Positions 1-64,000 of a DNA stretch of 64,000 nt are shown here, piece after piece. Every line of letters starts with the position of its first letter. Position 1 is the first letter of the stretch. The notes beneath the pieces were generated by a model. The model did not search any database. It saw only the letters and a list, made by a program, of their open reading frames with translations, and had not been told where the DNA came from. The stretch lies in the sequence record OK254197.1. One strand, given 5' to 3'. The position numbers were made by a program, and so were the translations under genes. The DNA comes from Escherichia phage PNJ1902.

Positions 1-1806
1 ACGACGTAATGCCATACCCTTCTCATTCAGTTCATCCGGCCCACAGTCAGATACTAGGATAGATTTCTCACCCATCTCTAGAGAAGTCTGAAGTGCAACC
101 CAAATACTGGATTCATCCGGGAACTCATAAGCATGAGCTTTTGACAGCATCTTACGGTGATGGTTGTAAAATGCAACCGGTTTATCAAAATCAATTAGAG
201 AACCGTAGGCTTCAATCGTCTCAGCACTAATATCACCATCAGATAAGATTACAGTTTTAGCTGTCATGAGGATGTCACGTAGAACTTGAATACATTCGCG
301 ACGTTGTTTAACAACGGGGGCGAATAATAGATCATTCATTACAGCGTCACATTCATCAATAAAAATGGTGTCTATTTGACCAATAAAACTCTTGAACTTA
401 TGCAAAGAGTGAATAGTTGTGGACATACGGTCAATAGCGCCACGCTTAAAATTAAGCATATCTACAGACTTATCATATTGTCCTGCACTAAATTTCTTAG
501 CATTTGAAGATACCAGCGCTCTAGTATTTGTAACTGCTAAAAAGTTGCCAGGAAGAACACCTGCGTCCAGCCATTTAGTTACTGCCGTAGTTTTACCAGT
601 ACCAAGACTTGCCTTAACAAATGTTATATGGCCTTTTGGGGGCACAATGTTAATCTTCAGGTATGGAACTTCTGGTGGAGAATCCACTTCTAATTTCTTG
701 AGTGGAACACCTTTCAGATTTAATGGAATCTCACGTTTAGAATTATTAACAAACGCTTTGAGAGCCTGCTTGCGACCGTTATTAAAGTAATCTTGAATAT
801 TACGACTATTATCTTTAGTTGCAATATATTCAGATAAAGCGGGTTTAATCTCACGTTCTAGCCATGCGAAATCAACACCATCCTCTAATGCTCTATGGTA
901 TAGTTTGGGGATAATACGCAAGTACACCCCATCCTCAGCTTCTTCCAATTCGCTGATGGTTTCTTCTACTTTATCAGACGCGATCTTTTTGCCTTTAATT
1001 TGGTCAAGTAAGGAATAGAATTCCTCTTTAAACTCTCCTCTAGTTGTTTCATAATCAACCAGATTATTGGGCAAATTTACCTTCGAACCTTTAACATACA
1101 CCAGACGTGGCTTACTCTCCGCTTTAAACGGATCTACAATACCATCGCTAAATAAAGGGTCGGCAAAATAGTGAAGCTGGACAGATGAATAATAAGCTAA
1201 GTCGGCAATGTCAAAACCGAATTTTTGCTTACTACTATCGTTGATGGATGTAAATAAGAACTTTAGCTGACCCTGAGTTACCTTGACGTTAGATTCTAGC
1301 ATTAAGTGCATTCGGATACCTGGTTTTAGGCCAGCCGAAGATGATGCATGAGCAATAAACCCTGCATCAAGAGGAAACATGTCCTCACTAATACTATTCA
1401 ACATCTTAATAATGTGGCGGGCCATGCCTACAAGATTAAACTTGTCGTACCCACCGGTATCTAGGATACCATCCACGTCCATAGCAATAATATTGCTGGG
1501 GTTGGATACATTAAAGTTACCTTTCTTACGCCGCACGTTATTTTTAGGTGCAAGACATCGACCTCGTACCGCAACGATATGAGGATCAGACGTTAAACGT
1601 CTCATAAGTGGTAACATTTCGGCAAGGCTTTGCGGGTCATGCTCTTCTATTACATCAAATTTGAAGGGCATAGAGGCTGGTTTACCTTCTGGATGCTCTT
1701 TCGAGAATCGCTTGGCAAAGGTATAATCCTCCGCTTTGATTTCTCGCCAAATACCTGTTGCTAAATCACGAGAAAATCCGGCGTGACCTTGAAGAATAGA
1801 AAACAC
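1..1806 (-). CDS. Replication-associated P-loop NTPase (helicase/primase-like), 5' portion; continues beyond window start
   Basis: Continuous minus-strand reading frame from about 1806 (GTG after AGGAGT RBS) to position 1, absent from ORF track because stop lies outside window; Walker A motif GTGKTT and DExD-like IDECD in my translation. Confidence 0.55.
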   Translation of the reverse strand, partial: MFSILQGHAGFSRDLATGIWREIKAEDYTFAKRFSKEHPEGKPASMPFKFDVIEEHDPQSLAEMLPLMRRLTSDPHIVAVRGRCLAPKNNVRRKKGNFNVSNPSNIIAMDVDGILDTGGYDKFNLVGMARHIIKMLNSISEDMFPLDAGFIAHASSSAGLKPGIRMHLMLESNVKVTQGQLKFLFTSINDSSKQKFGFDIADLAYYSSVQLHYFADPLFSDGIVDPFKAESKPRLVYVKGSKVNLPNNLVDYETTRGEFKEEFYSLLDQIKGKKIASDKVEETISELEEAEDGVYLRIIPKLYHRALEDGVDFAWLEREIKPALSEYIATKDNSRNIQDYFNNGRKQALKAFVNNSKREIPLNLKGVPLKKLEVDSPPEVPYLKINIVPPKGHITFVKASLGTGKTTAVTKWLDAGVLPGNFLAVTNTRALVSSNAKKFSAGQYDKSVDMLNFKRGAIDRMSTTIHSLHKFKSFIGQIDTIFIDECDAVMNDLLFAPVVKQRRECIQVLRDILMTAKTVILSDGDISAETIEAYGSLIDFDKPVAFYNHHRKMLSKAHAYEFPDESSIWVALQTSLEMGEKSILVSDCGPDELNEKGMALRR

Positions 1807-2427
1807 AACAATACTCCTGTGTTGGTTAATCGAAAATCTTTTCTTTAGGACTATTCAGAAAGAATAGAACAACTATTACTACTGTTTACGTAAACATCAA
1901 TTATCATCAAGCAATATGAATAAGTTATCATATCTCAGTGCTGTGCTCTCTTCGCTCATATACAGAATAGAACCTAGGTCATTGGCCGCTAAGCCGATTC
2001 TATTTGTCCTCACTATCCTATTGGTAGGTGACTACTGTACGTGCCGCCATTCGCTGCTCTTTTCGTTCGCACCCCCATATAAAGCTCTGCCTATATAACG
2101 AGCTAAATATGCACGGTTTGGATTTACCTTTCCGAATTCAGGGTACACAGATCACTTAATTGAAGATTAACTAATGCAATATAAACACTAGTAATAGTTA
2201 AAACAACCCTTAATGGGGCAGCCTAACTGTTCCGTATCGCGGATTGTAAACAAGAAAAATTAGCAAAATCAATTTTTACTAATGTCTCTCAATTCAATAT
2301 AAATATTATATCAAGATTTTGGGCATCCGGCAAGTAAAATTTTCCGGATGGTGCTATCAGTGTCTTTGAGCATAGAGAAAACCGAGCCAAAATGACTCGG
2401 TAATCAGAGTTCAGCTAATAAAAATCA

Positions 2428-2817
2428 TTAGTCATTTAATCCCGGAACATAGATCCCAACACGGCTTAACTGTTCTTTAGCTTCTGCGAGAATATCTGGA
2501 GTGTACTCCCAAATATCATCTTCCACCTGTAAAAGATGGGGCGAACAACCGTCACCAGGCACACGACATATGGCCAAACCACGTGGATGGAATATAGAGA
2601 AGTTTAGGGCAACAATTAAACCCATAGCGGACAATTCATTCCAGTCCATCTCCCACTCCCTGGCATATCCAGATAGGAAAACGCCAATGCATGGATCATC
2701 TATTTGCTGCTCAGGAAAAGTGAAGGAGGCTTGTCTTACCCCCAACCAACGTTGTAGCAGCTTCTCCGCACGTTTCACCAAACTAGGGTCAATCTGACGC
2801 CAATATACTTGTTCCAT
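2428..2817 (-). CDS. Hypothetical protein, paralog of 2827..3255
   Basis: ORF track; shares CIG...W.E.D.MGL..ALN...PGL motifs with the adjacent ORF. Confidence 0.5.
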   Translation of the reverse strand: MEQVYWRQIDPSLVKRAEKLLQRWLGVRQASFTFPEQQIDDPCIGVFLSGYAREWEMDWNELSAMGLIVALNFSIFHPRGLAICRVPGDGCSPHLLQVEDDIWEYTPDILAEAKEQLSRVGIYVPGLND

Positions 2818-2826
2818 TCTGCCTCC

Positions 2827-3255
2827 TTAAGCAGTTAAACCTGGGATCATATACCCGAAACGGCGAAGTTTCTGAATCCCCTCATTTACTTCTTCCGGTG
2901 AGTAAGACCAACCATAACGTTCATTAACCTGAAAACCAGGAGATTCACTAGTTTTATAGTTAACAACGAGGCGATGCTTAACAGGCATAAACAGCTTATA
3001 ATTTAACGCAAAAACTAAGCCCATTTCGTCTAACTCTTTCCAGCCGACAATCTCTTCAAGACCCTCCTCTACCTGAACAATTAAACCAATACAGGGAGCC
3101 TCATCAATATCATCTTTAAAAGCAAAGGAGATTTCGTTATTCTCACACCATATTTTCAAGGAATTAATAGCCTCATTATACAGGCTAGAGGGGAGAGTAC
3201 GCCAAAAGTTAACTAAAATTGGGTTAACTTCTTTAGAGAAGACATTATTGAACAT
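2827..3255 (-). CDS. Hypothetical protein, paralog of 2428..2817
   Basis: ORF track; tandem paralog pair. Confidence 0.5.
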   Translation of the reverse strand: MFNNVFSKEVNPILVNFWRTLPSSLYNEAINSLKIWCENNEISFAFKDDIDEAPCIGLIVQVEEGLEEIVGWKELDEMGLVFALNYKLFMPVKHRLVVNYKTSESPGFQVNERYGWSYSPEEVNEGIQKLRRFGYMIPGLTA

Positions 3256-3257
3256 AT

Positions 3258-3764
3258 TTACACCTTAAATTGTTGTAAGGATTTACACATTTCAAGATCT
3301 GGGCTAAATTCTAGCATATAGCTAACAGCTTTTAAATCTTGAAGATTTATCCCAGTCCTACCGTTGACTATAACCGTTGGATACTGATACATCATAGCAC
3401 CCGCATCATCAAGCACACACCAATGTTTGAGCTTATGATTTTCAACAAAGCGAAGAACAGAATTACCCCTAGATAATCCACCCCCAGTAAAATCCGTTGT
3501 ACCAAGAAAACGATCGATAAGACCTAATCTGGTCATAATCTGAACGTTCTCCATTTCATTTCTGACAGAAAACCAAGATGATACTCCAACAATCATTATC
3601 GGAGAAGGACGAATAAAGTCCTGAAAAGCCTTGAGAAGCGGTTTGAAAACCCAATCACTTCCAAAGAAAATCTTTTCATCATCAGGTGCATGATGGTGGG
3701 AGATGCTCGAATTGAGCACCCCATCAATATCTAGAAAAATAATTGGAGTATTACTTATTTCCAT
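3258..3764 (-). CDS. HAD-superfamily phosphatase-like protein
   Basis: N-terminal FLDIDGVLN (HAD motif I, DxDG) in ORF translation. Confidence 0.5.
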   Translation of the reverse strand: MEISNTPIIFLDIDGVLNSSISHHHAPDDEKIFFGSDWVFKPLLKAFQDFIRPSPIMIVGVSSWFSVRNEMENVQIMTRLGLIDRFLGTTDFTGGGLSRGNSVLRFVENHKLKHWCVLDDAGAMMYQYPTVIVNGRTGINLQDLKAVSYMLEFSPDLEMCKSLQQFKV

Positions 3765-3960
3765 TTTTGTTCCTTTCTAAGAACGTATCATACTCAACCG
3801 TATCAACATATATAACACCATAGTCATCGGATTTATAGTCCATTTCCCACAGCTCACAGCGATAGCACCAACTACCATCCGCCCACACAAATATATCATC
3901 GGGATGTGTATACACAGGTTTAACTATGGACATATCTGTTTCCCTTGCTTCTCGACACAT
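3751..3960 (-). CDS. Hypothetical small protein
   Basis: ORF track, in operon context on minus strand. Confidence 0.35.
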   Translation of the reverse strand: MCREARETDMSIVKPVYTHPDDIFVWADGSWCYRCELWEMDYKSDDYGVIYVDTVEYDTFLERNKNGNK

Positions 3961-4756
3961 AAGGTCTACCCTCTAAATGAGCTTCTACACGAGCAATAAA
4001 ATTAGGGTCACTAAAAGCATCTACCGCACCTTTACTCCAGTAGGGGATACCACGTTCTTCTAGCTGGTACATCTCACTACGAGTCATACCTTGATAGCCC
4101 GGTTCCGCCGCTAGGGCACTATCATAGTAGTTAACAACCATAAGTTTCGCAGCAGTCAAATTAAGAACAGGAAATAATTCCCAGTAGAAGTTAATTACTT
4201 GGTTAGAGCAACCAACCACAATGATCATATCTTGACTGGTAATACCATCAAAAACATTATACATTTCTGCGTATGCAGGAGCATGCTCCCCAAAGAAGAT
4301 TACATTAGGTTTAACCCATTTATAATCATCTGGGTCAATAGAATTGTATCCTACATCAATAATCCGTTTATTGCTACTATTGTAGCTATCAGCTACAACA
4401 ACCTCTTTTAAATATCCGTGAATGTGCAGAATGTCACTATGTGGAACGCCAGCACGCTCAATAAGGTCATCAACGTTGGTAGTCAAGTTTACTACTTGAC
4501 CTGGATATTGTTTATACCATTCACCAATACGCAAATGCGCAAGATTGGGTTCAACAGTTTTTAGCTCTTCACGACGCTTGTTGTAAAACATATGGGTTTT
4601 ATGGTAAAAATTACCACGAAAGGCATGAATATTACATACTTCTTCTAGGTCATAATCATCCCACAGTGCTTTACCACTAGCAGTATCAGTACGAAAAGCT
4701 CGTACACCACTTTCAACACTCAAACCTGCACCGCTAATAATAATTAATCTACGCAT
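3920..4756 (-). CDS. Sir2-family (sirtuin-like) NAD-dependent deacylase/ADP-ribosyltransferase-like protein
   Basis: GAGLSVESG...FR near N-terminus and TTNVDDLIERAG...ILHIHG resemble sirtuin NAD-binding and catalytic His motifs. Confidence 0.55.
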   Translation of the reverse strand: MRRLIIISGAGLSVESGVRAFRTDTASGKALWDDYDLEEVCNIHAFRGNFYHKTHMFYNKRREELKTVEPNLAHLRIGEWYKQYPGQVVNLTTNVDDLIERAGVPHSDILHIHGYLKEVVVADSYNSSNKRIIDVGYNSIDPDDYKWVKPNVIFFGEHAPAYAEMYNVFDGITSQDMIIVVGCSNQVINFYWELFPVLNLTAAKLMVVNYYDSALAAEPGYQGMTRSEMYQLEERGIPYWSKGAVDAFSDPNFIARVEAHLEGRPYVSRSKGNRYVHS

Positions 4757-4970
4757 TTTTCACCTGTTCTCTGAAGTTTTGCCCAATACTGTCTAATAGC
4801 TCAGCTAATTCTTTATTGCCTTTCTCCATGAAGGTATTGGCAATAACTTCTAGCATAGTAGCGCAGGATTCAACACCATCCTTATAGCCAGTCTCCCAGT
4901 GCTGCATTAATGCGTTTTCCAAAGCGGAGTTTAAACCCTTATCTGGCAGCATCAGCTTCGAGAATGCCAT
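4749..4970 (-). CDS. Hypothetical small protein
   Basis: ORF track. Confidence 0.35.
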   Translation of the reverse strand: MAFSKLMLPDKGLNSALENALMQHWETGYKDGVESCATMLEVIANTFMEKGNKELAELLDSIGQNFREQVKNA

Positions 4971-5142
4971 AAAGTTTCTCCTCTAGTTCCATAACACGAT
5001 TTTCATAAGAGGCACGCAACTTTTCAATTGCCAGCGCACGCACTGTAACCTCATTAGAATTAATAGCTAACTGGGCCAGGTCTTCTGTTTCCATACGTCC
5101 GTTGTAAATTAAGCGATATTTAAGATGTTTTACGTTTTTCAT
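4939..5142 (-). CDS. Hypothetical small protein
   Basis: ORF track. Confidence 0.35.
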   Translation of the reverse strand: MKNVKHLKYRLIYNGRMETEDLAQLAINSNEVTVRALAIEKLRASYENRVMELEEKLYGILEADAAR

Positions 5143-5151
5143 TCTTGTTCC

Positions 5152-5433
5152 TTAGTTCTGTACTGTAAACTCATTCTTATCACAGTGAGCATAATAATAC
5201 CCATACATACGATAAATTTTCACAGCCTTAGTAGACCCCTTCGATTCTTCATAATCAATCCAGAGCCACTTGTCTTTACCTACATAATGTACCCGAAACT
5301 TCTTAACTTTCTTATCATTCCATGTTGCAACAACACGACGATAATCAAATCCTCCCAACCAATCTAGAGCCTTACGTTCTTCGCTAGGCTCTCCAAAATG
5401 GGAGACATCTACTTTAGGAAGCAACTCACTCAT
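5152..5433 (-). CDS. Hypothetical protein
   Basis: ORF track. Confidence 0.4.
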   Translation of the reverse strand: MSELLPKVDVSHFGEPSEERKALDWLGGFDYRRVVATWNDKKVKKFRVHYVGKDKWLWIDYEESKGSTKAVKIYRMYGYYYAHCDKNEFTVQN

Positions 5434-5532
5434 AGCTTTCTCCTCTCAAATTTATAAATCTATTATATATAAATTTTTGGCTGAAAGCAAATAAAATAAA
5501 AGCCAGGTCGACTAGCAACCCGGCTGATTAGC

Positions 5533-7407
5533 TTATTTAGCTCGAATATCCTGATGTTTCACCCTGCCCATCACCTCGTGCTGTTTGCCGGGGTTAAATG
5601 GACGAGCACCCGGATTTCCAAGATACCCACAAACTCGACGAGTTACTTCAAGAGTTTCGGGGTCATGATTACCACAGATAGGGCACTTAAATCCATCTTC
5701 GGATGCTATTGTTTCACCTAAGAATCCACATTTACCACAAGAATCCACTGGGGTATTAATACCGAAATAATGAACCTTACTAGCAGCATAATTAATAACC
5801 CATTCCAGTGCATCTGGGAATCGTTTCATATCCGGTAGTTCTACATAGGAAATGCACCCACCAGAAGCAATAGGAGTAAAGTTAGATTCATAATCAAATT
5901 TCACATTGGGAGCAACTTTACGTTCTACATCAAGGTGGTGCGAGTTAGTGTAGTATCCTTTGGACAGAATATCTTCATGCTCTGGGAAATATTCACGGTC
6001 TAGACGACAAAAACGGTCACATAGGGATTCTGATGGTGTAGCATACAGGCTATAACCTAATTTAGTTTCTTCCTTCTTCTGATCGACTCTATCCCGCATG
6101 TATTGCAATACACGCTGAACAAACTTGATGCAGGTCTCGGACATTGTGTCTACCTCTTTGCCAAACATGAACTGTAGCATTTCATGGCAACCAATATACC
6201 CTAGAGATACAGAAGCACGGTTATAGAAATGATCGAATACATATTCATCAGGCCCCAAGCGTAACCCAAAGGCTCCTGACATATAGAGGATAGGTGCAGC
6301 TTTAGCTTGAATGTATTTTAAGCGATCAACTCTCCATTCCAACGCTTTTAATGCTGTATCCACACGTAGCTCAAGCAAATCAAAGAATAGATCAATATTT
6401 CCTTCAGCTTCGATAGCAATTCTAGGCAAGTTTACAGAAACAACACCTAAGTTATTACGACCGGCAGTTTCACCATCTTCTGTAGCAGCTAGGAATGAAC
6501 GGCAGCCCATAGAAACTTTGTAGTCTCCAGTAACCTCTACAACCTTGTCATAGCTGATATAATCTGGATACATACGTTCAGCAGTACATTTCATAGCTAA
6601 CTTCTTGATGTCATAATTAACATCTCCTGGTTTCATATTTACTCCATCACGAAGTACAAATACCAGTTTCGGGAAGATAGCTGTACGTTTATTGATACCT
6701 AAACCATCCATGCGTACTTTCAGTATTGCTTTCTGTACTAGACGTGCTTCCCAAGAAGTTCCTAGACCAAAACCAAAGGTAATAAATGGACTCTGACCAT
6801 TAGAGTTGAACATGGTATTGATTTCATATTCTAAACCCTGACAAGCGTCATAGACTTCTTTTTCAGTCATCTCCGTAGCCATTACGGATGCTTTGGCTTC
6901 ATCCTTAGTCCAACGTTTTGCAAACGCATGATTTTTATCATAGGATTTACGTACATAAGGGGCTAATACTTCATCAAGGCGATCTACAGAAGTACCACCA
7001 TACTGATGGGAGCTAACCTGAGTGATAATCTGAGCAGTAATAGCCGCCGCAGTAGTGATAGAGTTTGGAGTGCTAATTTCAGCATTACCAACCTTCATAC
7101 CATTCTTCAACATATCTTCCAGAGCTACCAGACAACAGTTAGTCATACCTAATGCAGCATAATCAGCATCATGGAAATGAATATCCCCAATCATATGAGC
7201 ATTTCGAATCTGAATTGGCATTTCTTCTAGAATCAGATACTTACTCAATTCACCTGCAAGCATATCCCTTTGTGTAGGGAAACGTTCTGAGGGTTTATTA
7301 GCATTATTAAACAGCAGCTCTTCATCTGCTGACCCTTCGATAATCTCTTTGCAGTTTCTAATTAACGCCTGCATTTCTTTATACTTTAATTCTTCATTGC
7401 GATTCAT
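5533..7407 (-). CDS. nrdD: Anaerobic ribonucleoside-triphosphate reductase (class III RNR)
   Basis: 624 aa; C-terminal glycyl-radical motif RVCGYLG and Zn-ribbon CGKCGF...CPICGN; ATP-cone-like N-terminus. Confidence 0.85.
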   Translation of the reverse strand: MNRNEELKYKEMQALIRNCKEIIEGSADEELLFNNANKPSERFPTQRDMLAGELSKYLILEEMPIQIRNAHMIGDIHFHDADYAALGMTNCCLVALEDMLKNGMKVGNAEISTPNSITTAAAITAQIITQVSSHQYGGTSVDRLDEVLAPYVRKSYDKNHAFAKRWTKDEAKASVMATEMTEKEVYDACQGLEYEINTMFNSNGQSPFITFGFGLGTSWEARLVQKAILKVRMDGLGINKRTAIFPKLVFVLRDGVNMKPGDVNYDIKKLAMKCTAERMYPDYISYDKVVEVTGDYKVSMGCRSFLAATEDGETAGRNNLGVVSVNLPRIAIEAEGNIDLFFDLLELRVDTALKALEWRVDRLKYIQAKAAPILYMSGAFGLRLGPDEYVFDHFYNRASVSLGYIGCHEMLQFMFGKEVDTMSETCIKFVQRVLQYMRDRVDQKKEETKLGYSLYATPSESLCDRFCRLDREYFPEHEDILSKGYYTNSHHLDVERKVAPNVKFDYESNFTPIASGGCISYVELPDMKRFPDALEWVINYAASKVHYFGINTPVDSCGKCGFLGETIASEDGFKCPICGNHDPETLEVTRRVCGYLGNPGARPFNPGKQHEVMGRVKHQDIRAK

Positions 7408-7436
7408 TATACTCTCCTTCTCTAACTAAGACTACT

Positions 7437-7465
7437 ATTATAACTCATTCGAGGGCGGATGTCAA
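7437..7465 (-). promoter_or_regulatory. Consensus sigma70 promoter for nrdD (TTGACA-17-TATAAT on minus strand)
   Basis: Reverse complement reads ttgaca tccgccctcgaatgagt tataat. Confidence 0.6.
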
Positions 7466-7506
7466 CAATATTTTACTATAAAGTTCTGTAACATGATCTG
7501 AGTCAA

Positions 7507-7535
7507 AAAATTTTATTTGCCAATCTCTATTAAAA
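7507..7535 (+). promoter_or_regulatory. sigma70-type promoter (TTGCCA-17-TATAAT)
   Basis: Spacing and hexamers read from sequence. Confidence 0.45.
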
Positions 7536-7657
7536 ATTGTATAATCACGCACTCGTGCACGCGATATAAAATGATTATCTAGTATCACACATCTCACGTT
7601 AAAAGCAAGCAAATTTTTTATTTAAATGCAATATCATAGGCTTATTTAAAATTGTAG

Positions 7658-7686
7658 TTGCTTTTTACTGTATATATTGGTATAAT
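7658..7686 (+). promoter_or_regulatory. sigma70-type promoter (TTGCTT-17-TATAAT) upstream of phoH
   Basis: Hexamers with 17-bp spacer. Confidence 0.55.
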
Positions 7687-7759
7687 ATATTTGTAAGTTG
7701 ATAAACAAGATCTTTTTGTTGATCCTCTGTTAGCGAAGTACACTATAGGAGTGTTATTT

Positions 7760-8512
7760 ATGGGAAAAGCACGTCAAAAAAGAGAGAACCGCAATGGTTC
7801 AAGAAAGCGTGGCAACAAATATGAGAACAACGTAATTCAGGCTGATTTTTCTAATGATTACGCTAATCCAGTTGCTAAATCCCTAGTAGGTAAAAACCGC
7901 GAGCAAAAATCATATATCAATATGATCAAGAACAACACAGTGACTGTGGGTATCGGTGAGCCGGGTACTGGTAAAACCTTTATTCCGTCCGTTCTTGCAG
8001 CTCAGGAACTCGTAGACATTCACTCAGATATTGAGCAAGTGATCCTCGTACGTCCTAATGAACCTCTAGGTAAGTCTCTTGGTATGCTTCCTGGTGATCT
8101 AGCGGAAAAGCTAGAGCCTTGGTTGGAACCAATAGCTGATGGTATGAAATGGGCCATCGGCGATCATGCATATAAGGGATATGTCGAACGTCAGAAAATT
8201 AAATTTTTGGCTATCGAACATGCTCGTGGCAGAACTTTCAACAACTCCTATGTAATTGTCGATGAAGCTCAGAATATTTCCGTTGAGGCAATGATTTGTC
8301 TCCTAACTCGTGTAGGACAAGACTGCCGTTTAATTATCTGCGGAGATATAGCTCAGAAAGACATTAAAGGTGACTCAGGTCTAGCACTCCTTATGGAAGT
8401 CTATGAAAAATACGAAAATGCCCCATTCTCAATGATCGAATTGATTGATAACGTTCGTTCTGCTGAGTCTAAAGCATTCTATGACATTTTTAAAGACATG
8501 GGGAAGGTGTAA
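7760..8512 (+). CDS. phoH: PhoH-like ATPase
   Basis: Walker A GEPGTGKTF, DEAQN Walker B-like; start moved to ATG 7760 after AGGAG. Confidence 0.75.
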   Translation: MGKARQKRENRNGSRKRGNKYENNVIQADFSNDYANPVAKSLVGKNREQKSYINMIKNNTVTVGIGEPGTGKTFIPSVLAAQELVDIHSDIEQVILVRPNEPLGKSLGMLPGDLAEKLEPWLEPIADGMKWAIGDHAYKGYVERQKIKFLAIEHARGRTFNNSYVIVDEAQNISVEAMICLLTRVGQDCRLIICGDIAQKDIKGDSGLALLMEVYEKYENAPFSMIELIDNVRSAESKAFYDIFKDMGKV

Positions 8513-8514
8513 TA

Positions 8515-8756
8515 TGGGAAACGTCGTTCATCTGAGCCGTAAAACTAAAATACATCGTACTTCACTGAGTGCTGCTAATATGATTACACGTAAGGAAGGG
8601 GAAGAAAGTCCTAAGACAACCCTAGCGTGGAAAATTGTAACCTCAAATCCAAATAAACCATTCAATTATAACGAGCTGAGCACCTCCATAGATATTCTAT
8701 TAAAAGAGGCAGCTAGAGCTAAAGTAATTGAACAAGCTAAAAAGCTAGACTGGTAA
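8515..8756 (+). CDS. Hypothetical protein
   Basis: ATG 8515 after GAAGGTG RBS; in-frame part of track ORF 8445..8756. Confidence 0.4.
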
Positions 8757-8763
8757 TATACAG

Positions 8764-8797
8764 GGCCTGGGTATGAAAATACCCGGGCCTTTTCTAT
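8764..8797 (+). terminator. Rho-independent terminator-like hairpin
   Basis: gggcctgggtat...tacccgggcc followed by T-run. Confidence 0.4.
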
Positions 8798-8877
8798 CAG
8801 AAAATTTTATTTGCCTAATGACCGATAATAAAGTAGAATATTCCTTAAATCCTGATAACTATAAAAAGGAAAGCCAA

Positions 8878-11208
8878 ATGAGCCATCGCATTGAAAAAGT
8901 AATTAAACGTGACGGTACTGTAGAAGACTTTGCTCCCGAAAAAATCAATGGTTGGGCAGAGTATGGTTGCAAAACAGTTGATGTAAGTTGGTCAGCCATT
9001 ACTATGGCTGCTCAAAAAACTCTGCCTAAAGGGGTTGTAGATTCCGACACTCTGATGGATGCATTAATTAAAGCTGCTGAAAGTCTTATTAAAGATAATC
9101 CAGCATATGATGTGCCAGCAAAGGAATTACGTCTTGCGCAAATGCGTAAACGCCTTTATGATTCTTTCGAACCACCTTCTCTACGCTTCTTCCATGATCA
9201 CATGGTTAGCGTAGGTGCATGGGAAGACATGAGTGCATGGATTACCGATGAGCAATTTGAAGCTCTGAATCAAGTTATCGACCATGATCGTGATCGTCTT
9301 TTTACTAGTGGTGGACTGAAACAGTTCTTTGATAAGTATTCCCGTCGTAACATAGCCACTGGTGAAATTTATGAAACTCCGCAGTTTGCCTACATGGGTA
9401 TGGCAATGGCGATGTTATCTCAACCTAACTGGACAATTCTAGATGCAATCGACCTCTACAACGCAATGTCACTCCACAAAATCAACGTTCCTACGCCGCC
9501 ACTGGTTGGTCTGCGCTCTAGTGACCGTGGATTTGCTAGTTGCTGTCTCGTGGATTCCACTGACACGTTGGATTCAATCGACACCGCCGAGCACATCGTC
9601 TTCAAAATGGTCGCAGCCAGAGCGGGAATCGGGTATCATCTTGAAAGCCGATCAATTGCTGATCCGGTGCGAAATGGGGCATTCCCGCATTCCGGAAAAC
9701 TGCCATATTATCGACACATTGACCGCTCAGTAAAGGCCAATACTCAGCAAACTCGTGGTGGTTCTGCCACAGTGTCTTATCCGTACTTCGACCCTGAAAT
9801 CATTCAATTGATGCAGGTTAAGCAACAACGTGCTACAGATGAGAATAAAATCGATAAGATGGATTATTCTCTGAGCTTTAACAATCTTTTGTTAAAACGT
9901 TATCTTAAAAACGAAGATATTACGCTAATGTCATACTTCTATGCTCCAGAAGTTCATGAAGCGTTTTATAGTGATGACGAGGCTAAATTTGAAGAAATCT
10001 ACGTGGCAGCGGAGAAACGTGTGGCATCTCTTACAAAGATCGACCACGAAGGAAAAACAGTTCCTGCAGCTCCTAAAGTCTCTGCAAAAGAAATCCTAGA
10101 TACTTGGCTACGTATCCGAATGGAAACAGGACGTATGTATGCTCACCACATTGGGGAATCTAATCGTCACGGTAACTTCCTTGATCCGATCCGTATGACA
10201 AACCTTTGTGTTGAAATTACTCAGCCTACACGCCCGTTCCATCACATTACAGAGCTGTACAAGACAAAAGAGCAGCTTGATCAAATGAAGCCGGAGGATA
10301 TTGGTGAAGTATCTCTGTGTAACTTAGGTGGTGTTGTACTTGGACGCATGGAATCTCTGGCTGAGTGGGAAAAAACTTGCTACATCCTTCTGAAATTCGT
10401 TGATACAATTATTGAAATTCAGGATTATCCGTTCCCAACTATGGAATATACGGCTAAGAAACGTCGTAATGTTGGTATTGGCCTGATGAACGCAGCAGGT
10501 GCAATGGCAGCAGAAGGTCTGGCTTACGAAGGTATTGAAGCTCGTAACTGGATTCACCGTGAGGCTGAAAAACTGTCTTACTTCCTGCATAAAGCCTCTG
10601 TACGCCTAGCTAAAGAACAGGGTGCATGTGAGTGGTTTGATCGTACTAAACCATCTAAAGGAATCCTGGTAATCGACACGTACAAGAAAACTGTTGATGA
10701 ACTGGTATCCGTAGGTCTAGAAATGGATTGGGAGTCTCTGCGTGCAGATATTCTGAAATATGGTATGCGTAACTCTGTTCTGACTGCTCAGATGCCAGGA
10801 GAAAGTTCTTCTGTTCTGTTAGGTGTTACTAACTCTATCGAACCACCTCGTAAGATTGTATCTATCAAGGGTAGTGCAGTAAATAAAGTAATTGCAATTG
10901 CTCCAGGTGCAACCGATTGGGAAACGTTAATGAGCTATAAACTGGCTTATGATGTAGATCGTATCGAGTGGATCAAGTGGGTAGCAACTATGCAGAAATT
11001 CTTCAGTCAGTCTATCAGTACGAATATGTACTATGACTACACCAAGTTTGAGAATGAAATCATTCCTGGCCCAGTAGTAGTTCGTGATTTCATGACTGCT
11101 GTTAAGTATGGATGGAAAACTTGGTATTATGCTAACTTCAATACCGCAAATGGTGGAGGTGCTGGAGAAGAAGCAGCCGGTTGTGCATCCGGTGGTTGTA
11201 CTATTTAA
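8878..11208 (+). CDS. nrdA: Ribonucleoside-diphosphate reductase large subunit (class Ia)
   Basis: ATP-cone N-terminus (IKRDGTVEDF), NLCVEI active-site region, C-terminal Cys pair; start taken at ATG 8878 after AAAGGAAAG. Confidence 0.85.
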   Translation: MSHRIEKVIKRDGTVEDFAPEKINGWAEYGCKTVDVSWSAITMAAQKTLPKGVVDSDTLMDALIKAAESLIKDNPAYDVPAKELRLAQMRKRLYDSFEPPSLRFFHDHMVSVGAWEDMSAWITDEQFEALNQVIDHDRDRLFTSGGLKQFFDKYSRRNIATGEIYETPQFAYMGMAMAMLSQPNWTILDAIDLYNAMSLHKINVPTPPLVGLRSSDRGFASCCLVDSTDTLDSIDTAEHIVFKMVAARAGIGYHLESRSIADPVRNGAFPHSGKLPYYRHIDRSVKANTQQTRGGSATVSYPYFDPEIIQLMQVKQQRATDENKIDKMDYSLSFNNLLLKRYLKNEDITLMSYFYAPEVHEAFYSDDEAKFEEIYVAAEKRVASLTKIDHEGKTVPAAPKVSAKEILDTWLRIRMETGRMYAHHIGESNRHGNFLDPIRMTNLCVEITQPTRPFHHITELYKTKEQLDQMKPEDIGEVSLCNLGGVVLGRMESLAEWEKTCYILLKFVDTIIEIQDYPFPTMEYTAKKRRNVGIGLMNAAGAMAAEGLAYEGIEARNWIHREAEKLSYFLHKASVRLAKEQGACEWFDRTKPSKGILVIDTYKKTVDELVSVGLEMDWESLRADILKYGMRNSVLTAQMPGESSSVLLGVTNSIEPPRKIVSIKGSAVNKVIAIAPGATDWETLMSYKLAYDVDRIEWIKWVATMQKFFSQSISTNMYYDYTKFENEIIPGPVVVRDFMTAVKYGWKTWYYANFNTANGGGAGEEAAGCASGGCTI

Positions 11209-11212
11209 TAAA

Positions 11213-11240
11213 AACAAGGAGATCTTCGGGTCTCCTTTTT
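11213..11240 (+). terminator. Rho-independent terminator
   Basis: ggagatcttcgggtctcc + TTTTT. Confidence 0.55.
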
Positions 11241-11254
11241 CTTTGAAATTTTAC

Positions 11255-11283
11255 TTGCTAATCGCTACCAGATTTGCTATAAT
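11255..11283 (+). promoter_or_regulatory. sigma70-type promoter (TTGCTA-17-TATAAT) for nrdB
   Basis: Read from sequence. Confidence 0.55.
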
Positions 11284-11314
11284 ATTCCTGAAATAGTGAG
11301 AAAGAGGAAAATCA

Positions 11315-12460
11315 ATGACTACTTTACTAAACCTGAATTGGGATCATACTAACGCTGACCTTTTCCTGGGAGATTCTCTCGGTATCGCAGATTATGTACG
11401 TGTAGCACACCCAGAACTAGAACGTCTAGCACTTTTGCAACGCTCTCAATTTTGGACTGAAACTGAAATCAGTCTAGAAGCAGATAAGAAACAATGGCCT
11501 AATCTCCCACGTGAAATTCAGGAAATTACACTCCTGAACTTAGCATGGCAGACTCAAACTGATTCCTTTATCAGTCGTGCTCCTGAAGCAGCTATTATGC
11601 CGCTTGTAAGTCGTCCAGAATTGGAAGGTATGCTCAAACAGTGGAGCTATTTTGAAGACCTGCATAGTCGTGCTTATAGCAATATTATTCGTAATGTGCT
11701 AACTGATCCAGCAGAATTTATTGATTCTGTAACCAAAAACCAAGAAGCATTCGCACGCATCGCTGATTCTGTTGAACTATTCGATGAACTGTACCAGTTA
11801 GGTCAGTATTTCATCGCAGTACGCGATCATCGTGGTGACAATACATATCCAGAAACTGAGTTCCCTGAAGTTAAACGTGAAACTCAGGCTAAACTATTAG
11901 ACGCTTACTTTGCGATCTACGGTCTGGAAGCAATGCAGTTTTACGCATCCTTTGCATGTACCTTTGCATTAGCAGAAAACGATATTCTGCAAGGTATTGC
12001 TAAAAATCTGCAATTAATCGCTAAAGATGAAGCTCTGCACACTCAGATGTCCAAAGCAATCATCCAGATTATGTTTCAACAATTTGACAAAGATCTGGTA
12101 GAGGAAGCAGTGGCTAAAGCACCAGCACAGCTCCTGAAAACTCTGAAAACTGAAATTGAATGGGGTCATTTCATTTTCAAAGGTCGTAGTCTGATTGGCT
12201 TGAATGCAGAACTTCTAGAAGAATATCTGTACTTTGTGGGGCGTAATGCATTTATGCACATCGGTGTAGAATGGCCAAGTAACCTGCCGGTAATCACCAA
12301 GAACCCTATTCCATGGATCATGAACTGGTTGGATACCACTTCTTTACAGCCTGCTCCACAAGAAATCCAGATTGGTGCAGCATATCGTGTAGGTCAGGTA
12401 ACTGAGACCTCTACTGATACTCTGAAAGATCTGGGCAATGAATTTGGAGATTTCTTATGA
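11315..12460 (+). CDS. nrdB: Ribonucleoside-diphosphate reductase small subunit
   Basis: 381 aa directly downstream of nrdA; di-iron ligand-like E/H motifs. Confidence 0.8.
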   Translation: MTTLLNLNWDHTNADLFLGDSLGIADYVRVAHPELERLALLQRSQFWTETEISLEADKKQWPNLPREIQEITLLNLAWQTQTDSFISRAPEAAIMPLVSRPELEGMLKQWSYFEDLHSRAYSNIIRNVLTDPAEFIDSVTKNQEAFARIADSVELFDELYQLGQYFIAVRDHRGDNTYPETEFPEVKRETQAKLLDAYFAIYGLEAMQFYASFACTFALAENDILQGIAKNLQLIAKDEALHTQMSKAIIQIMFQQFDKDLVEEAVAKAPAQLLKTLKTEIEWGHFIFKGRSLIGLNAELLEEYLYFVGRNAFMHIGVEWPSNLPVITKNPIPWIMNWLDTTSLQPAPQEIQIGAAYRVGQVTETSTDTLKDLGNEFGDFL

Positions 12461-12990
12461 TAACGGCATTATATGCAGTTGGGCCGAATGGGGAGTTCGG
12501 CCTCCGAGGTAAACTCCCCTGGGGTTCCTTCAAAGAAGAACTAGATGCTTTCTACTCTCAACTGGACGTGTTGAACCCAGATAACATCATCATTGGTGCG
12601 GGCACTTATTTAGCACTTCCAGAAGTTGTTCGGCAACGTATGATTGGAGAATCTGACCTCTTTATTCGTGCGGATCGTCCTCTGCCTGATGATATTAAAC
12701 ATGGTATTTACACTCCAATTTCTAAGATTGGGGATACATTACCTACATTCTTAAAAGATCAACAGACAGTGGTTTTAGGTGGCGCAACATTATTGTACGA
12801 AATGTATATTCATGGACATATTGAAAGTGCTTTTGTATCCACAATCTTTAGTAATCAAAAACTAGAGGCAGATGTACATCTGGATAATACGATTCTAGAT
12901 TACAACTATGAATCTACTCGTTTAGTTTACGCAACTGGCGCAAACAGTGATAACAGCCTGCGATTTGTACAGGAATTGGTTACTTATTAA
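12457..12990 (+). CDS. frd: Dihydrofolate reductase
   Basis: 177 aa, N-terminal M.ITALYAV...G..G.LPW pattern; sits between nrdB and thyA; overlapping stop/start codons. Confidence 0.65.
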
Positions 12991-13844
12991 TGGATCAGTA
13001 TATCGAAGTTGGAAAACGTATTCTATCAGAGGGTCAGTGGGTAACGAATCCTAGAACAGGGGTTCGTTGCCTAACTATTATTGACGCAGATTTTACTTTT
13101 AACGTAGGTGCAGGTGAATTCCCCCTTATTACTACCCGTAAGGCGTTTGCAAAACAAGCAATAATGGAAATGATTGGGTATCTACGTGGATATGACTCAG
13201 CAGCACAATTCCGCGCTATTGGTGTTAACACATGGAATGCTAATGCAAATGAAAACTTAGCTTGGCTAGACAATCCATACCGTAAAGGTGAGGATGATAT
13301 GGGGCGAGTCTATGGTGTTCAAGGACGTCAGTGGACTAATTCCGATGGTCTTATGTTTGACCAACTAGCCAAGATTTATCATAATCTGAAGAAGGGCATT
13401 GATGATCGTGGGGAAATTCTAACATTCTGGAATCCGGGAGAGTTCTCAAAGGGTTGCTTACGTCCATGTATGCACACTCATCAGTTCTCTATTTTGGGAG
13501 ATACATTATACCTGAACTCTTTCCAGAGATCTAATGACTTCCTGTTAGGCCAAGTATTTAACATGGTTCAGTGCTATACGCTTCTAGCATTAATGGCACA
13601 GATTACAGGCCTTAAACCAGGAATTGCACGCCAGAAGATTATCAATCTTCATATCTATGAGGATCAGTATAATGTTTTGATGGAGCATAAGCAATTCGAT
13701 CGTGAACCTTTTGCACATCCTACTCTAGAAATCAATCCAAATATCCGAACTCTGGAGGATGTATTGACCTGGGTAAGTAAGGATGATTTTACTGTCCGTG
13801 GTTACGAACACCACCCTGCTATTGCATATCCATTCACTGTGTAA
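12990..13844 (+). CDS. thyA: Thymidylate synthase
   Basis: 284 aa; RPCMHTHQF (catalytic Cys region) and S/Q-R-S-N-D-F-LG motif. Confidence 0.75.
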
Positions 13845-13848
13845 TTTA

Positions 13849-13872
13849 AATAGCCCTTCGGGGCTATTATAT
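13849..13872 (+). terminator. Rho-independent terminator
   Basis: tagcccttcggggcta + T-rich. Confidence 0.55.
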
Positions 13873-13883
13873 TTAAATTTCAT

Positions 13884-13912
13884 TTGCTTATTTAGTGAAA
13901 TTTAAATATAAT
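13884..13912 (+). promoter_or_regulatory. sigma70-type early promoter (TTGCTT-17-TATAAT)
   Basis: Read from sequence. Confidence 0.55.
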
Positions 13913-13937
13913 ATATTTTATAAATTGGAGGCATATA

Positions 13938-14219
13938 ATGATCTCAGCCAAAGAAGCTCAAGAACTTGCAGGATTAACAGAAGTACCTGCATTTCTAAAG
14001 TTTATAGAAGAAAAGATCGTAGAAGCTGCTAAGTCTGGAAATACAGAAGTAATTATTCGAGATAATCCTTACGCTAGGTGGCTATATAATCCTAGAGAAA
14101 TGCCAGGAGCAGCTAAATCGGTACTAAAAACCTTATCGGATAAGGGGTATCATATCTCTCAATACTACCGAGAAGCTGCCTTTGTAGACATGGGTCTTAA
14201 AATTAGTTGGGAGGTATAA
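13938..14219 (+). CDS. Hypothetical protein
   Basis: ORF track; GGAGG RBS upstream. Confidence 0.5.
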   Translation: MISAKEAQELAGLTEVPAFLKFIEEKIVEAAKSGNTEVIIRDNPYARWLYNPREMPGAAKSVLKTLSDKGYHISQYYREAAFVDMGLKISWEV

Positions 14220-14695
14220 TGTCGGTTTTCCACATTTACACAGATGGTGCTTGTAAGTCTAACCCAGGTCCAGGTGCTTGGGGTTTTATTGTCTATAATG
14301 ATAACGACGATCGTTTAGGTTCTAAATCTGGTTATAATCCTAAAACTACAAATAATGAGATGGAACTCACAGCTATTGTAGAGGCTTTACGTTGGTCTGT
14401 TAAAAAAGATAATAGACCAATTGCTATCTATACTGACTCTGCTTATTGCAAAAATGGCATGGAAAGTTGGATGTTTTCTTGGCAAAGGAAAGGCTGGAAG
14501 AAAGCAGATGGTGAAGCTCCTCTTAATCTAGAACTTTGGCAGGAAGCATTTAAATTAACACAGCAGTATATCAACTTTCATAATACTAACCCTACCTTTA
14601 TTAAGGTTAAAGGACACTCTGGTATTAGTGGTAATGAAGCTGTAGATGCATTGTGTAATACAGTTATTACTGAAGCTGAAATGGCTGAGATGTAA
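14219..14695 (+). CDS. rnh: Ribonuclease H
   Basis: YTDGAC...TNNEMEL...YTDS...GHSG..GNE..D motifs (DEDD of RNase H); start moved to ATG 14219 after GGGAGG. Confidence 0.8.
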   Translation: MSVFHIYTDGACKSNPGPGAWGFIVYNDNDDRLGSKSGYNPKTTNNEMELTAIVEALRWSVKKDNRPIAIYTDSAYCKNGMESWMFSWQRKGWKKADGEAPLNLELWQEAFKLTQQYINFHNTNPTFIKVKGHSGISGNEAVDALCNTVITEAEMAEM

Positions 14696-14715
14696 TAAAT
14701 AAATTAAAAATTCAC

Positions 14716-14744
14716 TTGCTTAAAGCCCTCTAATTTAGTATAAT
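14716..14744 (+). promoter_or_regulatory. sigma70-type early promoter (TTGCTT-17-TATAAT)
   Basis: Read from sequence. Confidence 0.55.
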
Positions 14745-14771
14745 ATTCGTATTGAAAGTGAGGAGGGCTTT

Positions 14772-15056
14772 ATGCGGATTTATAACTCAAATTCATTAGG
14801 ATTTAAGCCATTGAGAAAACGTGCACAATCACCTCGTCAAATAAGAAAGGCTAATATTGGTGAGCCAGAAACACGTCTTCCACCTCCTCCAGAGCAACGT
14901 TTAGTTTATCTGGACGAAGAGTTAGCTGAACGCGAAAGAAAAGCTCAAGAAGAGATTGAGCGTAAGAAAATGTGTACTGCTCCAGCCTACTCCAAAGGAG
15001 CTTATCAGTATATCTATACAGCCGAGGAGGCTAAAGATGCGGGGCGTAAAAAATGA
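14772..15056 (+). CDS. Hypothetical protein
   Basis: ORF track; GAGGAGGG RBS. Confidence 0.5.
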   Translation: MRIYNSNSLGFKPLRKRAQSPRQIRKANIGEPETRLPPPPEQRLVYLDEELAERERKAQEEIERKKMCTAPAYSKGAYQYIYTAEEAKDAGRKK

Positions 15057-15502
15057 AGATTACCGAATTTAAAGGTACTTATAGTTTCTTATCTAACTTT
15101 TATTTATCACCAATTACTTTCGAATACCTAAACGAGATATGGCATGCTGATACTGTAGAACATGCTTTTCAGGCTATGAAATCCGACCAAAAAGATGATG
15201 TAGCTCATGTACTGCGCTCCCTAAATGCAGGAGTTGCCAAACGTAGAGGACGTAAATTAACTCTACGCTCTGACTGGGATAAGGTAAAAGATGATGTAAT
15301 GCTAGAGCTTTTACGGTTAAAGTTTGCAATCCCTGATTTGAGAGACAAACTGTTAGCAACAAAAAATGCAACTTTGATCGAAGGAAATACCTGGGGAGAT
15401 ACATATTGGGGTGTTTGCCGAGGCATCGGGGATAATACTCTAGGTGTTCTTTTGATGCAGGTAAGGTCTGAAATTAAAAGAAGCTTACAGTTAATAAATT
15501 AA
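15053..15502 (+). CDS. NADAR-domain (YbiA-like) protein, putative
   Basis: SNFY...EHAFQAMK...NTWGDTYWGV pattern resembles the NADAR/YbiA family. Confidence 0.4.
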   Translation: MKITEFKGTYSFLSNFYLSPITFEYLNEIWHADTVEHAFQAMKSDQKDDVAHVLRSLNAGVAKRRGRKLTLRSDWDKVKDDVMLELLRLKFAIPDLRDKLLATKNATLIEGNTWGDTYWGVCRGIGDNTLGVLLMQVRSEIKRSLQLIN

Positions 15503-15510
15503 AAATTCAT

Positions 15511-15539
15511 TTGCTAAATGCTTCAAATTCTCGTATAAT
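15511..15539 (+). promoter_or_regulatory. sigma70-type early promoter (TTGCTA-17-TATAAT) with A-rich upstream element
   Basis: aaaaattcatttgcta...tataat. Confidence 0.6.
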
Positions 15540-15577
15540 ATACTTCATAAATTGATAAACAAAAAGGAAAACAAATA

Positions 15578-16093
15578 ATGGCTAAGCAGAAAAACGCAAA
15601 AACTCAAGCAGCTCCGGCAGTTAAAACTTTCCCGCAGACCGAGGCTAATCGCAAAGCTCGCCTGGAACGTCACCTGCGTAAGCATCCTACCGATACCCAG
15701 GCTGCGCAAGCACTGAATAATCCGGCTCCGATTCGTCAGAAGCCTAAAGCTAAAAATGCCACCCGTAAATCCTACAAAATGGTTATGTATGTAGAAAATT
15801 ACGGCCACAAATCTGTCCCAGTTTCCCTGAGCTTTAACGCTGGGGCTGAATTGTTCTCTCGTAATGGTATGTCTATGAAAGACTATGAGAAGGCAGTTAA
15901 CCAGAAGCGTAAACCAACAGCAGATGTATTGCGCGATACTCGTGGACAGTTTGGTTCTGTTAAGCCAAATATCTTTGGCGTAGAGTATAGTAAAGATAAT
16001 GTTCGTGCTCTGTGTTACGGTGTAGGCATTAAGTTCACGGGTGATTCTGCTTGTAAATCTGCTAAACCAGCTCGTAAGCGTAAAGCGAAGTAA
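15578..16093 (+). CDS. Hypothetical basic protein
   Basis: ORF track; strong RBS AAGGAAAACAAATAATG. Confidence 0.55.
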   Translation: MAKQKNAKTQAAPAVKTFPQTEANRKARLERHLRKHPTDTQAAQALNNPAPIRQKPKAKNATRKSYKMVMYVENYGHKSVPVSLSFNAGAELFSRNGMSMKDYEKAVNQKRKPTADVLRDTRGQFGSVKPNIFGVEYSKDNVRALCYGVGIKFTGDSACKSAKPARKRKAK

Positions 16094-16102
16094 TAGATAA
16101 AT

Positions 16103-16120
16103 AGGGGCGAAAGCCCCTAC
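16103..16120 (+). terminator. Terminator-like hairpin
   Basis: aggggcgaaagcccct. Confidence 0.4.
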
Positions 16121-16157
16121 AATCGATTAATTCTCTAACTAATCAAGGATATTTTTT

Positions 16158-16373
16158 ATGTTCTCTAAGAAACCACGTTCTGTTACTGAAATTGTTGCTT
16201 CCTTTACCACTATCACTGATGAGCTTCAAGCTCGTATTGAGGCTGATCAAAAAATCGCAGCTGATATTCAGAAACAGCAGGAAGAACTCGCTTTAAAGTT
16301 GGCTGAAACTAACAAGAGTGAAAAATCTGCCCAAACTATTATGGAAAATATCCTTAAACTGCTGGGCAAGTGA
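16158..16373 (+). CDS. Hypothetical small protein
   Basis: ORF track. Confidence 0.45.
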   Translation: MFSKKPRSVTEIVASFTTITDELQARIEADQKIAADIQKQQEELALKLAETNKSEKSAQTIMENILKLLGK

Positions 16374-16380
16374 TTTAAAT

Positions 16381-16400
16381 CAGGGGGCAAAAGCCCCTCT
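16381..16400 (+). terminator. Terminator-like hairpin
   Basis: agggggcaaaagcccct + T-rich. Confidence 0.4.
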
Positions 16401-16414
16401 TATTTGGAGAAACT

Positions 16415-16636
16415 ATGCGTAATTTTGTAGCAAAGAATGATTTTAACCGTGCTAGCACCCATAAGTCAGCTAGGGATTATACACGACTTTCTAGTCATGA
16501 GGTAATGGATTTAGCAGTGGATGAGTTAGACTTAGATGACCCCTATATGGAAGAGAACTGGGATGTCAGTGAGGATATGCTTCCTGGTTTTAAAGACCCC
16601 AAGAAGTGGGAGTCTATTAAAGAGACAGCTCTTTAA
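16415..16636 (+). CDS. Hypothetical small protein
   Basis: ORF track. Confidence 0.45.
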   Translation: MRNFVAKNDFNRASTHKSARDYTRLSSHEVMDLAVDELDLDDPYMEENWDVSEDMLPGFKDPKKWESIKETAL

Positions 16637-16664
16637 TAGTTTTCTACACAATAAAGGATAAGTT

Positions 16665-17366
16665 ATGAAAGTAAAACCATTTGGTATGCTAGATATTGAA
16701 TCTCTAGGAACTCCAGGAGATTGTGGTACTACTCATATCGCAATGCCTTCTTTCGCTTTTGTGGCTATGCATGGAATTGATAAAGACCCTGATCTAGTAT
16801 TTGTTACTTTGGATGTGCAAGATCAACTTAATTCTGGTGCCAAAGTTACAGCATCTACTCTAGCATTCTGGATGGATCAAGCTAAAAATAGTCCGTCTGC
16901 TATCCACATTATGGAAGCTATGAAGGAACGTAATCCAAAACTGATTGCCTTCCAAAATGGTAAACATCATTGCACTAATAAATTAGGCTCAAACTATGCT
17001 GCCTTCTCTATGGCTCAAAATATTATGGAGTTGGCTCTAGGCGAAAATGCTTTGTATTATGGCAATGGCCCAGAGTTTGATATGACTATCTACTCTGCAA
17101 ATACGTTCCATGCTGGAACCAATGAAGAGGTAGTTCCGTGGAAATTCTGGAATTTGGGCAATGTTCGATCTCTTCGTAATCTCTGGATGCAAGCTGGATA
17201 CAGTTATAAAGCTCTAGAGACCGAAGGTATTAGCTGGGCAATAGCTAAAATGGAGAAGATGGACACTATTCGTTATGGGATCTATCCGGTTAAGCACGAC
17301 CCAGCATTCGATGCCTTAGTTGAGAGCTATTGTGTTGCAGCTATGATCGAAAAAATGAAAATTTGA
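16665..17366 (+). CDS. DnaQ-like (DEDDh) 3'-5' exonuclease, putative
   Basis: MLDIESLG (Exo I D-x-E), ...EFD... and HDPAFDAL (Exo III H...D) motifs. Confidence 0.45.
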   Translation: MKVKPFGMLDIESLGTPGDCGTTHIAMPSFAFVAMHGIDKDPDLVFVTLDVQDQLNSGAKVTASTLAFWMDQAKNSPSAIHIMEAMKERNPKLIAFQNGKHHCTNKLGSNYAAFSMAQNIMELALGENALYYGNGPEFDMTIYSANTFHAGTNEEVVPWKFWNLGNVRSLRNLWMQAGYSYKALETEGISWAIAKMEKMDTIRYGIYPVKHDPAFDALVESYCVAAMIEKMKI

Positions 17367-17367
17367 T

Positions 17368-17396
17368 TTGCTTCCGGCTCCAAAATTCTGTATAAT
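17368..17396 (+). promoter_or_regulatory. sigma70-type early promoter (TTGCTT-17-TATAAT)
   Basis: Read from sequence. Confidence 0.55.
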
Positions 17397-17436
17397 ATAT
17401 TCATAAATTTGAGAAAACAATAAAAGGAAAACAAAT

Positions 17437-17619
17437 ATGCCAGTATCTAAAAATGTTCGTAAAAATGGTAAGAAAGCTACTCGTGATCTGGGTATCCGTC
17501 GTATGGCTGAACGTCAATCAGGTATCCAGAAAATCTTTAATCTACTAAATCGTGCTAATCCTAAAATTGATAACAGTAACGATACTGTTCTGCGCACTCT
17601 GCTGGCAATTGGTCTGTAA
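17437..17619 (+). CDS. Hypothetical small basic protein
   Basis: ORF track; AAGGAAAACAAATATG RBS. Confidence 0.5.
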   Translation: MPVSKNVRKNGKKATRDLGIRRMAERQSGIQKIFNLLNRANPKIDNSNDTVLRTLLAIGL

Positions 17620-17672
17620 TAGACCAAATTTAAACAAATTCAAATCTCAAACTTCATATAAGGAAGCAAATA

Positions 17673-18311
17673 ATGACTACTCGTATTTCTAAAACTCGTG
17701 CTCTGGCAACTATCAAATCTCTGGAAGCTAAAATCCGTAAAGCTACTGAACAGCAGCTTCTGATCGCTGTTGGTGAAGGTAAGGATAAAAACCAGGTTGT
17801 AGTTGGCGCTGCAATCGAAGTAGCCGATCTGTCTACTCGTATTAAGACTGATTTCCAGTCTCTGCTGGATATGATGTCTAAGCGTGATAGTATCAAATCT
17901 GCTCTGATTAAGAGCAATGCAGAAACAATCGTTGAGATTGGTTCTCGTAAGATGACTGTTGCGGAAGCAATTGAAGCTAAGCGTTCTATGGAGCTTAAAG
18001 CTCAGCTGCTGGCTAACATGCGTAAGCAGTTCCATGCCGCTACGGTTAAGTTTAATACGCAGAAAGCACAGTTTGACGCTAAATATGAGCGTTTGCAGGA
18101 TAGCATGGCTACCCGCGATAAGAAAACTTCCGAAGATGAAGTTAAAATGCAGCTCAACCTGCTGGAACTCAAGAATACTCCATTCTTGATTGATCCGCTG
18201 GAACTGGAGAAGCTGATTAAGCAGCATGACGAGGAATACCAGGACTTTGCAACAAATGTTGACTTTGTTCTGTCCGAGTCTAACGCCTCTACCTTCATTG
18301 AAGTAGAGTAA
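17673..18311 (+). CDS. Hypothetical coiled-coil protein
   Basis: ORF track; AAGGAAGCAAATAATG RBS; opposite-strand ORFs look like low-complexity artefacts. Confidence 0.55.
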   Translation: MTTRISKTRALATIKSLEAKIRKATEQQLLIAVGEGKDKNQVVVGAAIEVADLSTRIKTDFQSLLDMMSKRDSIKSALIKSNAETIVEIGSRKMTVAEAIEAKRSMELKAQLLANMRKQFHAATVKFNTQKAQFDAKYERLQDSMATRDKKTSEDEVKMQLNLLELKNTPFLIDPLELEKLIKQHDEEYQDFATNVDFVLSESNASTFIEVE

Positions 18312-18694
18312 TAATTTAAAAGCTAGTAAATCGGTAGACGAAAGCCTAAGCATCTTACCTCGCAGCAGCGGTTGAAATACGAGGTTAAATAAGACCGCTG
18401 ACCATACTATAAAGTATAATCTATTGGAGATTATGTTTATTACACCAGCCTTTTAAGCTGACACGTAAGAACAAAGCGTCGTTGATATTACCGACACAAC
18501 TTCAAAGATCAACATTTAAGTATGAAAGCTGAAAAGTTTAAAGAACTCAAACTTCTAAACTTCTAAAGCTAAAAGATGCAAAGTATTCGTTGATGATTCA
18601 AACCCTAGATCAAAGGTACATGGCTCATAAGATATGGCCTGTGGCGCCTCTAGGCTGTTTATCGGTTTACTAGTTTCACAATTTAAAAATGTAT

Positions 18695-18723
18695 TTGCTA
18701 ATCTACTAAATTATATGTATAAT
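18695..18723 (+). promoter_or_regulatory. sigma70-type early promoter (TTGCTA-17-TATAAT)
   Basis: Read from sequence. Confidence 0.55.
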
Positions 18724-18753
18724 ATATTTTTAAATTGATGAAACGAGGCTATT

Positions 18754-19071
18754 ATGACTTTTCATATTTTGATTGATGATGTGCGTAATCTTCACGGAAT
18801 GGACATTATCATTCGAACCCCAGAAGCCGCTGTAGAGTTTCTGAATAAAACTGATACCACAGGCCATTTTGTTTATATGGATAATGACTTGGCTGTAGAT
18901 GGTATGGAAGGTTATCAAATTCTTCGTTTACTCTTAGAATTTGGGCAGAGACCAAAGAAAGTGGTACTAGTAACCTCGAACCCAGTAGCTAAGCAAAATA
19001 TGCGTAATGATTTGCTTGACTTAGGGTATAAAGAAAATCCCAATCGTGTTGAATATGATTGGCAGGAGTAA
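18754..19071 (+). CDS. Hypothetical protein
   Basis: ORF track. Confidence 0.5.
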   Translation: MTFHILIDDVRNLHGMDIIIRTPEAAVEFLNKTDTTGHFVYMDNDLAVDGMEGYQILRLLLEFGQRPKKVVLVTSNPVAKQNMRNDLLDLGYKENPNRVEYDWQE

Positions 19072-19076
19072 AAAGA

Positions 19077-19526
19077 ATGAAGGCAGCTTTGCTTTTAGTA
19101 GCTGCCCTTACCTTCAGCTTTAGTAGTCAGGCATCGCACGATGCAAAAGAAATAGATTGCATTGCTAAAAATATCTATTTCGAGAGTCGTGGTGAGGGCA
19201 TAAAGGGAATGACGGCGATTGCACATGTTACTAAAAACCGTGTAAACTCCGGTAAATTCCCAGATTCCTACTGTAAAGTAGTATATCAGTCTAACCAGTT
19301 CTCTTGGGTATCTAAGAGACCAAAAGTTGATAAAACCGATGAGGCTTGGCAAACAGCCAAGAATTTAGCTAGAGTGATATACTACGTTGATTTACCACAA
19401 GATCCTACACATGGAGCACTATACTTCCATAGTGGTAAAGATAAACCTTATTGGACAAAGAAGTTTAAGAAAACAACTAAGATTAAGGGACATACGTTTT
19501 ATAAACCTGTTGTCACTAAAACTTAA
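19077..19526 (+). CDS. Secreted cell-wall hydrolase (SleB/Hydrolase_2-like), putative
   Basis: Signal-peptide-like N-terminus MKAALLLVAALTFSFSSQA; IYFESRGEG...AHV..NRV...FP...C.VV.Q.NQFSW pattern; start moved to ATG 19077. Confidence 0.55.
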   Translation: MKAALLLVAALTFSFSSQASHDAKEIDCIAKNIYFESRGEGIKGMTAIAHVTKNRVNSGKFPDSYCKVVYQSNQFSWVSKRPKVDKTDEAWQTAKNLARVIYYVDLPQDPTHGALYFHSGKDKPYWTKKFKKTTKIKGHTFYKPVVTKT

Positions 19527-19534
19527 AAATTTAC

Positions 19535-19563
19535 TTGCTTAAATACTTAAATTTCTGTATAAT
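19535..19563 (+). promoter_or_regulatory. sigma70-type early promoter (TTGCTT-17-TATAAT)
   Basis: Read from sequence. Confidence 0.55.
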
Positions 19564-19594
19564 ACTTCCATAAACTAATGAGAGGAAGCGAAAT

Positions 19595-19765
19595 ATGAAA
19601 TCAGTTGTAATTATTGGTGTTAACACTCGCGGTATTCGTACTACGAAAACTGTTAAAACATCTAACGTGGCTGAAATTACTACTAACCCTAAAAAGTTTG
19701 ATTTCGCCAAAGTCTCGGCAGTTATGACAGAACAATCTTTTAACCAAGCGTTAGGAATGAAATAA
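19595..19765 (+). CDS. Hypothetical 56-aa protein (below ORF-track size cutoff)
   Basis: ATG 19595 after GAGGAAG RBS, directly downstream of promoter. Confidence 0.4.
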   Translation: MKSVVIIGVNTRGIRTTKTVKTSNVAEITTNPKKFDFAKVSAVMTEQSFNQALGMK

Positions 19766-20208
19766 TGGAAGAGAATATTTTAGATGTTTTGCGTAGAGCT
19801 TTGCAGGATTCTAAGTTTAATGGTTCTGATAAAGAAGTCGCTAAAAGCTACCAGACCATAATCGGGGATCTTCAGCGTATTGATAAAGATTTCATCACTT
19901 CTGAACAATTTGTGTCTTATCTCAAAGCTCAACTAAAAAGCATTAACCAGATGAAAGCTAAACTTCATGGTCAAGATCTTGATAGTTATAGCTTGCAGTC
20001 TGCTCAGTATGAGTACATTCTAAATAAATGGTTGCAGGAGTATCTGCCTCCTCAGTTATCTGATACTGAGATTCGTAAATACTTTGCAGAATTAGTTAAG
20101 CTAAACCCTGGAATTACAAAGGGTATGCTGATGAAAGCGATTAAGGAAGAATTTCCTGGGCGTTATGATGGCGGTACTGCTGCTCAGATTGCTGGCGAAT
20201 TTAATTAA
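19765..20208 (+). CDS. Hypothetical protein (possibly GatB/YqeY-domain-like)
   Basis: ORF track; weak resemblance only. Confidence 0.3.
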   Translation: MEENILDVLRRALQDSKFNGSDKEVAKSYQTIIGDLQRIDKDFITSEQFVSYLKAQLKSINQMKAKLHGQDLDSYSLQSAQYEYILNKWLQEYLPPQLSDTEIRKYFAELVKLNPGITKGMLMKAIKEEFPGRYDGGTAAQIAGEFN

Positions 20209-20216
20209 AAATTTAT

Positions 20217-20245
20217 TTGCTAAATGCCTTTAAATTCTGTATAAT
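20217..20245 (+). promoter_or_regulatory. sigma70-type early promoter driving the non-coding/tRNA region
   Basis: TTGCTA-17-TATAAT with no ORF downstream for about 900 bp. Confidence 0.55.
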
Positions 20246-20468
20246 ATATTCATAAATTAGGGAACAGCGAGCCGATTACGCTGAGTGCAGAATCCCAACC
20301 GGAGCGCATTGAATAGAGTCGGTGGGTTAGTTGTAAAACTAGTACACAGGGGGCGGCAATCCCGGTTAGTGGCTAGAACGTGTAAAATGAGGCGTCTGAA
20401 ACCTCTCCCCTAAACTCTTCTCTAATTTATAAATAGTGGGGTGTGGAAATCACTTATGTAGTAACACT

Positions 20469-20540
20469 GCCGTCCTAGTATAATTGGTATTATCAAGCCG
20501 TAACTGGTGGAAGATGTAGGTTCGAATCCTACGGTCGGTA
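20469..20540 (+). tRNA. Possible tRNA or tRNA-like element (anticodon not resolved)
   Basis: T-arm gtagg-ttcgaat-cctac with acceptor-like pairing; anticodon arm could not be folded by hand. Confidence 0.25.
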
Positions 20541-21042
20541 AGAACTGGATAACTGGTGCTTTTAATGTAAAAGCTTCCGAGGTTAGTTGCGCACTGCCTA
20601 AACCACGCGGTAGTTGGTTCCAGACTAGCCAACCAGTCTGCTGAATAGTTTTATTACGATTTAACTATGTCCAGACTAAAGAAGAACTTTAGAAGGTATT
20701 CTAGGATAGTGAAGTTCTTTCTCCATATCGGAGTAGTTTTTCAAGCTATCCACAAAGTGGGAAATGCTGACATGAGAGATGTCACTAATGGTGCACAATA
20801 GCACAGGTAATTCGCGATAATTCCTGTTGAGTAGCAGCAAAAGGCGGGAAGTCATGACCCCAAGCCTAACCGAGTCCTCAATATACCGCAGGACATAACC
20901 ACTAAGTCACCCTGACTTAAACTGGAAAATAATAGACGTTACCGTATTTTGTCTTGAAATACTTAATGAGTGAGACTTATGACTCTCCCGGTATCGTCTG
21001 TATTTTTAAGAGTTTTTACGAGAGTTCTTAAAAATACTTAAA

Positions 21043-21117
21043 CGGGGTGTAGTCTAAGGGAGAGGCAGGAGTCTTCTAAATTCCTTTATGCAGGTTCGAA
21101 TCCTGTCACCTCGGCCA
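21043..21117 (+). tRNA. tRNA-Arg (anticodon UCU)
   Basis: Cloverleaf folded by hand: 7-bp acceptor, T-arm gcagg-ttcgaat-cctgt, anticodon loop cttctaa, encoded CCA. Confidence 0.65.
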
Positions 21118-21151
21118 ATTTTATTAACTGTAACTAAAACAAAGGAAATAT

Positions 21152-22099
21152 ATGTTTGCTACTAAAAACACTAAAGAACTGACTTATGAGCAAAAATTAA
21201 TGCGTAATATCAAACGTTGGGGTATTGGGGCTGCAGTTGGTTTGGTAGGTTTAGTTCTGGCTCTTAACTCTTACACTGTTGTTCAAGACGGTACTGTTAA
21301 AACCCAGACTTTCCTGGGTAAAGTTGACCCTAGCCCAGTATTACCCGGCTTTCATATTGTAAATCCTTTTGCTTCTTTCGATACTTTTAGTACTAAAGAT
21401 ATTGCTCTAAAATTAGATAAACTTCAGGTTCCTAGTCAGGATAAGTTTAAATCCACTGTTGACCTGACTGTTATGTTGCAGTTTGATGGTTCTAAGGCAC
21501 CGATTAACCGTATTAATGCAGGTACTCAGGATCAAGCATTAGACAAATATGTAACTGAAAAATTACTGTCTACTATTCGTGAGTTTGGTAAGTCTGTACC
21601 TAAAGCACAAGATTTATTTGATGCTAAAATTCAGGCTCAATTGCAAACCGCAATTCAACAGGAAGTTGAAGAGTATGCACGCCCATATGGTTACACAGTT
21701 AAGCAGGTGTTTCTTCAGGATATTACTTTGCCACCGGTAATCATGGAACAGGTACAGAATACCAAAGTTCGTGAAGAGCAAGTTAACGCTGCGAAAGCTG
21801 AACTTGCCCGCGTTGAACAGGAAGCACAGCAAAAAGTTAAACAAGCAGAAGCAGATCGTGAAGCTCGCAACAACCAAGCTATTGCTAATGAACGTGACGC
21901 AGATGCTAAACTGTACGCAGCTAAGAAAGAAGCTGAAGCTAACGCCGCACTGCAACGTACCATTACTCCTGAGATGATTCGTTGGAAACAACTGGAAGTT
22001 GAAATGATTCGTGCTCAGAAGTATCAAGGTGGTGTACCTCAGACTGTAGTTGGCACTGGCTATGATGGTCAAATGATTATGGATATGCGTAACAAGTAA
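21152..22099 (+). CDS. SPFH/band-7 (prohibitin/HflC-like) membrane protein
   Basis: N-terminal TM helix, SPFH-like core and C-terminal charged coiled coil (EAQQKVKQAEADREARN...). Confidence 0.5.
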   Translation: MFATKNTKELTYEQKLMRNIKRWGIGAAVGLVGLVLALNSYTVVQDGTVKTQTFLGKVDPSPVLPGFHIVNPFASFDTFSTKDIALKLDKLQVPSQDKFKSTVDLTVMLQFDGSKAPINRINAGTQDQALDKYVTEKLLSTIREFGKSVPKAQDLFDAKIQAQLQTAIQQEVEEYARPYGYTVKQVFLQDITLPPVIMEQVQNTKVREEQVNAAKAELARVEQEAQQKVKQAEADREARNNQAIANERDADAKLYAAKKEAEANAALQRTITPEMIRWKQLEVEMIRAQKYQGGVPQTVVGTGYDGQMIMDMRNK

Positions 22100-22124
22100 T
22101 AGTTACACGTAATCTTCGAACTAA

Positions 22125-22155
22125 GCCCGCGTTTTCTCCGAGAGCGCGGGCTTTT
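22125..22155 (+). terminator. Rho-independent terminator
   Basis: agcccgcg...cgcgggct + TTTT. Confidence 0.55.
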
Positions 22156-22183
22156 CTGTATTTAAGGCAAAAGAAAAAGCCCC

Positions 22184-22208
22184 TAAGTCTTTCGACTAGG
22201 GGCTTTAC
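22184..22208. terminator. Bidirectional terminator hairpin
   Basis: aaaaagcccctaagtctttcgactaggggcttt; A/T runs on both sides. Confidence 0.5.
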
Positions 22209-22219
22209 TGTTTGGTTCT

Positions 22220-22414
22220 TTAGAACCATATACTCTTGTTACAGCAACCACCCATACGGGAGGCCAATCTTGACTGAAAATCTACTCTAGGGGGCAGGAT
22301 AAGAGTAGGCTTAAAGGCAAACGGATTGAACGCCGGTATTTGCGTAAACATTGCTGGAGAGCAACAACGTGCTACAGGCATTGGGCAGCACGAAACAGAT
22401 TTTCTGCAACACAT
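22220..22414 (-). CDS. Hypothetical Cys-rich small protein
   Basis: ORF track; AGGAGG RBS 5 nt upstream of ATG on minus strand; 10 Cys in 64 aa. Confidence 0.4.
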   Translation of the reverse strand: MCCRKSVSCCPMPVARCCSPAMFTQIPAFNPFAFKPTLILPPRVDFQSRLASRMGGCCNKSIWF

Positions 22415-22423
22415 AATTCCTCC

Positions 22424-22840
22424 TTAGGAGTTATTACCACCATTTTGAGCTTTTGCAACTTGGCTTTGGCAGAAGCTATTAAACTTACCCATAAGTGATA
22501 CAAGCTGCTTCCCATCCTCTGTCTTTGCGAAGTCTTCGAAAAGGGCTAGTACTGCCTGTCCTTCCGCAGAAACCTGCGGTTGTTGGGTTTGTTGCTGAAC
22601 TTGCTGCTGCGGCATCTGTTGCTGCATTTGTTGGGGCATTTGCGACTGCCCGCTCATTTGCTGCATCATTTGCATAGGACTCACACTTCCAGGGTTTTGC
22701 TGGAGTTGTTGCTGCATCTGTTGCGCTTCTGCTAAACGCTGTTGCAATTGTTGTAAGTAGGGGTTATCCAGACCCGGAATGGGCTGCTGGGAGCCCATAC
22801 TTTGATTAAGTCCGTTATTTACAAAACCATATTTACTCAT
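22424..22840 (-). CDS. Gln-rich low-complexity protein
   Basis: ORF track; long Q/M-rich repeats. Confidence 0.45.
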   Translation of the reverse strand: MSKYGFVNNGLNQSMGSQQPIPGLDNPYLQQLQQRLAEAQQMQQQLQQNPGSVSPMQMMQQMSGQSQMPQQMQQQMPQQQVQQQTQQPQVSAEGQAVLALFEDFAKTEDGKQLVSLMGKFNSFCQSQVAKAQNGGNNS

Positions 22841-22861
22841 AATGGGCTCCTCCCCTTAATA

Positions 22862-23848
22862 TTAAGCCGGCAGTTTAGCCTGCAGACCAGCCAGAGTCTG
22901 AGTGATAGCACCAAGACTTAAAGCGATTTGATTAATTACCTGACCGTTAGCACCACTACCCGCAGCGATTGCTTCACGTAGGCGACATGCGTCTAACTCG
23001 TCCTGGATACGTGCAGTAGTTACACCAGCGATCGCAGTCTGAAGTTCACAGCAACATTCAGCGATCTGACGTTCCAGAGAGTTCTGGTTAGCACACATCT
23101 GAGCCTGAACAGCGGCAAACTGGTTATTAGTTTGTAAAGTCTGCTGGAAAGCGATCTGTGCAGAATCAAACTTATCTTGTGCACGAGCTATCTGGTTAGC
23201 TGCGAAAGATTGATCAATCTGGCGAGAAAGATCGAACTGACCCTGAATAACGTTGCGAGTTTCCTGGCAGATCTGATTAGACAGATTAGCACCTGTACCA
23301 TAGATCGTAGTTAGTACAGACTGAGTATCACGGCTCTGGTTTTGGGATGTCTGGCTAAAACCATTGTTAACTGCGCTTAAAACAGCCCCAGTACCCTGGT
23401 TAGCTTCTGTACGAGTAGTGTTAATAGCTGCTAGAATACTAGCGGTATCTTGATTCTGAAGTACTGCATCAACTGCGCTACCATCACCAACTACACCACG
23501 TCCACCGAATCCACCGAAACCACCGAATCCGCCTGTTAATAGAGCACCGATTAGGATAGCTCCGAATAGTCCCATACCTTCACCACCGAAAGCACCTGCG
23601 TTTGCTGGGTAACCACCTAGTAGGCCAGGGAAGCCACTAGTGAATACGTTTACTGGTTCTTGCATTTTATGTTTTCCATGTTTATGACAATGTTCATCAT
23701 CGTCATCTTCTTCATCATCATGTTCACGATGTTTTTCTTCGTAGGCTCTGACCTTCTCCCACTTTTTCTTATCTGATTCCTCGTGACGGTGCAGTTCTGC
23801 TGCAACGCTAGCGACGGTCTCAGGACTCTTAGCTACTTCTTCTGTCAT
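22862..23848 (-). CDS. Hypothetical protein with His/acidic N-terminus, Gly-rich hydrophobic segment and Q/N-rich coiled-coil region
   Basis: ORF track; upstream divergent promoter-like TTGACA-17-TAAAGT on minus strand. Confidence 0.5.
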   Translation of the reverse strand: MTEEVAKSPETVASVAAELHRHEESDKKKWEKVRAYEEKHREHDDEEDDDDEHCHKHGKHKMQEPVNVFTSGFPGLLGGYPANAGAFGGEGMGLFGAILIGALLTGGFGGFGGFGGRGVVGDGSAVDAVLQNQDTASILAAINTTRTEANQGTGAVLSAVNNGFSQTSQNQSRDTQSVLTTIYGTGANLSNQICQETRNVIQGQFDLSRQIDQSFAANQIARAQDKFDSAQIAFQQTLQTNNQFAAVQAQMCANQNSLERQIAECCCELQTAIAGVTTARIQDELDACRLREAIAAGSGANGQVINQIALSLGAITQTLAGLQAKLPA

Positions 23849-24055
23849 TTTTTAACACCTCCTAGTATATAGAAAATGTGTGTCTCTTTGATCACTCATC
23901 CATAACATATACTTTACACTACCCCAACAAAAATGTCAAGGGGTCTTTAAAAATTGCCCCCGGATTTTTAGTGGGGTCACAAATTTTGGTCCTCACCACT
24001 TATCTGCTACCCTTAAGTGCCCTATGATTTTCCTCTAAAAAGTTAAAAATTTTGA

Positions 24056-24084
24056 TTGCTTGAATGCTAAATTCTCTGTATAAT
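24056..24084 (+). promoter_or_regulatory. sigma70-type early promoter (TTGCTT-17-TATAAT)
   Basis: Read from sequence. Confidence 0.55.
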
Positions 24085-24114
24085 ATATCTATAAATTTGA
24101 GAGAGGAATAAGAT

Positions 24115-24633
24115 ATGAATGTTGATGAGCTAACACAGCACCTCTTATCTAGAGGATTTGATACAGATAAATATCATTGCTGGTTAAGCCCGGAAGGGTG
24201 GCTAACAGTCCCATTGTATGACTTCTCTGGGATGTTGCGGGGCTATCAGACGTATAATCCTTCTGCTCCAAAAGGGCATGGTAAGTGCCCCTTTGAGGCT
24301 AAATATTTTACCTACTCCACTACACAGTGTGTATGGGGACTAGAAACTCTCAATGGAGATGAAAAAGTAGTATTGATTGCTGAATCTGTATTTAAGGCAG
24401 TTGCATTACATAATGCTGGTTATCCAGCCCTAGCAATGTTGGGTTCTACCCCAGGAAAAGCGTTATTAAAGCAACTGAAATTACTACCTTTTAAATTGGT
24501 AGCTGTCGGGGATAATGATCCTGCGGGTGAAAAATTTGCTAGAAAATTGAACGGCTTTGTTTCTCCTGTAGATGTGGATGAGATGTCTACCGAAAACTTG
24601 AAAAATTTTCTTGCTATGAAGCTAAATTTCTAA
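24115..24633 (+). CDS. Toprim-domain protein (primase-like), putative
   Basis: VVLIAESVFKAVAL (Toprim Glu) and AVGDNDPAGEKFA (DxD) motifs. Confidence 0.45.
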   Translation: MNVDELTQHLLSRGFDTDKYHCWLSPEGWLTVPLYDFSGMLRGYQTYNPSAPKGHGKCPFEAKYFTYSTTQCVWGLETLNGDEKVVLIAESVFKAVALHNAGYPALAMLGSTPGKALLKQLKLLPFKLVAVGDNDPAGEKFARKLNGFVSPVDVDEMSTENLKNFLAMKLNF

Positions 24634-24654
24634 TATAATATATCTTATAAATTC

Positions 24655-24743
24655 GGAAGAATAGCATAACGGTATTGCAGCAGATTGCTAATCTGTCGGT
24701 TTGAAATATAGCCTTGTGGGTTCGATTCCCACTTCTTCCGCCA
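24655..24743 (+). tRNA. tRNA-Ser (anticodon GCU), class II
   Basis: Acceptor ggaagaa/ttcttcc, T-arm gtggg-ttcgatt-cccac, anticodon loop ttgctaa, long variable arm, encoded CCA. Confidence 0.65.
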
Positions 24744-24749
24744 GATTTT

Positions 24750-24827
24750 GGTTCTCAAGCTCATATGGTATGAGCACCCGGCTCATAACCGGAAGGTACG
24801 TAGGTTCGAATCCTCGGGGAGCCACCA
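24750..24827 (+). tRNA. tRNA with CAU anticodon (Met or Ile2)
   Basis: Acceptor ggttctc/gggagcc, D-arm gctc...gagc, anticodon loop ctcataa; T-stem partly mismatched. Confidence 0.5.
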
Positions 24828-24845
24828 ATTAAATAGAGGTCACAA

Positions 24846-25034
24846 ATGGATCTATATATAGTTTATGTTGTGTTTATTCAAGATAGAGAATACCCGGATG
24901 AATATAAAAAAGGATATAGGCTAGCCAGAGCTACCTCTGAAGCCCAAGCTATGGATAAAGTGGCAGATTATATGATTACGGTAGAAAACGTACACTATAT
25001 AGACTACCTCGAAGCCTCAAAAGTAATTGACTAA
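24846..25034 (+). CDS. Hypothetical small protein
   Basis: ORF track. Confidence 0.4.
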   Translation: MDLYIVYVVFIQDREYPDEYKKGYRLARATSEAQAMDKVADYMITVENVHYIDYLEASKVID

Positions 25035-25043
25035 GGAGACTAT

Positions 25044-25229
25044 ATGTCCAAGTTTCAAGAACTCAAGCAAGAGCTAGAAGAATGTGCCTGCCCTGAGTGT
25101 AGGGGAATTGGTGAAAGTTCTGATGCAGAAGCAGGAGATACTTTTTGCAATATCTGGGTTTGCCCAAATTGCAGTGGTACAGGTATTAATCCTAACTGTG
25201 GTATTTCCCTAGATATTGAACGAGGATAA
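25044..25229 (+). CDS. Small zinc-ribbon protein (CPECRG...CPNCSG)
   Basis: ORF track; two CxxC pairs. Confidence 0.4.
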   Translation: MSKFQELKQELEECACPECRGIGESSDAEAGDTFCNIWVCPNCSGTGINPNCGISLDIERG

Positions 25230-25330
25230 TACCTATGAAACTAAAAGATTATTATATTGGTTGGTTTGTGGGACTAGTAGTAGGATTTTCACTAGGCTAT
25301 AATATGTATCAACTAATAAACTGATTACAC

Positions 25331-25407
25331 GGGGGTGTAATCGAATTGGCATAGGTACTGGACTTAAAATTCAGGTTTTGTGGGTTCGAATCCCACCACC
25401 CCTACCA
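25331..25407 (+). tRNA. tRNA (anticodon tentatively UAA, Leu-like)
   Basis: Acceptor gggggtg/cacccct, T-arm gtggg-ttcgaat-cccac, CCA encoded; D-arm non-canonical. Confidence 0.45.
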
Positions 25408-25582
25408 AATTAAGGAAATAAGATGTATAGACATCCACCTCCGCCAACACGTCGTTCTAGGGAAGTTATCCTCATGGAATTGACTAAAAACTTCAAGGCA
25501 ACTCTTGAAGACAGAGATCTAGGCACGGATGAAGACATTGATTTTATTTGTAGACTATTAAAGATGAAACTGGAGAAAAAAC

Positions 25583-25789
25583 ATGGCTAATCCTGAAATT
25601 ACAGCACAACGTTTCATGCTTAAAGGCATGATTGCTGAGGCAGGTATAACTCAAGAGGTTGCAGATTTTCATAAGCAATTTCTTGACATTATAACTCTAG
25701 CTAAAGAGACTGGAGAAAAAGAGCATGGAGCGGCAATTATGGCTATATCTCTTATTAGTCTAGACTTGGCTGAAGAATCTGGAATTTAG
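25583..25789 (+). CDS. Hypothetical small protein
   Basis: ORF track. Confidence 0.4.
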   Translation: MANPEITAQRFMLKGMIAEAGITQEVADFHKQFLDIITLAKETGEKEHGAAIMAISLISLDLAEESGI

Positions 25790-25819
25790 CTCCTCCAAAC
25801 AGAATTTTTAAAAATGTAC

Positions 25820-25849
25820 TTGCCTTTTGCTTTAAATTTCTGATATAAT
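25820..25849 (+). promoter_or_regulatory. sigma70-type promoter (TTGCCT-18-TATAAT)
   Basis: Read from sequence. Confidence 0.45.
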
Positions 25850-25879
25850 AGTTATATAAATTGATGAAGGAGTTAATGA

Positions 25880-26155
25880 ATGCAAAATCGTGTTATAGCA
25901 GCTGGTATTGAAAGTGCAATCTGTAAATCCTGGGAAGGCTGGGAAGGTGAGATTGAATGGCTTTATTTCTACGATGTAGAACTTCTGCCGGAAATTAAAG
26001 CTAAATGTATTGAAGCTGGCATGGCTCCAGATGCAAAAGCTGATATTGATATTTCAATGTCTGAACTTAAAGGTCGTGTAATTACTGTTAGTGATGAGGG
26101 CGAAGAAGTTTTCGAACTTCCGTTCTCCTTAACTGTCGCTCCTAAGTTCGACTAA
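25880..26155 (+). CDS. Hypothetical protein
   Basis: ORF track; GAAGGAG RBS. Confidence 0.5.
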   Translation: MQNRVIAAGIESAICKSWEGWEGEIEWLYFYDVELLPEIKAKCIEAGMAPDAKADIDISMSELKGRVITVSDEGEEVFELPFSLTVAPKFD

Positions 26156-26191
26156 CTAATACAGCACTGAGCAAGTTCTTTAAAATTTGAC

Positions 26192-26220
26192 TTGCTCAGT
26201 GCCTTAAAACTTGGTATAAT
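26192..26220 (+). promoter_or_regulatory. sigma70-type promoter (TTGCTC-17-TATAAT) upstream of tRNA block
   Basis: Read from sequence. Confidence 0.5.
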
Positions 26221-26286
26221 AGTTATCTAATTTGGAAACATATTTAAAAGTGTTTAAATTAGAATTTTTTTGAATACTTCTAAATA

Positions 26287-26374
26287 TGGGGAAATATTCT
26301 GTAAGTGGTAGCAGAGCTGACTGTAAATCAGTTGTCATTGCGACTCGGGTGGTTCGACTCCATCTTTCCCCACC
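26287..26374 (+). tRNA. tRNA-Tyr (anticodon GUA), class II
   Basis: Acceptor ggggaaa/tttcccc, anticodon loop ctgtaaa, T-arm ggtgg-ttcgact-ccatc, CCA. Confidence 0.65.
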
Positions 26375-26380
26375 AATTTA

Positions 26381-26457
26381 AGTCCTGTTAGACAAACTGG
26401 TAAAGTCACTACCCTTTCAAGGTAGGATTTGCGGGTTCGATCCCCGCACAGGACGCC
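26381..26457 (+). tRNA. tRNA-Glu (anticodon UUC)
   Basis: Acceptor gtcctgt/acaggac, anticodon stem ctacc/ggtag, loop ctttcaa, T-arm gcggg-ttcgatc-cccgc, CCA. Confidence 0.65.
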
Positions 26458-26465
26458 AATTCCTG

Positions 26466-26542
26466 CATTCCTAGAGTGTTACTGGACAGCATGTCGGTCT
26501 CCAAAACCGTACGGTCTAGGTTCGAGTCCTAGTAGGTTTGCC
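26466..26542 (+). tRNA. tRNA-Trp-like (anticodon CCA), acceptor stem imperfect
   Basis: Anticodon arm cggt-ctccaaa-accg, T-arm ctagg-ttcgagt-cctag; 5' boundary uncertain. Confidence 0.4.
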
Positions 26543-26548
26543 AAAATT

Positions 26549-26623
26549 TGCACCTTTAGCTGAGATGGATTAGCGCTTGCCTGAAGAGCTTGAGAGGTTC
26601 GTTCGATACGAACAGGGTGCACC
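26549..26623 (+). tRNA. tRNA (anticodon not resolved)
   Basis: Acceptor gcacctt/agggtgc with CCA, T-arm gttcg-ttcgata-cgaac. Confidence 0.45.
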
Positions 26624-26641
26624 AATTTGAAGGAGCTGCTT

Positions 26642-26914
26642 ATGCATCCTGAAAACTTCTTTATTTACTGCGCGGATAAGTCGCTGAAACGTAGAATTAA
26701 CAAAGTCTATCATTATCGTGCTAGTCAACAGCCTTATGTATACGCTTTTGACGGTGATCACATTCCATTAGAACAATTATCTTGTGATTACATGATATTG
26801 AAGAACTTTGACGAGACAAAGATCTCAAGCGTTCACAATCGACAGAATCCATTAACGTGGAAATATAAGAAGAAAAAGAAAGGCATCAAATTCTTAAAAA
26901 ATGTAGTTGCTTAG
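26642..26914 (+). CDS. Hypothetical protein
   Basis: ATG 26642 after GAAGGAG; in-frame part of track ORF 26627..26914. Confidence 0.45.
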   Translation: MHPENFFIYCADKSLKRRINKVYHYRASQQPYVYAFDGDHIPLEQLSCDYMILKNFDETKISSVHNRQNPLTWKYKKKKKGIKFLKNVVA

Positions 26915-26935
26915 TTTCCAAAAGTTCTGTATAAT
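26907..26935 (+). promoter_or_regulatory. sigma70-type promoter (TTGCTT-17-TATAAT)
   Basis: Read from sequence. Confidence 0.55.
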
Positions 26936-26983
26936 AATTACATAAATTGAACTGGAGAAGCAACATGATAGAATAAGATAAAT

Positions 26984-27059
26984 CGACCGTTGGCTGAATG
27001 GCTTAGGCGAAGGATTGCAAATCCTTTTTATGTGAGTTCAAATCTCATGCGGTCGTCCA
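26984..27059 (+). tRNA. tRNA-Cys (anticodon GCA)
   Basis: Acceptor cgaccgt/gcggtcg, anticodon stem aagga/tcctt, loop ttgcaaa, T-arm gtgag-ttcaaat-ctcat, CCA. Confidence 0.65.
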
Positions 27060-27061
27060 AT

Positions 27062-27201
27062 TTGCTGAAAGAATTGTTTTAACAATTCAGGCACGCGTAG
27101 GAACACTGTCTCCGTAATTGAAAGATGAGGCACGGTTTGGAGAGGTATGCCGCTACACGCTACGGTGCTAACTCCGTCTAGGTGAAAATCCTAGTCAGCA
27201 A
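27062..27201 (+). ncRNA. Long tRNA-like element (about 140 nt) closed by a perfect 7-bp terminal helix
   Basis: ttgctga...tcagcaa closure; internal T-arm-like ctagg-tgaaaat-cctag. Confidence 0.3.
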
Positions 27202-27211
27202 TATAAATTTA

Positions 27212-27294
27212 GGGTCGTTAGCCAAGCGGTTTGGCGGTGGACTGTTAATCCATGTCGAAAGACAACGTAGGTTCGAATCCTACACGGCCCGCCA
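27212..27294 (+). tRNA. tRNA-Asn-like (anticodon GUU) with unusually long variable arm
   Basis: Acceptor gggtcgt/acggccc, D-stem gcca/tggc, anticodon loop ctgttaa, hairpinned 13-nt variable arm, CCA. Confidence 0.55.
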
Positions 27295-27396
27295 AATTCT
27301 GTGTAGAGTTAAGTAAACCGGTAGCCAACCAGCTATCATTGCTGACATCGAATTCAGCCACAGATACCATTTTCATTAATAACTGAGGAAACAAGC

Positions 27397-27582
27397 ATGT
27401 CCAAGAATGTAATTGCGCAGCTAGAAGTTCATCGTGATAGCACTATCAACAATATTGAAGTTGAGAAGAAATACATCGAAGAACTTAAACATGATATACT
27501 AGTAAGTCTTAATCGTCTTAATGTACGAAAAGAGTTTCTTAAGGAACTTAATGCAGCTATTGAAAAACTCAAAGCTGAGTAA
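27397..27582 (+). CDS. Hypothetical small protein
   Basis: ORF track; GAGGAAACAAGCATG. Confidence 0.45.
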   Translation: MSKNVIAQLEVHRDSTINNIEVEKKYIEELKHDILVSLNRLNVRKEFLKELNAAIEKLKAE

Positions 27583-27591
27583 ATGAATTAT

Positions 27592-27668
27592 GCGACAGGG
27601 GCTGGCTTGGTAATGGTACTCCCCTGTCACGGGAGAGAATGTGGGTTCGAATCCCATCGGTCGCGCCA
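27592..27668 (+). tRNA. tRNA-Asp (anticodon GUC)
   Basis: Anticodon stem ctccc/gggag, loop ctgtcac, T-arm gtggg-ttcgaat-cccat, CCA. Confidence 0.65.
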
Positions 27669-27694
27669 AATTAAACTAGCACGAGAAATATGCT

Positions 27695-28042
27695 ATGATT
27701 AATGCTAAAGAAGAGTTGTTACTTGCCCTAAAGAATACTAATTCTGAAGTTAAGTGTATTAAGATAGAATTCGGTTATTATGGAGACAAAGAAGTTTGGG
27801 TATTGCCCGTAGGTTATACAGAAAAAGATATTGAAGATTTTCTAAATAATCTAGACTTTAAATATGACTCGGGTTTCGGTGGACAATTGCTTTATGGTAA
27901 CGTATGGTTTACTGATGGAACTTGGTTAGAACGTGGTGAATATGATGGTTCTGAATGGTGGGAGTATAAGACTACACCAGCAATCCCTGAGGAATGCCGA
28001 ACAATTAATGGTGAAGTAGATAATACTTTACGGTTAAACTAA
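27695..28042 (+). CDS. Hypothetical protein
   Basis: ORF track. Confidence 0.5.
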   Translation: MINAKEELLLALKNTNSEVKCIKIEFGYYGDKEVWVLPVGYTEKDIEDFLNNLDFKYDSGFGGQLLYGNVWFTDGTWLERGEYDGSEWWEYKTTPAIPEECRTINGEVDNTLRLN

Positions 28043-28046
28043 TAAA

Positions 28047-28157
28047 ATTTCAGTGCAGAACACGGAGCTAGCAATTCGGAAGTGCTGACTCATGATAAGC
28101 TGCCTATGTACTTGCGAAGCGGTCGTGTCCAAGACTCGGACTCTTGCACTGAAAACA
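28047..28157 (+). ncRNA. Candidate structured RNA closed by 10-bp terminal helix
   Basis: tttcagtgca...tgcactgaaa complementarity; no ORF. Confidence 0.25.
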
Positions 28158-28165
28158 ATCAAACA

Positions 28166-28287
28166 TTCTAGCGTGGTTGATGGGGAAACCAGCTTGGCTA
28201 GGGCAGAAGCTCGTTCGATTCGAGTGAAAGAATGGTTCTCGTAAGTCCGCACAAGTGATAACAGGTTCGAGTCCTGTCTAGAATGAC
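28166..28287 (+). ncRNA. Long tRNA-like element (about 120 nt)
   Basis: 7-bp closure attctag/ctagaat, D-arm-like tggt...acca, T-arm acagg-ttcgagt-cctgt with about 60-nt insertion. Confidence 0.3.
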
Positions 28288-28434
28288 ACTATAAAGTTTA
28301 CTTATTATGTAGGTTCCGATAGATCGGCGGGTCTATTCTGGCATTTAAGAGAGGTCTCGCAAACTTCTTTGTCAGCCGTGGGGTTGGTAGCCTCCAGGTG
28401 GCCTACACAATAAGTAAATTTATTAAAAATTCAT

Positions 28435-28463
28435 TTGCTATTCTGCTTAATTCTCTGTATAAT
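28435..28463 (+). promoter_or_regulatory. sigma70-type early promoter (TTGCTA-17-TATAAT)
   Basis: Read from sequence. Confidence 0.55.
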
Positions 28464-28496
28464 ATATTTTATAAAGTGAAGAGAAGGAAAGCAAAA

Positions 28497-28655
28497 TGAA
28501 ACACAAGATAGCTCAAGTTTTTATGGCATTATGGTGTATGCCAGTAGCTATAACAGCATTTAATCTAGATACTTTTACTATAGAAGAAAAATGTATCGGG
28601 TTAGTTAGCGGCTTTAGTATGCTGGGCTTATCCTTGTTGTGGTTGAAGAAATAAT
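28497..28655 (+). CDS. Hypothetical 52-aa membrane protein
   Basis: ATG after GAAGGAAAG RBS downstream of promoter; hydrophobic. Confidence 0.35.
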
Positions 28656-28658
28656 ATT

Positions 28659-28736
28659 CTCCGTGTAGCTCAGTTTGGCCAGAGCGTTTCGTTTGGGGCG
28701 ATAGGGTCGGGGGTTCAAATCCTCCCACGGAGACCA
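28659..28736 (+). tRNA. tRNA-Pro (anticodon UGG)
   Basis: D-arm gctc...gagc, anticodon loop tttgggg, T-arm ggggg-ttcaaat-cctcc, CCA. Confidence 0.65.
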
Positions 28737-28742
28737 AACAAT

Positions 28743-28820
28743 TGCGGGTTAGATCTCTGGTAGAGATCGCTAGTCTCATAAGCTAGAAAGAGGTAGGTTC
28801 GATTCCTGCACCCGCTTCCA
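28743..28820 (+). tRNA. tRNA with CAU anticodon (Met/Ile2), 1-72 mismatch
   Basis: D-arm gatc...gatc, anticodon stem ctagt/gctag, loop ctcataa, T-arm gtagg-ttcgatt-cctgc. Confidence 0.55.
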
Positions 28821-28840
28821 TTTTAATAGAGGATTTCGAA

Positions 28841-29001
28841 ATGAAAGTATTTCGATTAGTAGTAAGTGACAAACGTTTAGGTAAGAATACATCAAAATCC
28901 TTAATCGCTCATTACGGTAAAAATTGGGATGAAGTAATGGCAGAGTTTAATACTAATCACCCTTACTTGAAAGTTCACTCTATTAAAGAAGTATACAATG
29001 G
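28841..29001 (+). CDS. Hypothetical 52-aa protein
   Basis: ATG 28841 after GAGGA; below ORF-track cutoff. Confidence 0.3.
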
Positions 29002-29009
29002 TTACTAAT

Positions 29010-29088
29010 AGATCGCTAGCTCAATAGGTTTAGTAGCATCCGACTTTTAATCGGAAGGTTCTGGGTTCGAGTCCCAGGCGATCTACCA
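29010..29088 (+). tRNA. tRNA-Lys (anticodon UUU)
   Basis: Acceptor agatcgc/gcgatct, anticodon stem tccga/tcgga, loop cttttaa, T-arm ctggg-ttcgagt-cccag, CCA. Confidence 0.7.
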
Positions 29089-29107
29089 ATTTCAAGAAAA
29101 ACGCAGT

Positions 29108-29135
29108 TGCTTGATGCTTAATTTCTTGTTATAAT
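29108..29135 (+). promoter_or_regulatory. sigma70-type promoter (TTGCTT-16-TATAAT)
   Basis: Read from sequence. Confidence 0.5.
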
Positions 29136-29182
29136 ATTTATATAAATTGATGAGGAGAGATCCTCATCATAGTTCACTAAGG

Positions 29183-29350
29183 TATTAGCTCGACCTAGGA
29201 CTGGCTGCCAAAAAGCACGATCCCTTCTACTTGGGAGAAGTTCTAGATTAGTCCACTAGATTCAGCGGCAACTGAATAGTGTATCGGGTTTGCGAGATGA
29301 CGCAGTTCCTTCCGCTCGAAGCGAAGGTGCTGTAGTTACGCCGAGCTAAT
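29183..29350 (+). ncRNA. Candidate structured RNA closed by 9-bp terminal helix
   Basis: attagctcg...cgagctaat complementarity; multiple internal hairpins; no ORF. Confidence 0.25.
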
Positions 29351-29373
29351 AGCCTTAGTAAACTAAAGATTTT

Positions 29374-29448
29374 GGGCGGTTAGTTTATCTGGGAAAATAC
29401 CTGACTTGCACTCAGGAGTGAGGAGTTCGACTCTCCTACTGTCCACCA
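29374..29448 (+). tRNA. tRNA-Ala (anticodon UGC)
   Basis: Anticodon stem cctga/tcagg, loop cttgcac, T-arm aggag-ttcgact-ctcct, CCA. Confidence 0.65.
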
Positions 29449-29466
29449 AATTAAAGGGTATGTAGT

Positions 29467-29967
29467 ATGAAGGTAGCTAAAAATGGGAGAAAAGATAACT
29501 TAAATGAGTTAGAAATATTCCTCCACAATAACAAACTAGACGTAACCGCTAGTAATTACATGCAAATAGCTCTATGGTATAATGGGTATATAGTTAGGAA
29601 GGCCAATCCTAGTAAGGATAAGAAGTCAAATACATACCAAAAGAGACTAGAGCATAGCTATCAAAGATCCCTAAGAGTAGTACAGCTTTATTGTTATATC
29701 AATAATATAAATAATAAGCTGGGATATATTTATATAATATCTAATCCAGCTTTTCCAGGCTGGTTTAAAGTAGGAGCAGCCAAAGATGCTGAGACTAGAT
29801 TAAATACCTATCAAACATACTCCCCTTTTCGGGACTATGTATTAGAGTATTATAAACTAGTAGATAATTATGAACTCAAAGAAAAAGAAATCCTAAGTTC
29901 TTTTTCATCTAGAAATAATGAGTGGGTTCATGCTCCACTTGAAGAAATAATTGCTTGCGTGGCGTAA
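29467..29967 (+). CDS. GIY-YIG / T5orf172-type nuclease-domain protein (homing-endonuclease-like)
   Basis: GYIYIISNPAFPGWFKVGAAKD...R...Y..Y...E motif; 3' end overlaps tRNA-Leu by about 15 nt. Confidence 0.5.
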   Translation: MKVAKNGRKDNLNELEIFLHNNKLDVTASNYMQIALWYNGYIVRKANPSKDKKSNTYQKRLEHSYQRSLRVVQLYCYINNINNKLGYIYIISNPAFPGWFKVGAAKDAETRLNTYQTYSPFRDYVLEYYKLVDNYELKEKEILSSFSSRNNEWVHAPLEEIIACVA

Positions 29968-30035
29968 TTGGTAGACGCGCGATCCTTAGGAGTTCGTGTT
30001 AATTCGTGTGGGTTCGAGTCCCTCCGCAAGCACCA
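29953..30035 (+). tRNA. tRNA-Leu (anticodon UAG), class II
   Basis: Acceptor gcttgcg/cgcaagc, D-loop aattggtagac, anticodon loop cttagga, long variable arm, CCA. Confidence 0.65.
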
Positions 30036-30039
30036 AATT

Positions 30040-30112
30040 TGATGGTCAGAGTAAATTAAACCTACTATCTCGGTTGAGCTGTTTTAATGGGTTCGAATCC
30101 CAGCGAGGCGTA
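30040..30112 (+). tRNA. Possible degenerate tRNA or pseudo-tRNA
   Basis: T-arm-like tggg-ttcgaat-ccca but no complementary acceptor strand found. Confidence 0.2.
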
Positions 30113-30147
30113 ACTGCCTGGTGTGATAGGGGCATCATCTTATTATT

Positions 30148-30238
30148 GGAAGAGCAAATCGAATTGGCGACGAAAACCGCTTGGAAAGTGGCTGACTGGT
30201 AAAACGGCTTGAGAGTTCAAATCTCTCCTCTTCCGCCA
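30148..30238 (+). tRNA. tRNA-Ser (anticodon GGA), class II
   Basis: Acceptor ggaagag/ctcttcc, anticodon loop ttggaaa, T-arm gagag-ttcaaat-ctctc, CCA. Confidence 0.65.
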
Positions 30239-30250
30239 AACAATTTATAT

Positions 30251-30345
30251 GGTAGGTCAATCCAACGGCTGGCGCTGGACTCCGACTTGAAATCGGTTGA
30301 TCGTAGTGATACGGTGTAAGGGTTCGATCCCCTTACCTACCTCCA
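30251..30345 (+). tRNA. tRNA-Ser (anticodon UGA), class II
   Basis: Acceptor ggtaggt/acctacc, anticodon loop cttgaaa, T-arm aaggg-ttcgatc-ccctt, CCA. Confidence 0.6.
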
Positions 30346-30350
30346 AATCT

Positions 30351-30482
30351 TGAAGTATGCCGGAATTGGTAGACGGGGCTGCCTAAAAGGTTTATAGAGA
30401 ACATCCACTCTCTACAACATACCTCATAAAGCGGCTGAGATAAATGGTCTATCTCGTGAAGGTTCAAGTCCTTCTGCTTCTT
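30351..30482 (+). ncRNA. Long tRNA-like element with Leu-type D-arm and canonical T-arm, about 55-nt insertion
   Basis: D-loop aattggtagac, T-arm gaagg-ttcaagt-ccttc, acceptor-like pairing of ends. Confidence 0.3.
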
Positions 30483-30711
30483 GATACATCTATGGCTCAA
30501 AGTGTAACGGTGCTATTTGATGCTCTTAGTAAGACTTCCCCGACATGCGTTCGGGAGTAAGCTGCTAAGGCTAGGGTAGAAGAGTTTCGGAGAGCCGCCA
30601 CAATTGAAAATTCGTACTCGTCTTGAGCTGCGTGCAATAGGAGATAACTTGATTAGTATTCTAGAACATGCTAATTGAGGAAGGTTTCGCTAACCCTGCG
30701 AGTTTTCAATT

Positions 30712-30788
30712 GTGGCTATATCATAATTGGTTAATGATCCTGATTGTGAATCAGGCCTATGTGGATTCGAATTCCACTAGCCACCCCA
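30712..30788 (+). tRNA. tRNA-His (anticodon GUG)
   Basis: Acceptor gtggcta/tagccac, anticodon stem cctga/tcagg, loop ttgtgaa, T-arm gtgga-ttcgaat-tccac, CCA. Confidence 0.7.
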
Positions 30789-30813
30789 AATTAACTTAAA
30801 TAGGAAATAAAAT

Positions 30814-31008
30814 ATGGCTGATTTCTGCAAACAATGCTCCATTGATATGTGGGGCAGAGATACTGGTGATCTTTCTGGTTTGATTACAGAAGCTGAAGTT
30901 AAAGAAGGCTACGGTGCTGTTGTGATTTGCGAGGGATGCGGAGTTATTCGAGTAGATCATGAAGGCAAACGTTTGGAAGAATCTGAGCCAACAACAATTT
31001 TTCCGTAG
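30814..31008 (+). CDS. Small Cys-rich (zinc-binding-like) protein
   Basis: ORF track; CKQC...CEGC. Confidence 0.45.
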   Translation: MADFCKQCSIDMWGRDTGDLSGLITEAEVKEGYGAVVICEGCGVIRVDHEGKRLEESEPTTIFP

Positions 31009-31020
31009 AATAAAAATTAT

Positions 31021-31096
31021 TGGGATGTAGATCAATTGGCAGATCGTCGGCCTCTGACTCCGAAGGTTCCACGTTCGATCCGTGGCATCCCAGCCA
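31021..31096 (+). tRNA. tRNA-Gln (anticodon CUG)
   Basis: Acceptor tgggatg/catccca, loop ctctgac, T-arm ccacg-ttcgatc-cgtgg, CCA. Confidence 0.6.
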
Positions 31097-31102
31097 AATA
31101 AT

Positions 31103-31178
31103 TGGAGAGTAGTGTAACGGTTAGCACAACGGCCTTTGACTCCGTTAATGGTAGGTTCGATTCCTCCTTCTCCAGCCA
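31103..31178 (+). tRNA. tRNA-Gln (anticodon UUG)
   Basis: Acceptor tggagag/ttctcca, D-arm gtgt...caca, loop ctttgac, CCA. Confidence 0.55.
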
Positions 31179-31186
31179 AACAATAA

Positions 31187-31262
31187 GCGGTTAAGCACAC
31201 GGGTTGTGCCGCAGGCCTTCCAAGCCTCGCTGAGTAGGGTTCGATTCCCTCTAGCCGCTCCA
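31187..31262 (+). tRNA. tRNA-Gly (anticodon UCC)
   Basis: Acceptor gcggtta/tagccgc, loop cttccaa, T-arm taggg-ttcgatt-ccctc, CCA. Confidence 0.55.
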
Positions 31263-31278
31263 ACTTTAAGGAAACGTT

Positions 31279-31533
31279 ATGCACGTTTTTGAATTTCGTA
31301 ATAAAAGTACCGATAAACGAGTTATTGTTATTGGGGAAACATACCGAGCATACGAACAAACTGACGGCTCTGTTATCCTGAATGATGAGAAAGGAGGTTT
31401 TAGCTTTTATCCAGAAGAACCTTATGAAGAGTTTCGAAAACAATTTAACCTAGACTGGAGAAAGCATTTAAACACTGTTGCTTCATCTGTAATACTGCCA
31501 ACTACCAGTACTGAGTCCTCTAATGGCCGATAA
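31279..31533 (+). CDS. Hypothetical protein
   Basis: ORF track. Confidence 0.5.
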   Translation: MHVFEFRNKSTDKRVIVIGETYRAYEQTDGSVILNDEKGGFSFYPEEPYEEFRKQFNLDWRKHLNTVASSVILPTTSTESSNGR

Positions 31534-31687
31534 CCTAAAAGTAAAGATCGATAAACAAAAGAAACGTGTAGAAGTAGAGATTGGTGAAGAACGTGTAGCC
31601 TTCACCTTTGAATTTCTACAACAAATGGCAATGACAGTTATGACTGACAAGTCTCCTATTATTGAAAAAGAAATCCCGTTGGAATAA
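31523..31687 (+). CDS. Hypothetical 54-aa protein
   Basis: ATG overlapping previous stop; below ORF-track cutoff. Confidence 0.3.
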   Translation: MADNLKVKIDKQKKRVEVEIGEERVAFTFEFLQQMAMTVMTDKSPIIEKEIPLE

Positions 31688-31695
31688 CGGGTTCT

Positions 31696-31782
31696 GCTGG
31701 GTTGGCAGAATGGTTGAATGCACCTGATTTGTAATCAGGAGGAGTAATCCCGTTGCAGGTTCGAATCCTGTGCCCAGCACCA
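31696..31782 (+). tRNA. tRNA-Thr-like (anticodon UGU) with long hairpinned variable arm
   Basis: Acceptor gctgggt/gcccagc, anticodon stem cctga/tcagg, loop tttgtaa, T-arm gcagg-ttcgaat-cctgt, CCA. Confidence 0.55.
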
Positions 31783-31797
31783 ATTTAAGGATTAGTA

Positions 31798-31964
31798 TGT
31801 TTAAACTCCTAGTAGTTATCTGGTATAGCCAATCAAACAGAGCTAATACCTCTCACGTTATAGACTTTAATACTAAAAATGAAGCTGAAGAAGCATATGC
31901 TAATTTAATACAACGTAATAAAGAATCTCGTAGTATAGTTTATGAAGTGACTAAACTTTATTAA
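31798..31964 (+). CDS. Hypothetical 55-aa protein
   Basis: ATG 31798 after AAGGA; track ORF 31770 start would overlap tRNA. Confidence 0.35.
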
Positions 31965-31973
31965 AAATTCATT

Positions 31974-32001
31974 TGCCTTCTCTCTTATTTCTTGTTATAA
32001 T
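31974..32001 (+). promoter_or_regulatory. sigma70-type promoter (TTGCCT-16-TATAAT)
   Basis: Read from sequence. Confidence 0.5.
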
Positions 32002-32031
32002 ATTTATATAAATTAATGAGAGGGAAACCAA

Positions 32032-32325
32032 ATGAAACGTTATCTTTCTGTTATGTTCCAAACTGGTGGTCAACGCTATACTTATGAATTTCCTAGCTCT
32101 TGGAAGATCAAAGAAGGTGATCAAGTAGTAGTGTTAACACCGCGCGAGGGTTTCAAGGTAGTAACGGTTAAGCAAGTATTTCCAAAAGATCGTGAACCAG
32201 CTAAAGGCATTCGCTATAAGATGATTCATGGTGTAGTTCGTCAAGTACCACGAGCGGAAGTCGAAATCAAAGTAGATAAAGATGGTAAACTTAAATATAC
32301 CTCTTGCTTAGACGAGTTGCTATAA
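32032..32325 (+). CDS. Hypothetical protein
   Basis: ORF track; GAGGGAAACCAAATG. Confidence 0.5.
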   Translation: MKRYLSVMFQTGGQRYTYEFPSSWKIKEGDQVVVLTPREGFKVVTVKQVFPKDREPAKGIRYKMIHGVVRQVPRAEVEIKVDKDGKLKYTSCLDELL

Positions 32326-32531
32326 TGAGAATTACTTTCACAGAAAAGATTATGGGTAATGGTGTTATGATCATTACCGCATGGGATGGTAATCAGTGGT
32401 GTAGTGTTTCAGGTATTAAGCCTGAAGAACAAACACTAGAAAATATCTCAAAGATTAAGCGAAGAATGGCAGAACGTGCACGACTTCCAGGTGCGCCTAG
32501 AAATGGTAAACGTTCTGCAATTAAATATTAA
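32325..32531 (+). CDS. Hypothetical protein
   Basis: ATG 32325 overlapping previous stop. Confidence 0.4.
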   Translation: MRITFTEKIMGNGVMIITAWDGNQWCSVSGIKPEEQTLENISKIKRRMAERARLPGAPRNGKRSAIKY

Positions 32532-32532
32532 T

Positions 32533-32609
32533 GCTTCGGTAGCTTAGCGATCTAAAGCACTCGGCTGATAACCGAGAGATCGGGGGTTTAAATCCCTCCC
32601 GGAGTACCA
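32533..32609 (+). tRNA. tRNA-Ile (anticodon GAU)
   Basis: D-arm gctt...aagc, anticodon stem ctcgg/ccgag, loop ctgataa, T-arm ggggg-tttaaat-ccctc, CCA. Confidence 0.65.
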
Positions 32610-32705
32610 AATTTAGGAATTAAGACTATGCGTCCAGGAAAGTTTAAAAAAGCTAATTGGTCTAAAGAGTATAAAGAATACTTACTTAGTCTAGTAAAAC
32701 ATAAC

Positions 32706-32781
32706 AGTTAGTTGGCAGAGTGGTTATGCACCTCCTTCATACGGAGCGACTACAGTGGTTCAAATCCACTACTAACTACCA
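32706..32781 (+). tRNA. tRNA with CAU anticodon (Met/fMet/Ile2)
   Basis: Acceptor agttagt/actaact, loop ttcatac, T-arm agtgg-ttcaaat-ccact, CCA. Confidence 0.6.
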
Positions 32782-32818
32782 TTAAAATAGCTAGAGATAG
32801 CTAAATTTAGGAGCAGCT

Positions 32819-33013
32819 ATGTTAACAATTAAAATAATGTCAGCCAAGAATGGTGAACATATCCATACGGGCAAAAGCGTAAGCTTTAATCCTAGAAATA
32901 AGAGATTGGCTATAGTTGGAGTAGATCAAGCCATCTTTTTAAAAGAAGATGAAGTAGCATACGTCATGAACCAAACTGGTAAGACAGTTTCCGTATACTA
33001 TGGAAAAGTATAA
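32819..33013 (+). CDS. Hypothetical small protein
   Basis: ORF track; AGGAGCAGCTATG. Confidence 0.45.
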   Translation: MLTIKIMSAKNGEHIHTGKSVSFNPRNKRLAIVGVDQAIFLKEDEVAYVMNQTGKTVSVYYGKV

Positions 33014-33055
33014 AGAATAAAGAGCTGAGCCAAATTCTAACATCGGGGAGATCTA

Positions 33056-33424
33056 ATGAAAGCATATCAAAATCTTAAATCTGGCGTAATTAACCTTGTT
33101 CATGAAAATCAGATTATTCAGCTATACTCCGACAATGGTGAACTTAAACAGAAAGTTCTAGTTGAAGATCTAGAAGGTATCACACCACAATTCGATCCCG
33201 AAGCCTTCCGTGAAGTCAAAGTGGAAGTCGCCCCTCAAATCGAAGGTGGTCAGCACCTAAATGTCAATGTGTTAAGCCGTGATCAGCTTTTGGATGCGCA
33301 GAAACATCCTGAAAAATATCCTCAGTTGACCATCCGTGTTTCCGGGTACGCTGTACGTTTTAATGCACTGACTCGTGAACAGCAGAACGACGTTATTAGT
33401 CGTACATTTACTCAGGCGATGTAA
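33056..33424 (+). CDS. grcA: Autonomous glycyl-radical cofactor (GrcA/YfiD-like)
   Basis: C-terminal half [11 protein letters not shown]...[37 protein letters not shown] closely matches the E. coli YfiD/GrcA sequence as I recall it, including the RVSGY glycyl-radical motif. Confidence 0.8.
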
Positions 33425-33505
33425 TGGGGTTTGGATACGATTTCTACCAGCTACGCAAGGTAGTCGAGCAAACTCCATTTATCTCCCAAGTTTTAGGAGA
33501 AATGT

Positions 33506-33811
33506 GTGGATCGAGCATTAAGACGCCATCACCGGCAACGTGTGAAGAACAACCGCAAGAAGTATTGGACAGTCTTTCCACATGAAGAAAGCCCTAAGCG
33601 GTTAGGTATTGTCACTACTACTCCTTGCATCTGTTCTTGTTGGATGTGTGGGAACCCTCGCAAATACTATAAGAATAGTAAAGCAGGCATGAAAACCTCG
33701 GAGATCCGGAAAATGGAAGCGATGATTGCTGACATCACCTATACTGGTGGTATTTCAAATGATGAATTTGATGGCTTCGTGGCGTTCGAAGATGAACGCC
33801 CCGATCTGTAA
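33506..33811 (+). CDS. Hypothetical basic Cys-containing protein
   Basis: ORF track (GTG start after AGGAGAAA). Confidence 0.4.
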   Translation: MDRALRRHHRQRVKNNRKKYWTVFPHEESPKRLGIVTTTPCICSCWMCGNPRKYYKNSKAGMKTSEIRKMEAMIADITYTGGISNDEFDGFVAFEDERPDL

Positions 33812-33825
33812 TTAATAACAAACCC

Positions 33826-33866
33826 CAGCTATTGAATAAGTAGTCTGGGGTTTTTCTGTATAAAGG
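33826..33866 (+). terminator. Rho-independent terminator
   Basis: aaaccccag...ctggggttttt. Confidence 0.6.
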
Positions 33867-33932
33867 TACATAATATATGTATAATAAAATTCATCCACAT
33901 TAGGTTAATTTAAAAGACTTAATGGAGGTAAT

Positions 33933-34280
33933 ATGAGCCGTACTTACCGTAAACAATCTGGTGATCAGTGGTGGAAGTCTAAAGAACAATTCTCTCAAGA
34001 ATATTCTTTCCTCAAAGAAAATGGCTACTGGATTCGTGTTATTTATGCCAAATCTTGGGATGACATCAAGAAAGAAATGAAGGAAGCAACCATTCGTAAT
34101 GAGAAAAAGGATGGTTATAACTGGAATTCTATTAGTAAGAATGTTAAGTGGCATTCTAATAAAATGGTTCGTCAAGGGAATCGTCAAGAACTCCACCGCG
34201 TGATGAAAGATCCAGAAAATTATGACTATAATCGCGATCATGACATGCGTAAGCGTGGATTATGGTGGTGCTATGACTAA
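33933..34280 (+). CDS. Hypothetical protein
   Basis: ORF track; GGAGG RBS. Confidence 0.5.
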   Translation: MSRTYRKQSGDQWWKSKEQFSQEYSFLKENGYWIRVIYAKSWDDIKKEMKEATIRNEKKDGYNWNSISKNVKWHSNKMVRQGNRQELHRVMKDPENYDYNRDHDMRKRGLWWCYD

Positions 34281-34297
34281 ATTCTGAAATAATTCAT

Positions 34298-34326
34298 TTG
34301 CTAAACCTCTCTTTTCTTGCTATAAT
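34298..34326 (+). promoter_or_regulatory. sigma70-type early promoter (TTGCTA-17-TATAAT)
   Basis: Read from sequence. Confidence 0.55.
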
Positions 34327-34356
34327 ATGTTTATAAATTGATGAGAGAGGTTTGAA

Positions 34357-34638
34357 ATGAAAACTCGTCTAGACTGTGCTGTTCATGTTCTTGAACATGA
34401 TGTTGCAGGAACCTGTATGTCTTACCACGAAGCAGGTCGTTTAATTAAAGAACGTGTGGCAGATGTGTGCGGATTGAAGATTACTGCTGAGGAAGCTGAT
34501 GATCTTTTAGGCCAAGCACTGGAGAAAACCGAAATGTTTCTCTGCGATTCTTGTTCTTGGTGGTGTGAAGCTCACGAACGTTCTTTCAACGATTATGATG
34601 TATGTCGTGACTGTAGTGGGGAGGATGAAGATGAATAA
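34357..34638 (+). CDS. Small Cys-rich protein (CDSCSWWC...CRDCSG)
   Basis: ORF track. Confidence 0.5.
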   Translation: MKTRLDCAVHVLEHDVAGTCMSYHEAGRLIKERVADVCGLKITAEEADDLLGQALEKTEMFLCDSCSWWCEAHERSFNDYDVCRDCSGEDEDE

Positions 34639-34930
34639 GTTTATTATTGCACTGGTGATCTCCGCAGTTAGTTTAGGTTCTCTAGCGTCTACCAAAGTTT
34701 CTATGAAAAATGGCAGTGTTAAAGTCCAACAGAACGGCATTATTACCGAGTATGGTAAAGTTCGTGATGTTAAGGAACGTAATGGTAAAGTAGAAATCTA
34801 TACTAATAAAAACTTCTCTACTCCAGCCGTTACTATTAGCAAACGCGGTGAAATAACCACTCAACGTACTAATAGCTCCAGTTCTTTTACTTGTCGTTAT
34901 GATTGCGACTTTGAAGGTGAAGATGAATAA
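34631..34930 (+). CDS. Secreted/periplasmic small protein with signal peptide
   Basis: MNKFIIALVISAVSLGSLAS N-terminus; ATG 34631 overlapping previous stop. Confidence 0.45.
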   Translation: MNKFIIALVISAVSLGSLASTKVSMKNGSVKVQQNGIITEYGKVRDVKERNGKVEIYTNKNFSTPAVTISKRGEITTQRTNSSSSFTCRYDCDFEGEDE

Positions 34931-35318
34931 TTTAGACCCTAGAATTAAATTTGCAATTACAGAAATCCAAGATCAAATTGATGAGGATTTCACTGTTTGG
35001 TCAAGGTCTGGTAATGGAGAATATTGCCAGCTTTATAGTATGAAAATGGGTATCTCAATTGAGCTTAATATCAACTCTGAAGGTAGAGTAGAAGCCCGAC
35101 CCATGTTCAGTGTTCCAGGCTTCTCTGGATTTGTTGCAGGTATAAAATTGTGTCTACCAAATAACCATCTTCATCGAGTTATTTGTCAGCTAGAGACTAT
35201 TAAGCATTTCTTACCAGAAGGTAACATTAATGACTACTACCATGAAGTTGTAGCAGCTCATATGATGAAAGAAACTAAACGTAGGAGAGAAGAACGTGAA
35301 AAGACTAAACATCAATAG
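34923..35318 (+). CDS. Hypothetical protein
   Basis: In-frame part of track ORF 34899..35318. Confidence 0.45.
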   Translation: MNNLDPRIKFAITEIQDQIDEDFTVWSRSGNGEYCQLYSMKMGISIELNINSEGRVEARPMFSVPGFSGFVAGIKLCLPNNHLHRVICQLETIKHFLPEGNINDYYHEVVAAHMMKETKRRREEREKTKHQ

Positions 35319-35592
35319 CACGGTGCAGATTCCAGCAACTAAGGATGTTTTAACATTCCTACGTAGTGAGAATACCCAGTTTTGGCATGACTATATTCAG
35401 GAAAATAAAAATAATCCAGATGTAGTTGCCTTTGCCAAAAAACGTATCGAAGAATATAAAGATCCAGAGATTAAAGATGGGATGATTACTATGCAATTGT
35501 GGGTAGCCATGAATACGTTTGGACCCACTATGAGTCTAGGAGTTACTCCACTGTTTACTAATATTCTAATTAATGAAAAGGATCTGAAATGA
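35296..35592 (+). CDS. Hypothetical protein
   Basis: ORF track. Confidence 0.4.
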   Translation: MKRLNINSTVQIPATKDVLTFLRSENTQFWHDYIQENKNNPDVVAFAKKRIEEYKDPEIKDGMITMQLWVAMNTFGPTMSLGVTPLFTNILINEKDLK

Positions 35593-35873
35593 TTATCTCT
35601 CCATTTGCTCTTTGGTTCGTCATTGGATCTATAGTAGCTATTTACAGCTTGGTTGATGATCTGTATATTTCTAAGAATAAAGATGTAATATTATACGTTA
35701 TACATAAAACTCGACCGTTAGATCTGTCTCCTCTTGATGATAAAACATTACTCAGATGTGCTAGATCTATGATATTTATTGTGGATATTCTTCTAGGCCC
35801 AACATCTGTGTTTTTCTTTTATAGAAAAACTCGTAATATGAAAAAATTTAAAGCTGAAATGCAGAATACCTAA
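35589..35873 (+). CDS. Hypothetical membrane protein
   Basis: ORF track; hydrophobic N-terminus. Confidence 0.45.
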   Translation: MIISPFALWFVIGSIVAIYSLVDDLYISKNKDVILYVIHKTRPLDLSPLDDKTLLRCARSMIFIVDILLGPTSVFFFYRKTRNMKKFKAEMQNT

Positions 35874-35947
35874 AGAACTCGCGTAGGACCGAGTTGCGTC
35901 ACCTGCAACTGTTACGGATAAGGGAGTCGTGCCCCTTAGTGCGGTAA

Positions 35948-36328
35948 GTGGTGAGGTGGCTGCTAGCCCTAACTGGAGATAATATGACTATATTACTAAT
36001 TCTTGTTACAACCTGGTTTTTAATCAGTGCTGGATATGCGATAGCTATTATTAGACATTTGGATGAATATTCTGCTGAATGGTTTGTTAAGTATCTACGT
36101 ATTGATGATCAAGAACAGAAGTTTAAAGATGAAAAGCAGAAAAAAGCAGTAAATAATATGACAGCCAAAGAATACTTGTTCTACATGCGTATTGTAGGGT
36201 TCTTTGGACTATTAGTTGCTGGCCCAATTGGTTCCACCATTGCTCCATATAAGGAAACAGTTGCTGACATCAAATTGTGGAGAAATGCAGGGGTACTGCA
36301 CAAAGCTAGAAAAACTAATATTACATAA
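35948..36328 (+). CDS. Hypothetical membrane protein
   Basis: ORF track; two hydrophobic segments. Confidence 0.45.
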   Translation: MVRWLLALTGDNMTILLILVTTWFLISAGYAIAIIRHLDEYSAEWFVKYLRIDDQEQKFKDEKQKKAVNNMTAKEYLFYMRIVGFFGLLVAGPIGSTIAPYKETVADIKLWRNAGVLHKARKTNIT

Positions 36329-36372
36329 GATTGACACTAAGTCAACTTACTAGCAAAAGCAAATAATGACAA

Positions 36373-36412
36373 AGCCCAGCCTGCACTTTTGCGACTGGGC
36401 TATTTTTATAAT
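36373..36412 (+). terminator. Rho-independent terminator
   Basis: cccagcc...ctggg + TTTTT. Confidence 0.5.
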
Positions 36413-36422
36413 AAAATTTTAG

Positions 36423-36451
36423 TTGCTTAGATGCCCAAACTTTTGTATAAT
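36423..36451 (+). promoter_or_regulatory. sigma70-type early promoter (TTGCTT-17-TATAAT)
   Basis: Read from sequence. Confidence 0.55.
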
Positions 36452-36482
36452 ATGTTTATAGATTGAGGCAAGAGGATTAAAT

Positions 36483-37181
36483 ATGAGGATTATTTCTAAG
36501 TTCGCCGATGTGTATGATTTGCAGAACAGTTTGTTCGACCCAGATCGTGTGTGGGAACGTAAAACTGAGGAGTTACTGGTTAAAGTAACTGATGATGCAG
36601 AAAAGAACATTGTGCATACTCGCCAGGTATTTCGTGATGGTTCGCTATCTTTCCATGGTGATTTCGAATATTTTGTAAACCCACTATTTGTTGCAGGTGA
36701 AGTTTACTGGTTACACGAGCTGTACTGCTGGCATCCAGCATTTAGCTTCAAAACGTTTAATCTCGACACTATGTTCGATAAAATGGAAGAGATGGGATTG
36801 CATGCTCGCTCTTACTTAATGGATAAGAGTCGTGGAGATGTTCGTGAAACAATGCGTGATTTGCTCGCTGAAGCAAAACCTAAAGCAGAACGTATCTTAT
36901 CCGAACTGCGTGTACCGATTGCATATGTGAAAGGTATTAAAAAGAACGATAACGATGATGTTCGTAACTTCGTGATTCAGACTAACATTCGTTTCCATCA
37001 GTCAGGTATTCCGTGGCAGGAAATTGAAAGTAACTTATACCGTTTACACCAAGTTCTCGAACAGTATATCTTCGGTGTACTAGGAACTGGTGAGCCTGAT
37101 ATGATTAAAGTATCAGATAAAGACAGGTTAGCAGCGCATGGATTTGATACAAAAACTTCTTTCAGGAATATGGCACGGTAA
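36483..37181 (+). CDS. Hypothetical protein
   Basis: ORF track; AGAGGATTAAATATG. Confidence 0.55.
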   Translation: MRIISKFADVYDLQNSLFDPDRVWERKTEELLVKVTDDAEKNIVHTRQVFRDGSLSFHGDFEYFVNPLFVAGEVYWLHELYCWHPAFSFKTFNLDTMFDKMEEMGLHARSYLMDKSRGDVRETMRDLLAEAKPKAERILSELRVPIAYVKGIKKNDNDDVRNFVIQTNIRFHQSGIPWQEIESNLYRLHQVLEQYIFGVLGTGEPDMIKVSDKDRLAAHGFDTKTSFRNMAR

Positions 37182-37587
37182 GTGGTATATCCTGGGAGCA
37201 GGTCTAGCGATAGGCATCGGGTTCGGTGCTTATCACTTAGTAGATAGAGTGGAGACTTTAGCGGGAGATCTTGCAGTAGCTACTAAAAAGATCTCTTCTC
37301 TAGAGACTTCCCTTAATAAGGTGAAAGCTGAAAGCGAACTTCGTGAGACTAGAATGAATCAGTATTTCACAATGAATAATATTTCGCAAGCAGATCTAGA
37401 CAAAAAGATTAAGCAGCTAGATAAAGCTCTTAGTCGTCAAGATGTTATCGCTGCAAAGCCTGGATTGGTAACATTAATTGCTAAAAAGCAGAATAAAGAG
37501 TTCGAGGAAAGATTAGCATGTTTAACTGGAAACTTGGAGTACTGCTCGCAGCCACAATCACAATCACAGGCTGTGCAGAAGAAATAA
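37138..37587 (+). CDS. Membrane-anchored coiled-coil protein
   Basis: ORF track; N-terminal TM then coiled coil. Confidence 0.4.
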   Translation: MDLIQKLLSGIWHGKWYILGAGLAIGIGFGAYHLVDRVETLAGDLAVATKKISSLETSLNKVKAESELRETRMNQYFTMNNISQADLDKKIKQLDKALSRQDVIAAKPGLVTLIAKKQNKEFEERLACLTGNLEYCSQPQSQSQAVQKK

Positions 37588-37871
37588 AACCAGAGCCATC
37601 TCATGAGTTAAAGCAAGCTCATGTAGACTGGCCTAAAGGACTTCAACCTTGTAGCTTTGACTTTAAGTTTGAAAAGAAATTAGCTACAAATGGAGAAGAT
37701 GGCGTAGTAGTTGTTATACCATACAAAGATTGGAATGCAAAAGCAAAATGTGAGGAAGCAGTTTACTCTTACATTTCACGACTGACTGGTATGGTCTGCT
37801 TCTATCGTCAAGATTTACAAGAAAAACGTTGCTTAGTTTACTATCCACCCATTACAAATAGGAAAGATTAA
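37518..37871 (+). CDS. Putative lipoprotein (signal peptide + lipobox ITGC)
   Basis: MFNWKLGVLLAATITITGC... Confidence 0.4.
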   Translation: MFNWKLGVLLAATITITGCAEEIKPEPSHELKQAHVDWPKGLQPCSFDFKFEKKLATNGEDGVVVVIPYKDWNAKAKCEEAVYSYISRLTGMVCFYRQDLQEKRCLVYYPPITNRKD

Positions 37872-38623
37872 TGTCAGTATTAGTCGGTTTACATGGTGAA
37901 GCTGGTTCGGGAAAAGATACCGTTGCAAAATTAATTATCGATTGGTGTAATGACACATATCCAACGTGTTTATCACGTCGTTACAGTTTTGCTAAGCCCG
38001 TTTATGAACTTGCATCTGTAATCCTCGGTGTAACTCCAGAGTTTCTAGGAGAGCGCAAGGGAAAAGAGATTGACCAATGGTTTACGGTCACACAATCTCA
38101 ATTGGAGCGAGCCAGAGATGTGTGGTTTAAGTACGGTATCGATAAGTTTGAAGATTTCTCGTACGTTTGGCCTATTTTTGAGGAAAAATATCTTAATCCT
38201 CAACAACTTATCTCAGAGAGTAAAGAAGACGGACTTTATAGTTTATTTATTTCTCCGAGAAAAATGTTACAGCTCGTAGGGACAGAGCTAGGAAGGCAGC
38301 TGGTGCATGAACGCATTTGGCTCATAATTCTGGAGCAATCCATCGCTAAAGACGACCCAGATGTCGCCGTAATAACAGATGTTAGATTCCCCAATGAAGG
38401 AGAGTTACTCAGAGAAACAAACCATTTAGATATGGATTCTTTGATAGTAAATGTAGTGCCCGCTGAGCAGAAGTTCACTATTAAATCAGATCATCCATCT
38501 GAAAGTGGTATTCCTGCAAAATATATTACTCACGAATTAGTTAATAAATTCGATGGTATCAATAACCTTAAACTAGAAGTTTATAACTTCTGTGACTTAG
38601 AGCTAGAACCACTAGTTGGATAA
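37871..38623 (+). CDS. dnk: Deoxynucleoside monophosphate kinase
   Basis: N-terminal P-loop LHGEAGSGKDT typical of phage dNMP kinases; 250 aa. Confidence 0.65.
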   Translation: MSVLVGLHGEAGSGKDTVAKLIIDWCNDTYPTCLSRRYSFAKPVYELASVILGVTPEFLGERKGKEIDQWFTVTQSQLERARDVWFKYGIDKFEDFSYVWPIFEEKYLNPQQLISESKEDGLYSLFISPRKMLQLVGTELGRQLVHERIWLIILEQSIAKDDPDVAVITDVRFPNEGELLRETNHLDMDSLIVNVVPAEQKFTIKSDHPSESGIPAKYITHELVNKFDGINNLKLEVYNFCDLELEPLVG

Positions 38624-38635
38624 TCAAGGATCGCT

Positions 38636-39235
38636 ATGACTAATAAAAAAGAAGAAAAGACTAACCTGTTTCACTCCATTCGCCAATCTAATGAGTATAC
38701 CTTTTTCTTTGATGAAGAATTAGGCCCGCCGGATGAATACCGTGATTTATCAATGGTACTTATGCAGGCACATGAGGACGACGAAATTAATCTGATGATT
38801 AATGGCCCGGGTGGTTATGTTGATACTGCTGCACAGTTATCTAACTTAATTGCTAATTGCCGTGGAACAGTTATAGGACATCTGGTTGGTCCTAGTGCTT
38901 CTGCTTACTGCACAATTTTCCTATCCTGTCATGGATGGGTAGTACATCCACATGCTACGCTAATGGGACACACGTTCTCTGGCGGATTCTGTGAGAAGGG
39001 TCAAGAAATCAAGAAAGCCTATGAATCTTACAACAAGTTCGTAGAAGATATGATGTTAGATGTCTACTATCCGTTCTTCTCAATAGACGAAATCGACGAG
39101 ATGGTAAAAGACAACAAAAATATCTATCTAGATAGCAAAGAAATCCATAAGCGTATTGAAATCTTGGCAAAATATCGATCTGAGCAATATAATAAAGCCC
39201 AGTTACCTCAACCAGAAGAGCATAACGAAGGGTAA
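38636..39235 (+). CDS. ClpP-like serine protease domain protein, putative
   Basis: INGPGG...GPSASAYC...H pattern resembling the ClpP/S14 Ser-His region. Confidence 0.4.
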   Translation: MTNKKEEKTNLFHSIRQSNEYTFFFDEELGPPDEYRDLSMVLMQAHEDDEINLMINGPGGYVDTAAQLSNLIANCRGTVIGHLVGPSASAYCTIFLSCHGWVVHPHATLMGHTFSGGFCEKGQEIKKAYESYNKFVEDMMLDVYYPFFSIDEIDEMVKDNKNIYLDSKEIHKRIEILAKYRSEQYNKAQLPQPEEHNEG

Positions 39236-39242
39236 GTAATTT

Positions 39243-39275
39243 TAAGCCAGGGTTTAACGACCCTGGCTTTTCTTT
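39243..39275 (+). terminator. Rho-independent terminator
   Basis: agccagggtttaacgaccctggct + TTTT. Confidence 0.6.
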
Positions 39276-39391
39276 TATCTAAAATTCTTCTTGACAACGA
39301 CAAAATTTTATGCTCCAGAAGTGATCTTTAAAAACACATTGTAATTTTCCTCCAAAATTAGTATAATGGTACTGGTTAGAGGAGGTTACAA

Positions 39392-40048
39392 TTGGAAAAG
39401 TTCTTACAATTATTAACGGTACTGCTCCAAGAAGCGAAAGATCCAGCATCGCTTCTTAAACGTCTGCTAACTATCTTAGTTGCTGTCATTATTTTCTTAT
39501 TTGTTAGTAATACTAGTGAGGTGATGTCATTCTTAAAGACTTTCTCCACGTCTGCGGTTCTACAGGATGTTCAAACTCAAAGGATAGATAACTTTCCTAA
39601 TGTAGCTAGAGAAAAGAGCATGGTACTCTTTTCTCAAACGGGTGCGGATGCTGTTTTTGTCGTCAAGTATAAACCCGATGCCATTAATGATTATTCTAAC
39701 ATTATTGCATGGGAAAGCAATGCGCAATTAGATAGGGCTGACTTGGCCGATAAAGCGGTAAATAAAACGTCTGAGCTATATAGACGTCACTTGGAAGGCT
39801 TTAACTACGCATCGGATTTAAGTGTAAAAGTAAATAAATACATGGGGTTAAATATACCTGCGTTTAAGAACGTTACTTTTAATTACATATACACTTGTCC
39901 GTATTTCAATCTAAACAATATCTATGCTGGATATATTGGTATTGCTTGGAAAGATAATCCTGTAGATGCAGCCGATTCTGAGAAATTTAACGAGTATTTA
40001 ACAAAGCTCTGTTCCCCACAACAGAGATCTTTAGGTAGATCAATATGA
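39392..40048 (+). CDS. Holin (T5-type), putative
   Basis: 218 aa with TM segment LTILVAVIIFLFV, immediately upstream of and overlapping endolysin gene; TTG start after GAGGAGG. Confidence 0.5.
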   Translation: MEKFLQLLTVLLQEAKDPASLLKRLLTILVAVIIFLFVSNTSEVMSFLKTFSTSAVLQDVQTQRIDNFPNVAREKSMVLFSQTGADAVFVVKYKPDAINDYSNIIAWESNAQLDRADLADKAVNKTSELYRRHLEGFNYASDLSVKVNKYMGLNIPAFKNVTFNYIYTCPYFNLNNIYAGYIGIAWKDNPVDAADSEKFNEYLTKLCSPQQRSLGRSI

Positions 40049-40458
40049 GTTTTAAATTTGGTAAAAATAGCGAAAAACAATTAGCTACCGTTAAGCCAGA
40101 GCTACAAAAAGTAGCTCGTAGAGCTTTAGAATTATCTCCGTATGATTTCACGATCGTACAGGGTATTCGTACAGTAGCACAAAGTGCCCAGAATATCGCT
40201 AATGGTACTTCATTTTTAAAAGATCCTAGTAAAAGCAAGCATATTACTGGGGATGCACTTGATTTTGCTCCATACATTAATGGCAAAATTGATTGGAATG
40301 ATTTAGAAGCATTTTGGGCAGTTAAAAAGGCTTTTGAACAAGCTGGTAAAGAACTAGGCATTAAACTTCGCTTTGGTGCTGATTGGAATGCTTCGGGAGA
40401 TTATCATGATGAAATAAAACGTGGTACCTATGATGGCGGTCATGTCGAACTAGTTTAA
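40045..40458 (+). CDS. Endolysin, L-alanyl-D-glutamate peptidase (M15-like)
   Basis: 137 aa; H...D...H zinc ligand pattern (HITGDALDF ... GGHVE); size and position match T5 endolysin as I recall it. Confidence 0.65.
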   Translation: MSFKFGKNSEKQLATVKPELQKVARRALELSPYDFTIVQGIRTVAQSAQNIANGTSFLKDPSKSKHITGDALDFAPYINGKIDWNDLEAFWAVKKAFEQAGKELGIKLRFGADWNASGDYHDEIKRGTYDGGHVELV

Positions 40459-40471
40459 TTAATAACTTAGG

Positions 40472-40496
40472 CGGGAATATTCCCGCCTTTTTAGGC
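40472..40496 (+). terminator. Rho-independent terminator
   Basis: ggcgggaatattcccgcc + TTTTT. Confidence 0.6.
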
Positions 40497-40535
40497 AAAG
40501 GGGGCTTTAATAATTTTTGAAGATAGGAGAAAGCC

Positions 40536-40952
40536 ATGTTTGCAGAACTATTCACTATGATGCTGCTAGGTATCTGGAAAATAAGTCTAGTAGTATTCGT
40601 TTTAATGATAGTCTTTACTATCCTTGCATTAACTACCCGAAATAGCTTATTAATAAAGGTTATTCACGGACTAGAGTATATAATTATGGGTTCATTCGGC
40701 GTTTGTAAATGCAATTGCCATAGAGATACGAAATATTGTTGGTTATGGATGGAACTAGAGAATCCTATATCCATAGCTTTGGCTGTTTCATTCGGCATGA
40801 TTCTTATGGCCCTTACTCTAGCATTAATACCTTTGATGTTAGCTGGGGGAGTTACAGCGTATTTCACCCTTTTCTCCCCGATACTTATGTACTCAATTTA
40901 CCCAATAACTATGTATCTAGTTAGGAAAAGATTTATACATACAGTAGATTAA
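40536..40952 (+). CDS. Polytopic membrane protein
   Basis: ORF track; 3-4 hydrophobic segments. Confidence 0.5.
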   Translation: MFAELFTMMLLGIWKISLVVFVLMIVFTILALTTRNSLLIKVIHGLEYIIMGSFGVCKCNCHRDTKYCWLWMELENPISIALAVSFGMILMALTLALIPLMLAGGVTAYFTLFSPILMYSIYPITMYLVRKRFIHTVD

Positions 40953-40965
40953 GATAAAAAAGTAG

Positions 40966-40994
40966 TTGACTTTTAGCCCTAGTTATTATATAAT
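40966..40994 (+). promoter_or_regulatory. sigma70-type promoter (TTGACT-17-TATAAT)
   Basis: Read from sequence. Confidence 0.55.
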
Positions 40995-41027
40995 ATATAC
41001 ATAAATTAGTTAAGAGAGGTATATATT

Positions 41028-41459
41028 ATGTCTGATCGTTTCTATACTCAAATGGCGGAACATTTTCGTATACCACATTACGAGCTAAACATTGCACTCC
41101 GTGATCATGACTCTCCTGAGTACAAAAAGCTCGAAAAGAAAGCGGAAAAATCTATTGATACAAAGGTAGGTGCATCTATGTCTAAGGGCAAAAAGTTAAC
41201 TCGTCTTGATCTTAATAAAATTTTAACTGAACTTTTGGGTACTGATATTGAAGGTGCTAAATTACCGCTTCTTGTACTAGAGACTATGATTAAAAAGGTC
41301 AAAAATAAAGAGTATAAAAAGGTAGAAGTCCCAGAAGGCAGATTGAAGGCTCCTTATCAGGAAGCATTAACCGAGTGTTTGGGTGTAAATCTTGATCTAA
41401 GCACCGCAACCGTAAAAACTATGAAAAACTTCTTAGAGGCCATTAATAACTATGAGTAA
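41028..41459 (+). CDS. Hypothetical protein
   Basis: ORF track; GAGAGG RBS. Confidence 0.5.
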   Translation: MSDRFYTQMAEHFRIPHYELNIALRDHDSPEYKKLEKKAEKSIDTKVGASMSKGKKLTRLDLNKILTELLGTDIEGAKLPLLVLETMIKKVKNKEYKKVEVPEGRLKAPYQEALTECLGVNLDLSTATVKTMKNFLEAINNYE

Positions 41460-41742
41460 ATTAGTATATCTATTGAAAGGTTCCACTTGCAATCCTTGCA
41501 AAATGTTTGAGCCAGTATTTGATAAAGTAGTCAATGACTATAATTTGGAAATCCATAAAGAGACTGATAATACAGAATTAATGCAGAAATTTGGTGTGCG
41601 CCAAGTTCCTGTAGTAGTTCTGGCAGATCGCTTACCTAATGGTCGAGTAGAAGCTAATCATATTCTGATTGGACGTCAGCTTCGTAAAGAAACTATGCAC
41701 GAAGCTATTAAAAATTTCCTGGATGATAATCCAGAGGACTAA
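41452..41742 (+). CDS. Thioredoxin-fold protein (CxxC motif CNPC)
   Basis: STCNPCKMFEP...VRQVPVVV pattern typical of thioredoxin family. Confidence 0.5.
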   Translation: MSKLVYLLKGSTCNPCKMFEPVFDKVVNDYNLEIHKETDNTELMQKFGVRQVPVVVLADRLPNGRVEANHILIGRQLRKETMHEAIKNFLDDNPED

Positions 41743-41744
41743 TA

Positions 41745-41780
41745 AACAAAGCCTGATCTTAGCTGATCAGGCTTTTATTT
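41745..41780 (+). terminator. Rho-independent terminator
   Basis: agcctgatcttagctgatcaggct + TTTATTTT. Confidence 0.6.
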
Positions 41781-41783
41781 TAC

Positions 41784-41812
41784 TTGCTTTTTGCTAAAAA
41801 TTTTGGTATAAT
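41784..41812 (+). promoter_or_regulatory. sigma70-type promoter (TTGCTT-17-TATAAT)
   Basis: Read from sequence. Confidence 0.5.
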
Positions 41813-41839
41813 AATTATATAAATTGATTGGAGGATTAA

Positions 41840-42085
41840 ATGTTAGCGGAACAAGCAAAACGTTTAGCCAGGATAAATAGAGCTACACTCCTTAAGAGCA
41901 GAAAGAAACCATATAAATACGTTAAAAAGAGAATAGTTTCTTCTGTGGAGATTGGGGGTTCTTTTGTACAGTTTAATCGTGATGAAATTAGTTATGAAGC
42001 TATAAAAGCCCTATATAAAGAGGGTTATAATCTCCAACTATCTAATGATTATGGCACAACTATTTTAACTGTTATTTGGGAATAA
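41840..42085 (+). CDS. Hypothetical protein
   Basis: ORF track. Confidence 0.45.
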   Translation: MLAEQAKRLARINRATLLKSRKKPYKYVKKRIVSSVEIGGSFVQFNRDEISYEAIKALYKEGYNLQLSNDYGTTILTVIWE

Positions 42086-42087
42086 TT

Positions 42088-42951
42088 ATGAAAAAAGAAT
42101 TTAATGTACATAAAACTCTAGTAGTGCCGGATGACGCCAACTTGTTTTTCGTTGGTGATATTCATGGATGCAACGATTTACTAGAAGATGCGTTGAAATT
42201 AGCTGGGTATAATAGCAAAAAAGATTATGTAGTATGTGTTGGTGACTTAATTGACCGAGGCACACAAAACTTACAAGTTTTAGCCAAATTCCTGTATAAT
42301 CCACGTTTTATTAGTGTCCGTGGTAATCATGACCAATTTATGATTGTAGGAGATTGGGCTAATTGGATGTATAATGGTGGTATGTGGGCCATGAATGAAC
42401 TAGATGCAGACACCATTAAAAATATTGCCGAAGATATGGCTGAAAAAATGCCAGTATTCCTAACTGTTAGACATCGTGGTAAGAAATTTGGTGTTGTTCA
42501 CGGTGGTGTACCTTTTACATACAAAGAATGTGGTAATGAAGTAGAAACCCCAGTATGGGATAATCTTATTGCACAAGTAGAAGCAGCTAAGGAAGACCCA
42601 CATGACCATCCTGGATACCATATTGAACCATATTTATGGGATCGAGATGTAATCCAAGAAATAGGCTTCTACTTGTCCAAAAATAGTGAGGAACACCCGT
42701 ATTTCCAGCGTTATGCAGGATTTAAAGAAAAATACATGGTAGAAGTGCCAGAAGTTAAAGGTGTAGATTTCGTGTTTCACGGACATACTGGAGTTCCTTA
42801 CCCACTTCTTTATAAGAACCGTGTTTATCTTGATACTGGCGGTGTTTTCAACGGGCAGTTGACGGTTGCGCAAGTTAACGATGAAACTGGCAAAATCACC
42901 ACATTTACCACACTCCGGGAAGATAGCTGTGGTGTACAGAGGGTTCTTTAA
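42088..42951 (+). CDS. Ser/Thr protein phosphatase (calcineurin-like metallophosphoesterase)
   Basis: GDIHG, GDLIDRG, GNHD motifs. Confidence 0.7.
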   Translation: MKKEFNVHKTLVVPDDANLFFVGDIHGCNDLLEDALKLAGYNSKKDYVVCVGDLIDRGTQNLQVLAKFLYNPRFISVRGNHDQFMIVGDWANWMYNGGMWAMNELDADTIKNIAEDMAEKMPVFLTVRHRGKKFGVVHGGVPFTYKECGNEVETPVWDNLIAQVEAAKEDPHDHPGYHIEPYLWDRDVIQEIGFYLSKNSEEHPYFQRYAGFKEKYMVEVPEVKGVDFVFHGHTGVPYPLLYKNRVYLDTGGVFNGQLTVAQVNDETGKITTFTTLREDSCGVQRVL

Positions 42952-43472
42952 TGAAAGTTTGTTTTTGGAGTGATCTCCACTTGGGGCATGCAAATATTAC
43001 TAAATTCAGACCAATCTTCTCTACTATGGAAGAGCATGACGAATTTATTATGGATACTATTACATCCGTGAAAGATAAGCGTACAGTATTCTATATTTTA
43101 GGAGACGCATTTGTATCTAGAAATGGTTTGGAAAAGTTCGAAAAACTCTTTGGCAATGTTAGAACTACGTTAGTTTTGGGAAACCACGACTTAGAACGAG
43201 AAGGATTATCTTTCAAAGACTTAATAGGGGTTGTAGATAACGTACAATCACTAGTTAAGTATAAAAACTTCTGGCTTTCCCATGCTCCAATACACCATGG
43301 GGAGCTGAGGGGTAAGAAGAACTTACATGGGCATACTCACTTTGAGCTAATGGGGGATCCTCGTTATATTAACGTTTGTGTCGAGTATGCAAAATCACCA
43401 GTACGTCTGGAAGACATCATGAGTGGTAAGTATACCTCACATGATAAAACTAGCTGGATGTTAAATGTCTAA
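42951..43472 (+). CDS. Calcineurin-like metallophosphoesterase
   Basis: SDLHLGH, GD, GNHD, HGHTH motifs. Confidence 0.6.
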   Translation: MKVCFWSDLHLGHANITKFRPIFSTMEEHDEFIMDTITSVKDKRTVFYILGDAFVSRNGLEKFEKLFGNVRTTLVLGNHDLEREGLSFKDLIGVVDNVQSLVKYKNFWLSHAPIHHGELRGKKNLHGHTHFELMGDPRYINVCVEYAKSPVRLEDIMSGKYTSHDKTSWMLNV

Positions 43473-43580
43473 GTATATAGCTGAGGCTATTATTAAACGA
43501 ATCATACAAGCGATAGCAATACTTATAATCATTTGTATTGCTATTGGTACAGGATTAGGCATTTTAATTAAAAGTTTTAT

Positions 43581-43609
43581 TTGCTAAAATGCTTAAGTTT
43601 CTGTATAAT
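43581..43609 (+). promoter_or_regulatory. sigma70-type early promoter (TTGCTA-17-TATAAT)
   Basis: Read from sequence. Confidence 0.55.
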
Positions 43610-43639
43610 TACTTTATAAATTGATGAGAAGGAATCAAA

Positions 43640-44071
43640 ATGAACAAAGTTGATAAAGCTCTAGTTTTCGCAGCAGCAGATAAGTTTGAACAAGTTAAGG
43701 CAACTTTCCGAACCTTGTTCCAGTCTTACGTTCAGGATAAGTCTAATCCTATCTCTGAACGTTTGATGGTCTGGGAATGTCATGCTTGCAATGCCCTATT
43801 AATTGCGGATTATCGTAGCGATATAGATAAAGATCTGTGCGAAATTCTTATCGCTGAGGAGGCAGAACGTTATCAGTTAATCTCTTTCCAAGATTTGGCG
43901 GAGCATATCATTCCTGATGATCTTTGGGATAAATACTATGGGGATCCTGAAGATGAAGGAATGACTCCAGAAGCCTGTATTGAGCTAATCTGCAAAAATC
44001 ATCCTGAAATTGCAGAGAAATTTGAAAAAGTTTTTGCTTCTGAGTTCTCCGGCGTTGTTAACGATTGGTAA
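43640..44071 (+). CDS. Hypothetical acidic protein
   Basis: ORF track; GAAGGAATCAAAATG. Confidence 0.5.
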   Translation: MNKVDKALVFAAADKFEQVKATFRTLFQSYVQDKSNPISERLMVWECHACNALLIADYRSDIDKDLCEILIAEEAERYQLISFQDLAEHIIPDDLWDKYYGDPEDEGMTPEACIELICKNHPEIAEKFEKVFASEFSGVVNDW

Positions 44072-44088
44072 GTAATTAAAAAATTCAG

Positions 44089-44116
44089 TTGCTTTAAGCC
44101 TTAAAATTCTGTATAA
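44089..44116 (+). promoter_or_regulatory. sigma70-type promoter (TTGCTT-16-TATAAT)
   Basis: Read from sequence. Confidence 0.5.
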
Positions 44117-44131
44117 TAAGTTCATAAATTA

Positions 44132-44401
44132 ATGAGAGAGGAAATTCTAATGGAAAACATGACTAAAAACGAAATGGCTAACGTTCTGGCAATTCTCCTC
44201 GACATGCAGGGTTTTGAGGGTCAGCTCATGAAGATGTCTATTCCGGCAATGAAAAAGATGTATGATTCTCTAAATAAGAATGCTATGGCATTCAACCTCG
44301 CAAAACAGGAAGCACGTTTTGCGAAAGAACATCAGGCTACTGCTGAACGCCGTGCAGCATCTTTTGAGCGTGAAGTTAAGCAACTGAAAGGTAAGAAATA
44401 A
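44132..44401 (+). CDS. Hypothetical protein
   Basis: ORF track. Confidence 0.45.
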   Translation: MREEILMENMTKNEMANVLAILLDMQGFEGQLMKMSIPAMKKMYDSLNKNAMAFNLAKQEARFAKEHQATAERRAASFEREVKQLKGKK

Positions 44402-44565
44402 TGGAAAGAGTATCAATCTCAATACTGTCATTCCTTATAGGAATACTAATATATAATATAGTTGCTCTTAATGTACACTTAACTGAGGTAGACAAATCTC
44501 TCCATGAGTTAAATGTAGAAATGTGTAAATTAGTCCCGGATAACGAAAAATGTAGGGGTACTTAA
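44401..44565 (+). CDS. Small membrane protein (54 aa)
   Basis: Hydrophobic; below ORF-track cutoff; translationally coupled. Confidence 0.3.
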   Translation: MERVSISILSFLIGILIYNIVALNVHLTEVDKSLHELNVEMCKLVPDNEKCRGT

Positions 44566-44846
44566 TGTTAATTGAAATTCTTATTGGATTGCTAGTGCTT
44601 ATGACACTAGTAGCTATAGGTGGGATTATTGGTATTGTAAGCATACGAAAAAATATGGAGAGTATGCTTATTACTAATAGTGGACTTCATTGCCGCTTAA
44701 TAGAACAAGAACAAGATATTGAACTAGCGCAAAGACGCTCAGATATTCTAAAAGAAAAACTAAACAATATTGAAGCAATAGCTGGGAATACAAAATTACC
44801 TAATAAAGTAATGCGTGCACAGATAATTACGGAGATTAAAAAATGA
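44565..44846 (+). CDS. Small membrane protein
   Basis: ORF track; N-terminal TM. Confidence 0.45.
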   Translation: MLIEILIGLLVLMTLVAIGGIIGIVSIRKNMESMLITNSGLHCRLIEQEQDIELAQRRSDILKEKLNNIEAIAGNTKLPNKVMRAQIITEIKK

Positions 44847-45088
44847 TGATGTTTATTCTAGCGTTTTATCTAATTGTGGTTGGTGTACTGGTTACTAAGT
44901 ATCACACATGGGCACCAAAGAATGTTGTTAAGGTAGCTTTATTTGTTATTCCAGTTCCACTTATTATCTTTTCTATGCTACTGGTAATGTTAGTTGGTAA
45001 AGTAACAAAAACCGATATTAAACGAATTGCGGATGAATTGCAACAGTCTTGTGATATGGTAGAGGACATTCTTAAAGATGAAGCTTAA
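44843..45088 (+). CDS. Small membrane protein
   Basis: ORF track; two TM segments. Confidence 0.45.
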   Translation: MMMFILAFYLIVVGVLVTKYHTWAPKNVVKVALFVIPVPLIIFSMLLVMLVGKVTKTDIKRIADELQQSCDMVEDILKDEA

Positions 45089-45404
45089 TTTTAATGAATT
45101 AAATACCTTACATGAGATATTACAGTTTGTGAATAATAATATTAGTATTCCAGATAATACATTAGAAGTTCTCATGTTAATCGAGAAAAAGGTAGGGATT
45201 GAAATTGAGGACTCTTGGAAACCACTTTCTGTATTAACACCTCTTAATATGAAAGTGATAGTTAAAAATATCGATACTGGTGAAGAATGTAAGATGATTC
45301 GTAAAGAGCTAGCTGATAGTTATTCACCAAAGTCTGTAGTAATGTATCATGATGACACACCTAAGGTTCTACAGACAGCTAATTACGTATGGCGTCTCCC
45401 ATGA
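45078..45404 (+). CDS. Hypothetical protein
   Basis: ORF track. Confidence 0.45.
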   Translation: MKLNFNELNTLHEILQFVNNNISIPDNTLEVLMLIEKKVGIEIEDSWKPLSVLTPLNMKVIVKNIDTGEECKMIRKELADSYSPKSVVMYHDDTPKVLQTANYVWRLP

Positions 45405-45503
45405 TTGATTTAGTACCAATTACTGCGGGGCTATTAGCACTATTAGTGCTTGCAGTTTTTATTATAGTGGAGCAGGCCAAAGTAATAAGGAGACTTAAAA
45501 ACA

Positions 45504-45704
45504 ATGATAAAACGTCTTGTTTATCAGGCACCAAAGATTGTAACTGAGTATTTTGTATTACTGCCTCAGATTGTATTTCTAACAGCATTATTTAATATAC
45601 TTTTTCGACATCTAGGAATAACAGAAAATATCTTCTACACTTCTGGACTACTTCCTTTTATGTACGAAGGCATCATCGTGGCAATTAACGGAGTTCGTAA
45701 ATGA
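45504..45704 (+). CDS. Small membrane protein
   Basis: ORF track. Confidence 0.4.
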   Translation: MIKRLVYQAPKIVTEYFVLLPQIVFLTALFNILFRHLGITENIFYTSGLLPFMYEGIIVAINGVRK

Positions 45705-46162
45705 CAGCACTACAACAACTACAGAATTACTGGTTTGATAACCAATTTAACGATCTCTTCATCCAGTTGTTTGTCGAAACGAACGGACGCTTCAACTACC
45801 GATTCTTTAATAAGTTTCACGAAACAAAATTCTCGCATACAGAAATTAATACAGCGATCCAAGACCTAACTGGTTCTAAAGTAGTTCAATATCGTGAAGT
45901 AGACTTTACACCAGATTGTTTTGGGTTTGAATTGTTTAAGAAAGCATATAAATTTGGTAAGTTTGAGGATGCTCGTCAATGGGTTCATGATTTCTGGTAC
46001 AACACTGATATTGTTCCTAGTCGTGTACTGATTCTTAACTGGATTGCTAAACAACATCCGCCTAAAGCTCAATCGTCCTTCTTACCAACTGACACAGGAA
46101 ACCTCTACCATGACAGAAAAGAAAAATCCATTGCTGGAGCAGATGAAGGAATGGGAGAGTAA
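45701..46162 (+). CDS. Hypothetical protein
   Basis: ORF track. Confidence 0.5.
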   Translation: MTALQQLQNYWFDNQFNDLFIQLFVETNGRFNYRFFNKFHETKFSHTEINTAIQDLTGSKVVQYREVDFTPDCFGFELFKKAYKFGKFEDARQWVHDFWYNTDIVPSRVLILNWIAKQHPPKAQSSFLPTDTGNLYHDRKEKSIAGADEGMGE

Positions 46163-46481
46163 TATTGAATCTGGTCTAGTAGACGGAGAAGATATTGTTA
46201 ACTCCATGTTAGAAGTAACAATAGATAATATTGATCCTATTTTGGCCAGTGAAACTTCAGATCTTATAGGACTTTCTATTGCATTTGATTCTTTGGGTCG
46301 GTTAGCCTTAGATGACGAAGAGATAACTAAAGAAGATCTTGCGAAGGCCATGGATATGGCTATTGTAGCTTACATTAGTAAACGCACTGATGAACTCGGC
46401 AAACAGATCAAAAAGCGTGATACAACATTAAATCTTATGGAAACGGCCACTATTTTAAGAAGTGGTAAACAACTTCATTAA
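46107..46481 (+). CDS. Hypothetical acidic protein
   Basis: In-frame ATG within track ORF 46044..46481. Confidence 0.4.
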   Translation, partial: TMTEKKNPLLEQMKEWESNIESGLVDGEDIVNSMLEVTIDNIDPILASETSDLIGLSIAFDSLGRLALDDEEITKEDLAKAMDMAIVAYISKRTDELGKQIKKRDTTLNLMETATILRSGKQLH

Positions 46482-46488
46482 TTCTAGA

Positions 46489-46517
46489 GGCCAGGACTTA
46501 ATTGTTCTGGCCTTTTG
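46489..46517 (+). terminator. Rho-independent terminator
   Basis: ggccaggacttaattgttctggcc + TTTT. Confidence 0.55.
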
Positions 46518-46739
46518 TGTTTCAAGGAACTTCAGATGCAAGTATATGTACTTACTAGAGATATAAATGAGTATAATCAGGATGGTGAATATTTTGTAAA
46601 GGTATTCGCTGAAAAGCCAAGTAAACAACAATTATTAGATGCTGGAGTACCAGAAGACCAGGCTAAGTGTATACTACAAGATAAAGAATTTACTGGTGAT
46701 GCTTACGAATGTTTCTACCTTAGCTGTGAGAATATCTAA
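46515..46739 (+). CDS. Hypothetical small protein
   Basis: ORF track. Confidence 0.4.
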   Translation: MCFKELQMQVYVLTRDINEYNQDGEYFVKVFAEKPSKQQLLDAGVPEDQAKCILQDKEFTGDAYECFYLSCENI

Positions 46740-46740
46740 T

Positions 46741-47187
46741 ATGAGAGAAAAAGTAAATGAATTACTAATCGAGGAAGCTAACAACTTTCCAATAAACAGG
46801 TTTATCAAATCGGATGGATCTATTAATAGAACTAAGATTAAGCAGCTACATCCTGACTTTCAACAAGAAGCACTAAACCTTATATTTATCAAGAAAGCTA
46901 TTGCAGTTCATGGAGCTTTCTTTGGATATGAGCGTGTAAATTACAAAACAATGCAACAGCAAGTCGAGATCTATTGTCCAGATCATGATGGTTATTACTG
47001 GCAAACTGCTAGATCTCATTTAGAAGGGCATGGTTGTCGACTGTGTGCACACAAGGTTGTGCAGCGTGTCACAGATTATGGAACCTATACCGTACCAGCA
47101 TGTTATCATAAATTTGTAGTTGACGATAATCATATAGTTTGGTATAATAAGTTTTCAAAGTTAAGAATGGAGATAAATAGTGAGTAG
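46741..47187 (+). CDS. Zn-finger domain protein, paralog of N-terminal domain of 49208..49936
   Basis: Shared block QLHPDFQQEALNLIFI.KA...YERVNYKT...QTARSHL.GHGC..CA. Confidence 0.5.
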   Translation: MREKVNELLIEEANNFPINRFIKSDGSINRTKIKQLHPDFQQEALNLIFIKKAIAVHGAFFGYERVNYKTMQQQVEIYCPDHDGYYWQTARSHLEGHGCRLCAHKVVQRVTDYGTYTVPACYHKFVVDDNHIVWYNKFSKLRMEINSE

Positions 47188-47470
47188 CTATATTATATGG
47201 TCAAATCCATTAGCAGCACTTAGTAACAAACTATTTAAAACAACATGGGGCTATAATGAAATAGACTTAAGCAGTCGCCCCATACCAAATACATGCTCTC
47301 TAGTCCCAGATCTGTATAAAGTAGTAATAAATAACGTAGAATATTTGGTTGACGAATTTGACAGAAGGTATATACTAGAGTGCATTTATGATAACAATAC
47401 ATCAATGAATGAACTAATAGATCATGCCCAAATGTGTGATAAAAGCTGGATGTTAATATGGAAATCATAG
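47180..47470 (+). CDS. Hypothetical protein
   Basis: ORF track. Confidence 0.45.
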   Translation: MSSYIIWSNPLAALSNKLFKTTWGYNEIDLSSRPIPNTCSLVPDLYKVVINNVEYLVDEFDRRYILECIYDNNTSMNELIDHAQMCDKSWMLIWKS

Positions 47471-47691
47471 CAATTATTTTAGTAGTTATGTTATTCATCG
47501 TAGTACTTGTATCTTTTGCTATTATGCGTAGAGCTAGAGAACTAGCAGAAGATCTAATAAAATTACGTGGTGAGGTAGCGGGTCTAAAACTACAACGTGA
47601 AGCTCTCAAGCTATTCGTAGCTCAAGGTAGTGTAGAGCATACAGCAGAAGACTTCATCATATATCTCAAACGTTACATGGGAGTTAAATAA
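47458..47691 (+). CDS. Small membrane protein
   Basis: ORF track; N-terminal TM. Confidence 0.45.
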   Translation: MEIIAIILVVMLFIVVLVSFAIMRRARELAEDLIKLRGEVAGLKLQREALKLFVAQGSVEHTAEDFIIYLKRYMGVK

Positions 47692-47876
47692 TGGAAACTC
47701 TTTTTCTTTTAATGCTCGTAGGTTCTCTGTTACTAATACTAGCACTTCTACTAATCTGCAACATTCTTAACAACAAGAATCTAGAATTAAAGTGTGAGAA
47801 CCAAATCCTTAATCGTGAACTTAAACAATATAACATCGCAGCCCATAAACTATTAGACAAACTGGAGAATAAATAA
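47691..47876 (+). CDS. Small membrane protein
   Basis: ORF track. Confidence 0.4.
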   Translation: METLFLLMLVGSLLLILALLLICNILNNKNLELKCENQILNRELKQYNIAAHKLLDKLENK

Positions 47877-48490
47877 TGTTTACACAACAACCTATTCAAG
47901 TAGTACCAGACCATGAACTGAACACATGGGATTATAGCTTTAAAGATTTAATTGCTACTGTACAATTCAAATCTATGAAGCTAACATTTGCACACAATGA
48001 CCTTAGAGCCTGTAAAGATCTTGAAAGTAAGCTCGAAGATGCTCGTAAGATTTTTGGCAAGGCTCGCATCCCAGCTGATAATCTAATTAACGCATTAATC
48101 GATGCAGGGTACAAACTTGTGAAGACTGAGGTGAACCGCCCTAGTACTCCAGTGACTATTAGAGATCCGTGGCAGTCAGGGACAATCTCAATGCTGAATA
48201 ACTCCGATAAAAGATTAATGTCGGATTTGCACAATGTTCCTTGTGGGGGTGTGGTAAGTAGTACGCAGTCATATAAGTTTGCGGAAGATTACGGCCCTTC
48301 TGTACAGTTGAAACATACTCAAGAAGCTTTTGAATCTGATATGCAAAGCGTAGCACCTGCGGATGCTGGAGTTTCTAGGAGTTCTGTTTGTACTATTCAT
48401 TTTAATAATCCTAGTAAACATGGAAGTTTAGAGGATGCTATTATGGAGGCGTTGGGAGCTGCTCTTAATGAAGATAAGAGAGGTAATTAA
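47876..48490 (+). CDS. Hypothetical protein
   Basis: ORF track. Confidence 0.5.
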   Translation: MFTQQPIQVVPDHELNTWDYSFKDLIATVQFKSMKLTFAHNDLRACKDLESKLEDARKIFGKARIPADNLINALIDAGYKLVKTEVNRPSTPVTIRDPWQSGTISMLNNSDKRLMSDLHNVPCGGVVSSTQSYKFAEDYGPSVQLKHTQEAFESDMQSVAPADAGVSRSSVCTIHFNNPSKHGSLEDAIMEALGAALNEDKRGN

Positions 48491-49215
48491 TGAGTATAAA
48501 AAAGAATTTAGCAGAGATTATTAAGTTAGCTAGAGCTTGTAATGGGAAATATGTTTCTCAGCTTAATGAACTAGAGGCACATGCAGTAGCATTTTGTGCA
48601 GAGTTTTATCCTGCATACCTTAATGCTAGTGGACAGCCCAAATATAATAAAGATGCAGGAGAAGTTACGTTAGCTCCTTCATATATTAGCTTGCGTCGTC
48701 TAATCCAAACTGTTGATCCTACTATTAAAGGATTCTCAGCAGATTCATTCCACGTCTTTGCAGATAAAGAACTCCCGTATTTTAAAGAAGGAAATGCAAA
48801 GTCATGTTTAGAATGTTATCCAAATATTCTGATGATTCCTCAAAAGCAATGTAAATACGATCATCTTCCTAGACTTACAAAGAAAGTAGAACCACCTTAT
48901 TCTTCTCTATCTGAATTAAAGCTAGGAATTGTATCTACACTTGCGCAGGTTCATCTAAGTATAGTTGACGACTCAACAACATCTAATCCTATTCTAGATG
49001 CTGCACACTTTGAAATTTTACGTGATCCTGAACAAGCTAGAAAAGTTGCAAAGTCTGTTAAGTTTGATATATCAACAATTCTTGACACTAAACAAGAAAC
49101 TAGACCTAGAGGAAGTGTAGATTATTCTGCACTAAATTCCGAGTCATCTTATTTAGCAACATTCCTTTTCATGGCGTCAAAAGGGGTTATTCTAAAGGTT
49201 AATAAAGATGGATGA
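48490..49215 (+). CDS. Hypothetical protein
   Basis: ORF track. Confidence 0.5.
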   Translation: MSIKKNLAEIIKLARACNGKYVSQLNELEAHAVAFCAEFYPAYLNASGQPKYNKDAGEVTLAPSYISLRRLIQTVDPTIKGFSADSFHVFADKELPYFKEGNAKSCLECYPNILMIPQKQCKYDHLPRLTKKVEPPYSSLSELKLGIVSTLAQVHLSIVDDSTTSNPILDAAHFEILRDPEQARKVAKSVKFDISTILDTKQETRPRGSVDYSALNSESSYLATFLFMASKGVILKVNKDG

Positions 49216-49936
49216 TTTACGTGCTGAAATTAATAAAAAGCTACGCGAGGAAGCCAGGAGGTTTCCTCTTAAAAACTTTTTGAAGTCAAATGGCTCTACT
49301 AATATAACGAAGATTAGGCAACTTCACCCTGACTTCCAACAAGAGGCCTTAAACCTTATCTTTATTAGGAAAGCTTTAAAAGTCCAGAAAGAAGAGTATG
49401 GGTATGAAAGAGTTAATTATAAGACAGCCAATCAGTTAGTAGAGATATGGTGCTATAAACACAAAGGATACTTTATGCAAACTGCTAGATCTCACCTAGA
49501 TGGGCACGGTTGTTTACAATGTGCTAGAGAAAGCAACCTCAATACACCTATCGAGAAACCGGAAGTAGAAGAAGATGTTCAGTTCCCCACATATCTCTAT
49601 ATCTTCTCTAATAAAGATCAGTCTAGGAAGAAATTAAAGACAAAGATTGGGGTTTCTAGAGAGCCACATCAAAGGTTTAAGAATCTAGAGTATGATAAAT
49701 TACGTGTGCCGGGTTTTGAAGATATGGAAGTATTTGGTATCTACCAATATAAGAAAGGATCGAAAGAACTCGCTTACAAAATAGAACACCAAGCACATAA
49801 ATTTTTCGAGAATAAATTTGCTAATCATTATAAATTCGATGGAGCAAAAGAGATATTCAACATTAAAGCTGTAGAGGCAGAAGAATATCTATTAAGTCAA
49901 GGTTGCATAAAAATTTACCCAACTCCAAACTCATGA
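49208..49936 (+). CDS. Zn-finger + GIY-YIG-like nuclease domain protein (putative homing endonuclease)
   Basis: N-terminal paralogous Zn-finger block; C-terminal YLYIFSNKD...KIGVS...R...Y pattern. Confidence 0.4.
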   Translation: MDDLRAEINKKLREEARRFPLKNFLKSNGSTNITKIRQLHPDFQQEALNLIFIRKALKVQKEEYGYERVNYKTANQLVEIWCYKHKGYFMQTARSHLDGHGCLQCARESNLNTPIEKPEVEEDVQFPTYLYIFSNKDQSRKKLKTKIGVSREPHQRFKNLEYDKLRVPGFEDMEVFGIYQYKKGSKELAYKIEHQAHKFFENKFANHYKFDGAKEIFNIKAVEAEEYLLSQGCIKIYPTPNS

Positions 49937-49963
49937 CAAAAATTTAAAAGTAACGAAATTTGC

Positions 49964-49993
49964 TTGACATTCGTGAGAATAATGTGTTATAAT
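49964..49993 (+). promoter_or_regulatory. Consensus sigma70 promoter (TTGACA-18-TATAAT) reading into ORF-free repeat region
   Basis: Read from sequence. Confidence 0.5.
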
Positions 49994-50344
49994 AATCTCA
50001 TAGATTAAAAACATCAACTTGTTTTTACCTCTAGGCCGTAGATTTACATCATTCCTCGTAGGAAAACACTTGATGACGGTTCTGCTCGCAGGTTCTCGTC
50101 AATTGTTCTTCCACACCGAGACTTAGGAGGATGTATCAAATCGCACGCGCCTAGAGGGGCTAACTCTCATGAAATGGGGGTATATTTACTTTTAAATAAC
50201 TAAAAATATTTAAAGGCAATATCTGTGTTCAAGATGATACACCGGTTGCCTCTCATCTGCTAGGATGGCACAACACTTTCTCCTAGACTCCTAAGTTTCT
50301 AGGAATAGTTGAACACTACCTCTAGCGTTTACACTAAACTTTAA

Positions 50345-51082
50345 ATCGGATTTGCACATGTTCTAGGGCAGTTTTTCACCTACTATAAATATCCTAGGCC
50401 GGTTTTCCTATACAGGGCGGTTATGGGGAGGGCGGTTATTTCTAGACAACATTTTTTGAAAACACATTTCTGGATTTTACTGTCGGATTTGCACATTGTG
50501 TTTCTAGAAATTTATGGTCGGATTTGCACAATTGCCTAAGTTTTTAGGAACATATAATCTCCTGAAAATGGCAGCATTATTTCGGGCCGAAGGCCCATGT
50601 TTGCCTGAGTTTTTGGAGCCACAGAAATTTTCACTTGTCAAACTATTTTGCCCCATTTTGCTAATAAAATTTTACTTTATCTCCTCTAATCTCAAATTAA
50701 CCTAAATCTTCTCAACTCTTCCCCAAAATCCCCGCAAATCGGGTGCCCCGCACCAAACATGCGCCCCTCCAGTTTCTCCTCTTATTTTCTCTCGCTCTCT
50801 CATCTTCTCCCCAAACCCACACAATCACACACCCTCCAATCGAAGTCACAAAAATCTTGTCGGATTCGCACATCTTAATCCTAGAAAAACCATGTCGGAT
50901 TTGCACATACCCCACAGGATTCGAACGCAGTTCGTGATTGCTGGAGTTTTTGGGAAAATTCATTGTCGGATTTGCACACTATAAAAATTTTTCGGGTCGG
51001 ATTTGCACACTACCAAAAATTGTCGGATTCGCACATACACGCCCGCACGTAACACCCGTGGAGCAATGTCGGATTTGCACAA
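50345..51082. repeat. Array of at least 9 dispersed direct repeats of a 14-bp motif GTCGGATT(T/C)GCACA (iteron-like)
   Basis: Copies near 50345, 50482, 50518, 50859, 50894, 50965, 50998, 51022, 51068. Confidence 0.8.
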
Positions 51083-51084
51083 AA

Positions 51085-51106
51085 GCGCAGGGCAATTGCC
51101 CTGCGC
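51085..51106. repeat. Perfect 22-bp palindrome gcgcagggcaattgccctgcgc
   Basis: Seen in sequence. Confidence 0.8.
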
Positions 51107-51109
51107 TAA

Positions 51110-51310
51110 AATACGAATGATAATAAGAATCATTCTCATTTAAAAAGCGGAATGAGAATGATAATAATTCGCATTTAGAAAGTGAAATGATAATCATTAT
51201 CATTTAAAAAGCGGAATGATTCTCATTTAAGAAGTGAAACGATTCTCATTTAAGAAGTGAAACGATTCTCATTTAGAAAGTGAAATGCAAATGATAATGA
51301 TTCTCATTTA
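51110..51310. repeat. Tandem and palindromic repeats resembling Fur boxes
   Basis: aatgataatcattatcatt palindrome; three tandem copies of about 22-bp unit gattctcatttaagaagtgaaac. Confidence 0.7.
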
Positions 51311-51339
51311 AGAATGGAAGTGAGAAACACTATTATTTA

Positions 51340-51520
51340 AGTTATCCACAGACTTATCAACAGCACGATTTGACTTGACAAAATTCTAGCCGTTTTGAAG
51401 CGTTATCAACAGACTTATCCACAGCTTATCCTACTGTATAAATATACAGTATTCCTACGCAGCGAATAATTCTAATATACCGCTAAAACGCTCTCAAACG
51501 CATTCTAACGCGTTTAATTT
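51340..51520. repeat. Left arm of imperfect inverted repeat with DnaA-box 9-mers and LexA-box-like palindrome
   Basis: TTATCCACA at 51342 and 51415, TTATCAACA at 51355 and 51403; CTGTATAAATATACAG at 51434-51449. Confidence 0.7.
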
Positions 51521-51641
51521 TGTTGGGGATACTAAAACAAGGGCAAAATTGGAGGAGGCTTGAAAATTAGTTAGCCCGCTAACGATCACACAAGGCGACA
51601 CGTAACACCCTAACCATTAGCAGGCTAACCATCGCGGGCGC

Positions 51642-51662
51642 GGTCAAATGAGAATGATTCTC
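51642..51662. promoter_or_regulatory. Fur-box-like 21-bp palindrome aaatgagaatgattctcattt
   Basis: Seen in sequence. Confidence 0.4.
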
Positions 51663-51707
51663 ATTTGAGAATTGGGGGCACTTCCAGATAGTTGCGCCCC
51701 GTGATTA

Positions 51708-51902
51708 TTAGTCGGGTAGTCGATGCGTGATTTTTTCCTCCTCCCCATAGGAATCTACCAAATACTGATAATAACCATCGTGATCATAAATCACTTTATC
51801 ATAATCGCCACGCTCGACCGCTTGTCGGTTTTCCGGCGTATCGGGCACGTAAAAAATATCAACCATTGTACTAGTTTTGGTTACAACAATTTTATTGCTC
51901 AT
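51708..51902 (-). CDS. Hypothetical small protein
   Basis: ORF track. Confidence 0.4.
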   Translation of the reverse strand: MSNKIVVTKTSTMVDIFYVPDTPENRQAVERGDYDKVIYDHDGYYQYLVDSYGEEEKITHRLPD

Positions 51903-52175
51903 AATAACGCCCTAGTAAATATATTTTTGCCAATAGTGGCGAACGTTATCGCCACCAGCGGAATCATTAGCGGCCTTACTATTACCAACGAAAGTATATA
52001 ATCTCATTAGTATTATTTTCCTTGCATTAATTTATATATAACGAACATCCCGCAAAACTGCCCTAATATAGTGCAGACAACAAGGGATAACACAATATTG
52101 CCGATCATGTTATAAGTAACCATACCAGTAATAAGGGATAGCGCATACCCTAGCAAAGCAATATAAACAGCCATA

Positions 52176-52526
52176 TTATTTACCTATTTTTCGAAACGCT
52201 GTTTCAATACTATCAGCCGTGGATTGAATATATGCGCCTTTCATTATCAGGCGCTCAGTGCATACTTTACGGAAAATATTAATAAAATCATCTTCATTTT
52301 CTGCGATTAATGCCTCACCCATAACCTGAACGTCGCAAGATGCAAAGGTCAAAAATTGAAACGCTAGTTCACGGGCAACGACCGCATTGATTTTATAATG
52401 CGCCTTTCCCTCGTAAATATTAATAACGCCCTTATATGCTGGCGAAAGCTGGTTTAAATAGTTTGCTAACAATGCCGGGCGGCAGTTAGCAACAAAACGA
52501 TTGCCCTCGTAAATGATCATTTGCAT
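52176..52526 (-). CDS. Hypothetical protein
   Basis: ORF track. Confidence 0.45.
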   Translation of the reverse strand: MQMIIYEGNRFVANCRPALLANYLNQLSPAYKGVINIYEGKAHYKINAVVARELAFQFLTFASCDVQVMGEALIAENEDDFINIFRKVCTERLIMKGAYIQSTADSIETAFRKIGK

Positions 52527-52644
52527 AACCTCCCGATCAGATAGCCTGATAAAAGCATAAAGACCCCCAACGAAATGGGATCATTCTTAAATAAGGTGGC
52601 GATAAAACCGCCAGCCATTGCAAGGAGAATAACAATAACGCTTT

Positions 52645-52857
52645 TCATAGTACCCCACGAAACGCAGCGTAAAAGGTGGCAAAATATTTAACCGTTTCAG
52701 TGATCACGTTGCCGCGCTTATCGAATTTCTTTTCAGTAACACGAAAAGCGTTTTTGTTACGTGCTACATATTCGATTTTACAGTCTGGGCGCTCGAACGT
52801 GTTAGCATCCACCAGCTTAAAACCTTTTGAACGTGCAAGAGAAACGTTGCGGATCAT
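52645..52857 (-). CDS. Hypothetical small protein
   Basis: ORF track. Confidence 0.4.
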   Translation of the reverse strand: MIRNVSLARSKGFKLVDANTFERPDCKIEYVARNKNAFRVTEKKFDKRGNVITETVKYFATFYAAFRGVL

Positions 52858-53058
52858 TTTTATTCTCCTTTACCAGTCATGCAGCCCAGCAGATAAGAAA
52901 ATGCAGCGATACCCGCGCCAATAATAACCGCGTGAACGTCGAAAGCTATTGCAAACAAAGATAAAATAGCGCCCAAGATACCCGCCAGAATAGCTCGAAA
53001 AATAACCATATGTAATACTCCCTAGTTAGTGGGGGCGAAAGTAACGCCCCGTTATTAA

Positions 53059-53322
53059 TTACATTAAAATAATTTTTGCCGCTTGTTTTTTGGTACAGTG
53101 TTCCGCCTTCAGGGTATCCAGCAAAAAGCCCGCCGTTTGCTGATCGATTTGATCATTATCATAAAGCGCCTGTATGGTAGTATAAGTTTTAGCGATGCCG
53201 TACTCTTGCACCATTTCCTGAATAATCCAGCGATTTGATACCCAGCCTTTACCAGTGAAAAGATGACTAGCAGAAGAATATGCAACCATTATAAGCCTCC
53301 AAAATTTTGGGAAAATTTTCAA
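53059..53322 (-). CDS. Hypothetical protein
   Basis: ORF track. Confidence 0.4.
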   Translation of the reverse strand: MKIFPKFWRLIMVAYSSASHLFTGKGWVSNRWIIQEMVQEYGIAKTYTTIQALYDNDQIDQQTAGFLLDTLKAEHCTKKQAAKIILM

Positions 53323-53519
53323 CCGTCCTCAAACGGTGTAAAGGCATTATAACAAAAAAGGCCACCATAAAAGGCGACCTTTACAAAACTTTACATTAGA
53401 TTATTTATTACTCGTTTTCGGTGTTATTGGTAAAAGTAGAAATATCGATACCTTTTACCATTTCCAGCATTGCCGCCACCTGGCCGCCGTGTTGGGTCTT
53501 TACTTTAATATTACCCCGC

Positions 53520-53705
53520 AGCGTTTAGCTCGTTAGAAAGCGTTTTAGGCCGCTTAAAATTGATTGCAGTCGTTAACACTACCTTTTTACCCTGTATATT
53601 TATACAGTAGGATAACCTGTGGATAAGTCTGTGTAAAAGTCCCTATATCGCCGCCTATCGTGTCAAGTCAAAAAGTGCTGTGGATAACGTTGTGGATAAC
53701 TTAAA
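53520..53705. repeat. Right arm of inverted repeat with DnaA boxes and LexA-box-like palindrome
   Basis: CTGTATATTTATACAG at 53592-53607; TGTGGATAA copies near 53617, 53681, 53693. Confidence 0.7.
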
Positions 53706-53890
53706 TGATAGTGGTTCTCACTAATTAATTTATGTAGTTATTATATCGTAAAATATAGTTAGTTGCCTAATAGGTTTTTAGAGTGATTATGAGTCAGCTA
53801 ATTAAACCTGAAAAACTCATTAGCTAGTCTGCTAATCATTTTGATATAATATAATAGAGATTAAAGTAATAACATAAGGAAACTATAACA

Positions 53891-54412
53891 ATGGGTAAAT
53901 ATAAAGAAATTAATTATAATGATATAAAAGATCACGTATATTATGATGAATCGTCGCCATCATTTCTACGATGGAAAGTAACGCGGGATAATATTTCAGC
54001 AGGTGATATTGCCGGTTGTATTAATTCCAGTGGTTATTATATCGTAACTATTAATAACGTTAGTTACCGAGTACATCGTATCATATGGGTATTATTTCAT
54101 AAAGAAATAGATAGCAATCTAACAATCGATCATATTGATCGTAACCGCGCTAATAATAACATTAAAAACTTACGCCTTGTTACTCATTCGCAGAATTGTA
54201 GTAACAAGGGTGATAGTTTGCGTGCTAATGGTTTACCTAGAAATATTTCATATCATTCTAATAATCGTGTTGATAGTAACGGGCGTAAATATATGACGGC
54301 TATGTTTCGAGTGCCTAATAGTAACAAGCGTGTTAGTAAGTCTGGTTATGATTTACAAGAGTTATTATTATGGCTTGAAACTAAAAAAGCTGAATTTGGA
54401 ATTGTCAATTAA
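53891..54412 (+). CDS. HNH homing endonuclease
   Basis: IDHIDRNRANNNIKNLRLVTHSQN (HNH_3-type motif); AT-rich relative to neighbours. Confidence 0.65.
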   Translation: MGKYKEINYNDIKDHVYYDESSPSFLRWKVTRDNISAGDIAGCINSSGYYIVTINNVSYRVHRIIWVLFHKEIDSNLTIDHIDRNRANNNIKNLRLVTHSQNCSNKGDSLRANGLPRNISYHSNNRVDSNGRKYMTAMFRVPNSNKRVSKSGYDLQELLLWLETKKAEFGIVN

Positions 54413-54925
54413 TTAATTTAATAAATTAAGTCATTTGATCTTGATTTTTAAAAGTCAAGACCTTTTCTAACTTTATTTCAATTTTGCTTTTGTTAAATAT
54501 TTGTTAAGTCCAATTTAAGGCATCTAGAACGCATTCTAAGCGCCTTAAAAACTAACCTAAGCAAGTGCATTGCTTATACGCCTTTATCGCCATCAGGAGG
54601 ATTCTAGATTTTGTCAATACCCCCAAAGCAAATATAAATGAAAAAATTACTTGCCTATCTGTCATGTTTTGTGGTATTCGCGCGCCCGTTTCTTTTAATT
54701 TTAATGCGCCGCGCCCAGGTCGCCGCACGGTGTCCGGTGGCGTTTGTCTTTACATTTCTTTACAAAAAGAAGGTTGCGCCTTTTTCGTTGTTTGTTATTA
54801 TTTATCTCGTAGGGCGGCAATGACGAACTACACGGCGGGAAGTTTACCGCCGCGCTCTTTAAAAATTGGGTATATCTTAAAGCCTATCGGCGGTAAACTT
54901 ATTTACATTATAAGGAATCGACGAT

Positions 54926-55084
54926 ATGACAACAATATTTAATGATCATCCAGCTACTCACGACACGATCGAAAAGATCGAGCAATGGGTAAAAAAGGCA
55001 AATGAATACTATGCTAATCATTCAGAAGCGGTAATAATCTGCAATGATGGCAAAGGTTTATACGCTTTGGAGGATCTCAAATAA
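54926..55084 (+). CDS. Hypothetical 52-aa protein
   Basis: ATG after AGGAATCGACGATATG; below ORF-track cutoff. Confidence 0.3.
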   Translation: MTTIFNDHPATHDTIEKIEQWVKKANEYYANHSEAVIICNDGKGLYALEDLK

Positions 55085-55284
55085 TGCAAACTTTATTGAT
55101 CACTGGTAAACCTAGCAAGGCACTGGATACCAGAACAAAAAATTTGTTGACAGTAGCGCAAAGATCGGTAAAATATCGATTTAAGCAGTACAAGAAAGGT
55201 CGCCAGCAGGGTCTGGAAATGATCTGGCGAAATATTATGATTGACCTGAAAGAAAATCATAAAAAATCTCAAAAAACTGTTTGA
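55084..55284 (+). CDS. Hypothetical small basic protein
   Basis: ORF track. Confidence 0.4.
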   Translation: MQTLLITGKPSKALDTRTKNLLTVAQRSVKYRFKQYKKGRQQGLEMIWRNIMIDLKENHKKSQKTV

Positions 55285-55514
55285 CAACCTAGCCGATAGG
55301 TTTTAAGATGTACCCAGTTCGATGAGAGCGATAACTTGATAAAATTTGACGGTCGGTGCTTACCATAATGCATCCCGCCCCCTAACTGGGATATAGCGGC
55401 CTGCGTGGAGTTCTTTAAATTGATTTAACTGGCGAGCGGATTGTTACTTATTACCTGCTACTATTTTCTAGCAGGTAATGCGAAACAATCCCCTAAATAA
55501 CTGGAGTTTATACT

Positions 55515-55766
55515 ATGCAAAACGTTACTAATGCGCCGAAAATTGGTCAATCCGTTTTTATCCCTTTCGTTACCAAAACGGATGAATTAACCGGAAAAGC
55601 CGAACGTATTAAAGGTGCGGCGCTTATGCCGTTTGATACAATCGATGCGGTATACGCTGAAAATGAACGCAGTAACAACGGAAAAACCGTTTATAACGTT
55701 CGCGTTAAATCCGGCGACGTTGTAAAGGTTGTTCAACGCAACGAAAAATGGGAAGCCGTTTTATAA
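55515..55766 (+). CDS. Hypothetical protein (pre-early-like module)
   Basis: ORF track; CTGGAG RBS; terminator hairpin downstream. Confidence 0.5.
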   Translation: MQNVTNAPKIGQSVFIPFVTKTDELTGKAERIKGAALMPFDTIDAVYAENERSNNGKTVYNVRVKSGDVVKVVQRNEKWEAVL

Positions 55767-55774
55767 ATTAGTGT

Positions 55775-55812
55775 TAACTTTATATGCCCCAGTAGTTCGG
55801 GGCATATAACGA
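55775..55812 (+). terminator. Rho-independent terminator
   Basis: atatgccccagtagttcggggcatat. Confidence 0.55.
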
Positions 55813-55863
55813 TTAACATTAGTTAATCTTATCCCTTAAATTAAATTAATTGGAGTTTTTACC

Positions 55864-56271
55864 ATGACTAACGCAAAAGCCGCAAAATTTTCTTGGAACG
55901 AAGAAAACACCCAAAAAGCTGTTACCATGTATCAGCAGTTAATCAATGAAAACGGTTTAGATTTCGCAAATAGCGACGGCCTGAAAGAGATTGCGAAAGC
56001 AGTTGGCGCGGCTTCTCCCGTGTCAGTTCGCTCAAAATTGACCAGCGCGAAAGCATATCAAAAAAGCGATAAGCCGCGCAAAGTTGGCGGCGGTAGTTCA
56101 ATCCGTAAAGCTCACTATGTACGAGTAATTGCAAAACACGCTATCGATTCCGGCATTATCAAGGACGCCGATGATCTGGCAAGCCTTGAAAGCGCAAAAT
56201 TAGAAACGTTGGACGCCGTGGCGCAACTGTTAGGCGTTGCCGATGAGGTAAAGCAGGCCGCAGGTGAATAA
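55864..56271 (+). CDS. Hypothetical protein (pre-early-like module)
   Basis: ORF track; TGGAG RBS. Confidence 0.5.
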   Translation: MTNAKAAKFSWNEENTQKAVTMYQQLINENGLDFANSDGLKEIAKAVGAASPVSVRSKLTSAKAYQKSDKPRKVGGGSSIRKAHYVRVIAKHAIDSGIIKDADDLASLESAKLETLDAVAQLLGVADEVKQAAGE

Positions 56272-56276
56272 ATTTA

Positions 56277-56310
56277 AATAGCGGGGGATTATTCCCCCGC
56301 TGTAATTCCC
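56277..56310 (+). terminator. Rho-independent terminator
   Basis: agcgggggattattcccccgct. Confidence 0.55.
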
Positions 56311-56330
56311 CTTTAATTGGAGTTATTAAA

Positions 56331-56528
56331 ATGATCTTTTACCCCGCTGAATCGCTCATTCTAGGCTTATTTATTATGGCGGCCTCATTATTGTTCGCTT
56401 ATTTTCAAAATGATTTAGATTCGTATTATTTTAAACGCAAATCTAAGTTAGCAAAGCGGTTAGGTCTGATTTGTTTTATTGCTGCCATTGTTTGTGGTGT
56501 TAGTTCTAGCCTGATGCCTATTAGTTGA
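56331..56528 (+). CDS. Small membrane protein
   Basis: ORF track; two hydrophobic segments. Confidence 0.45.
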   Translation: MIFYPAESLILGLFIMAASLLFAYFQNDLDSYYFKRKSKLAKRLGLICFIAAIVCGVSSSLMPIS

Positions 56529-56624
56529 ATGTTGCAAATTATAACGCCTATTATTGGAGGCGTTATATTTGGCAATATTGCCAATAATAAACGTTTTTTA
56601 ATCCCTTTAATGGAGTTTATTACT

Positions 56625-58289
56625 ATGATTTTTTCCGCAGAAAAACAAACCGTTATCCTGAAACTAGCCGCTGACTTTAATTTCTATGGTAAACGTCTGC
56701 GCGCTACTAAATTGGAGGTCTGCGACGATATTTCTAAAGCGGTTTATGATACTGCAAAGCATTCAACCGCTATCTGCGACTGGTTAGAAGCAAATAAACC
56801 AGCGAAACCGAAAACAGCGAAAGCGGTGAAAGCCATTAAAAACGACGAGCGCCCTGAAGCGGCTGGAATTATTTCCAGCACGGTGGAACAGTGGGAAGTA
56901 AAACAAGGCAAACGCTTTATTATTACGTCGATTCAGAATAATACTTTCCCGCATAAAAACTTTTTAGCCTCACTTGAACAATATGCTAAATTTATCGGCG
57001 CTGATTTGCTTGTTTCTAAGTATATTTATAATAAAAACGGTTTTCAGAATGGAGAAGGCGCAGACGGTGTAAAATATGCTTCCGCGTTTGATAAATATAT
57101 TTGCAGCAAAAACGTGTTTTTAAATAATCGCCGTTTTGCTTTCATGGCTGAAATTAATGTTTTGCCCACCGCGGATTATCCGCTATCTGGATTTGCAGAA
57201 ACTGCAACCGCGCTTAATCTGGAAGGTCTGGCAATTGGTCACGCTAAAATCACCGCCGAAAGCGTCCCAGCTCTCAAAGGTGAAGTAGTACGCCGCATGT
57301 ATTCAACCGGAACGGCAACGCTTAAAAACTACATTCAGCAAAAAGCAGGGCAAAAAGCGGAAGCATTACATAATTACGGCGCGCTTATTGTCGAGTTTGA
57401 CGAAGACGGTGAATTTTTTGTTCGCCAGCTTGAAACGATGGACGAAAGCGGCATGTTTTATGATCTTAATGTTTGCGCTACTCCCGCCGGATGTTTTGAA
57501 ACGTCGGGGCATGTTTTAGGCTTGCAGTATGGCGACGTGCACGCTGAAAAATTAGATGATGAGTGCGCCGCAGCGTCATGGGCTGGCGACAATAGTTTGC
57601 TCGATATTCTCAAACCAAAATATCAGTTTATCCATGACGTGCATGATTTTACATCACGCAATCATCACAACCGCGCGTCTGGTGTATTTCTAGCGAAACA
57701 GTATGCAGCCGGACGTGATAAAGTTCTGGATGATCTCATCGACACCGGGCGAGTGCTGGAATCAATGGAGCGCGATTTTAGTCAAACGATCATTGTCGAA
57801 TCGAATCACGATTTGGCGTTATCTCGTTGGCTTGATGATCGCAATGCTAACATTAAAGACGATCCAGCCAACGCCGAACTGTACCACCGCCTTAATGCCG
57901 CTATCTACGCAGCTATTGCAAAGCAGGATGATACTTTCAACGTGTTAGATTATGCGTTGCGTACGGTTGCAGGTTGCGAGTTTAACGCGATTTTCCTAAC
58001 GACTGATCAATCTTTCAAGATTGCAGGCATTGAATGCGGCGTACACGGTCACAACGGCATTAACGGCAGCCGTGGCAATCCTAAGCAGTTTAAGAAATTG
58101 GGCAAGTTAAACACGGGGCACACCCACACCGCCAGCATATACGGCGGCGTATATACGGCGGGCGTTGCTGGTTCCCTAGATATGGGCTATAACGTTGGCG
58201 CGTCAAGCTGGACGCAAACGCATTTAATTACCTATGCAAACGGTCAGCGCACTTTGATTGACTTTAAAAACGGTAAATTCTTTGCGTAA
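56625..58289 (+). CDS. A1: A1-like pre-early protein with calcineurin-like metallophosphatase/nuclease domain
   Basis: GDVHAE, HD, SNHD, HGHNG, GHTHT motifs; about 554 aa from ATG 56625 after GGAG; followed by A2-like and dmp-like genes. Confidence 0.55.
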   Translation: MIFSAEKQTVILKLAADFNFYGKRLRATKLEVCDDISKAVYDTAKHSTAICDWLEANKPAKPKTAKAVKAIKNDERPEAAGIISSTVEQWEVKQGKRFIITSIQNNTFPHKNFLASLEQYAKFIGADLLVSKYIYNKNGFQNGEGADGVKYASAFDKYICSKNVFLNNRRFAFMAEINVLPTADYPLSGFAETATALNLEGLAIGHAKITAESVPALKGEVVRRMYSTGTATLKNYIQQKAGQKAEALHNYGALIVEFDEDGEFFVRQLETMDESGMFYDLNVCATPAGCFETSGHVLGLQYGDVHAEKLDDECAAASWAGDNSLLDILKPKYQFIHDVHDFTSRNHHNRASGVFLAKQYAAGRDKVLDDLIDTGRVLESMERDFSQTIIVESNHDLALSRWLDDRNANIKDDPANAELYHRLNAAIYAAIAKQDDTFNVLDYALRTVAGCEFNAIFLTTDQSFKIAGIECGVHGHNGINGSRGNPKQFKKLGKLNTGHTHTASIYGGVYTAGVAGSLDMGYNVGASSWTQTHLITYANGQRTLIDFKNGKFFA

Positions 58290-58291
58290 TT

Positions 58292-58335
58292 AAATTATTC
58301 CCTAGCGGCTTGAAATATAGCCGCTATTATAGGAG
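58292..58335 (+). terminator. Terminator-like hairpin
   Basis: tagcggcttgaaatatagccgcta. Confidence 0.45.
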
Positions 58336-58342
58336 TCAAAAA

Positions 58343-58600
58343 ATGAAAGTTATTCTACCCAAAACACTAGACGAAAAAGCGTTTATTTCCCCCGATGAAA
58401 TGGAATCCGATAAAGTTTACAGCTTCGGGCCTATCCTAGCCGCCAAAACTAATACTGATGGAATTATTACAGTCGATTATCGTGATAATGATATTGTTCC
58501 TTTTGACGATGATGACGCTTTTTATGAGTGGTTAAGCGATAATAATTTACCCGTAAGTGGTGAATTAACGCCGTATCAGATGCAAATCATTATCAAATAA
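58343..58600 (+). CDS. Hypothetical acidic protein
   Basis: ATG 58343 after AGGAGT; track ORF 58310 start lies in the hairpin. Confidence 0.45.
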   Translation: MKVILPKTLDEKAFISPDEMESDKVYSFGPILAAKTNTDGIITVDYRDNDIVPFDDDDAFYEWLSDNNLPVSGELTPYQMQIIIK

Positions 58601-58638
58601 TTTAAATCCCCTATTAAACTAATTGGAGTTTTATAACT

Positions 58639-59031
58639 ATGAAAAAGCAAAATATTCCATTCGATCGCGCTCAATCTTCCATTGTTCTGGTTTATTCTAA
58701 TGGTGAACGTTACCACGTCGAGGCGGGGCACGTTATTGATGACCTATTAGATTTCAATGACGCATTGCAGGTTACAACATTTGCATATATGCAAGGCAAA
58801 CTAACAAGCCATATTAAAGCAAAAGGTGTTTATGTTGACACGATGAAACAAGAAACGATTATCATCGACGCAGTAAAATCCGGTCTAGCCTTTGCAGTTG
58901 TCGCGCCTTGTCCGGCTTGTCTTGATGATCAACTAATGAGCGCGAAGGTATTTACATGCGCGGGCATTCGTTCCCATGTATCCGGCGAAGATATTAGTTA
59001 TATCGCTGATGCGTTGGCGTATGGTCTTTGA
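58639..59031 (+). CDS. A2: A2-like pre-early protein, putative
   Basis: 130 aa, position between A1-like and dmp-like genes; assignment by synteny and size only. Confidence 0.35.
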   Translation: MKKQNIPFDRAQSSIVLVYSNGERYHVEAGHVIDDLLDFNDALQVTTFAYMQGKLTSHIKAKGVYVDTMKQETIIIDAVKSGLAFAVVAPCPACLDDQLMSAKVFTCAGIRSHVSGEDISYIADALAYGL

Positions 59032-59039
59032 TAGTTGAT

Positions 59040-59070
59040 TTATTATTGCCCGCTTATAAATAGCGGGCAA
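59040..59070 (+). terminator. Terminator-like hairpin
   Basis: ttgcccgctataaatagcgggcaa. Confidence 0.5.
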
Positions 59071-59111
59071 TGCTGGATAAACTACATCCCTTTAATGGAG
59101 AACGTAACAAA

Positions 59112-59846
59112 ATGAATCAAGTTAAAACGAATATTACCCGTAATTTCCCGCATATTTCCCGCGTCATGATTTGGGATCTTGATGGCACTATCGTTAATTC
59201 ATTCCATCGTGTCGCGCCTTGCTTTGATAGCGATGGGAATTTAGATTTAAATAAGTATAAAAATGAAGCGTGTAAGCATGATTTAATAATGCAAGATACT
59301 TTATTGCCTTTGGTGGAATATATGCGCCAATGCATGAATGACGCAAATACTTTAAACATTATTTGCACCGCTCGACTGATGAGCAAATCAGATTATTACT
59401 TCCTACGCAAACAAGGTTTGCGCGGTCGTGGTGATAGTAATATCCGTGTATTTTCCCGCGATACACTGCATAAATATTTTGAAGCTGATAAGGTTAGCGA
59501 GATATACCACAGCAAGGACGCAGTTTATAAAAGTTATTATTTTGAGCTATTCAAGCAACTATATCCGAACGCTGATTTTACAATGATTGATGATCATAAA
59601 GGTGTATTATCAGCGGCGGCATCATACGGATTTAAAACGCTGGACGCGCAAGCCGTTAATGATATTCTATCAATCGGCGTGGCATTGATAGGCGGAACCT
59701 TTATTGATGAATCTCTCGATGATGATAATGATTATCAGTTCCTAGCTGATCGCTTAAAGTTATGTTGGGAAAGTATGACAGAAGAAGAACGCGCAGAATA
59801 TAGTTGCAGCCCGCAACAATATATCGAGAAATTAAAAGTTGCGTAA
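59112..59846 (+). CDS. dmp: 5'-deoxyribonucleotidase (HAD-type), Dmp-like
   Basis: IWDLDGTIVNS (HAD motif I DxDGT); 244 aa from ATG 59112 after GGAGAA. Confidence 0.55.
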   Translation: MNQVKTNITRNFPHISRVMIWDLDGTIVNSFHRVAPCFDSDGNLDLNKYKNEACKHDLIMQDTLLPLVEYMRQCMNDANTLNIICTARLMSKSDYYFLRKQGLRGRGDSNIRVFSRDTLHKYFEADKVSEIYHSKDAVYKSYYFELFKQLYPNADFTMIDDHKGVLSAAASYGFKTLDAQAVNDILSIGVALIGGTFIDESLDDDNDYQFLADRLKLCWESMTEEERAEYSCSPQQYIEKLKVA

Positions 59847-59857
59847 TAATTAAAGTT

Positions 59858-59900
59858 GAGATAGTTTCACCTTGCAATTAAAATGGTTGCAGGGTGAAAC
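59858..59900 (+). terminator. Rho-independent terminator hairpin
   Basis: gtttcaccttgcaattaaaatggttgcagggtgaaac. Confidence 0.55.
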
Positions 59901-60021
59901 AGTTAGCATGGTAATAGTAACGGGGGTGGCGGTTAGCAGACTAAGTATTCTCCCCCTAGCCACTGCACCCACCCACGCGTACGTAATCCAAAGAATTTGA
60001 CAAAAGTCATTTTAGTGCTAA

Positions 60022-60558
60022 TTAACTGTTTAACTGAACAACATCTGGTATATTCCCTTTGAATGCCTCTTGTACTGCAAAGCTGCCATGAAATTTCTTT
60101 CTTAGTAAATTCGCATAATTTACTGCGTCTTCCAATCTGTCATAGGAAAAATACTTAGTAGTACCTTTTATAAGTCCATGCTTATCATGTAACCTTACCA
60201 TCCATTTCTGGAGTCCCTTATGCCACGTAACATTTAGGTAGCCTGAGGATGTTTTTGAGGTTCTACCATTATGATTATTTTCCGTAATTGTAGCTTCTCG
60301 CAGATTTGACCACCTATTATTTAGCTTATTTCTATCTATATGGTCTACACATTCCCCCGGCCACCTATTTTCCATAATAACAAAAGCTACTTGATGTGCA
60401 TAAGCTTTAAATCCTCGATACTTAAGCTGCCTATACCCCCTATTTAAAGTACCTGCTTCTTTATCCTTACGATTGCCACTTTTCCAGGTGAAAACTCCAG
60501 TTTCGGGATTATAAGCAAATGCTTCTTGTATATCCTGTATACTTAAATTATTCTTCAT
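60022..60558 (-). CDS. HNH homing endonuclease
   Basis: VDHIDRNKLNNRWSNLREAT..EN motif. Confidence 0.65.
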   Translation of the reverse strand: MKNNLSIQDIQEAFAYNPETGVFTWKSGNRKDKEAGTLNRGYRQLKYRGFKAYAHQVAFVIMENRWPGECVDHIDRNKLNNRWSNLREATITENNHNGRTSKTSSGYLNVTWHKGLQKWMVRLHDKHGLIKGTTKYFSYDRLEDAVNYANLLRKKFHGSFAVQEAFKGNIPDVVQLNS

Positions 60559-60772
60559 CGCTCACCTTTGTCCGAAATCTCTTCCGCGACGCCCGAGATC
60601 CATCCGACCATTCCCTCTCAAACTCCGCACGTTTCTCGTCAAACTTCCGCTCCCTTTCCGCAATCTCCCGCGACACTCCCGCAATATATTTACGATGCTC
60701 GTTGATTGCCGCAGTCGTCCCGAAAACTCCCGCAAGTATCCCGATAATAAAAGCAATTATAATACTAAACAT
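60548..60772 (-). CDS. Small membrane protein
   Basis: ORF track; N-terminal TM. Confidence 0.4.
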   Translation of the reverse strand: MFSIIIAFIIGILAGVFGTTAAINEHRKYIAGVSREIAERERKFDEKRAEFEREWSDGSRASRKRFRTKVSDEE

Positions 60773-60959
60773 CTAATTCCCTCTCAATTTGCAGAATACG
60801 GGTGCTATCACAACGTTGCAGTAGTACTAGCTTTTCTAGGATAACTTGTTGTTGTTTTACCTGAGCTTCTAGAGTTTTTAGGCGGAGATACACGATACGA
60901 GAGACAATGAGGATTACCCAGACTAATATTACTATTAGTGTAACTGCCACTTCCATCAT
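60765..60959 (-). CDS. Small membrane protein
   Basis: ORF track; N-terminal TM. Confidence 0.4.
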   Translation of the reverse strand: MMEVAVTLIVILVWVILIVSRIVYLRLKTLEAQVKQQQVILEKLVLLQRCDSTRILQIERELDV

Positions 60960-61368
60960 TTACGTTTCTCCGATAGTAAGGTTTCAATTCTAGCTAGATG
61001 ATTATCTAAAATACACTGCCCAATAATCACAATCCCCAGTAGTGTAATAATTACCCATTCCATTAAATCCACCCCGCCATAGCTGCCAACCAAAAACCTA
61101 CAAAAATAAAGAATAAGATAGTTCCGAACCCAAAACTATTTATCCAGCTATCATACACCTCTCCACGTCTGCTCTTTCTTTTATTTGACATATCTTTCAT
61201 GCTCCAATAAATATGGTATTTTAAAATATTTTATAGTTTGTGCATAACCAACCATGCTCGTGACTTCCTAGAAGGGCTTTTCACTTTCTTACATAGTGTT
61301 TTCTGCTAGTACACCATCCAAGAAATAAAAAATTTAGTTTACTTGGATGTCTTTTTGCTTTATACTAA

Positions 61369-61635
61369 TTACAGGTAGTTAGATTGCTCTAGTTTAAATT
61401 TACAATCACCATATTTAAGGTCAAACTGACTGAGATCCCACCATCCAAACTTAGTACGGAGCTGTACTACTGGAAAGCGATCTCCCTTAATACGAACTTT
61501 TTGAATCTTGAGACCGTAATGTTCTTCTCCCGCACCACCAAAAGATTTTACAAATCCAGTACAAAATGGTTTGGGAGCAGGTACACAACCAGATAACATA
61601 ACTGCGGCAACTAGTGCAATCACAAACTTTTTCAT
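61369..61635 (-). CDS. llp: Lipoprotein Llp-like (lytic-conversion / receptor-blocking lipoprotein), putative
   Basis: Signal peptide with lipobox LSGC; small; divergently adjacent to receptor-binding protein gene. Confidence 0.5.
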   Translation of the reverse strand: MKKFVIALVAAVMLSGCVPAPKPFCTGFVKSFGGAGEEHYGLKIQKVRIKGDRFPVVQLRTKFGWWDLSQFDLKYGDCKFKLEQSNYL

Positions 61636-61720
61636 ATTTATCTCTCCATTTCTAATTTATGAATCTATTATAGCAAAATAGAGGGATGAAAGCAAATACA
61701 TTTTTATAATAGGAGATTAT

Positions 61721-63508
61721 ATGGGGTTTTTCGCTGGAAAATATAGCGATGGTAAGACCGTACTATCTTTAAATACTGAATCTGGTGGTGACATTAATCG
61801 TCACTATAGTCCAAATGCCAATAGTATTTTTCATAGTGATATGCCATTTGTCCTAGTTGACGGTACTTATGAAGCTGGGTTAGGTAATGCCGGAAATGGG
61901 TTTTTTGTATGTCAGATGCCCTCTGACATAATAAATATTAAATCCAACGACCCAGGTAGAGTTATACTAACTGCTATTGAGATTAATGGTACTCATAGGG
62001 CTTTTCTTAATGGTACTCAGTCTCAAGTTGGTCAATTTACTGCATTTTTTGAAGATCCGCCTATTGGTAGGGCAGGTGCAGAAGTAGGTCTTACGTCAGC
62101 TTTTGCATCAGGTAATAGTTTAGCACATGGCACCTATATTTATAACTCTGGTTTAGGCCATGAAGAATCAATTGCTAGACAGGGTACAGGTGGTACCATA
62201 TCTCAAGCCTCCGGGTTTAATTTATATAGGCCTGGTGGTGCATATGCTGGTGAGGCTATTGGAAGGGCGTGGACTCTAGCAGGATTTCCAGCAGGAGCGT
62301 CTACAGTACCTATAGACGGTGGTAATGCTGACTACTGGCACCCTAATTGGCAAGCTCCTATAGGAGCCGCCTATAGAGGACATAATTGGTTCTACGTTTG
62401 TAACTCTAATATACGAGGTTACGTAGGTAAAAAGGGCACAGTACCAGCTAATGTTAACTTATTATACCAATCTCCTACGTACCCTGATAAGGTTTATATA
62501 TGTAAAGGTTCAACGTCTAATCTAGCAGCACAGGCCGCTAAGAAAGTGTATGTGCAGGATTGGTATAACATAACTCCTACTAAGGTTATTTGGTATGTAC
62601 TTAATCTAAGGTACTCTAATGGTAATATGGGCGTATCTGGTAATCCATTTACTGGGTCAGATATACTTATAACTCCATCTAATTTTACTATAAAAGGGGT
62701 TAGTTTACCAAATACTGGATATAAGTTTATTAACCAAAATGCTTTTGGTAACTTAGGTTATAGGCCAGATATGGAATACGTCGGAAATAACGCAGCGTAT
62801 ACTGGAGCCTTTGGAGATACCACTGCGCGTTGTGAAATTGTAGGATCTAGTAATGGATCTTTATGGTCTCCTGTAGATTATGGAGGAGCCAAGTCTCAAA
62901 TCAGTATTTACAAATTCGGAGCAGGTAAGCAATGGTACGTAAACTCAAATAATAACACTATTGGTAATGAGCATGGAGCTGTGTGGAGTCCTAGTACTGT
63001 ACCATTAAGACTATTTCCAAATAATGTTGCTAGCACCTACGTTGGTGATGACATAACCCCCGCATATCCTGGAGCAGGCAACTACTATAGAGCTTTGGCC
63101 ACCGTAGGATTAGGATTGCCTAACGCTAACGCAACGGTAATATTAACTACGGAAGTTATTATGGGTAATATTAATACGGCTGGAGGAGCCATACGCACAT
63201 ACGGTGGTACTGCTTGGCAAGTACAAGGAAGAAGGCAGCATAGTTACACGGAAGGTGATGGAATATTCCATCAAATATTAACCTTACCTCCTGGATACTT
63301 AGTCCCATATCACTCCACTACTGCATACAGTTATACTCAAACTTGGGCAAGTAGACCTGATGAGTTAACATTTAGAAGAAACGGATATATTTATACTATT
63401 AAAAATCTAGGAAATGGTAATGCTGAATTGGGCGTAATTATTCACGCTGATGAGGCTGCAGCTATTTTCCTACCGAGATTAAGAGTAACAGTTCAACGCC
63501 TTACCTAA
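61721..63508 (+). CDS. Receptor-binding tail protein (pb5/Oad-like), putative
   Basis: 595 aa Gly/Asn/Thr-rich protein divergent from the Llp-like gene; assignment by synteny and size. Confidence 0.45.
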
Positions 63509-63518
63509 AGGAGGAAAT

Positions 63519-64000
63519 ATGGCAAATGATGTATTAGTACCAGATCTTATGTCCCCTGAAGGGATGGATGTAATTGAAGCTTATTTACAGTGTGGCAGCG
63601 ATGTGCCTTCTGCCGCACGTAGTCTTGGAATGTCCGAAATTGCTTTTCGAGATATTATGAATCGTAGTGAAGTTAAGAACTACTTAAATGATATTTTTAT
63701 GGAAAGTGGTTTCCGTAATAGGGATCGTTTATTTGGTGTTCTAGATGAAGTTATTAAACGTAAACTAGAGGAACTAGAAGAAACTGGTATGGGTTCTGAC
63801 CAGGATATTATGGATATTCTCTGGAAAGCACACAAGATGAAGATGGAAGAGATGAAAATGATGGTAGAATTGGAGAAAGTGAAGGCAGCAGCCCGTACTC
63901 CAGCTAACCAGACCAACATCCAGAATAATATTATTGCTGGAGCTGGGGATCAAAACTACATGGATTTAATTACTTCCCTAGCTACTGGAGGTAAGAAGTA
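63519..64000 (+). CDS. Hypothetical HTH-containing protein (possibly terminase-small-subunit-like), 3' end beyond window
   Basis: ATG 63519 after AGGAGG; open to window end. Confidence 0.3.

What the first reader, a model, noticed from the sequence alone, without database searches (positions are those of the whole stretch)
27062..30482. Family of 110-170-nt tRNA-like or structured RNA elements closed by perfect 7-10-bp terminal helices
Elements at 27062-27201, 28047-28157, 28166-28287, 29183-29350 and 30351-30482 have 5' and 3' ends that are exactly complementary. Several also carry a canonical T-arm or a Leu-type D-arm but have an extra 50-70 nt where the anticodon arm should be. They are too short for group I introns and lie between bona fide tRNAs under the same promoters. 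They may be stable phage RNAs, tRNA genes with unusual insertions, or decoys or processing substrates.
Basis: seen in the sequence. Interest (0 to 1): 0.7.

Follow-up and report, generated by a model that had tools for sequence, protein, structure and literature searches.

The report
Phage T5's stable tRNA-like RNAs
These five stretches are five different small structured-RNA genes sitting among the tRNA genes of a T5-like phage: three were catalogued long ago in phage T5 as "stable RNAs with unknown functions", two have never been annotated, and what any of them does is still unknown.

Summary
The window is a T5-like phage (Tequintavirus). Three of the five elements are orthologues of RNAs already annotated in the T5 and BF23 GenBank records: RNA2 (28164-28288), RNA2H (29183-29354) and RNA1 (30349-30493), noted there as "(tRNA-like) stable RNA with unknown functions". 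Element 1 (27062-27201) and element 2 (28048-28154) are annotated nowhere, and no Rfam family matches any of the five.

Covariation strongly supports the folds of element 1, RNA1, RNA2 and RNA2H (12-26 base pairs each with compensatory changes; 0 of 500 shuffles reach the observed score). Element 2 is conserved at 93% identity or more in 219 phages but shows no compensatory change, so its fold is unproven.

The five do not resemble one another in sequence, so they are not one family. RNA1 and RNA2 are tRNA frames whose anticodon loop is replaced by a conserved structured domain. Element 1 keeps an acceptor plus T-like minihelix. RNA2H and element 2 are not tRNA-like.

New here: RNA2 also occurs in T4-like phages, once with no tRNA gene nearby, and two lineages encode a 3' CCA on it. 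Element 1 also occurs in Vequintavirinae.

Function remains unknown. The best guess is trans-acting tRNA mimics matured by the tRNA-processing machinery.

The parts
27062..27201 (+). Element 1: unannotated 140-nt structured RNA. It has a 7-bp terminal helix directly abutting a T-like arm (CTAGG-TGAAAAT-CCTAG), a D-position hairpin and a long central arm. It lies 2 nt after tRNA-Cys and 10 nt before tRNA-Asn.
   Evidence: 35 pairs, 98.4% paired, 12 with compensatory changes, covariation score 0.294 vs 0.127 in shuffles (0/500). Found in 219 phage records including Vequintavirinae Klebsiella phages. Absent from T5 and BF23, which carry a T5orf172-domain ORF at this site. No Rfam hit.
28048..28154 (+). 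Element 2: unannotated conserved element closed by a 10-bp perfect helix (TTTCAGTGCA/TGCACTGAAA). No tRNA-like arms. Fold unproven.
   Evidence: 99% identical to the unannotated gap between T5.067 and RNA2 in T5. Present in 219 records, all at 93% identity or more. No compensatory change. Occurs without the upstream ORF in TrudiGerster. The overlapping ATG ORF is not conserved.
28164..28288 (+). It encloses an insert of about 60 nt containing a second T-arm-like hairpin and the conserved core TGAAAGAATGGTTCNCGTAARTCCGCA.
   Evidence: 96% identical to T5 rna2, annotated "tRNA-like stable RNA with unknown functions". 32 pairs, 26 with compensatory changes, score 0.556 vs 0.19 (0/500). The model built from it also matches about 200 ordinary tRNAs over its full length.
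29183..29354 (+). RNA2H (element 4): 172-nt multi-hairpin RNA closed by a 10-bp helix. It is the first gene after the P13b-type promoter and lies 19 nt before tRNA-Ala. Not tRNA-like.
   Evidence: 96.5% identical to T5 rna2H. 52 pairs, 13 with compensatory changes, score 0.237 vs 0.122 (0/500). The 5' three quarters are missing in phage FFH_1.
30349..30493 (+). RNA1 (element 5): class-II, tRNA-Leu-like frame with a 6-bp acceptor, Leu-type D-arm, long variable arm (GAGATA-AATGGTC-TATCTC) and T-arm. The anticodon arm is extended to three helical segments capped by an almost invariant 8-nt loop, ACAUCCAC.
   Evidence: 86% identical to T5 rna1. 34 pairs, 99.5% paired, 13 with compensatory changes, score 0.276 vs 0.115 (0/500). 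ARAGORN -i calls it tRNA-Phe(aaa) with a 41-nt intron, but that anticodon is not conserved.
27297..27369 (+). RNA3, a related T5 RNA gene not in the finding (putative tRNA-like RNA).
   Evidence: 100% identical to T5 rna3.
28307..28409 (+). RNAIV, a related T5 stable RNA not in the finding.
   Evidence: 98% identical to T5 rnaIV. Folds with a terminal helix.
30494..30600 (+). RNAI, a related T5 stable RNA not in the finding. Has an acceptor-like helix GGCTC/GAGCC followed by G-CCA.
   Evidence: 90% identical to T5 rnaI; sequence read directly.
30605..30710 (+). RNAIII, a related T5 stable RNA not in the finding. Closed by a 12-bp terminal helix and directly abuts tRNA-His.
   Evidence: 99% identical to T5 rnaIII. 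Fold z-score -2.9.
26907..26935 (+). T5-type early promoter (TTGCTT-17-TATAAT) heading the unit tRNA-Cys, element 1, tRNA-Asn, RNA3, ..., element 2, RNA2, RNAIV.
   Evidence: Read directly from the sequence. Same position relative to tRNA-Cys as T5 promoter P14b.
28435..28463 (+). Promoter (TTGCTA-17-TATAAT) immediately after RNAIV. It marks the end of the unit that holds element 2, RNA2 and RNAIV.
   Evidence: Consensus scan, 10/12 matches. Same position as T5 P13a.
29107..29135 (+). Promoter (TTGCTT-17-TATAAT) 48 nt upstream of RNA2H.
   Evidence: Read directly from the sequence. Same position as T5 P13b.

Best explanation
SHOWN. The five intervals are five different, mutually unrelated structured-RNA genes embedded in the early tRNA operons of a T5-like phage. 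Three are the known T5/BF23 stable RNAs RNA2, RNA2H and RNA1. Element 1 is a previously unannotated member of the same kind, with a fold supported by covariation. Element 2 is a conserved candidate whose fold is unproven. RNA1 and RNA2 are built on a tRNA chassis (acceptor, D-arm with GG, T-arm) in which the anticodon loop is replaced by a conserved structured domain. Element 1 keeps only the acceptor plus T-like coaxial minihelix.

INFERRED, biogenesis. They are co-transcribed with the tRNAs from sigma-70-type early promoters. The host tRNA-maturation machinery cuts them out: RNase P at the acceptor/T minihelix or at the 5' end of the next tRNA, followed by 3' trimming and CCA repair. The closed terminal helix protects them from exonucleases, so they accumulate as stable RNAs.

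INFERRED, function (least certain). They do not decode. They act in trans as tRNA mimics. The tRNA frame provides maturation, stability and docking onto a tRNA-binding factor. The conserved distal loops (RNA1 ACAUCCAC; the RNA2 28-nt core; the element 1 run AUGCCGCUACACGCUACGG) provide the specific contact. The most plausible partner is a host tRNA-targeting defence nuclease or a tRNA-processing or modifying enzyme that is titrated or diverted.

My confidence is about 0.9 in the identity, about 0.6 in the biogenesis and about 0.3 in the decoy/mimic function.
For: Identity:
- blastn of T5 misc_RNA genes onto the window gives 86-100% identity.
- GenBank notes read "stable RNA with unknown functions" and "tRNA-like stable RNA with unknown functions" in AY543070, AY692264 and NC_042564.

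Structure:
- Compensatory changes are seen in element 1, RNA1, RNA2 and RNA2H, with 0/500 shuffles reaching the observed covariation score and slid controls far lower.

tRNA frame:
- The RNA2 covariance model matches about 200 bona fide tRNAs over its full length at 15-36 bits.
- RNA2 homologues in Klebsiella KPN4 and Enterobacter KKP_3711 encode a 3' CCA.
- RNAI ends in GCCA.

Operon context:
- The elements have the same strand and a 0-19 nt spacing to flanking tRNAs.
- Promoters sit at the positions annotated in T5.

Trans-acting function rather than a mere processing signal:
- Unpaired columns are as conserved as paired ones or more so (RNA2 33% vs 14% invariant; RNA1 59% vs 53%).
- The RNA2 core is kept between Demerecviridae and T4-like phages while every helix around it has changed.
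- Element 1 is shared with Vequintavirinae.
- A full-frame RNA2 homologue stands alone, with no tRNA gene within 10 kb, in contig L035.
- The RNA2 core is absent from about 100,000 bacterial genomes.
Against: - There are no expression, end-mapping or interaction data for this phage or for elements 1 and 2. "Stable RNA" rests on the T5/BF23 depositors' annotation.
- Element 2 has no covariation support.
- No partner was identified. The YqeY-like neighbour in L035 is not conserved.
- Some phages carry truncated copies: RNA2H in FFH_1 and element 1 in L081 (by its length, phage NR01). T5 itself lacks element 1. So the RNAs are individually dispensable.
- RNA1 and element 1 encode no CCA in any lineage.
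- The T-like loop of element 1 (UGAAAAU) and its D-position loop (no GG) lack the canonical elbow signature.
- The literature searched gives no function for these RNAs or for T4 RNAC/RNAD.
Confidence: 0.55

Rival explanations
1. Cis-acting punctuation and stability elements. The structures exist only to direct RNase P, RNase E or RNase III cuts that separate tRNAs and small-ORF mRNAs in the polycistronic early transcripts, or to protect transcript ends. The excised RNAs would be inert by-products.
For: All elements lie at junctions between tRNAs, ORFs and promoters with 0-19 nt spacing. RNA2H is the first element after a promoter, and RNA2-RNAIV close a unit just before the next promoter. Element 2 directly follows an ORF stop codon. 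The SegB paper (PMC2330249) mentions proposed down-regulation of the T5 tRNA-cluster endonuclease genes by transcript processing.
Against: A processing signal needs shape, not sequence. Yet the distal loops are the most conserved parts, and the RNA2 core survives transfer between phage families with different neighbours. RNA2 also occurs alone, between two ORFs and without tRNAs, in L035. The T5 depositors describe them as stable RNAs, which means they accumulate.
Confidence: 0.25
2. Decaying tRNA pseudogenes. These would be former tRNA genes disrupted by insertions and carried along in a recombination-prone region, with no function of their own.
For: The region is mosaic, with homing-endonuclease-type ORFs (HNH, T5orf172) and alternative occupants of the same site. 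Truncated copies exist. The phage lineages differ in which RNAs they carry.
Against: Compensatory substitutions maintain every helix, including those inside the "insert". The inserts are more conserved than the frames. RNA2 and element 1 are conserved across phage families. Pseudogenes would accumulate helix-breaking changes.
Confidence: 0.07
3. Functional decoding tRNAs with short introns in the anticodon loop that are spliced out after transcription.
For: ARAGORN with introns allowed reports tRNA-Phe(aaa) with a 41-nt intron for RNA1. Under relaxed settings it reports tRNA-Arg(ccg) for RNA2 and tRNA-Pyl(cta) for element 1. The KKP_3711 record annotates part of its RNA2 homologue as tRNA-Arg(ccg).
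Against: The nominal anticodon loops are not conserved: CTAAAAG, CTAAAGG, CGAATAG and CTAACGA, with U33 lost in T5. The inserts are far below group I intron size and no intron family matches in Rfam. From established knowledge, Enterobacteria have no protein tRNA-splicing endonuclease. The "intron" is itself the conserved, covarying part.
Confidence: 0.03
4. Element 2, and possibly others, is not an RNA gene. It would be a conserved DNA-level or protein-coding feature: a small ORF, a recombination or endonuclease target, or the 3' UTR/terminator of the upstream ORF.
For: Element 2 is 93-100% identical in 219 records with no compensatory change. ORFs of 29-72 aa overlap it. It was not annotated as an RNA by the T5/BF23 depositors, who annotated its neighbours.
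Against: The only ATG ORF (28092-28244) runs into the RNA2 gene, and its start codon is destroyed in TrudiGerster. Element 2 also occurs without the upstream ORF. A 10-bp perfect closing helix is unlikely by chance (4 observed vs 0.21 expected for the region). There is no T-run after it, so it is not an intrinsic terminator.
Confidence: 0.1

Closest known systems
Phage T5 / BF23 stable RNAs RNA1, RNA2, RNA2H (with RNA3, RNAI, RNAIII, RNAIV, RNAX), annotated in GenBank AY543070, AY692264 and NC_042564
   Same: They are direct orthologues of three of the five elements (86-96.5% identity, same order between the same tRNAs). Elements 1 and 2 share their genomic niche and closed-helix architecture.
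   Different: Element 1 is absent from T5 and BF23. Element 2 is present there but unannotated. No structure, covariation analysis, cross-family distribution or function is recorded in the annotations or in the literature I could search.
Phage T4 species 1 and species 2 RNAs (rnaC, rnaD)
   Same: They are small stable RNAs (139 and 119 nt) encoded at the end of the T4 tRNA cluster. Their role has been unknown for decades (PMC3014915; annotation). rnaC has a canonical T-arm next to its 3' strand and long extra arms.
   Different: They show no sequence homology to any window element beyond the T-arm. rnaC scores only 18.7 bits with the RNA2 model, which is ordinary-tRNA level. The RNA2 homologues found in T4-like phages (Acinetobacter phage 133, contigs L024 and L035) are distinct from rnaC and rnaD.
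tmRNA tRNA-like domain
   Same: An acceptor stem and T-arm are retained, the anticodon arm is replaced by other structure, and there is a CCA end (own knowledge).
   Different: ARAGORN makes no tmRNA call and there is no Rfam match. There is no tag reading frame or pseudoknot ring. G3:U70 is absent except in the Serratia phage Kamaji RNA2 homologue. These RNAs are also much shorter.
Bacterial and phage Y-RNA-like tRNA mimics (YrlA)
   Same: These are non-coding RNAs that mimic the tRNA D/T elbow and acceptor and are handled by tRNA enzymes (own knowledge of Chen et al. 2014, not re-read here).
   Different: In YrlA the 5'/3' ends form the Ro-binding stem, not the acceptor. No Rfam family matched here even at E<=10. 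I did not test for an Rsr/Ro gene.
Canonical tRNA (Rfam RF00005), including class-II tRNA-Leu
   Same: RNA1 has a Leu-type D-arm, long variable arm and T-arm. RNA2 has acceptor, D- and T-arms in tRNA register. The RNA2 model cross-detects tRNAs.
   Different: There is no 7-nt anticodon loop and no conserved anticodon. RF00005 does not match. CCA is encoded only in some RNA2 lineages.

Membership tests
T5/BF23 stable RNAs (rna1, rna2, rna2H) | Sequence orthology and conserved position between the same tRNA genes | tested here: met
   RNA2 96%, RNA2H 96.5% and RNA1 86% identity over their full length. The order tRNA-Asp..RNA2-RNAIV-P13a..P13b-RNA2H-tRNA-Ala..tRNA-Ser-RNA1-RNAI-RNAIII-tRNA-His is kept. 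Not met for element 1 (absent from T5). Element 2 is present in T5 but not an annotated member.
T5/BF23 stable RNAs (rna1, rna2, rna2H) | Accumulation as a discrete stable RNA in infected cells | not testable with these tools
   This rests on the depositors' notes ("stable RNA") in AY543070 and NC_042564. There are no data for elements 1 and 2.
tRNA (RF00005) | Score at or above the Rfam gathering threshold (29 bits) | tested here: not met
   There is no RF00005 hit on any of the five elements at gathering level or at E<=10, even in 1.4-1.5-kb scans with lax filters.
tRNA (RF00005) | Acceptor stem, D-arm and T-arm in cloverleaf register | tested here: met
   Met for RNA2 and RNA1 (the RNA2 model cross-matches about 200 tRNAs). 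Partly met for element 1: acceptor plus T-like arm, but a non-canonical T-loop and no GG in the D-position loop. Not met for RNA2H and element 2.
tRNA (RF00005) | 5-bp anticodon stem with a 7-nt loop carrying U33 and a conserved anticodon | tested here: not met
   The loop is replaced by a 43-60-nt structured domain. The nominal anticodon loops differ between homologues and lack U33 in T5.
Intron-containing tRNA (bacterial group I intron in the anticodon loop) | Intron with a group I core (over about 200 nt) and a conserved anticodon flanking the insertion | tested here: not met
   The inserts are 41-63 nt. No intron family appears in Rfam scans. The anticodon is not conserved.
T4 species 1 / species 2 RNA (rnaC, rnaD) | Sequence or structure homology to T4 rnaC or rnaD | tested here: not met
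   blastn finds only 10-13-nt T-arm matches. rnaC scores 18.7 bits with the RNA2 model, like any tRNA, and rnaD gives no hit.
tmRNA | tRNA-Ala-like domain with G3:U70, a tag-peptide reading frame and pseudoknots | tested here: not met
   ARAGORN reports no tmRNA. There is no Rfam tmRNA hit. G3:U70 is seen in only one RNA2 homologue.
YrlA / bacterial Y RNA | Match to the Rfam model; Ro/Rsr-binding stem formed by the 5'/3' ends; neighbouring rsr gene | tested here: not met
   No Rfam family matches at E<=10. The 5'/3' ends form an acceptor-like helix instead. Presence of an rsr gene was not tested.

The most novel reading that the evidence does not exclude
These are modular "tRNA-chassis effector RNAs". 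Phages would have repeatedly rebuilt tRNA genes into trans-acting non-coding RNAs by replacing the anticodon loop with a new recognition domain. Such RNAs (RNA2, element 1) would be exchanged horizontally between unrelated phage families (Demerecviridae, T4-like Straboviridae, Vequintavirinae). Their job would be to engage host tRNA-binding machinery, for example as decoys or inhibitors of anticodon nucleases and other tRNA-targeting defences, or as modulators of tRNA-processing or modifying enzymes. That would finally give a function to the T5 and T4 "stable RNAs of unknown function".
Probability: 0.25. Interest if true: 0.8.

Novelty: new member of a known kind. Interest (0 to 1): 0.45.

Why it matters
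Phage-encoded stable RNAs in tRNA clusters (T4 species 1 and 2; T5 RNA I-IV, RNA1-3) have been known for decades, and a 2010 T4 review still lists the roles of the T4 RNAs as unknown. Modern T5-like genome annotations omit them: none of the non-T5/BF23 records inspected here annotates them, and Rfam has no model for any of them.

This analysis contributes:
- covariation-supported secondary structures for four of them;
- evidence that two are tRNA frames carrying a replaced "anticodon" domain;
- one new member (element 1) and one new candidate (element 2);
- the finding that RNA2 and element 1 cross phage-family boundaries, that RNA2 can stand alone without tRNA genes, and that RNA2 can carry an encoded CCA.

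Phage tRNAs have recently been shown to counter tRNA-cleaving defences (PARIS; retron Eco7). These tRNA mimics are therefore obvious, directly testable candidates for related roles. If they prove inert, the practical value is still better annotation of hundreds of T5-like therapeutic-phage genomes, including avoiding mis-calls such as "tRNA-Arg(ccg)".

Tried and rejected
1. One-family hypothesis. All-against-all blastn of the elements, T4 rnaC/rnaD and the Acinetobacter phage element found no similarity, apart from RNA2 to the Acinetobacter element.

2. Homology of T4 rnaC/rnaD to RNA2. A 10-nt match (TCGATTCGAG) looked suggestive, but the covariance model scores rnaC at generic tRNA level only.

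3. Degenerate core pattern AATGGN{1,6}CGTAANTCCGCA in viral contigs. All 37 new loci but one were chance matches without the flanking hairpins.

4. RNA2 core in about 100,000 bacterial genomes. Six hits, none RNA2-like by the model.

5. Element 1 core in metagenomes. Only T5-like copies plus one chance hit.

6. A protein partner. A YqeY-like (GatB-tail family) gene lies two genes upstream of the stand-alone RNA2 homologue in L035. It has no homologue in the window or in E. coli/Salmonella T5-likes, so I rejected it as a conserved partner.

7. Small-ORF reading of element 2. Rejected because the ORF overlaps RNA2 and its start codon is lost in TrudiGerster.

8. Intron-containing tRNA reading. 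Rejected.

9. The internal fold of the RNA2 insert beyond the T-arm-like hairpin. Two mutually exclusive pairings of the conserved CC are both compatible with the few informative substitutions: with AGGG (Y:R covariation), or with the GG of AATGG (supported only by L024). This is left unresolved.

10. Literature searches for a function of the T5 RNAs found nothing.

11. Generic promoter/terminator scan. The counts are no higher than in shuffles, so promoter assignments rest on T5 annotation and direct reading.

Full report
WHAT THE WINDOW IS. The 3.5 kb around the finding matches 517 phage records. The best is Salmonella phage vB_SalS_ABTNLsp9 (Demerecviridae, Tequintavirus) at 98% identity. 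ARAGORN and Rfam find 21-23 tRNA genes on the + strand between 20.4 and 32.8 kb. This is the early tRNA region of a T5-like phage.

THE OBSERVATION.
- Perfect Watson-Crick terminal helices exist for four of the five elements, at or within 1-3 nt of the stated coordinates: element 1, 7 bp; element 2, 10 bp; element 3, 8 bp; element 4, 10 bp.
- Element 5 has only 4 perfect bp, or 6 bp with one G.U.
- A 7-bp closing helix spanning 105-175 nt is not unusual here (18 observed vs 13.6 +/- 3.8 in dinucleotide shuffles). Helices of 10 bp or more are unusual (4 vs 0.21).
- The canonical T-arms (elements 3 and 5), the Leu-type D-arm (element 5) and the extra sequence at the anticodon position are all present.

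WHAT THEY ARE. Most GenBank records of T5-like phages leave these intervals blank. The T5 record AY543070, the T5 st0 record AY692264 and the BF23 tRNA-region record NC_042564 are the exceptions. They annotate eight misc_RNA genes here: RNAIII, RNAI, RNA1, RNA2H, RNAIV, RNA2, RNA3 and RNAX. The notes read "stable RNA with unknown functions" or "tRNA-like stable RNA with unknown functions".

Mapping those genes onto the window gives:
- Element 3 is RNA2 (28164-28288, 96% identity).
- Element 4 is RNA2H (29183-29354, 96.5%).
- Element 5 is RNA1 (30349-30493, 86%).
- Element 2 is 99% identical to an unannotated 121-nt gap in T5 and BF23.
- Element 1 has no counterpart in T5 or BF23. They carry a 172-aa T5orf172/MUG113-domain ORF at that site.

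No Rfam 15 family matches any of the five elements, even at E<=10 in short, laxly filtered scans.

NOT ONE FAMILY. All-against-all comparison shows no similarity among the elements. What they share is context (tRNA operons) and architecture: a terminal helix closing a multi-branch fold.

STRUCTURES AND COVARIATION. I collected homologues from GenBank phages and IMG/VR and counted pairs with shuffle and slide controls.

| Element | Sequences | Pairs | % cells paired | Pairs with compensatory change | Covariation score vs shuffles |
|---|---|---|---|---|---|
| Element 1 | 9 distinct | 35 | 98.4 | 12 | 0.294 vs 0.127 (0/500), slides <=0.04 |
| RNA1 | 18 | 34 | 99.5 | 13 | 0.276 vs 0.115 (0/500) |
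| RNA2 | 15 (five phage groups) | 32 | 96.2 | 26 | 0.556 vs 0.19 (0/500), slides <=0.107 |
| RNA2H | 13 | 52 | 97.8 | 13 | 0.237 vs 0.122 (0/500) |

- In element 1, the terminal helix changes from TTGCTGA/TCAGCAA to TTACTGA/TCAGTAA to TTGTCTA/TAGACAA.
- In RNA1, the compensatory changes lie in the acceptor, all three segments of the extended arm and the variable arm.
- In RNA2H, the compensatory changes are mainly in two variable hairpins. The 10-bp terminal helix is almost invariant, with one compensatory change and one A.C break.
- Element 2 is present in 219 records, all at 93% identity or more. It shows no compensatory change, and its substitutions fall mostly in predicted loops. Its fold is therefore unproven.

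ANATOMY.
- RNA2 is a tRNA frame: an 8-bp acceptor, a 5-bp D-stem with a GG-containing loop, a 5-bp stem at the anticodon position, a 4-nt variable loop and a canonical T-arm. The frame encloses about 60 nt that contain a second T-arm-like hairpin (NNNG-TTCGATT-CNNN) and the conserved run TGAAAGAATGGTTCNCGTAARTCCGCA.
- A covariance model built from RNA2 scores true homologues at 64-151 bits. It then matches about 200 ordinary tRNAs across its whole length at 15-36 bits. This is a quantitative demonstration that the frame is a tRNA frame.
- RNA1 is a class-II, tRNA-Leu-like frame. Its anticodon arm is lengthened to three helical segments capped by the nearly invariant 8-nt loop ACAUCCAC.
- Element 1 has a 7-bp terminal helix stacked directly on a T-like arm. 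This gives the 12-bp minihelix geometry that, from established knowledge, RNase P recognises. Its T-like loop (UGAAAAU) and its D-position loop (no GG) lack the canonical elbow signature.
- RNA2H and element 2 have no tRNA-like arms.
Under relaxed settings it calls element 1 and RNA2 as tRNAs with 63- and 48-nt introns.
- The nominal anticodon loops are not conserved (CTAAAAG, CTAAAGG, CGAATAG, CTAACGA). The "introns" are the conserved, covarying part. So these are not decoding tRNAs.

NEW DISTRIBUTIONAL FACTS.
- RNA2 is not confined to T5-likes. Homologues with the same core, and with compensatory changes in the flanking hairpins, occur in Acinetobacter phage 133 (a T4-like phage), in an unannotated 105-nt gap between tRNA-Gly and tRNA-Cys.
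- RNA2 homologues also occur in two contigs of 164 and 167 kb, in Serratia phage Kamaji, in Klebsiella Sugarlandvirus and in Enterobacter phage KKP_3711.
- In contig L035 a full-frame homologue (128.5 bits) lies between two small ORFs, with no tRNA gene in 10 kb.
- The KPN4 and KKP_3711 homologues end in an encoded CCA. The Kamaji homologue has G3:U70 with A73.
- Element 1 occurs in Vequintavirinae Klebsiella phages (P8734, NDO71 and a 147-kb contig) between two tRNA-Ser genes.
- The RNA2 core is absent from about 100,000 representative bacterial genomes. The six pattern hits are all rejected by the model.

HOW THEY PROBABLY WORK.
- Shown: they lie in the same transcription units as the tRNAs. 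Promoters of the T5 early type (TTGCTT-17-TATAAT) sit at the positions annotated in T5. The spacing to neighbouring genes is 0-19 nt.
- Inferred: they are excised by the tRNA-maturation machinery and stabilised by the closed terminal helix.
- Function: unpaired columns are as conserved as paired ones or more so (RNA2 33% vs 14% invariant; RNA1 59% vs 53%). The RNA2 core has been kept while all surrounding helices were rewritten, and RNA2 can exist away from tRNAs. Together these argue for a sequence-specific, trans-acting role, not a mere processing signal.
- My preferred model, at about 0.3, is tRNA mimicry. The frame docks on a tRNA-binding factor and the replaced "anticodon" domain provides specificity. 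The RNA could act as a decoy or inhibitor of tRNA-targeting host defences or of tRNA enzymes. This fits the recent finding, cited in the BF23 paper, that T5 tRNAs counter such defences (PMC10644984; PMC11464382, listed).
- Against any essential role: T5 lacks element 1, FFH_1 lacks most of RNA2H, and one contig (L081; by its length, phage NR01) has a half-replaced element 1.

COMPARISON WITH THE KNOWN. The closest known entities are the T5/BF23 RNAs themselves, which include direct orthologues of three of the five. By analogy, the next closest are T4 species 1 and 2 RNAs (rnaC, rnaD), whose "biological roles are unknown" (PMC3014915). T4 rnaC shares the plan of a T-arm plus long extra arms but is not homologous. 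The tRNA, intron-containing tRNA, tmRNA and YrlA memberships all fail on tested defining features.

VERDICT. Element 1 is a new, well-supported member of this kind, and element 2 is an unproven candidate. The "family" label is wrong. The scientific interest lies in an old, still-open question, now sharpened by structures, cross-family conservation and an obvious experimental path. It does not lie in a new kind of element.

Noticed in passing
L035:3005-3831 (IMG/VR contig 3300035181_002522, 164 kb): A full-frame RNA2 homologue (3708-3831) stands alone with no tRNA gene in the 10-kb locus. Two genes upstream lies a YqeY-like protein (PF09424; PHROG "tRNA amidotransferase"). YqeY homologues are widespread in large tRNA-carrying phages but absent from the window and from E. 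coli T5-likes.
   Followed up: partly
window 27062-27201 versus L005:6007-6525 (T5.069): Element 1 and a T5orf172/MUG113-domain ORF (phrog_5032) are alternative occupants of the same site between tRNA-Cys and tRNA-Asn. The window carries a paralogous ORF of the same family at 29467-29967, whose 3' end overlaps tRNA-Leu.
   Followed up: partly
L087:1547-1674 (Enterobacter phage KKP_3711): The record's "tRNA-Arg(ccg)" at 1549-1618 is the 5' 70 nt of its RNA2 homologue (111 bits). This is probably a tRNA-finder mis-call. ARAGORN makes the same call on the window's RNA2 under relaxed settings.
   Followed up: partly
window 30036-30147: A 110-nt segment contains a T-arm-like hairpin (TGGGTTCGAATCCCA) at the place where T5 has the HNH endonuclease gene hegC. 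It may be a tRNA remnant or another small RNA.
   Followed up: no
window 30148-30240, 30251-30346 and 31186-31262: Three tRNAs that ARAGORN misses under default settings: tRNA-Ser(GGA), tRNA-Ser(UGA) and tRNA-Gly(UCC). They are annotated in T5. Rfam detects them only weakly, as tRNA-Sec-like hits below threshold.
   Followed up: partly
window 30494-30600 (RNAI) and 30605-30710 (RNAIII): RNAI has an acceptor-like helix GGCTC/GAGCC followed by G-CCA, an encoded CCA end. RNAIII is closed by a 12-bp helix and abuts tRNA-His with a 1-nt gap. Neither was in the finding, though both belong to the same set of T5 stable RNAs.
   Followed up: partly
L088:1410-1500 (Escherichia phage TrudiGerster): An unannotated stretch of about 90 nt ends in CCACCA directly upstream of that phage's element 2 copy. 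It may be another tRNA-like RNA.
   Followed up: no
window 20413-21042: This is the orthologue of T5 RNAX, a 719-nt "stable RNA with unknown functions" directly upstream of tRNA-Arg. It matches in two blocks (91% and 98% identity). Rfam places a weak tRNA hit (20469-20540) inside it.
   Followed up: no
L039:306-429 (Serratia phage Kamaji): This phage's RNA2 homologue has a G3:U70 wobble pair and an A73 discriminator, the classical alanine identity set. It is the only lineage that has this.
   Followed up: no

What the first reader, a model, noticed from the sequence alone, without database searches (positions are those of the whole stretch)
29467..30035. GIY-YIG/T5orf172-type nuclease gene embedded in the tRNA cluster and overlapping tRNA-Leu
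The 166-aa ORF has a GIY-YIG-like core and its last codons overlap the 5' acceptor stem of tRNA-Leu (29953-30035). This is consistent with a mobile homing-endonuclease insertion into a tRNA operon, or with coupled regulation where tRNA processing truncates the mRNA.
Basis: partly seen in the sequence, partly recalled or inferred. Interest (0 to 1): 0.5.

Follow-up and report, generated by a model that had tools for sequence, protein, structure and literature searches.

The report
Homing-type nuclease gene between phage tRNAs
A small, selfish-looking nuclease gene sits between two tRNA genes of a T5-like phage, borrows its stop codon from the next tRNA and always travels with its own version of that tRNA; this is a clear but expected example of a kind of mobile gene already known from phages T4 and T5.

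Summary
A 166-aa ORF (29467-29967, +) runs 15 nt into tRNA-Leu(TAG) (29953-30035). The window is a T5-like phage (Tequintavirus). The protein is a genuine T5orf172 (GIY-YIG superfamily) nuclease: it passes the Pfam cutoff, keeps the catalytic residues invariant, has a GIY-YIG-like predicted fold, and is under strong purifying selection (dN/dS 0.06).

Comparative evidence supports a free-standing homing endonuclease. The ORF is in only 13 of 474 related phage records. Genomes without it are just as similar in the flanks. The insertion point is exact (tRNA-Ala CCA-AAT^). An unrelated HNH endonuclease related to T5 F-TflIV fills the same gap in other phages.

The variable unit is 29452-30029: Shine-Dalgarno spacer, ORF and a private tRNA-Leu allele found only with this ORF. 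The upstream tRNA-Ala allele is not linked.

Full-length relatives occupy at least 12 different tRNA gaps. They often start 15-18 nt after one tRNA and stop inside the next.

The idea that RNase P processing removes the stop codon is plausible but untested, and was already proposed for T4 SegB and the T5 F-Tfl enzymes. Verdict: a new member of a known kind, of modest interest.

The parts
29374..29448 (+). tRNA-Ala(TGC), the upstream neighbour. Its allele is NOT linked to the ORF.
   Evidence: ARAGORN; Rfam 54.8 bits. The same allele occurs with the HNH occupant (Kenya-K16) and with an empty gap (smaug). Five ORF-bearing records carry the EC100-type tRNA-Ala instead.
29452..30029 (+). Variable module of 578 nt (SD spacer + ORF + private tRNA-Leu allele). 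It replaces 73 nt (AC + tRNA-Leu positions 1-71) of the empty-site allele.
   Evidence: Base-by-base comparison with EC100 from both sides; alignments A1 and A3; junction sequences. GC of the whole module is 35%, against 42% in the flanks.
29452..29466 (+). 15-nt leader carrying the Shine-Dalgarno sequence (AAAGGG, 29453-29458), 8 nt before the ATG. No sequestering hairpin.
   Evidence: Sequence. Fold energy is -4.7 kcal/mol with z = -0.2 against shuffles. Comparable 13-18-nt SD-only leaders follow a tRNA CCA in relatives.
29467..29967 (+). 166-aa T5orf172 (GIY-YIG superfamily) endonuclease gene, a putative free-standing homing endonuclease.
29467..29721 (+). N-terminal domain (aa 1-85): three long helices, no Zn-finger, no Pfam match. 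Presumed DNA-binding/targeting domain.
29722..29964 (+). T5orf172 nuclease domain (aa 86-166) with invariant G86, Y89, K101, G103, R111, E139, E152, W153.
29953..29967 (+). 15-nt ORF/tRNA overlap. Codons Ala-Cys-Val-Ala-stop are the same bases as tRNA-Leu positions 1-15.
   Evidence: The 15 nt are identical in the 87% homologue although dS is about 1. In the 57% homologue G7->A7 is compensated by C->T on the 3' strand and changes Val to Met.
29953..30035 (+). tRNA-Leu(TAG), 83-nt allele strictly linked to the ORF.
   Evidence: ARAGORN; Rfam 51.1 bits. 100% identical in exactly the 13 ORF-bearing records, with the next best match about 82%. It co-diverges with the ORF.

Best explanation
This is a free-standing homing-type endonuclease gene of the T5orf172 branch of the GIY-YIG superfamily. 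It lies in the 5-nt spacer between tRNA-Ala and tRNA-Leu of a T5-like phage. Inferred mechanism: during co-infection with a relative that lacks the gene, the nuclease cuts the ORF-less allele in or near tRNA-Leu or the Ala/Leu junction. The break is then repaired from the ORF-bearing genome, which copies in the ORF together with its own diverged tRNA-Leu allele. That allele is presumed to resist cleavage. It must be inherited whole, because the ORF's last five codons are the tRNA's 5' acceptor strand and D-stem, and these have to match the tRNA's 3' strand. The gene has no promoter, terminator or stop codon of its own. It is probably translated from the polycistronic tRNA precursor using only a 15-nt Shine-Dalgarno leader, and it terminates at tRNA-Leu positions 13-15. 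A consequence, inferred and not shown, is that RNase P cleavage at the tRNA 5' end would remove the stop codon. Full-length protein could then be made only before processing, which would keep the level of a potentially toxic nuclease low. Shown here: nuclease family membership, intact catalytic residues, purifying selection, presence/absence polymorphism, exact boundaries, strict linkage to the tRNA-Leu allele, an independent HNH occupant of the same gap, and family-wide residence in tRNA gaps. Inferred: DNA cleavage, the target site, homing, and the RNase P effect.
Against: No cleavage, target site or gene-conversion event has been observed for this protein or for any member of its subfamily. 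The nuclease could be a passenger of ordinary recombination in a very mosaic region. Purifying selection and family membership are equally expected for a domesticated nuclease. The divergence of the tRNA-Leu allele could reflect only the donor lineage, and not immunity to cleavage. ORFs in these tRNA clusters are tightly packed in general: non-nuclease ORFs in the window end 1-12 nt before the next tRNA. The overlap may therefore be simple compaction and not regulation. Four of the 13 family contexts do not have the stop within 20 nt of a downstream tRNA (SB13 #2/SB9, P0023, P0016) or lack a close tRNA on one side.
Confidence: 0.7

Rival explanations
1. RNase P-coupled expression control is the main significance of the overlap. 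On this view the stop codon lies inside the tRNA because selection favours a gene whose mRNA loses its stop codon when tRNA-Leu is matured. That gives a non-stop mRNA, tmRNA tagging and a low protein level. This complements the homing model and does not exclude it.
For: The geometry is shown directly: the stop is at tRNA positions 13-15. The overlap is kept at 87% and 57% protein identity. Overlaps of 10-43 nt arose at other tRNAs, and two HNH genes stop at tRNA positions 4-7. There is no own terminator, and promoter-like sites are not above chance. The same mechanism was proposed for T4 SegB and the T5 F-Tfl enzymes (PMC2330249).
Against: No RNA end data were found. Several family members end at or 4-16 nt before the tRNA with their own stop codon, and two contexts have no tRNA nearby downstream, so the overlap is not required. 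General compaction of these clusters predicts occasional overlaps. The conserved U8 and A14 make stop codons at positions 8-10 and 13-15 easy to obtain by chance.
Confidence: 0.35
2. Passive passenger: the ORF + tRNA-Leu block is one more variable cassette that ordinary homologous recombination shuffles among co-infecting T5-like phages. On this view the nuclease does not promote its own spread.
For: The whole tRNA region is mosaic. There are three tRNA-Ala alleles, at least five tRNA-Leu alleles, and extra tRNA-Val/CDS insertions in ABTNLsp9. The upstream tRNA-Ala allele reassorts independently of the gap occupant.
Against: Two unrelated nuclease families occupy the same gap. The subfamily sits in at least 12 different tRNA gaps. 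The catalytic residues are invariant and under purifying selection. This recurrence is what nuclease-driven insertion predicts.
Confidence: 0.15
3. Domesticated nuclease: the protein serves the phage (excluding competitor phages, attacking satellites or host DNA, or regulating the tRNA operon) and no longer homes.
For: The T5orf172 nuclease Odn of ICP1 is such a domesticated, sequence-specific weapon (PMC8263062). The ORF shows strong purifying selection on both domains.
Against: The gene is absent from about 97% of otherwise near-identical relatives, which argues against an important phage function. Its position and boundaries look like an insertion, not a conserved operon member.
Confidence: 0.1

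Closest known systems
T4 SegB (free-standing GIY-YIG homing endonuclease in the T4 tRNA gene cluster; PMC2330249)
   Same: GIY-YIG-superfamily nuclease gene lying between tRNA genes. It is absent from close relatives (T2L, RB1, RB3). Its target lies within a tRNA gene, and flanking tRNA genes are co-inherited. Its ORF ends right at the downstream tRNA, and tRNA maturation was proposed to cut the mRNA between the last codon and the stop codon.
   Different: SegB belongs to the canonical GIY-YIG/Seg family. This protein matches only T5orf172/MUG113 and has an unrelated three-helix N-terminal domain. Here the stop lies 13-15 nt inside the tRNA. No RBS-sequestering hairpin like the one proposed for segB was found. 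SegB activity and homing were demonstrated; nothing has been demonstrated here.
T5 F-TflI/II/IV (hegA etc.), HNH site-specific endonucleases encoded in the T5 tRNA region (Akulenko et al. 2004, as cited in PMC2330249 and PMC10644984)
   Same: Same phage group and the same tRNA-cluster habitat. A homologue 62% identical to hegA/F-TflIV occupies exactly the same Ala/Leu gap in other phages and also takes its stop codon from tRNA-Leu.
   Different: Unrelated fold and catalytic motif (HNH; BLASTP E=0.015 over 41 aa). The OSY-STA-type HNH gene is a clean insertion that leaves both tRNAs unchanged. The T5orf172 gene always comes with a replaced tRNA-Leu.
T5orf172 homing endonuclease genes of ICP1 and other phages (Barth et al. 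2023, PMC10448857), and the T5orf172 nuclease Odn (PMC8263062)
   Same: Same nuclease domain. That paper reports these genes as abundant in T5-like phages and as lying at boundaries of genetic exchange. Here the left boundary is a recombination point between independently assorting tRNA-Ala alleles and gap occupants.
   Different: Most T5orf172 HEGs in that survey carry CapR/DUF723/DUF4397 Zn-finger DNA-binding domains and sit near terminase, RNR or capsid genes. This subfamily has a Cys-poor helical N-domain and lives in tRNA gaps. As far as the passages I read show, that paper does not describe a tRNA-gap habit.
I-TevI (intron-encoded GIY-YIG homing endonuclease)
   Different: I-TevI is intron-encoded with an N-terminal nuclease and a C-terminal DNA-binding domain. 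Here the gene is free-standing with the opposite domain order.

Membership tests
T5orf172 (PF10544) / GIY-YIG superfamily | Profile match above the curated threshold | tested here: met
   41.9 bits against a cutoff of 20, E=1.5e-10, profile positions 1-97 of 101. PHROG 5032 at E=6.6e-33.
T5orf172 (PF10544) / GIY-YIG superfamily | Conserved catalytic motif residues (GIY Tyr, YIG-equivalent, Arg, Glu) | tested here: met
   G86, Y89, K101, G103, R111, E139, E152 and W153 are invariant in 32 sequences. The equivalence to I-TevI Y/R/E and Odn E180 is by motif position (inference), not by superposition.
T5orf172 (PF10544) / GIY-YIG superfamily | GIY-YIG alpha/beta fold | tested here: met
T5orf172 (PF10544) / GIY-YIG superfamily | Endonuclease activity | not testable with these tools
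   Shown experimentally only for another T5orf172 protein, Odn (PMC8263062).
Free-standing homing endonuclease gene (intronless homing) | Sporadic presence among otherwise near-identical genomes, with empty-site alleles | tested here: met
   13 of 474 records. Empty alleles in EC100, GSP044 and 8sent1748 have flanks 94.8-98.5% identical to the window.
Free-standing homing endonuclease gene (intronless homing) | Defined intergenic insertion point | tested here: met
   CCA-AAT^ at 29451/29452, the same point as the HNH insertion.
Free-standing homing endonuclease gene (intronless homing) | Nuclease cleaves the gene-less allele near the insertion site, while its own allele is resistant | not testable with these tools
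   Consistent observation only: the ORF-linked tRNA-Leu is about 65% identical to the resident allele and is strictly linked to the ORF.
Free-standing homing endonuclease gene (intronless homing) | Nuclease-dependent unidirectional gene conversion with co-conversion of flanks in mixed infection | not testable with these tools
   Requires phage crosses.
T4 Seg family (canonical GIY-YIG, PF01541) | Match to the canonical GIY-YIG profile or Seg proteins | tested here: not met
   The Pfam scan at E<=1 lists only T5orf172 and MUG113 as nuclease families. A profile search of PDB sequences found nothing. It works like SegB but is not a Seg family member.
CapR/DUF723-type T5orf172 HEGs (Barth et al. 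2023) | Zn-finger (CxxC...CxC) DNA-binding repeats next to the T5orf172 domain | tested here: not met
   The protein has only two Cys (C75, C164) and no CxxC motif (sequence). There is no Pfam hit in aa 1-85. The model shows a three-helix domain.
tRNA (RF00005), for the overlapped gene | Covariance-model score above the gathering threshold, cloverleaf called, stems maintained in evolution | tested here: met
   51.1 bits against 29; ARAGORN tRNA-Leu TAG; compensatory 7:66 G-C to A-T change and 27:43 C-G to T-A change in the 57% lineage.

The most novel reading that the evidence does not exclude
The full-length subfamily (helical N-domain + T5orf172) may be a lineage of homing endonucleases specialised for tRNA gene arrays. 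On this reading its N-terminal domain recognises tRNA-gene DNA. It inserts a minimal SD+ORF cassette into inter-tRNA spacers. It uses the next tRNA both as its terminator and stop codon and as obligatory cargo. It would thereby drive exchange of tRNA alleles among Demerecviridae, possibly alleles that differ in function: the ORF-linked tRNA-Leu has an 83-nt class-II-like shape with G37, against a 77-nt short-arm allele with A37. Nuclease dosage would be set by a race between translation and RNase P.
Probability: 0.25. Interest if true: 0.55.

Novelty: new member of a known kind. Interest (0 to 1): 0.3.

Why it matters
It adds a well-delimited T5orf172 example to the short list of homing-type nucleases living in phage tRNA clusters (T4 SegB, T5 F-Tfl). 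It shows that a nuclease gene can be welded to a private tRNA allele by sharing 15 nt with it, so that spread of the nuclease also spreads a tRNA variant. This could contribute to the diversification of phage tRNA sets, which are now being discussed as counter-defences against host tRNA-cleaving nucleases (cited in PMC10644984). There is also a practical point. In 9 of the 13 public records with this gene, no CDS is annotated under it and only tRNA-Leu is listed. A likely reason, which is my inference, is that gene callers avoid CDSs that overlap tRNAs, so such genes would be under-counted. Beyond that, the finding fits established knowledge.

Tried and rejected
(1) I first took tRNA-Ala' as part of the cassette. 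I rejected this: five ORF-bearing records carry the EC100-type tRNA-Ala, and the window-type tRNA-Ala occurs with the HNH gene or an empty gap.

(2) I tested whether tRNA association is a property of T5orf172 domains in general. It is not: about 70 environmental hits that match only the nuclease domain have no same-strand tRNA within 2 kb. The habit belongs to the full-length subfamily.

(3) I looked for an RBS-sequestering hairpin like the one proposed for segB. None was found (-4.7 kcal/mol, z = -0.2).

(4) I looked for an own promoter or terminator. Promoter-like sites number 21 against 24.3 expected by chance, and there is no + strand terminator-like site between 28400 and 30400.

(5) A sequence search of PDB with the family profile gave no hits, so I used a fold comparison instead.

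(6) The word-index homologue search gave only 6 hits. The exhaustive search gave 1161.

(7) The search for related loci with the 32-sequence alignment failed for lack of a conserved stretch. A 9-sequence alignment worked.

(8) Literature searches for RNA-level evidence on T5 tRNA-region processing, or on RNase P/non-stop control of phage HEGs, found nothing beyond the SegB discussion.

(9) I considered a pseudogene or decaying HEG and rejected it: dN/dS is 0.064 and the catalytic residues are intact.

Full report
**1. What is there**

The window comes from a T5-like phage (Demerecviridae, Tequintavirus). The 2.3 kb around the finding match 474 phage records. The best matches are Salmonella phages ABTNLsp9 and SE11 and phage NBEco002, at 96-99% identity.

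The ORF at 29467-29967 (+, 166 aa) and tRNA-Leu(TAG) at 29953-30035 are both real. Rfam scores the tRNA at 51.1 bits against a cutoff of 29. The two genes share 15 nt, GCTTGCGTGGCGTAA. The last four codons (Ala-Cys-Val-Ala) and the stop codon are tRNA positions 1-15, and TAA is positions 13-15. The start codon is supported by AAAGGG 8 nt upstream and by a nearly invariant Met-Lys N-terminus in homologues.

**2. The protein is an intact GIY-YIG-superfamily nuclease**

- Pfam T5orf172 matches aa 86-165 at 41.9 bits (cutoff 20), and MUG113 also matches. PHROG 5032 covers aa 25-159 at E=6.6e-33.
- An exhaustive search finds 1161 cluster representatives at E<=1e-3.
- In a 32-sequence alignment, G86, Y89, K101, G103, R111, E139, E152 and W153 are invariant. 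This is the GIY / YIG-equivalent / Arg / Glu set.
- AlphaFold gives a confident model (pLDDT 95.2). It has an N-terminal three-helix domain and a C-terminal alpha/beta domain.
- The N-terminal domain has no Pfam match and no zinc-finger cysteines. It gives only weak winged-helix/HTH-like structural hits.
- Against an 87%-identical homologue, dN/dS is 0.064 with dS about 1. The gene is therefore maintained by selection and is not decaying.
- A different T5orf172 protein, ICP1 Odn, has been shown to cleave DNA sequence-specifically, dependent on the conserved Glu (PMC8263062).

**3. It behaves like an insertion**

A copy at 95% identity or more exists in only 13 records, which are 10 distinct genomes once RefSeq duplicates are removed. 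The next best relatives are at or below 44% identity.

ORF-less phages EC100, GSP044 and 8sent1748 have tRNA-Ala followed 5 nt later by a 77-nt tRNA-Leu. Their flanks are 97.9-98.5% identical to the window for EC100 and GSP044. That is at least as close as the ORF-bearing K18 and NBEco002, at 95.4-98%.

Base-by-base comparison places the variable block at 29452-30029 (578 nt). It replaces 73 nt of the empty allele. The left junction is ...CCA-AAT^, and homology resumes at the last six bases of tRNA-Leu (GCACCA). The ORF is 32% GC, against 42% in the flanks.

**4. The linked tRNA**

The 83-nt tRNA-Leu allele is 100% identical in exactly the 13 ORF-bearing records. Nothing else in the collection exceeds about 82% identity to it.

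In metagenomic homologues at 87% and 57% protein identity, the downstream tRNA-Leu belongs to the same lineage (acceptor stem GCTTGC-R). It diverges in step with the ORF. In the 57% homologue, G7 to A7 is compensated by C to T on the 3' strand, and this change turns Val into Met in the protein tail. ORF and tRNA are therefore an old unit, and the shared 15 nt evolve under tRNA rules.

The upstream tRNA-Ala allele is not part of the unit. K18, STP-SP2, SESL and NBEco002 carry the ORF behind the EC100-type tRNA-Ala. The window-type tRNA-Ala occurs in Kenya-K16 (HNH occupant) and in smaug (empty gap).

A simple reason for the sharp right boundary is the following, which is inference. A crossover inside the tRNA would pair the ORF-encoded 5' acceptor strand with a non-matching 3' strand. 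In addition, the two tRNA-Leu alleles are too different (about 65% identity) for homologous exchange.

**5. An independent invader of the same gap**

In Kenya-K16 and about 19 other records, an unrelated HNH endonuclease of 153 aa occupies the same gap. It is 62% identical to T5 hegA/F-TflIV.

In OSY-STA, CitS1, EH2 and EH5 it is a clean insertion of about 464 bp at AAT^AC. Both tRNAs there are 100% identical to the empty allele, and its stop codon TGA is tRNA-Leu positions 4-6. In K16 the HNH gene comes with another tRNA-Leu allele and stops at positions 5-7.

Two nuclease families using one 5-nt spacer is what homing-type insertion predicts.

**6. A family habit**

I located family ORFs with an HMM and tRNAs with ARAGORN in all fetched loci, and added seven members chosen from the exhaustive search without regard to context. 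Of those seven, six had DNA available. P0007 lies in the same kind of gap as SB13 #2 (after tRNA-Leu), so it adds no new context. This gives 13 distinct contexts for full-length relatives:

- 12 lie in tRNA clusters.
- 7 start 15-18 nt after an upstream tRNA's CCA, with only a Shine-Dalgarno sequence in between.
- 6 stop inside the next tRNA, with overlaps of 10, 10, 15, 15, 22 and 43 nt into Lys, Leu, Leu, Gln, Glu and Ser.
- 1 abuts the next tRNA, and 3 end 4-16 nt before it.

About 70 environmental hits that match only the nuclease domain have no tRNAs nearby. The tRNA-gap habit therefore belongs to this subfamily, and presumably to its N-terminal domain.

A caveat applies. Non-nuclease ORFs in these clusters are also tightly packed. 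In the window they end 1-12 nt before the next tRNA. Stop codons at tRNA positions 8-10 and 13-15 are also easy to obtain, because U8 and A14 are conserved.

**7. Expression**

There is no RBS-sequestering hairpin. Promoter-like sites are not above chance, and there is no + strand terminator-like site nearby. The gene is most likely read from the polycistronic tRNA precursor.

RNase P cleavage at 29952/29953 would leave a non-stop mRNA. This is a logical consequence of the geometry. It is untested, and I found no RNA data.

**8. Comparison with what is known**

The closest analogue is T4 SegB. It is a free-standing GIY-YIG homing endonuclease in the T4 tRNA cluster and is absent from T2L, RB1 and RB3. 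It cuts inside tRNA genes and drives preferential inheritance of the tRNA region. Its authors already proposed that tRNA-Arg maturation cuts segB mRNA between the last codon and the stop codon, and they extended the idea to the T5 F-Tfl endonucleases (PMC2330249).

T5orf172 HEGs are reported as abundant in T5-like phages and as marking recombination boundaries (PMC10448857). HEGs are named as the main source of local differences among T5-like genomes (PMC10644984).

The present gene is not a Seg family member, since it has no canonical GIY-YIG profile match. It also lacks the Zn-finger DNA-binding domains typical of the T5orf172 HEGs surveyed by Barth et al.

**9. Verdict**

The gene is a new member of a known kind. 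It has two modestly new aspects: strict coupling to a private tRNA allele through a shared 15 nt, and a subfamily-wide preference for inter-tRNA gaps with stop codons borrowed from the next tRNA. Cleavage, the target site, homing and RNase P control all remain to be shown experimentally.

Noticed in passing
window 30148-30239 (+): A sequence that aligns along its whole length to tRNA-Ser(GGA) genes called in Kenya-K16, L014 and My1. The anticodon loop TTGGAAA is intact and the 3' end is CCGCCA. Neither ARAGORN nor the Rfam E-value scan called it in the window. It is probably an unannotated tRNA-Ser(GGA), or a slightly degenerate one.
   Followed up: partly
window 30251-30341, 24750-24824, 20469-20540, 31186-31259 (+): Rfam finds tRNA or tRNA-Sec-like matches (31-40 bits) that ARAGORN missed. 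The one at 30251-30341 corresponds to the tRNA-Ser(TGA) annotated in ABTNLsp9 and GSP044. The cluster therefore holds more than the 21 tRNAs listed.
   Followed up: partly
L001:1154-1230 (EC100) and equivalents, versus window 29953-30035: The resident 'empty-site' tRNA-Leu(TAG) is only 77 nt, with a 5-nt variable loop and A37. That is a class-I-like shape, unusual for a bacterial-type tRNA-Leu. The ORF-linked allele is 83 nt with G37, and other relatives have 85-86-nt alleles. All score as tRNAs at 47.5-53 bits. Whether they differ in charging or decoding is unknown.
   Followed up: partly
window 24115-24633 (+): A 172-aa ORF with a Toprim-like domain (PF13155, 24.9 bits against a cutoff of 22.1) ends 21 nt before tRNA-Ser(GCT) at 24655. 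It may be another small nuclease-type gene embedded in the tRNA cluster.
   Followed up: no
public records matching window 29467-29967: In 9 of the 13 records that contain this ORF, no CDS is annotated under it and only tRNA-Leu is listed. A plausible cause (my inference) is that annotation pipelines suppress CDSs that overlap tRNAs.
   Followed up: partly
L003:793-1245 (ABTNLsp9), versus window ~29089-29373: ABTNLsp9 has an extra tRNA-Val and a 118-aa CDS after tRNA-Lys that the window lacks. SB13 and L014 have a second T5orf172 paralogue overlapping tRNA-Lys by 10 nt. The Lys-Ala interval is therefore another indel hotspot.
   Followed up: no
window 30036-30147 (+): The stretch just after tRNA-Leu contains a T-arm-like GGGTTCGAATCCC (about 30091-30103) but no callable tRNA. 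It may be a tRNA remnant. It is shared with ORF-less relatives.
   Followed up: no
window 19059-19526, 21152-22099, 33056-33424 (+): Neighbouring ORFs match cell-wall hydrolase (PF07486), SPFH/Band 7 (PF01145) and a glycine-radical domain (PF01228, a GrcA-like spare part). These are ordinary T5-like accessory genes flanking the tRNA cluster.
   Followed up: no

What the first reader, a model, noticed from the sequence alone, without database searches (positions are those of the whole stretch)
33056..33424. Phage-encoded GrcA/YfiD-like autonomous glycyl-radical cofactor alongside NrdD but with no NrdG activase in the window
The 122-aa protein's C-terminal half closely matches the E. coli GrcA (YfiD) sequence as I recall it, including the RVSGY glycyl-radical loop. 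The phage also encodes class III RNR NrdD (5533..7407), whose own glycyl radical is oxygen-sensitive, yet no radical-SAM activase gene is seen nearby. The phage may rely on host activases and might use the GrcA-like protein to repair or substitute damaged glycyl-radical domains under microaerobic conditions.
Basis: partly seen in the sequence, partly recalled or inferred. Interest (0 to 1): 0.7.

Follow-up and report, generated by a model that had tools for sequence, protein, structure and literature searches.

The report
Phage copy of PFL spare-part protein
A T5-like phage carries a small GrcA/YfiD-type "spare part" protein that most likely repairs the host's oxygen-damaged pyruvate formate-lyase; this gene family is already known in phages (T4 Y06I was tested in 2001) and already annotated in T5-like genomes, so the finding is real but ordinary.

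Summary
ORF 33056..33424 (+) encodes a 122-aa protein. Its C-terminal 62 residues are 79% identical to the last 62 residues of E. coli PflB and 77% identical to E. coli GrcA, with an intact RVSGYAV glycyl-radical loop (Gly97).

The window comes from a T5-like phage (Tequintavirus). The gene is the ortholog of T5.056, is present in about 430 T5-like genomes, and is under strong purifying selection. It is a full-length homolog (52.7% identity, same PHROG) of T4 vs.6/Y06I. According to the literature, Y06I restores activity to oxygen-cleaved host PFL after activation by the host enzyme PFL-AE.

NrdD at 5533..7407 is confirmed, but it lies on the minus strand. No NrdG or PflA homolog exists in the window or in the complete genomes of phages S131 and T5. 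NrdD without NrdG was already reported for T5-type phages.

The suggestion that the small protein repairs NrdD is not supported: it has no similarity to the phage's own NrdD (E = 5.7). Dependence on host activases is plausible. The NrdD glycyl loop is nearly identical to that of E. coli NrdD.

Low novelty.

The parts
33056..33424 (+). GrcA/YfiD-like autonomous glycyl-radical protein gene, 122 aa; ortholog of T5.056 and homolog of T4 vs.6/Y06I
   Evidence: ORF. Pfam Gly_radical. PHROG 1209 full-length match at 8e-48. Best PDB hit is YfiD, 1.4e-30. 100% identical to the proteins of Salmonella phages Th1 and S131 and 52.7% identical to T4. pN/pS = 0.10.
33236..33421 (+). C-terminal glycyl-radical domain (aa 61-122), colinear with PflB 698-759 and YfiD 66-127
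   Evidence: 79% identical to PflB and 77% to GrcA; 45 of 62 residues identical in all three. The predicted fold matches 6OWR (TM 0.74 normalised to the target) and 2PFL. pN/pS = 0.03.
33335..33355 (+). RVSGYAV loop (aa 94-100); radical glycine Gly97 at codon 33344..33346
   Evidence: Read directly from the sequence. Invariant in 53 homologs.
33056..33235 (+). Divergent N-terminal half (aa 1-60), corresponding to the YfiD 1-60 region reported to help cPFL binding and activation
   Evidence: Not covered by the NCBIfam GrcA model, which matches only aa 50-122. It aligns full-length within PHROG 1209. Q5 and R52 are nearly invariant across phage and bacterial homologs. pN/pS = 0.16. The role of YfiD 1-60 is taken from PMC8683613.
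33045..33050 (+). Shine-Dalgarno-like GGGGAG, 5 nt upstream of the ATG
31973..32001 (+). Sigma-70-like promoter (TTGCCT-17-TATAAT with extended -10 TG). It sits where T5 promoter P11 is annotated and is the likely start of the early transcript carrying tRNA-Ile, tRNA-Met and the GrcA-like gene (inferred).
   Evidence: Consensus scan. T5 annotation shows P11 upstream of T5.058, the tRNAs, T5.056 and T5.055, followed by a terminator.
33506..33811 (+). Downstream co-oriented ORF, 101 aa, T5.055 family. Basic N-terminus and Cys cluster CICSCWMC. Context gene of unknown function, not an activase.
5533..7407 (-). Class III ribonucleotide reductase NrdD, 624 aa, no ATP-cone. Glycyl site RRVCGYLG with Gly594 (codon 5626..5628); Zn-ribbon cysteines CGKC and CPIC.

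Best explanation
The gene encodes a phage version of the GrcA/YfiD 'spare part' protein. Under microaerobic conditions, O2 cleaves the host's active pyruvate formate-lyase (PflB) at its glycyl radical (Gly734), which removes the C-terminal 25 residues. The phage protein's C-terminal 62 residues duplicate PflB 698-759. They are expected to dock into the cleaved enzyme, receive a new glycyl radical on Gly97 from the host radical-SAM activase PflA (PFL-AE), and so restore PFL activity.

T5-type phages degrade host DNA and shut off host gene expression, so the infected cell cannot make its own GrcA or new PflB. An early-expressed phage copy would keep acetyl-CoA, formate and ATP production running for the infection. 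This rationale is inference.

What is shown here: sequence and predicted-fold membership, an intact activase-recognition loop, purifying selection, and absence of any phage activase. What comes from the literature on the T4 homolog: activation by host PFL-AE and rescue of cleaved PFL. What is inferred: the physiological benefit to the phage.

Separately, the phage's NrdD must be activated by the host's NrdG.
For: - **Family matches.** Pfam Gly_radical E = 3.7e-18. The top NCBIfam families are GrcA, GrcA3 and GrcA2, followed by PFL. The PDB search ranks YfiD first and the PflB C-terminus second.
- **Similarity to the host targets.** Over 62 aa the protein is 79% identical to PflB and 77% to GrcA. 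Ten of its 13 differences from PflB fall at positions where GrcA and PflB also differ from each other. The other three are conservative: E713D, S741A and S758A.
- **Activase loop.** RVSGYAV and 39 other positions are invariant across 53 phage and bacterial homologs.
- **Link to the tested T4 protein.** Full-length PHROG 1209 match and 52.7% identity to T4 vs.6/Y06I. Y06I is one of only two experimentally validated PFL spare parts and is activated by host PFL-AE (PMC8683613, citing Wagner et al. 2001).
- **Predicted structure.** The C-half matches the YfiD NMR structure and the PFL crystal structures.
- **Selection.** pN/pS is 0.03 in the C-half and 0.16 in the N-half across 9 T5-like orthologs, with dS up to 0.5.
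- **Host range.** Homologs occur in 1584 phage records, nearly all from phages of PFL-containing Enterobacteria, Vibrio and Aeromonas.
- **No phage activase.**
- **Host shutoff.** The T5 A1 annotation describes host DNA degradation and shutoff of host genes.
Against: - The T5-type protein itself has not been tested, and no paper on it was found.
- It scores below the NCBIfam equivalog cutoffs (121 against 170 bits), because its N-terminal 49 residues do not fit the bacterial GrcA model. In YfiD that N-terminal half matters for binding cleaved PFL.
- The validated T4 protein is a weaker proxy than it looks. Its C-half is a near-exact copy of E. coli grcA (98.9% nucleotide identity), whereas the T5-type C-half has 13-14 substitutions.
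- The proposed benefit to the phage is inference only.
Confidence: 0.8

Rival explanations
1. One reading: the small protein repairs or substitutes the oxygen-damaged glycyl-radical domain of the phage's own class III reductase NrdD.
For: Both genes are in the same genome and both proteins carry glycyl-radical chemistry. The literature speculates that spare parts might exist for other glycyl radical enzymes (PMC8683613).
Against: There is no detectable similarity between the two proteins (BLASTP E = 5.7). The NrdD C-terminal domain has a different loop (RRVCGYLG) and a Zn-ribbon that the small protein lacks. The small protein instead copies PflB 698-759. The genes are 26 kb apart, on opposite strands, in separate transcription units. 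T4 Y06I acts on PFL.
Confidence: 0.03
2. Decoy or modulator: the protein competes with host PflB, GrcA or TdcE for the activase PflA, or occupies cleaved PFL unproductively. This would redirect host fermentation rather than repair it.
For: It keeps the exact PFL-AE recognition loop, while its N-terminal half differs from the bacterial one. Nothing computed here distinguishes productive from unproductive binding.
Against: Conservation extends over the whole 62-residue domain that rebuilds the PFL active site, not just the activase loop; 45 of 62 residues are identical in the phage protein, PflB and GrcA. C-half pN/pS is 0.03. The T4 homolog restores activity.
Confidence: 0.08
3. Non-functional remnant of a captured host pflB or grcA 3' end, carried passively in the tRNA region.
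For: Some phages carry split or truncated versions. KMB39 has vs.6 in two pieces and Citrobacter phage YZU-L1 has a 67-aa form, P0033. The gene sits in a mosaic region rich in small ORFs and homing endonucleases.
Against: The full 122-aa ORF is intact in all 9 orthologs examined, with pN/pS = 0.10 at dS up to 0.5. It has a good ribosome-binding site. About 435 phage records hold a copy at 80% identity or more.
Confidence: 0.04

Closest known systems
Bacteriophage T4 vs.6 / Y06I (PHROG 1209), autonomous glycyl radical cofactor
   Same: Same size (120 aa against 122 aa). Full-length homology at 52.7% identity, with the same MKAYQ N-terminus. Same RVSGYAV loop and PFL-like C-terminal domain. Encoded by a lytic enterobacterial phage that also carries nrdD.
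   Different: The T4 C-half is 98.9% nucleotide-identical to E. coli grcA, which points to recent gene conversion. The T5-type C-half is an older, diverged copy whose best E. coli DNA match is the pflB 3' end at 78.5%. T4 encodes its own NrdG; T5-type phages encode no activase at all. The T5-type N-half carries a small insertion and differs at most positions.
E. coli GrcA (YfiD), TIGR04365, PDB 6OWR
   Same: A stand-alone protein of about 14 kDa. The C-terminal 62 residues are 77% identical. The predicted fold matches the NMR structure. The glycine loop is the same.
   Different: It scores below the equivalog cutoff (121 against 170 bits), and the model covers only aa 50-122. The N-terminal half is only weakly alignable. 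It is expressed from a phage early operon within a tRNA cluster rather than from a host stress-regulated promoter.
E. coli pyruvate formate-lyase PflB, C-terminal residues 698-759
   Same: 79% amino-acid and 78.5% nucleotide identity over the final 62 codons, including Gly734 and its loop.
   Different: The phage protein lacks the roughly 700-residue catalytic barrel with Cys418/Cys419, so it cannot be a formate-lyase by itself. The common database label 'pyruvate formate-lyase' is therefore a misnomer.

Membership tests
Autonomous glycyl radical cofactor GrcA/YfiD | Small stand-alone protein (about 120-127 aa) whose only recognisable domain is a C-terminal glycyl-radical domain | tested here: met
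   122 aa. The single Pfam hit is PF01228 at aa 62-103, matching profile positions 65-106 of 106.
Autonomous glycyl radical cofactor GrcA/YfiD | RVSGYAV loop with the radical-bearing glycine (PFL-AE substrate motif) | tested here: met
   aa 94-100, with Gly97. Invariant across 53 homologs.
Autonomous glycyl radical cofactor GrcA/YfiD | C-terminal domain colinear with, and highly similar to, PflB 693-759 | tested here: met
   79% identity over PflB 698-759; substitutions fall almost entirely at positions that also vary between GrcA and PflB.
Autonomous glycyl radical cofactor GrcA/YfiD | Score above the NCBIfam equivalog cutoff (TIGR04365, or GrcA2 / GrcA3) | tested here: not met
   121 against 170 bits, 117 against 158, and 90.7 against 145. 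The match covers aa 50-122 only. The protein is therefore a homolog of the family, not an NCBI-defined equivalog of bacterial GrcA.
Autonomous glycyl radical cofactor GrcA/YfiD | Fold of the C-terminal half: beta strand, Gly loop, C-terminal helix, as in 6OWR and PFL | tested here: met
   In the AF2 model (mean pLDDT 73) the C-half matches 6OWR (E = 6.9e-6, TM to target 0.74) and 2PFL. This is a prediction only.
Autonomous glycyl radical cofactor GrcA/YfiD | N-terminal half homologous to YfiD 1-60 (cPFL recognition) | tested here: inconclusive
   The alignment is weak and only Q5 and R52 are nearly invariant. AF2 predicts a beta-rich N-half for both the phage protein and bacterial GrcA, although NMR finds YfiD 1-60 disordered.
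Autonomous glycyl radical cofactor GrcA/YfiD | Glycyl radical installed by PFL-AE; restores activity of O2-cleaved PFL | not testable with these tools
   Reported only for E. coli YfiD and T4 Y06I (PMC8683613).
Phage Y06I / vs.6 family (PHROG 1209) | Full-length match to the phage family profile | tested here: met
   E = 8e-48, aa 1-122 against profile positions 1-121 of 121. 52.7% identity to T4 over 100% of the length.
Class III ribonucleotide reductase NrdD (ORF 5533..7407, minus strand) | NrdD equivalog score, glycyl loop RVCGY and C-terminal Zn-ribbon cysteines | tested here: met
   NF006732 scores 842 against a cutoff of 657 bits. 54% identical to E. coli NrdD. Gly594, CGKC and CPIC are present.
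Class III RNR system NrdDG | Cognate radical-SAM activase NrdG encoded with NrdD | tested here: not met
   No NrdG or PflA homolog in the window or in the S131 and T5 complete genomes; the positive control was found. Consistent with PMC3653736.
Radical-SAM activase (considered for ORF 33506..33811) | Radical-SAM domain of about 150 aa or more, with a CxxxCxxC cluster | tested here: not met
   A literal CICSCWMC is present, but the protein is only 101 aa. It has no Pfam or NCBIfam hit and matches PHROG 4499, of unknown function.

The most novel reading that the evidence does not exclude
T5-type phages may run two glycyl-radical systems entirely on host activases: NrdD through host NrdG, and the GrcA-like protein through host PflA. 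On this reading the GrcA-like gene is a true auxiliary metabolic gene. Because T5 destroys host DNA and shuts off host expression, the phage copy would be the only source of PFL repair during infection, and it would measurably raise phage yield in the fluctuating-oxygen gut environment. This has not been tested for any phage in vivo.
Probability: 0.4. Interest if true: 0.4.

Novelty: already known. Interest (0 to 1): 0.2.

Why it matters
The gene shows a lytic phage carrying a repair part for a host fermentation enzyme. This is a neat example of a phage maintaining host energy metabolism under microaerobic stress. However, the concept was established for T4 Y06I in 2001, the gene is annotated in hundreds of T5-like genomes, and nrdD-without-nrdG was catalogued in 2013. 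What remains open is the in vivo benefit to any phage, and whether the diverged T5-type protein behaves like YfiD.

Tried and rejected
1. **NrdD spare part.** Rejected. BLASTP of the small protein against the phage's own NrdD gives E = 5.7.
2. **Hidden activase.** A six-frame CxxxCxxC scan plus tblastn with T4 NrdG, E. coli NrdG and PflA was run on the window, S131 and T5. Only noise was found, while the positive control worked.
3. **Downstream Cys-cluster ORF 33506..33811 as a mini-activase.** Rejected. It is 101 aa with no radical-SAM hit.
4. **A phage-specific structured N-terminal domain.** AF2 predicts a beta-rich N-half. It predicts the same for bacterial GrcA, whose N-half is disordered by NMR, so this is not a distinguishing feature. 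Foldseek found no match for the N-half.
5. **Literature on the T5 ortholog.** Four searches found nothing specific.
6. **Literature on cross-activation of phage NrdD by host NrdG.** Nothing usable was found.

Full report
**What is there**

ORF 33056..33424 (+) is a clean 122-aa reading frame with an ATG start and a GGGGAG ribosome-binding site 5 nt upstream. Its only Pfam domain is Gly_radical (PF01228, E = 3.7e-18, aa 62-103, matching the last 42 positions of the profile).

- The best NCBIfam families are the three GrcA models (TIGR04365 121 bits, GrcA3 117 bits, GrcA2 91 bits), followed by pyruvate formate-lyase. None of the GrcA models reaches its equivalog cutoff, because only aa 50-122 fit.
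- Among solved structures the best hit is YfiD/GrcA (6OWR, E = 1.4e-30), then the C-terminus of E. coli PflB, residues 698-759 (E = 5e-27).
- RVSGYAV occupies aa 94-100, with the radical glycine at Gly97 (codon 33344..33346).

**Which genome**

The window is a T5-like phage (Demerecviridae, Tequintavirus). The 3-kb surroundings are 98.5-98.7% identical to Salmonella phages L6jm, S130/S131 and X5, and 449 phage records match. The protein is 100% identical to that of phages Th1 and S131.

- About 435 records hold a copy at 80% identity or more. In total 1584 phage records hold a homolog, nearly all from phages of Escherichia, Salmonella, Klebsiella, Shigella, Enterobacter, Aeromonas, Yersinia and Citrobacter.
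- In the T5 reference genome the ortholog is T5.056, labelled 'putative acetyltransferase-related protein, InterPro IPR001150'. It lies at the end of the tRNA cluster, downstream of promoter P11. It is followed by T5.055 and then a terminator.
- The window has the same layout. There are 21 tRNA genes at 21043..32781, a strong sigma-70-like site at 31973..32001, the GrcA-like gene, and then the T5.055 homolog at 33506..33811.
- Database labels for the gene vary: 'pyruvate formate-lyase', 'acetyltransferase-related', 'ribonucleotide reductase subunit', 'autonomous glycyl radical cofactor GrcA'. Only the last is appropriate, because the protein lacks the catalytic barrel.

**Relation to the characterised proteins**

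The protein matches PHROG 1209 over its full length (E = 8e-48) and is 52.7% identical over 100% of its length to T4 vs.6, which is Swiss-Prot Y06I.

According to Andorfer et al. 2021 (PMC8683613), which cites Wagner et al. 2001:

- YfiD of E. coli and Y06I of T4 are the only two validated 'spare part' proteins.
- Each receives a glycyl radical from the host PFL activase and restores activity to PFL that O2 has cleaved at Gly734.
- YfiD residues 61-127 have the fold of PFL 693-759.
- The N-terminal 60 residues are disordered in solution but improve cPFL binding and radical installation.

Residues 61-122 of the window protein align without gaps to PflB 698-759 (79% identity) and to GrcA 66-127 (77%).

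- 45 of 62 positions are identical in all three.
- Of the 13 differences from PflB, 10 lie at positions where GrcA also differs from PflB.
- The other three are conservative: E713D, S741A and S758A.
- Across 53 phage and bacterial homologs, 39 positions of the C-half are invariant.
- An AF2 model (mean pLDDT 73) places the C-half on the YfiD NMR structure (Foldseek E = 6.9e-6, TM 0.74 normalised to the target) and on PFL crystal structures.

**Is it functional?**

Nine T5-type orthologs, with synonymous divergence up to about 0.5, all keep the intact 122-codon frame. Pooled pN/pS is 0.03 for the C-half, 0.16 for the N-half and 0.10 overall. Both halves are under purifying selection, so this is not a decaying fragment.

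**The NrdD and NrdG part of the claim**

ORF 5533..7407 is NrdD, but on the minus strand. Supporting results are Pfam NRDD E = 3.8e-172 and NCBIfam NF006732 at 842 bits against a cutoff of 657. It is 54% identical to E. coli NrdD over 595 aa. It lacks the N-terminal ATP-cone, as T4 NrdD does.

No activase is encoded.

- tblastn with T4 NrdG, E. coli NrdG (taken from a genome record) and E. coli PflA gives only E >= 0.16 noise. This holds for the window, the complete S131 genome (110,091 bp) and the complete T5 genome (121,750 bp).
- The same queries recover T4 nrdG at 1e-108, 7e-47 and 7e-12.
- The only CxxxCxxC string in the window or in S131 lies in the 101-aa T5.055 homolog. That ORF has no radical-SAM signature.
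- The glycyl segment of the phage NrdD (VTRRVCGYLGNPGARPFNPGKQHEVMGRVKH) is almost the same as that of E. coli NrdD (VTRRVCGYLGSPDARPFNAGKQEEVKRRVKH). It is closer to the host than T4's segment (TIRRTCGYLGNPNERGFNLGKNKEIMHRVKH) is.
- This fits activation by host NrdG, but that remains an inference.

**Does the small protein serve NrdD?**

No evidence supports this. BLASTP between the two phage proteins gives E = 5.7. The NrdD C-terminal domain has a different loop and a Zn-ribbon (CGKC, CPIC). The genes are 26 kb apart, on opposite strands, in separate transcription units. The sequence points to host PflB as the target.

**Most likely mechanism**

1. The gene is expressed early, together with the phage tRNAs.
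2. Host PFL is cleaved by O2 in microaerobic conditions.
3. The phage protein binds cleaved PFL, its C-half replacing the lost glycyl-radical domain.
4. Host PflA installs the radical on Gly97.
5. PFL flux (acetyl-CoA, formate, and ATP through Pta-AckA) continues.

T5 degrades host DNA and shuts off host genes (A1 annotation). The host therefore cannot supply new GrcA or PflB, which gives a rationale for a phage-borne copy. Steps 2-4 are taken from the T4 and E. coli biochemistry. Step 1 and the rationale are inferred.

**Novelty**

The finding is already known. The family was characterised in a phage in 2001. The T5 ortholog is flagged with a glycyl-radical InterPro domain in the reference record. 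Some records already call it GrcA. The nrdD-only configuration is published. No paper on the T5-type protein itself was found in the searchable library, so its biochemistry and any in vivo benefit remain untested.

**Side observations**

- T4 vs.6 is a mosaic. Its 3' half is 98.9% nucleotide-identical to E. coli grcA in every one of 5426 E. coli genomes. The T5-type 3' half is only 78.5% identical to its best E. coli match, which is pflB.
- AF2 predicts a beta-rich N-half for both the phage protein and bacterial GrcA, despite the NMR finding of disorder.
- The T5.055-family ORF downstream is invariant across T5-like phages and carries a basic N-terminus and a Cys cluster of unknown function.

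Noticed in passing
L006:301-663 (T4 vs.6/Y06I), compared with window 33056..33424: T4 Y06I is a mosaic. Nucleotides 179-363 are 98.9% identical to E. coli grcA in all 5426 complete E. coli genomes, while its 5' half has no E. coli match. This implies recent gene conversion with the host gene. The T5-type gene's 3' half best matches the pflB 3' end at only 78.5%. The one experimentally validated phage spare part therefore carries an essentially host-identical functional domain.
   Followed up: partly
window 33506..33811 (+): A 101-aa ORF (GTG start, AGGAG ribosome-binding site) lies directly downstream of the GrcA-like gene. It is the T5.055 / PHROG 4499 homolog. It has a basic N-terminus (RALRRHHRQRVKNNRKKYW) and a Cys cluster (TTPCICSCWMCGNPRKY), and its first ~75 residues are nearly invariant in 9 T5-like phages. 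It has no Pfam or NCBIfam hit. It holds the only literal CxxxCxxC in the genome but is too short for a radical-SAM enzyme, so its function is unknown. An alternative 53-aa ORF (33424..33585) overlaps the GrcA stop codon (TAATG); annotators of different genomes disagree on which ORF to call.
   Followed up: partly
window 33056..33235 (aa 1-60), compared with bacterial GrcA P0107: AlphaFold2 predicts a four- to five-stranded beta-rich N-terminal half at pLDDT about 80-87 for both the phage protein and bacterial GrcA. The YfiD NMR structure reports residues 1-60 as disordered. The prediction may reflect a fold adopted on binding cleaved PFL.
   Followed up: partly
window 5533..7407 (-): The phage NrdD lacks the N-terminal ATP-cone; the alignment starts at residue 113 of E. 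coli NrdD and model position 87 of 712. Its glycyl-radical segment is closer to E. coli NrdD than T4 NrdD's segment is. In T5 the gene is annotated as monocistronic, with its own promoter and terminator.
   Followed up: partly
window 21043..32781 (+): A cluster of 21 tRNA genes, interspersed with small ORFs, lies immediately upstream of the GrcA-like gene. The last two, tRNA-Ile(GAU) and tRNA-Met(CAU), are probably on the same early transcript as that gene.
   Followed up: no
window 3258..4756 (-): Two ORFs near NrdD correspond to genes labelled Sir2 (NAD-dependent deacetylase) in the S131 and T5 records: a 278-aa ORF at 3920..4756 and a 168-aa ORF at 3258..3764. They were not examined here.
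   Followed up: no
L005:3772-4189 (Escherichia phage KMB39) and P0033 (Citrobacter phage YZU-L1, 67 aa): Some phages carry the GrcA-like gene split into two ORFs, or as a C-terminal-only 67-aa form. This suggests that the N-terminal half is occasionally lost or frameshifted.
   Followed up: no
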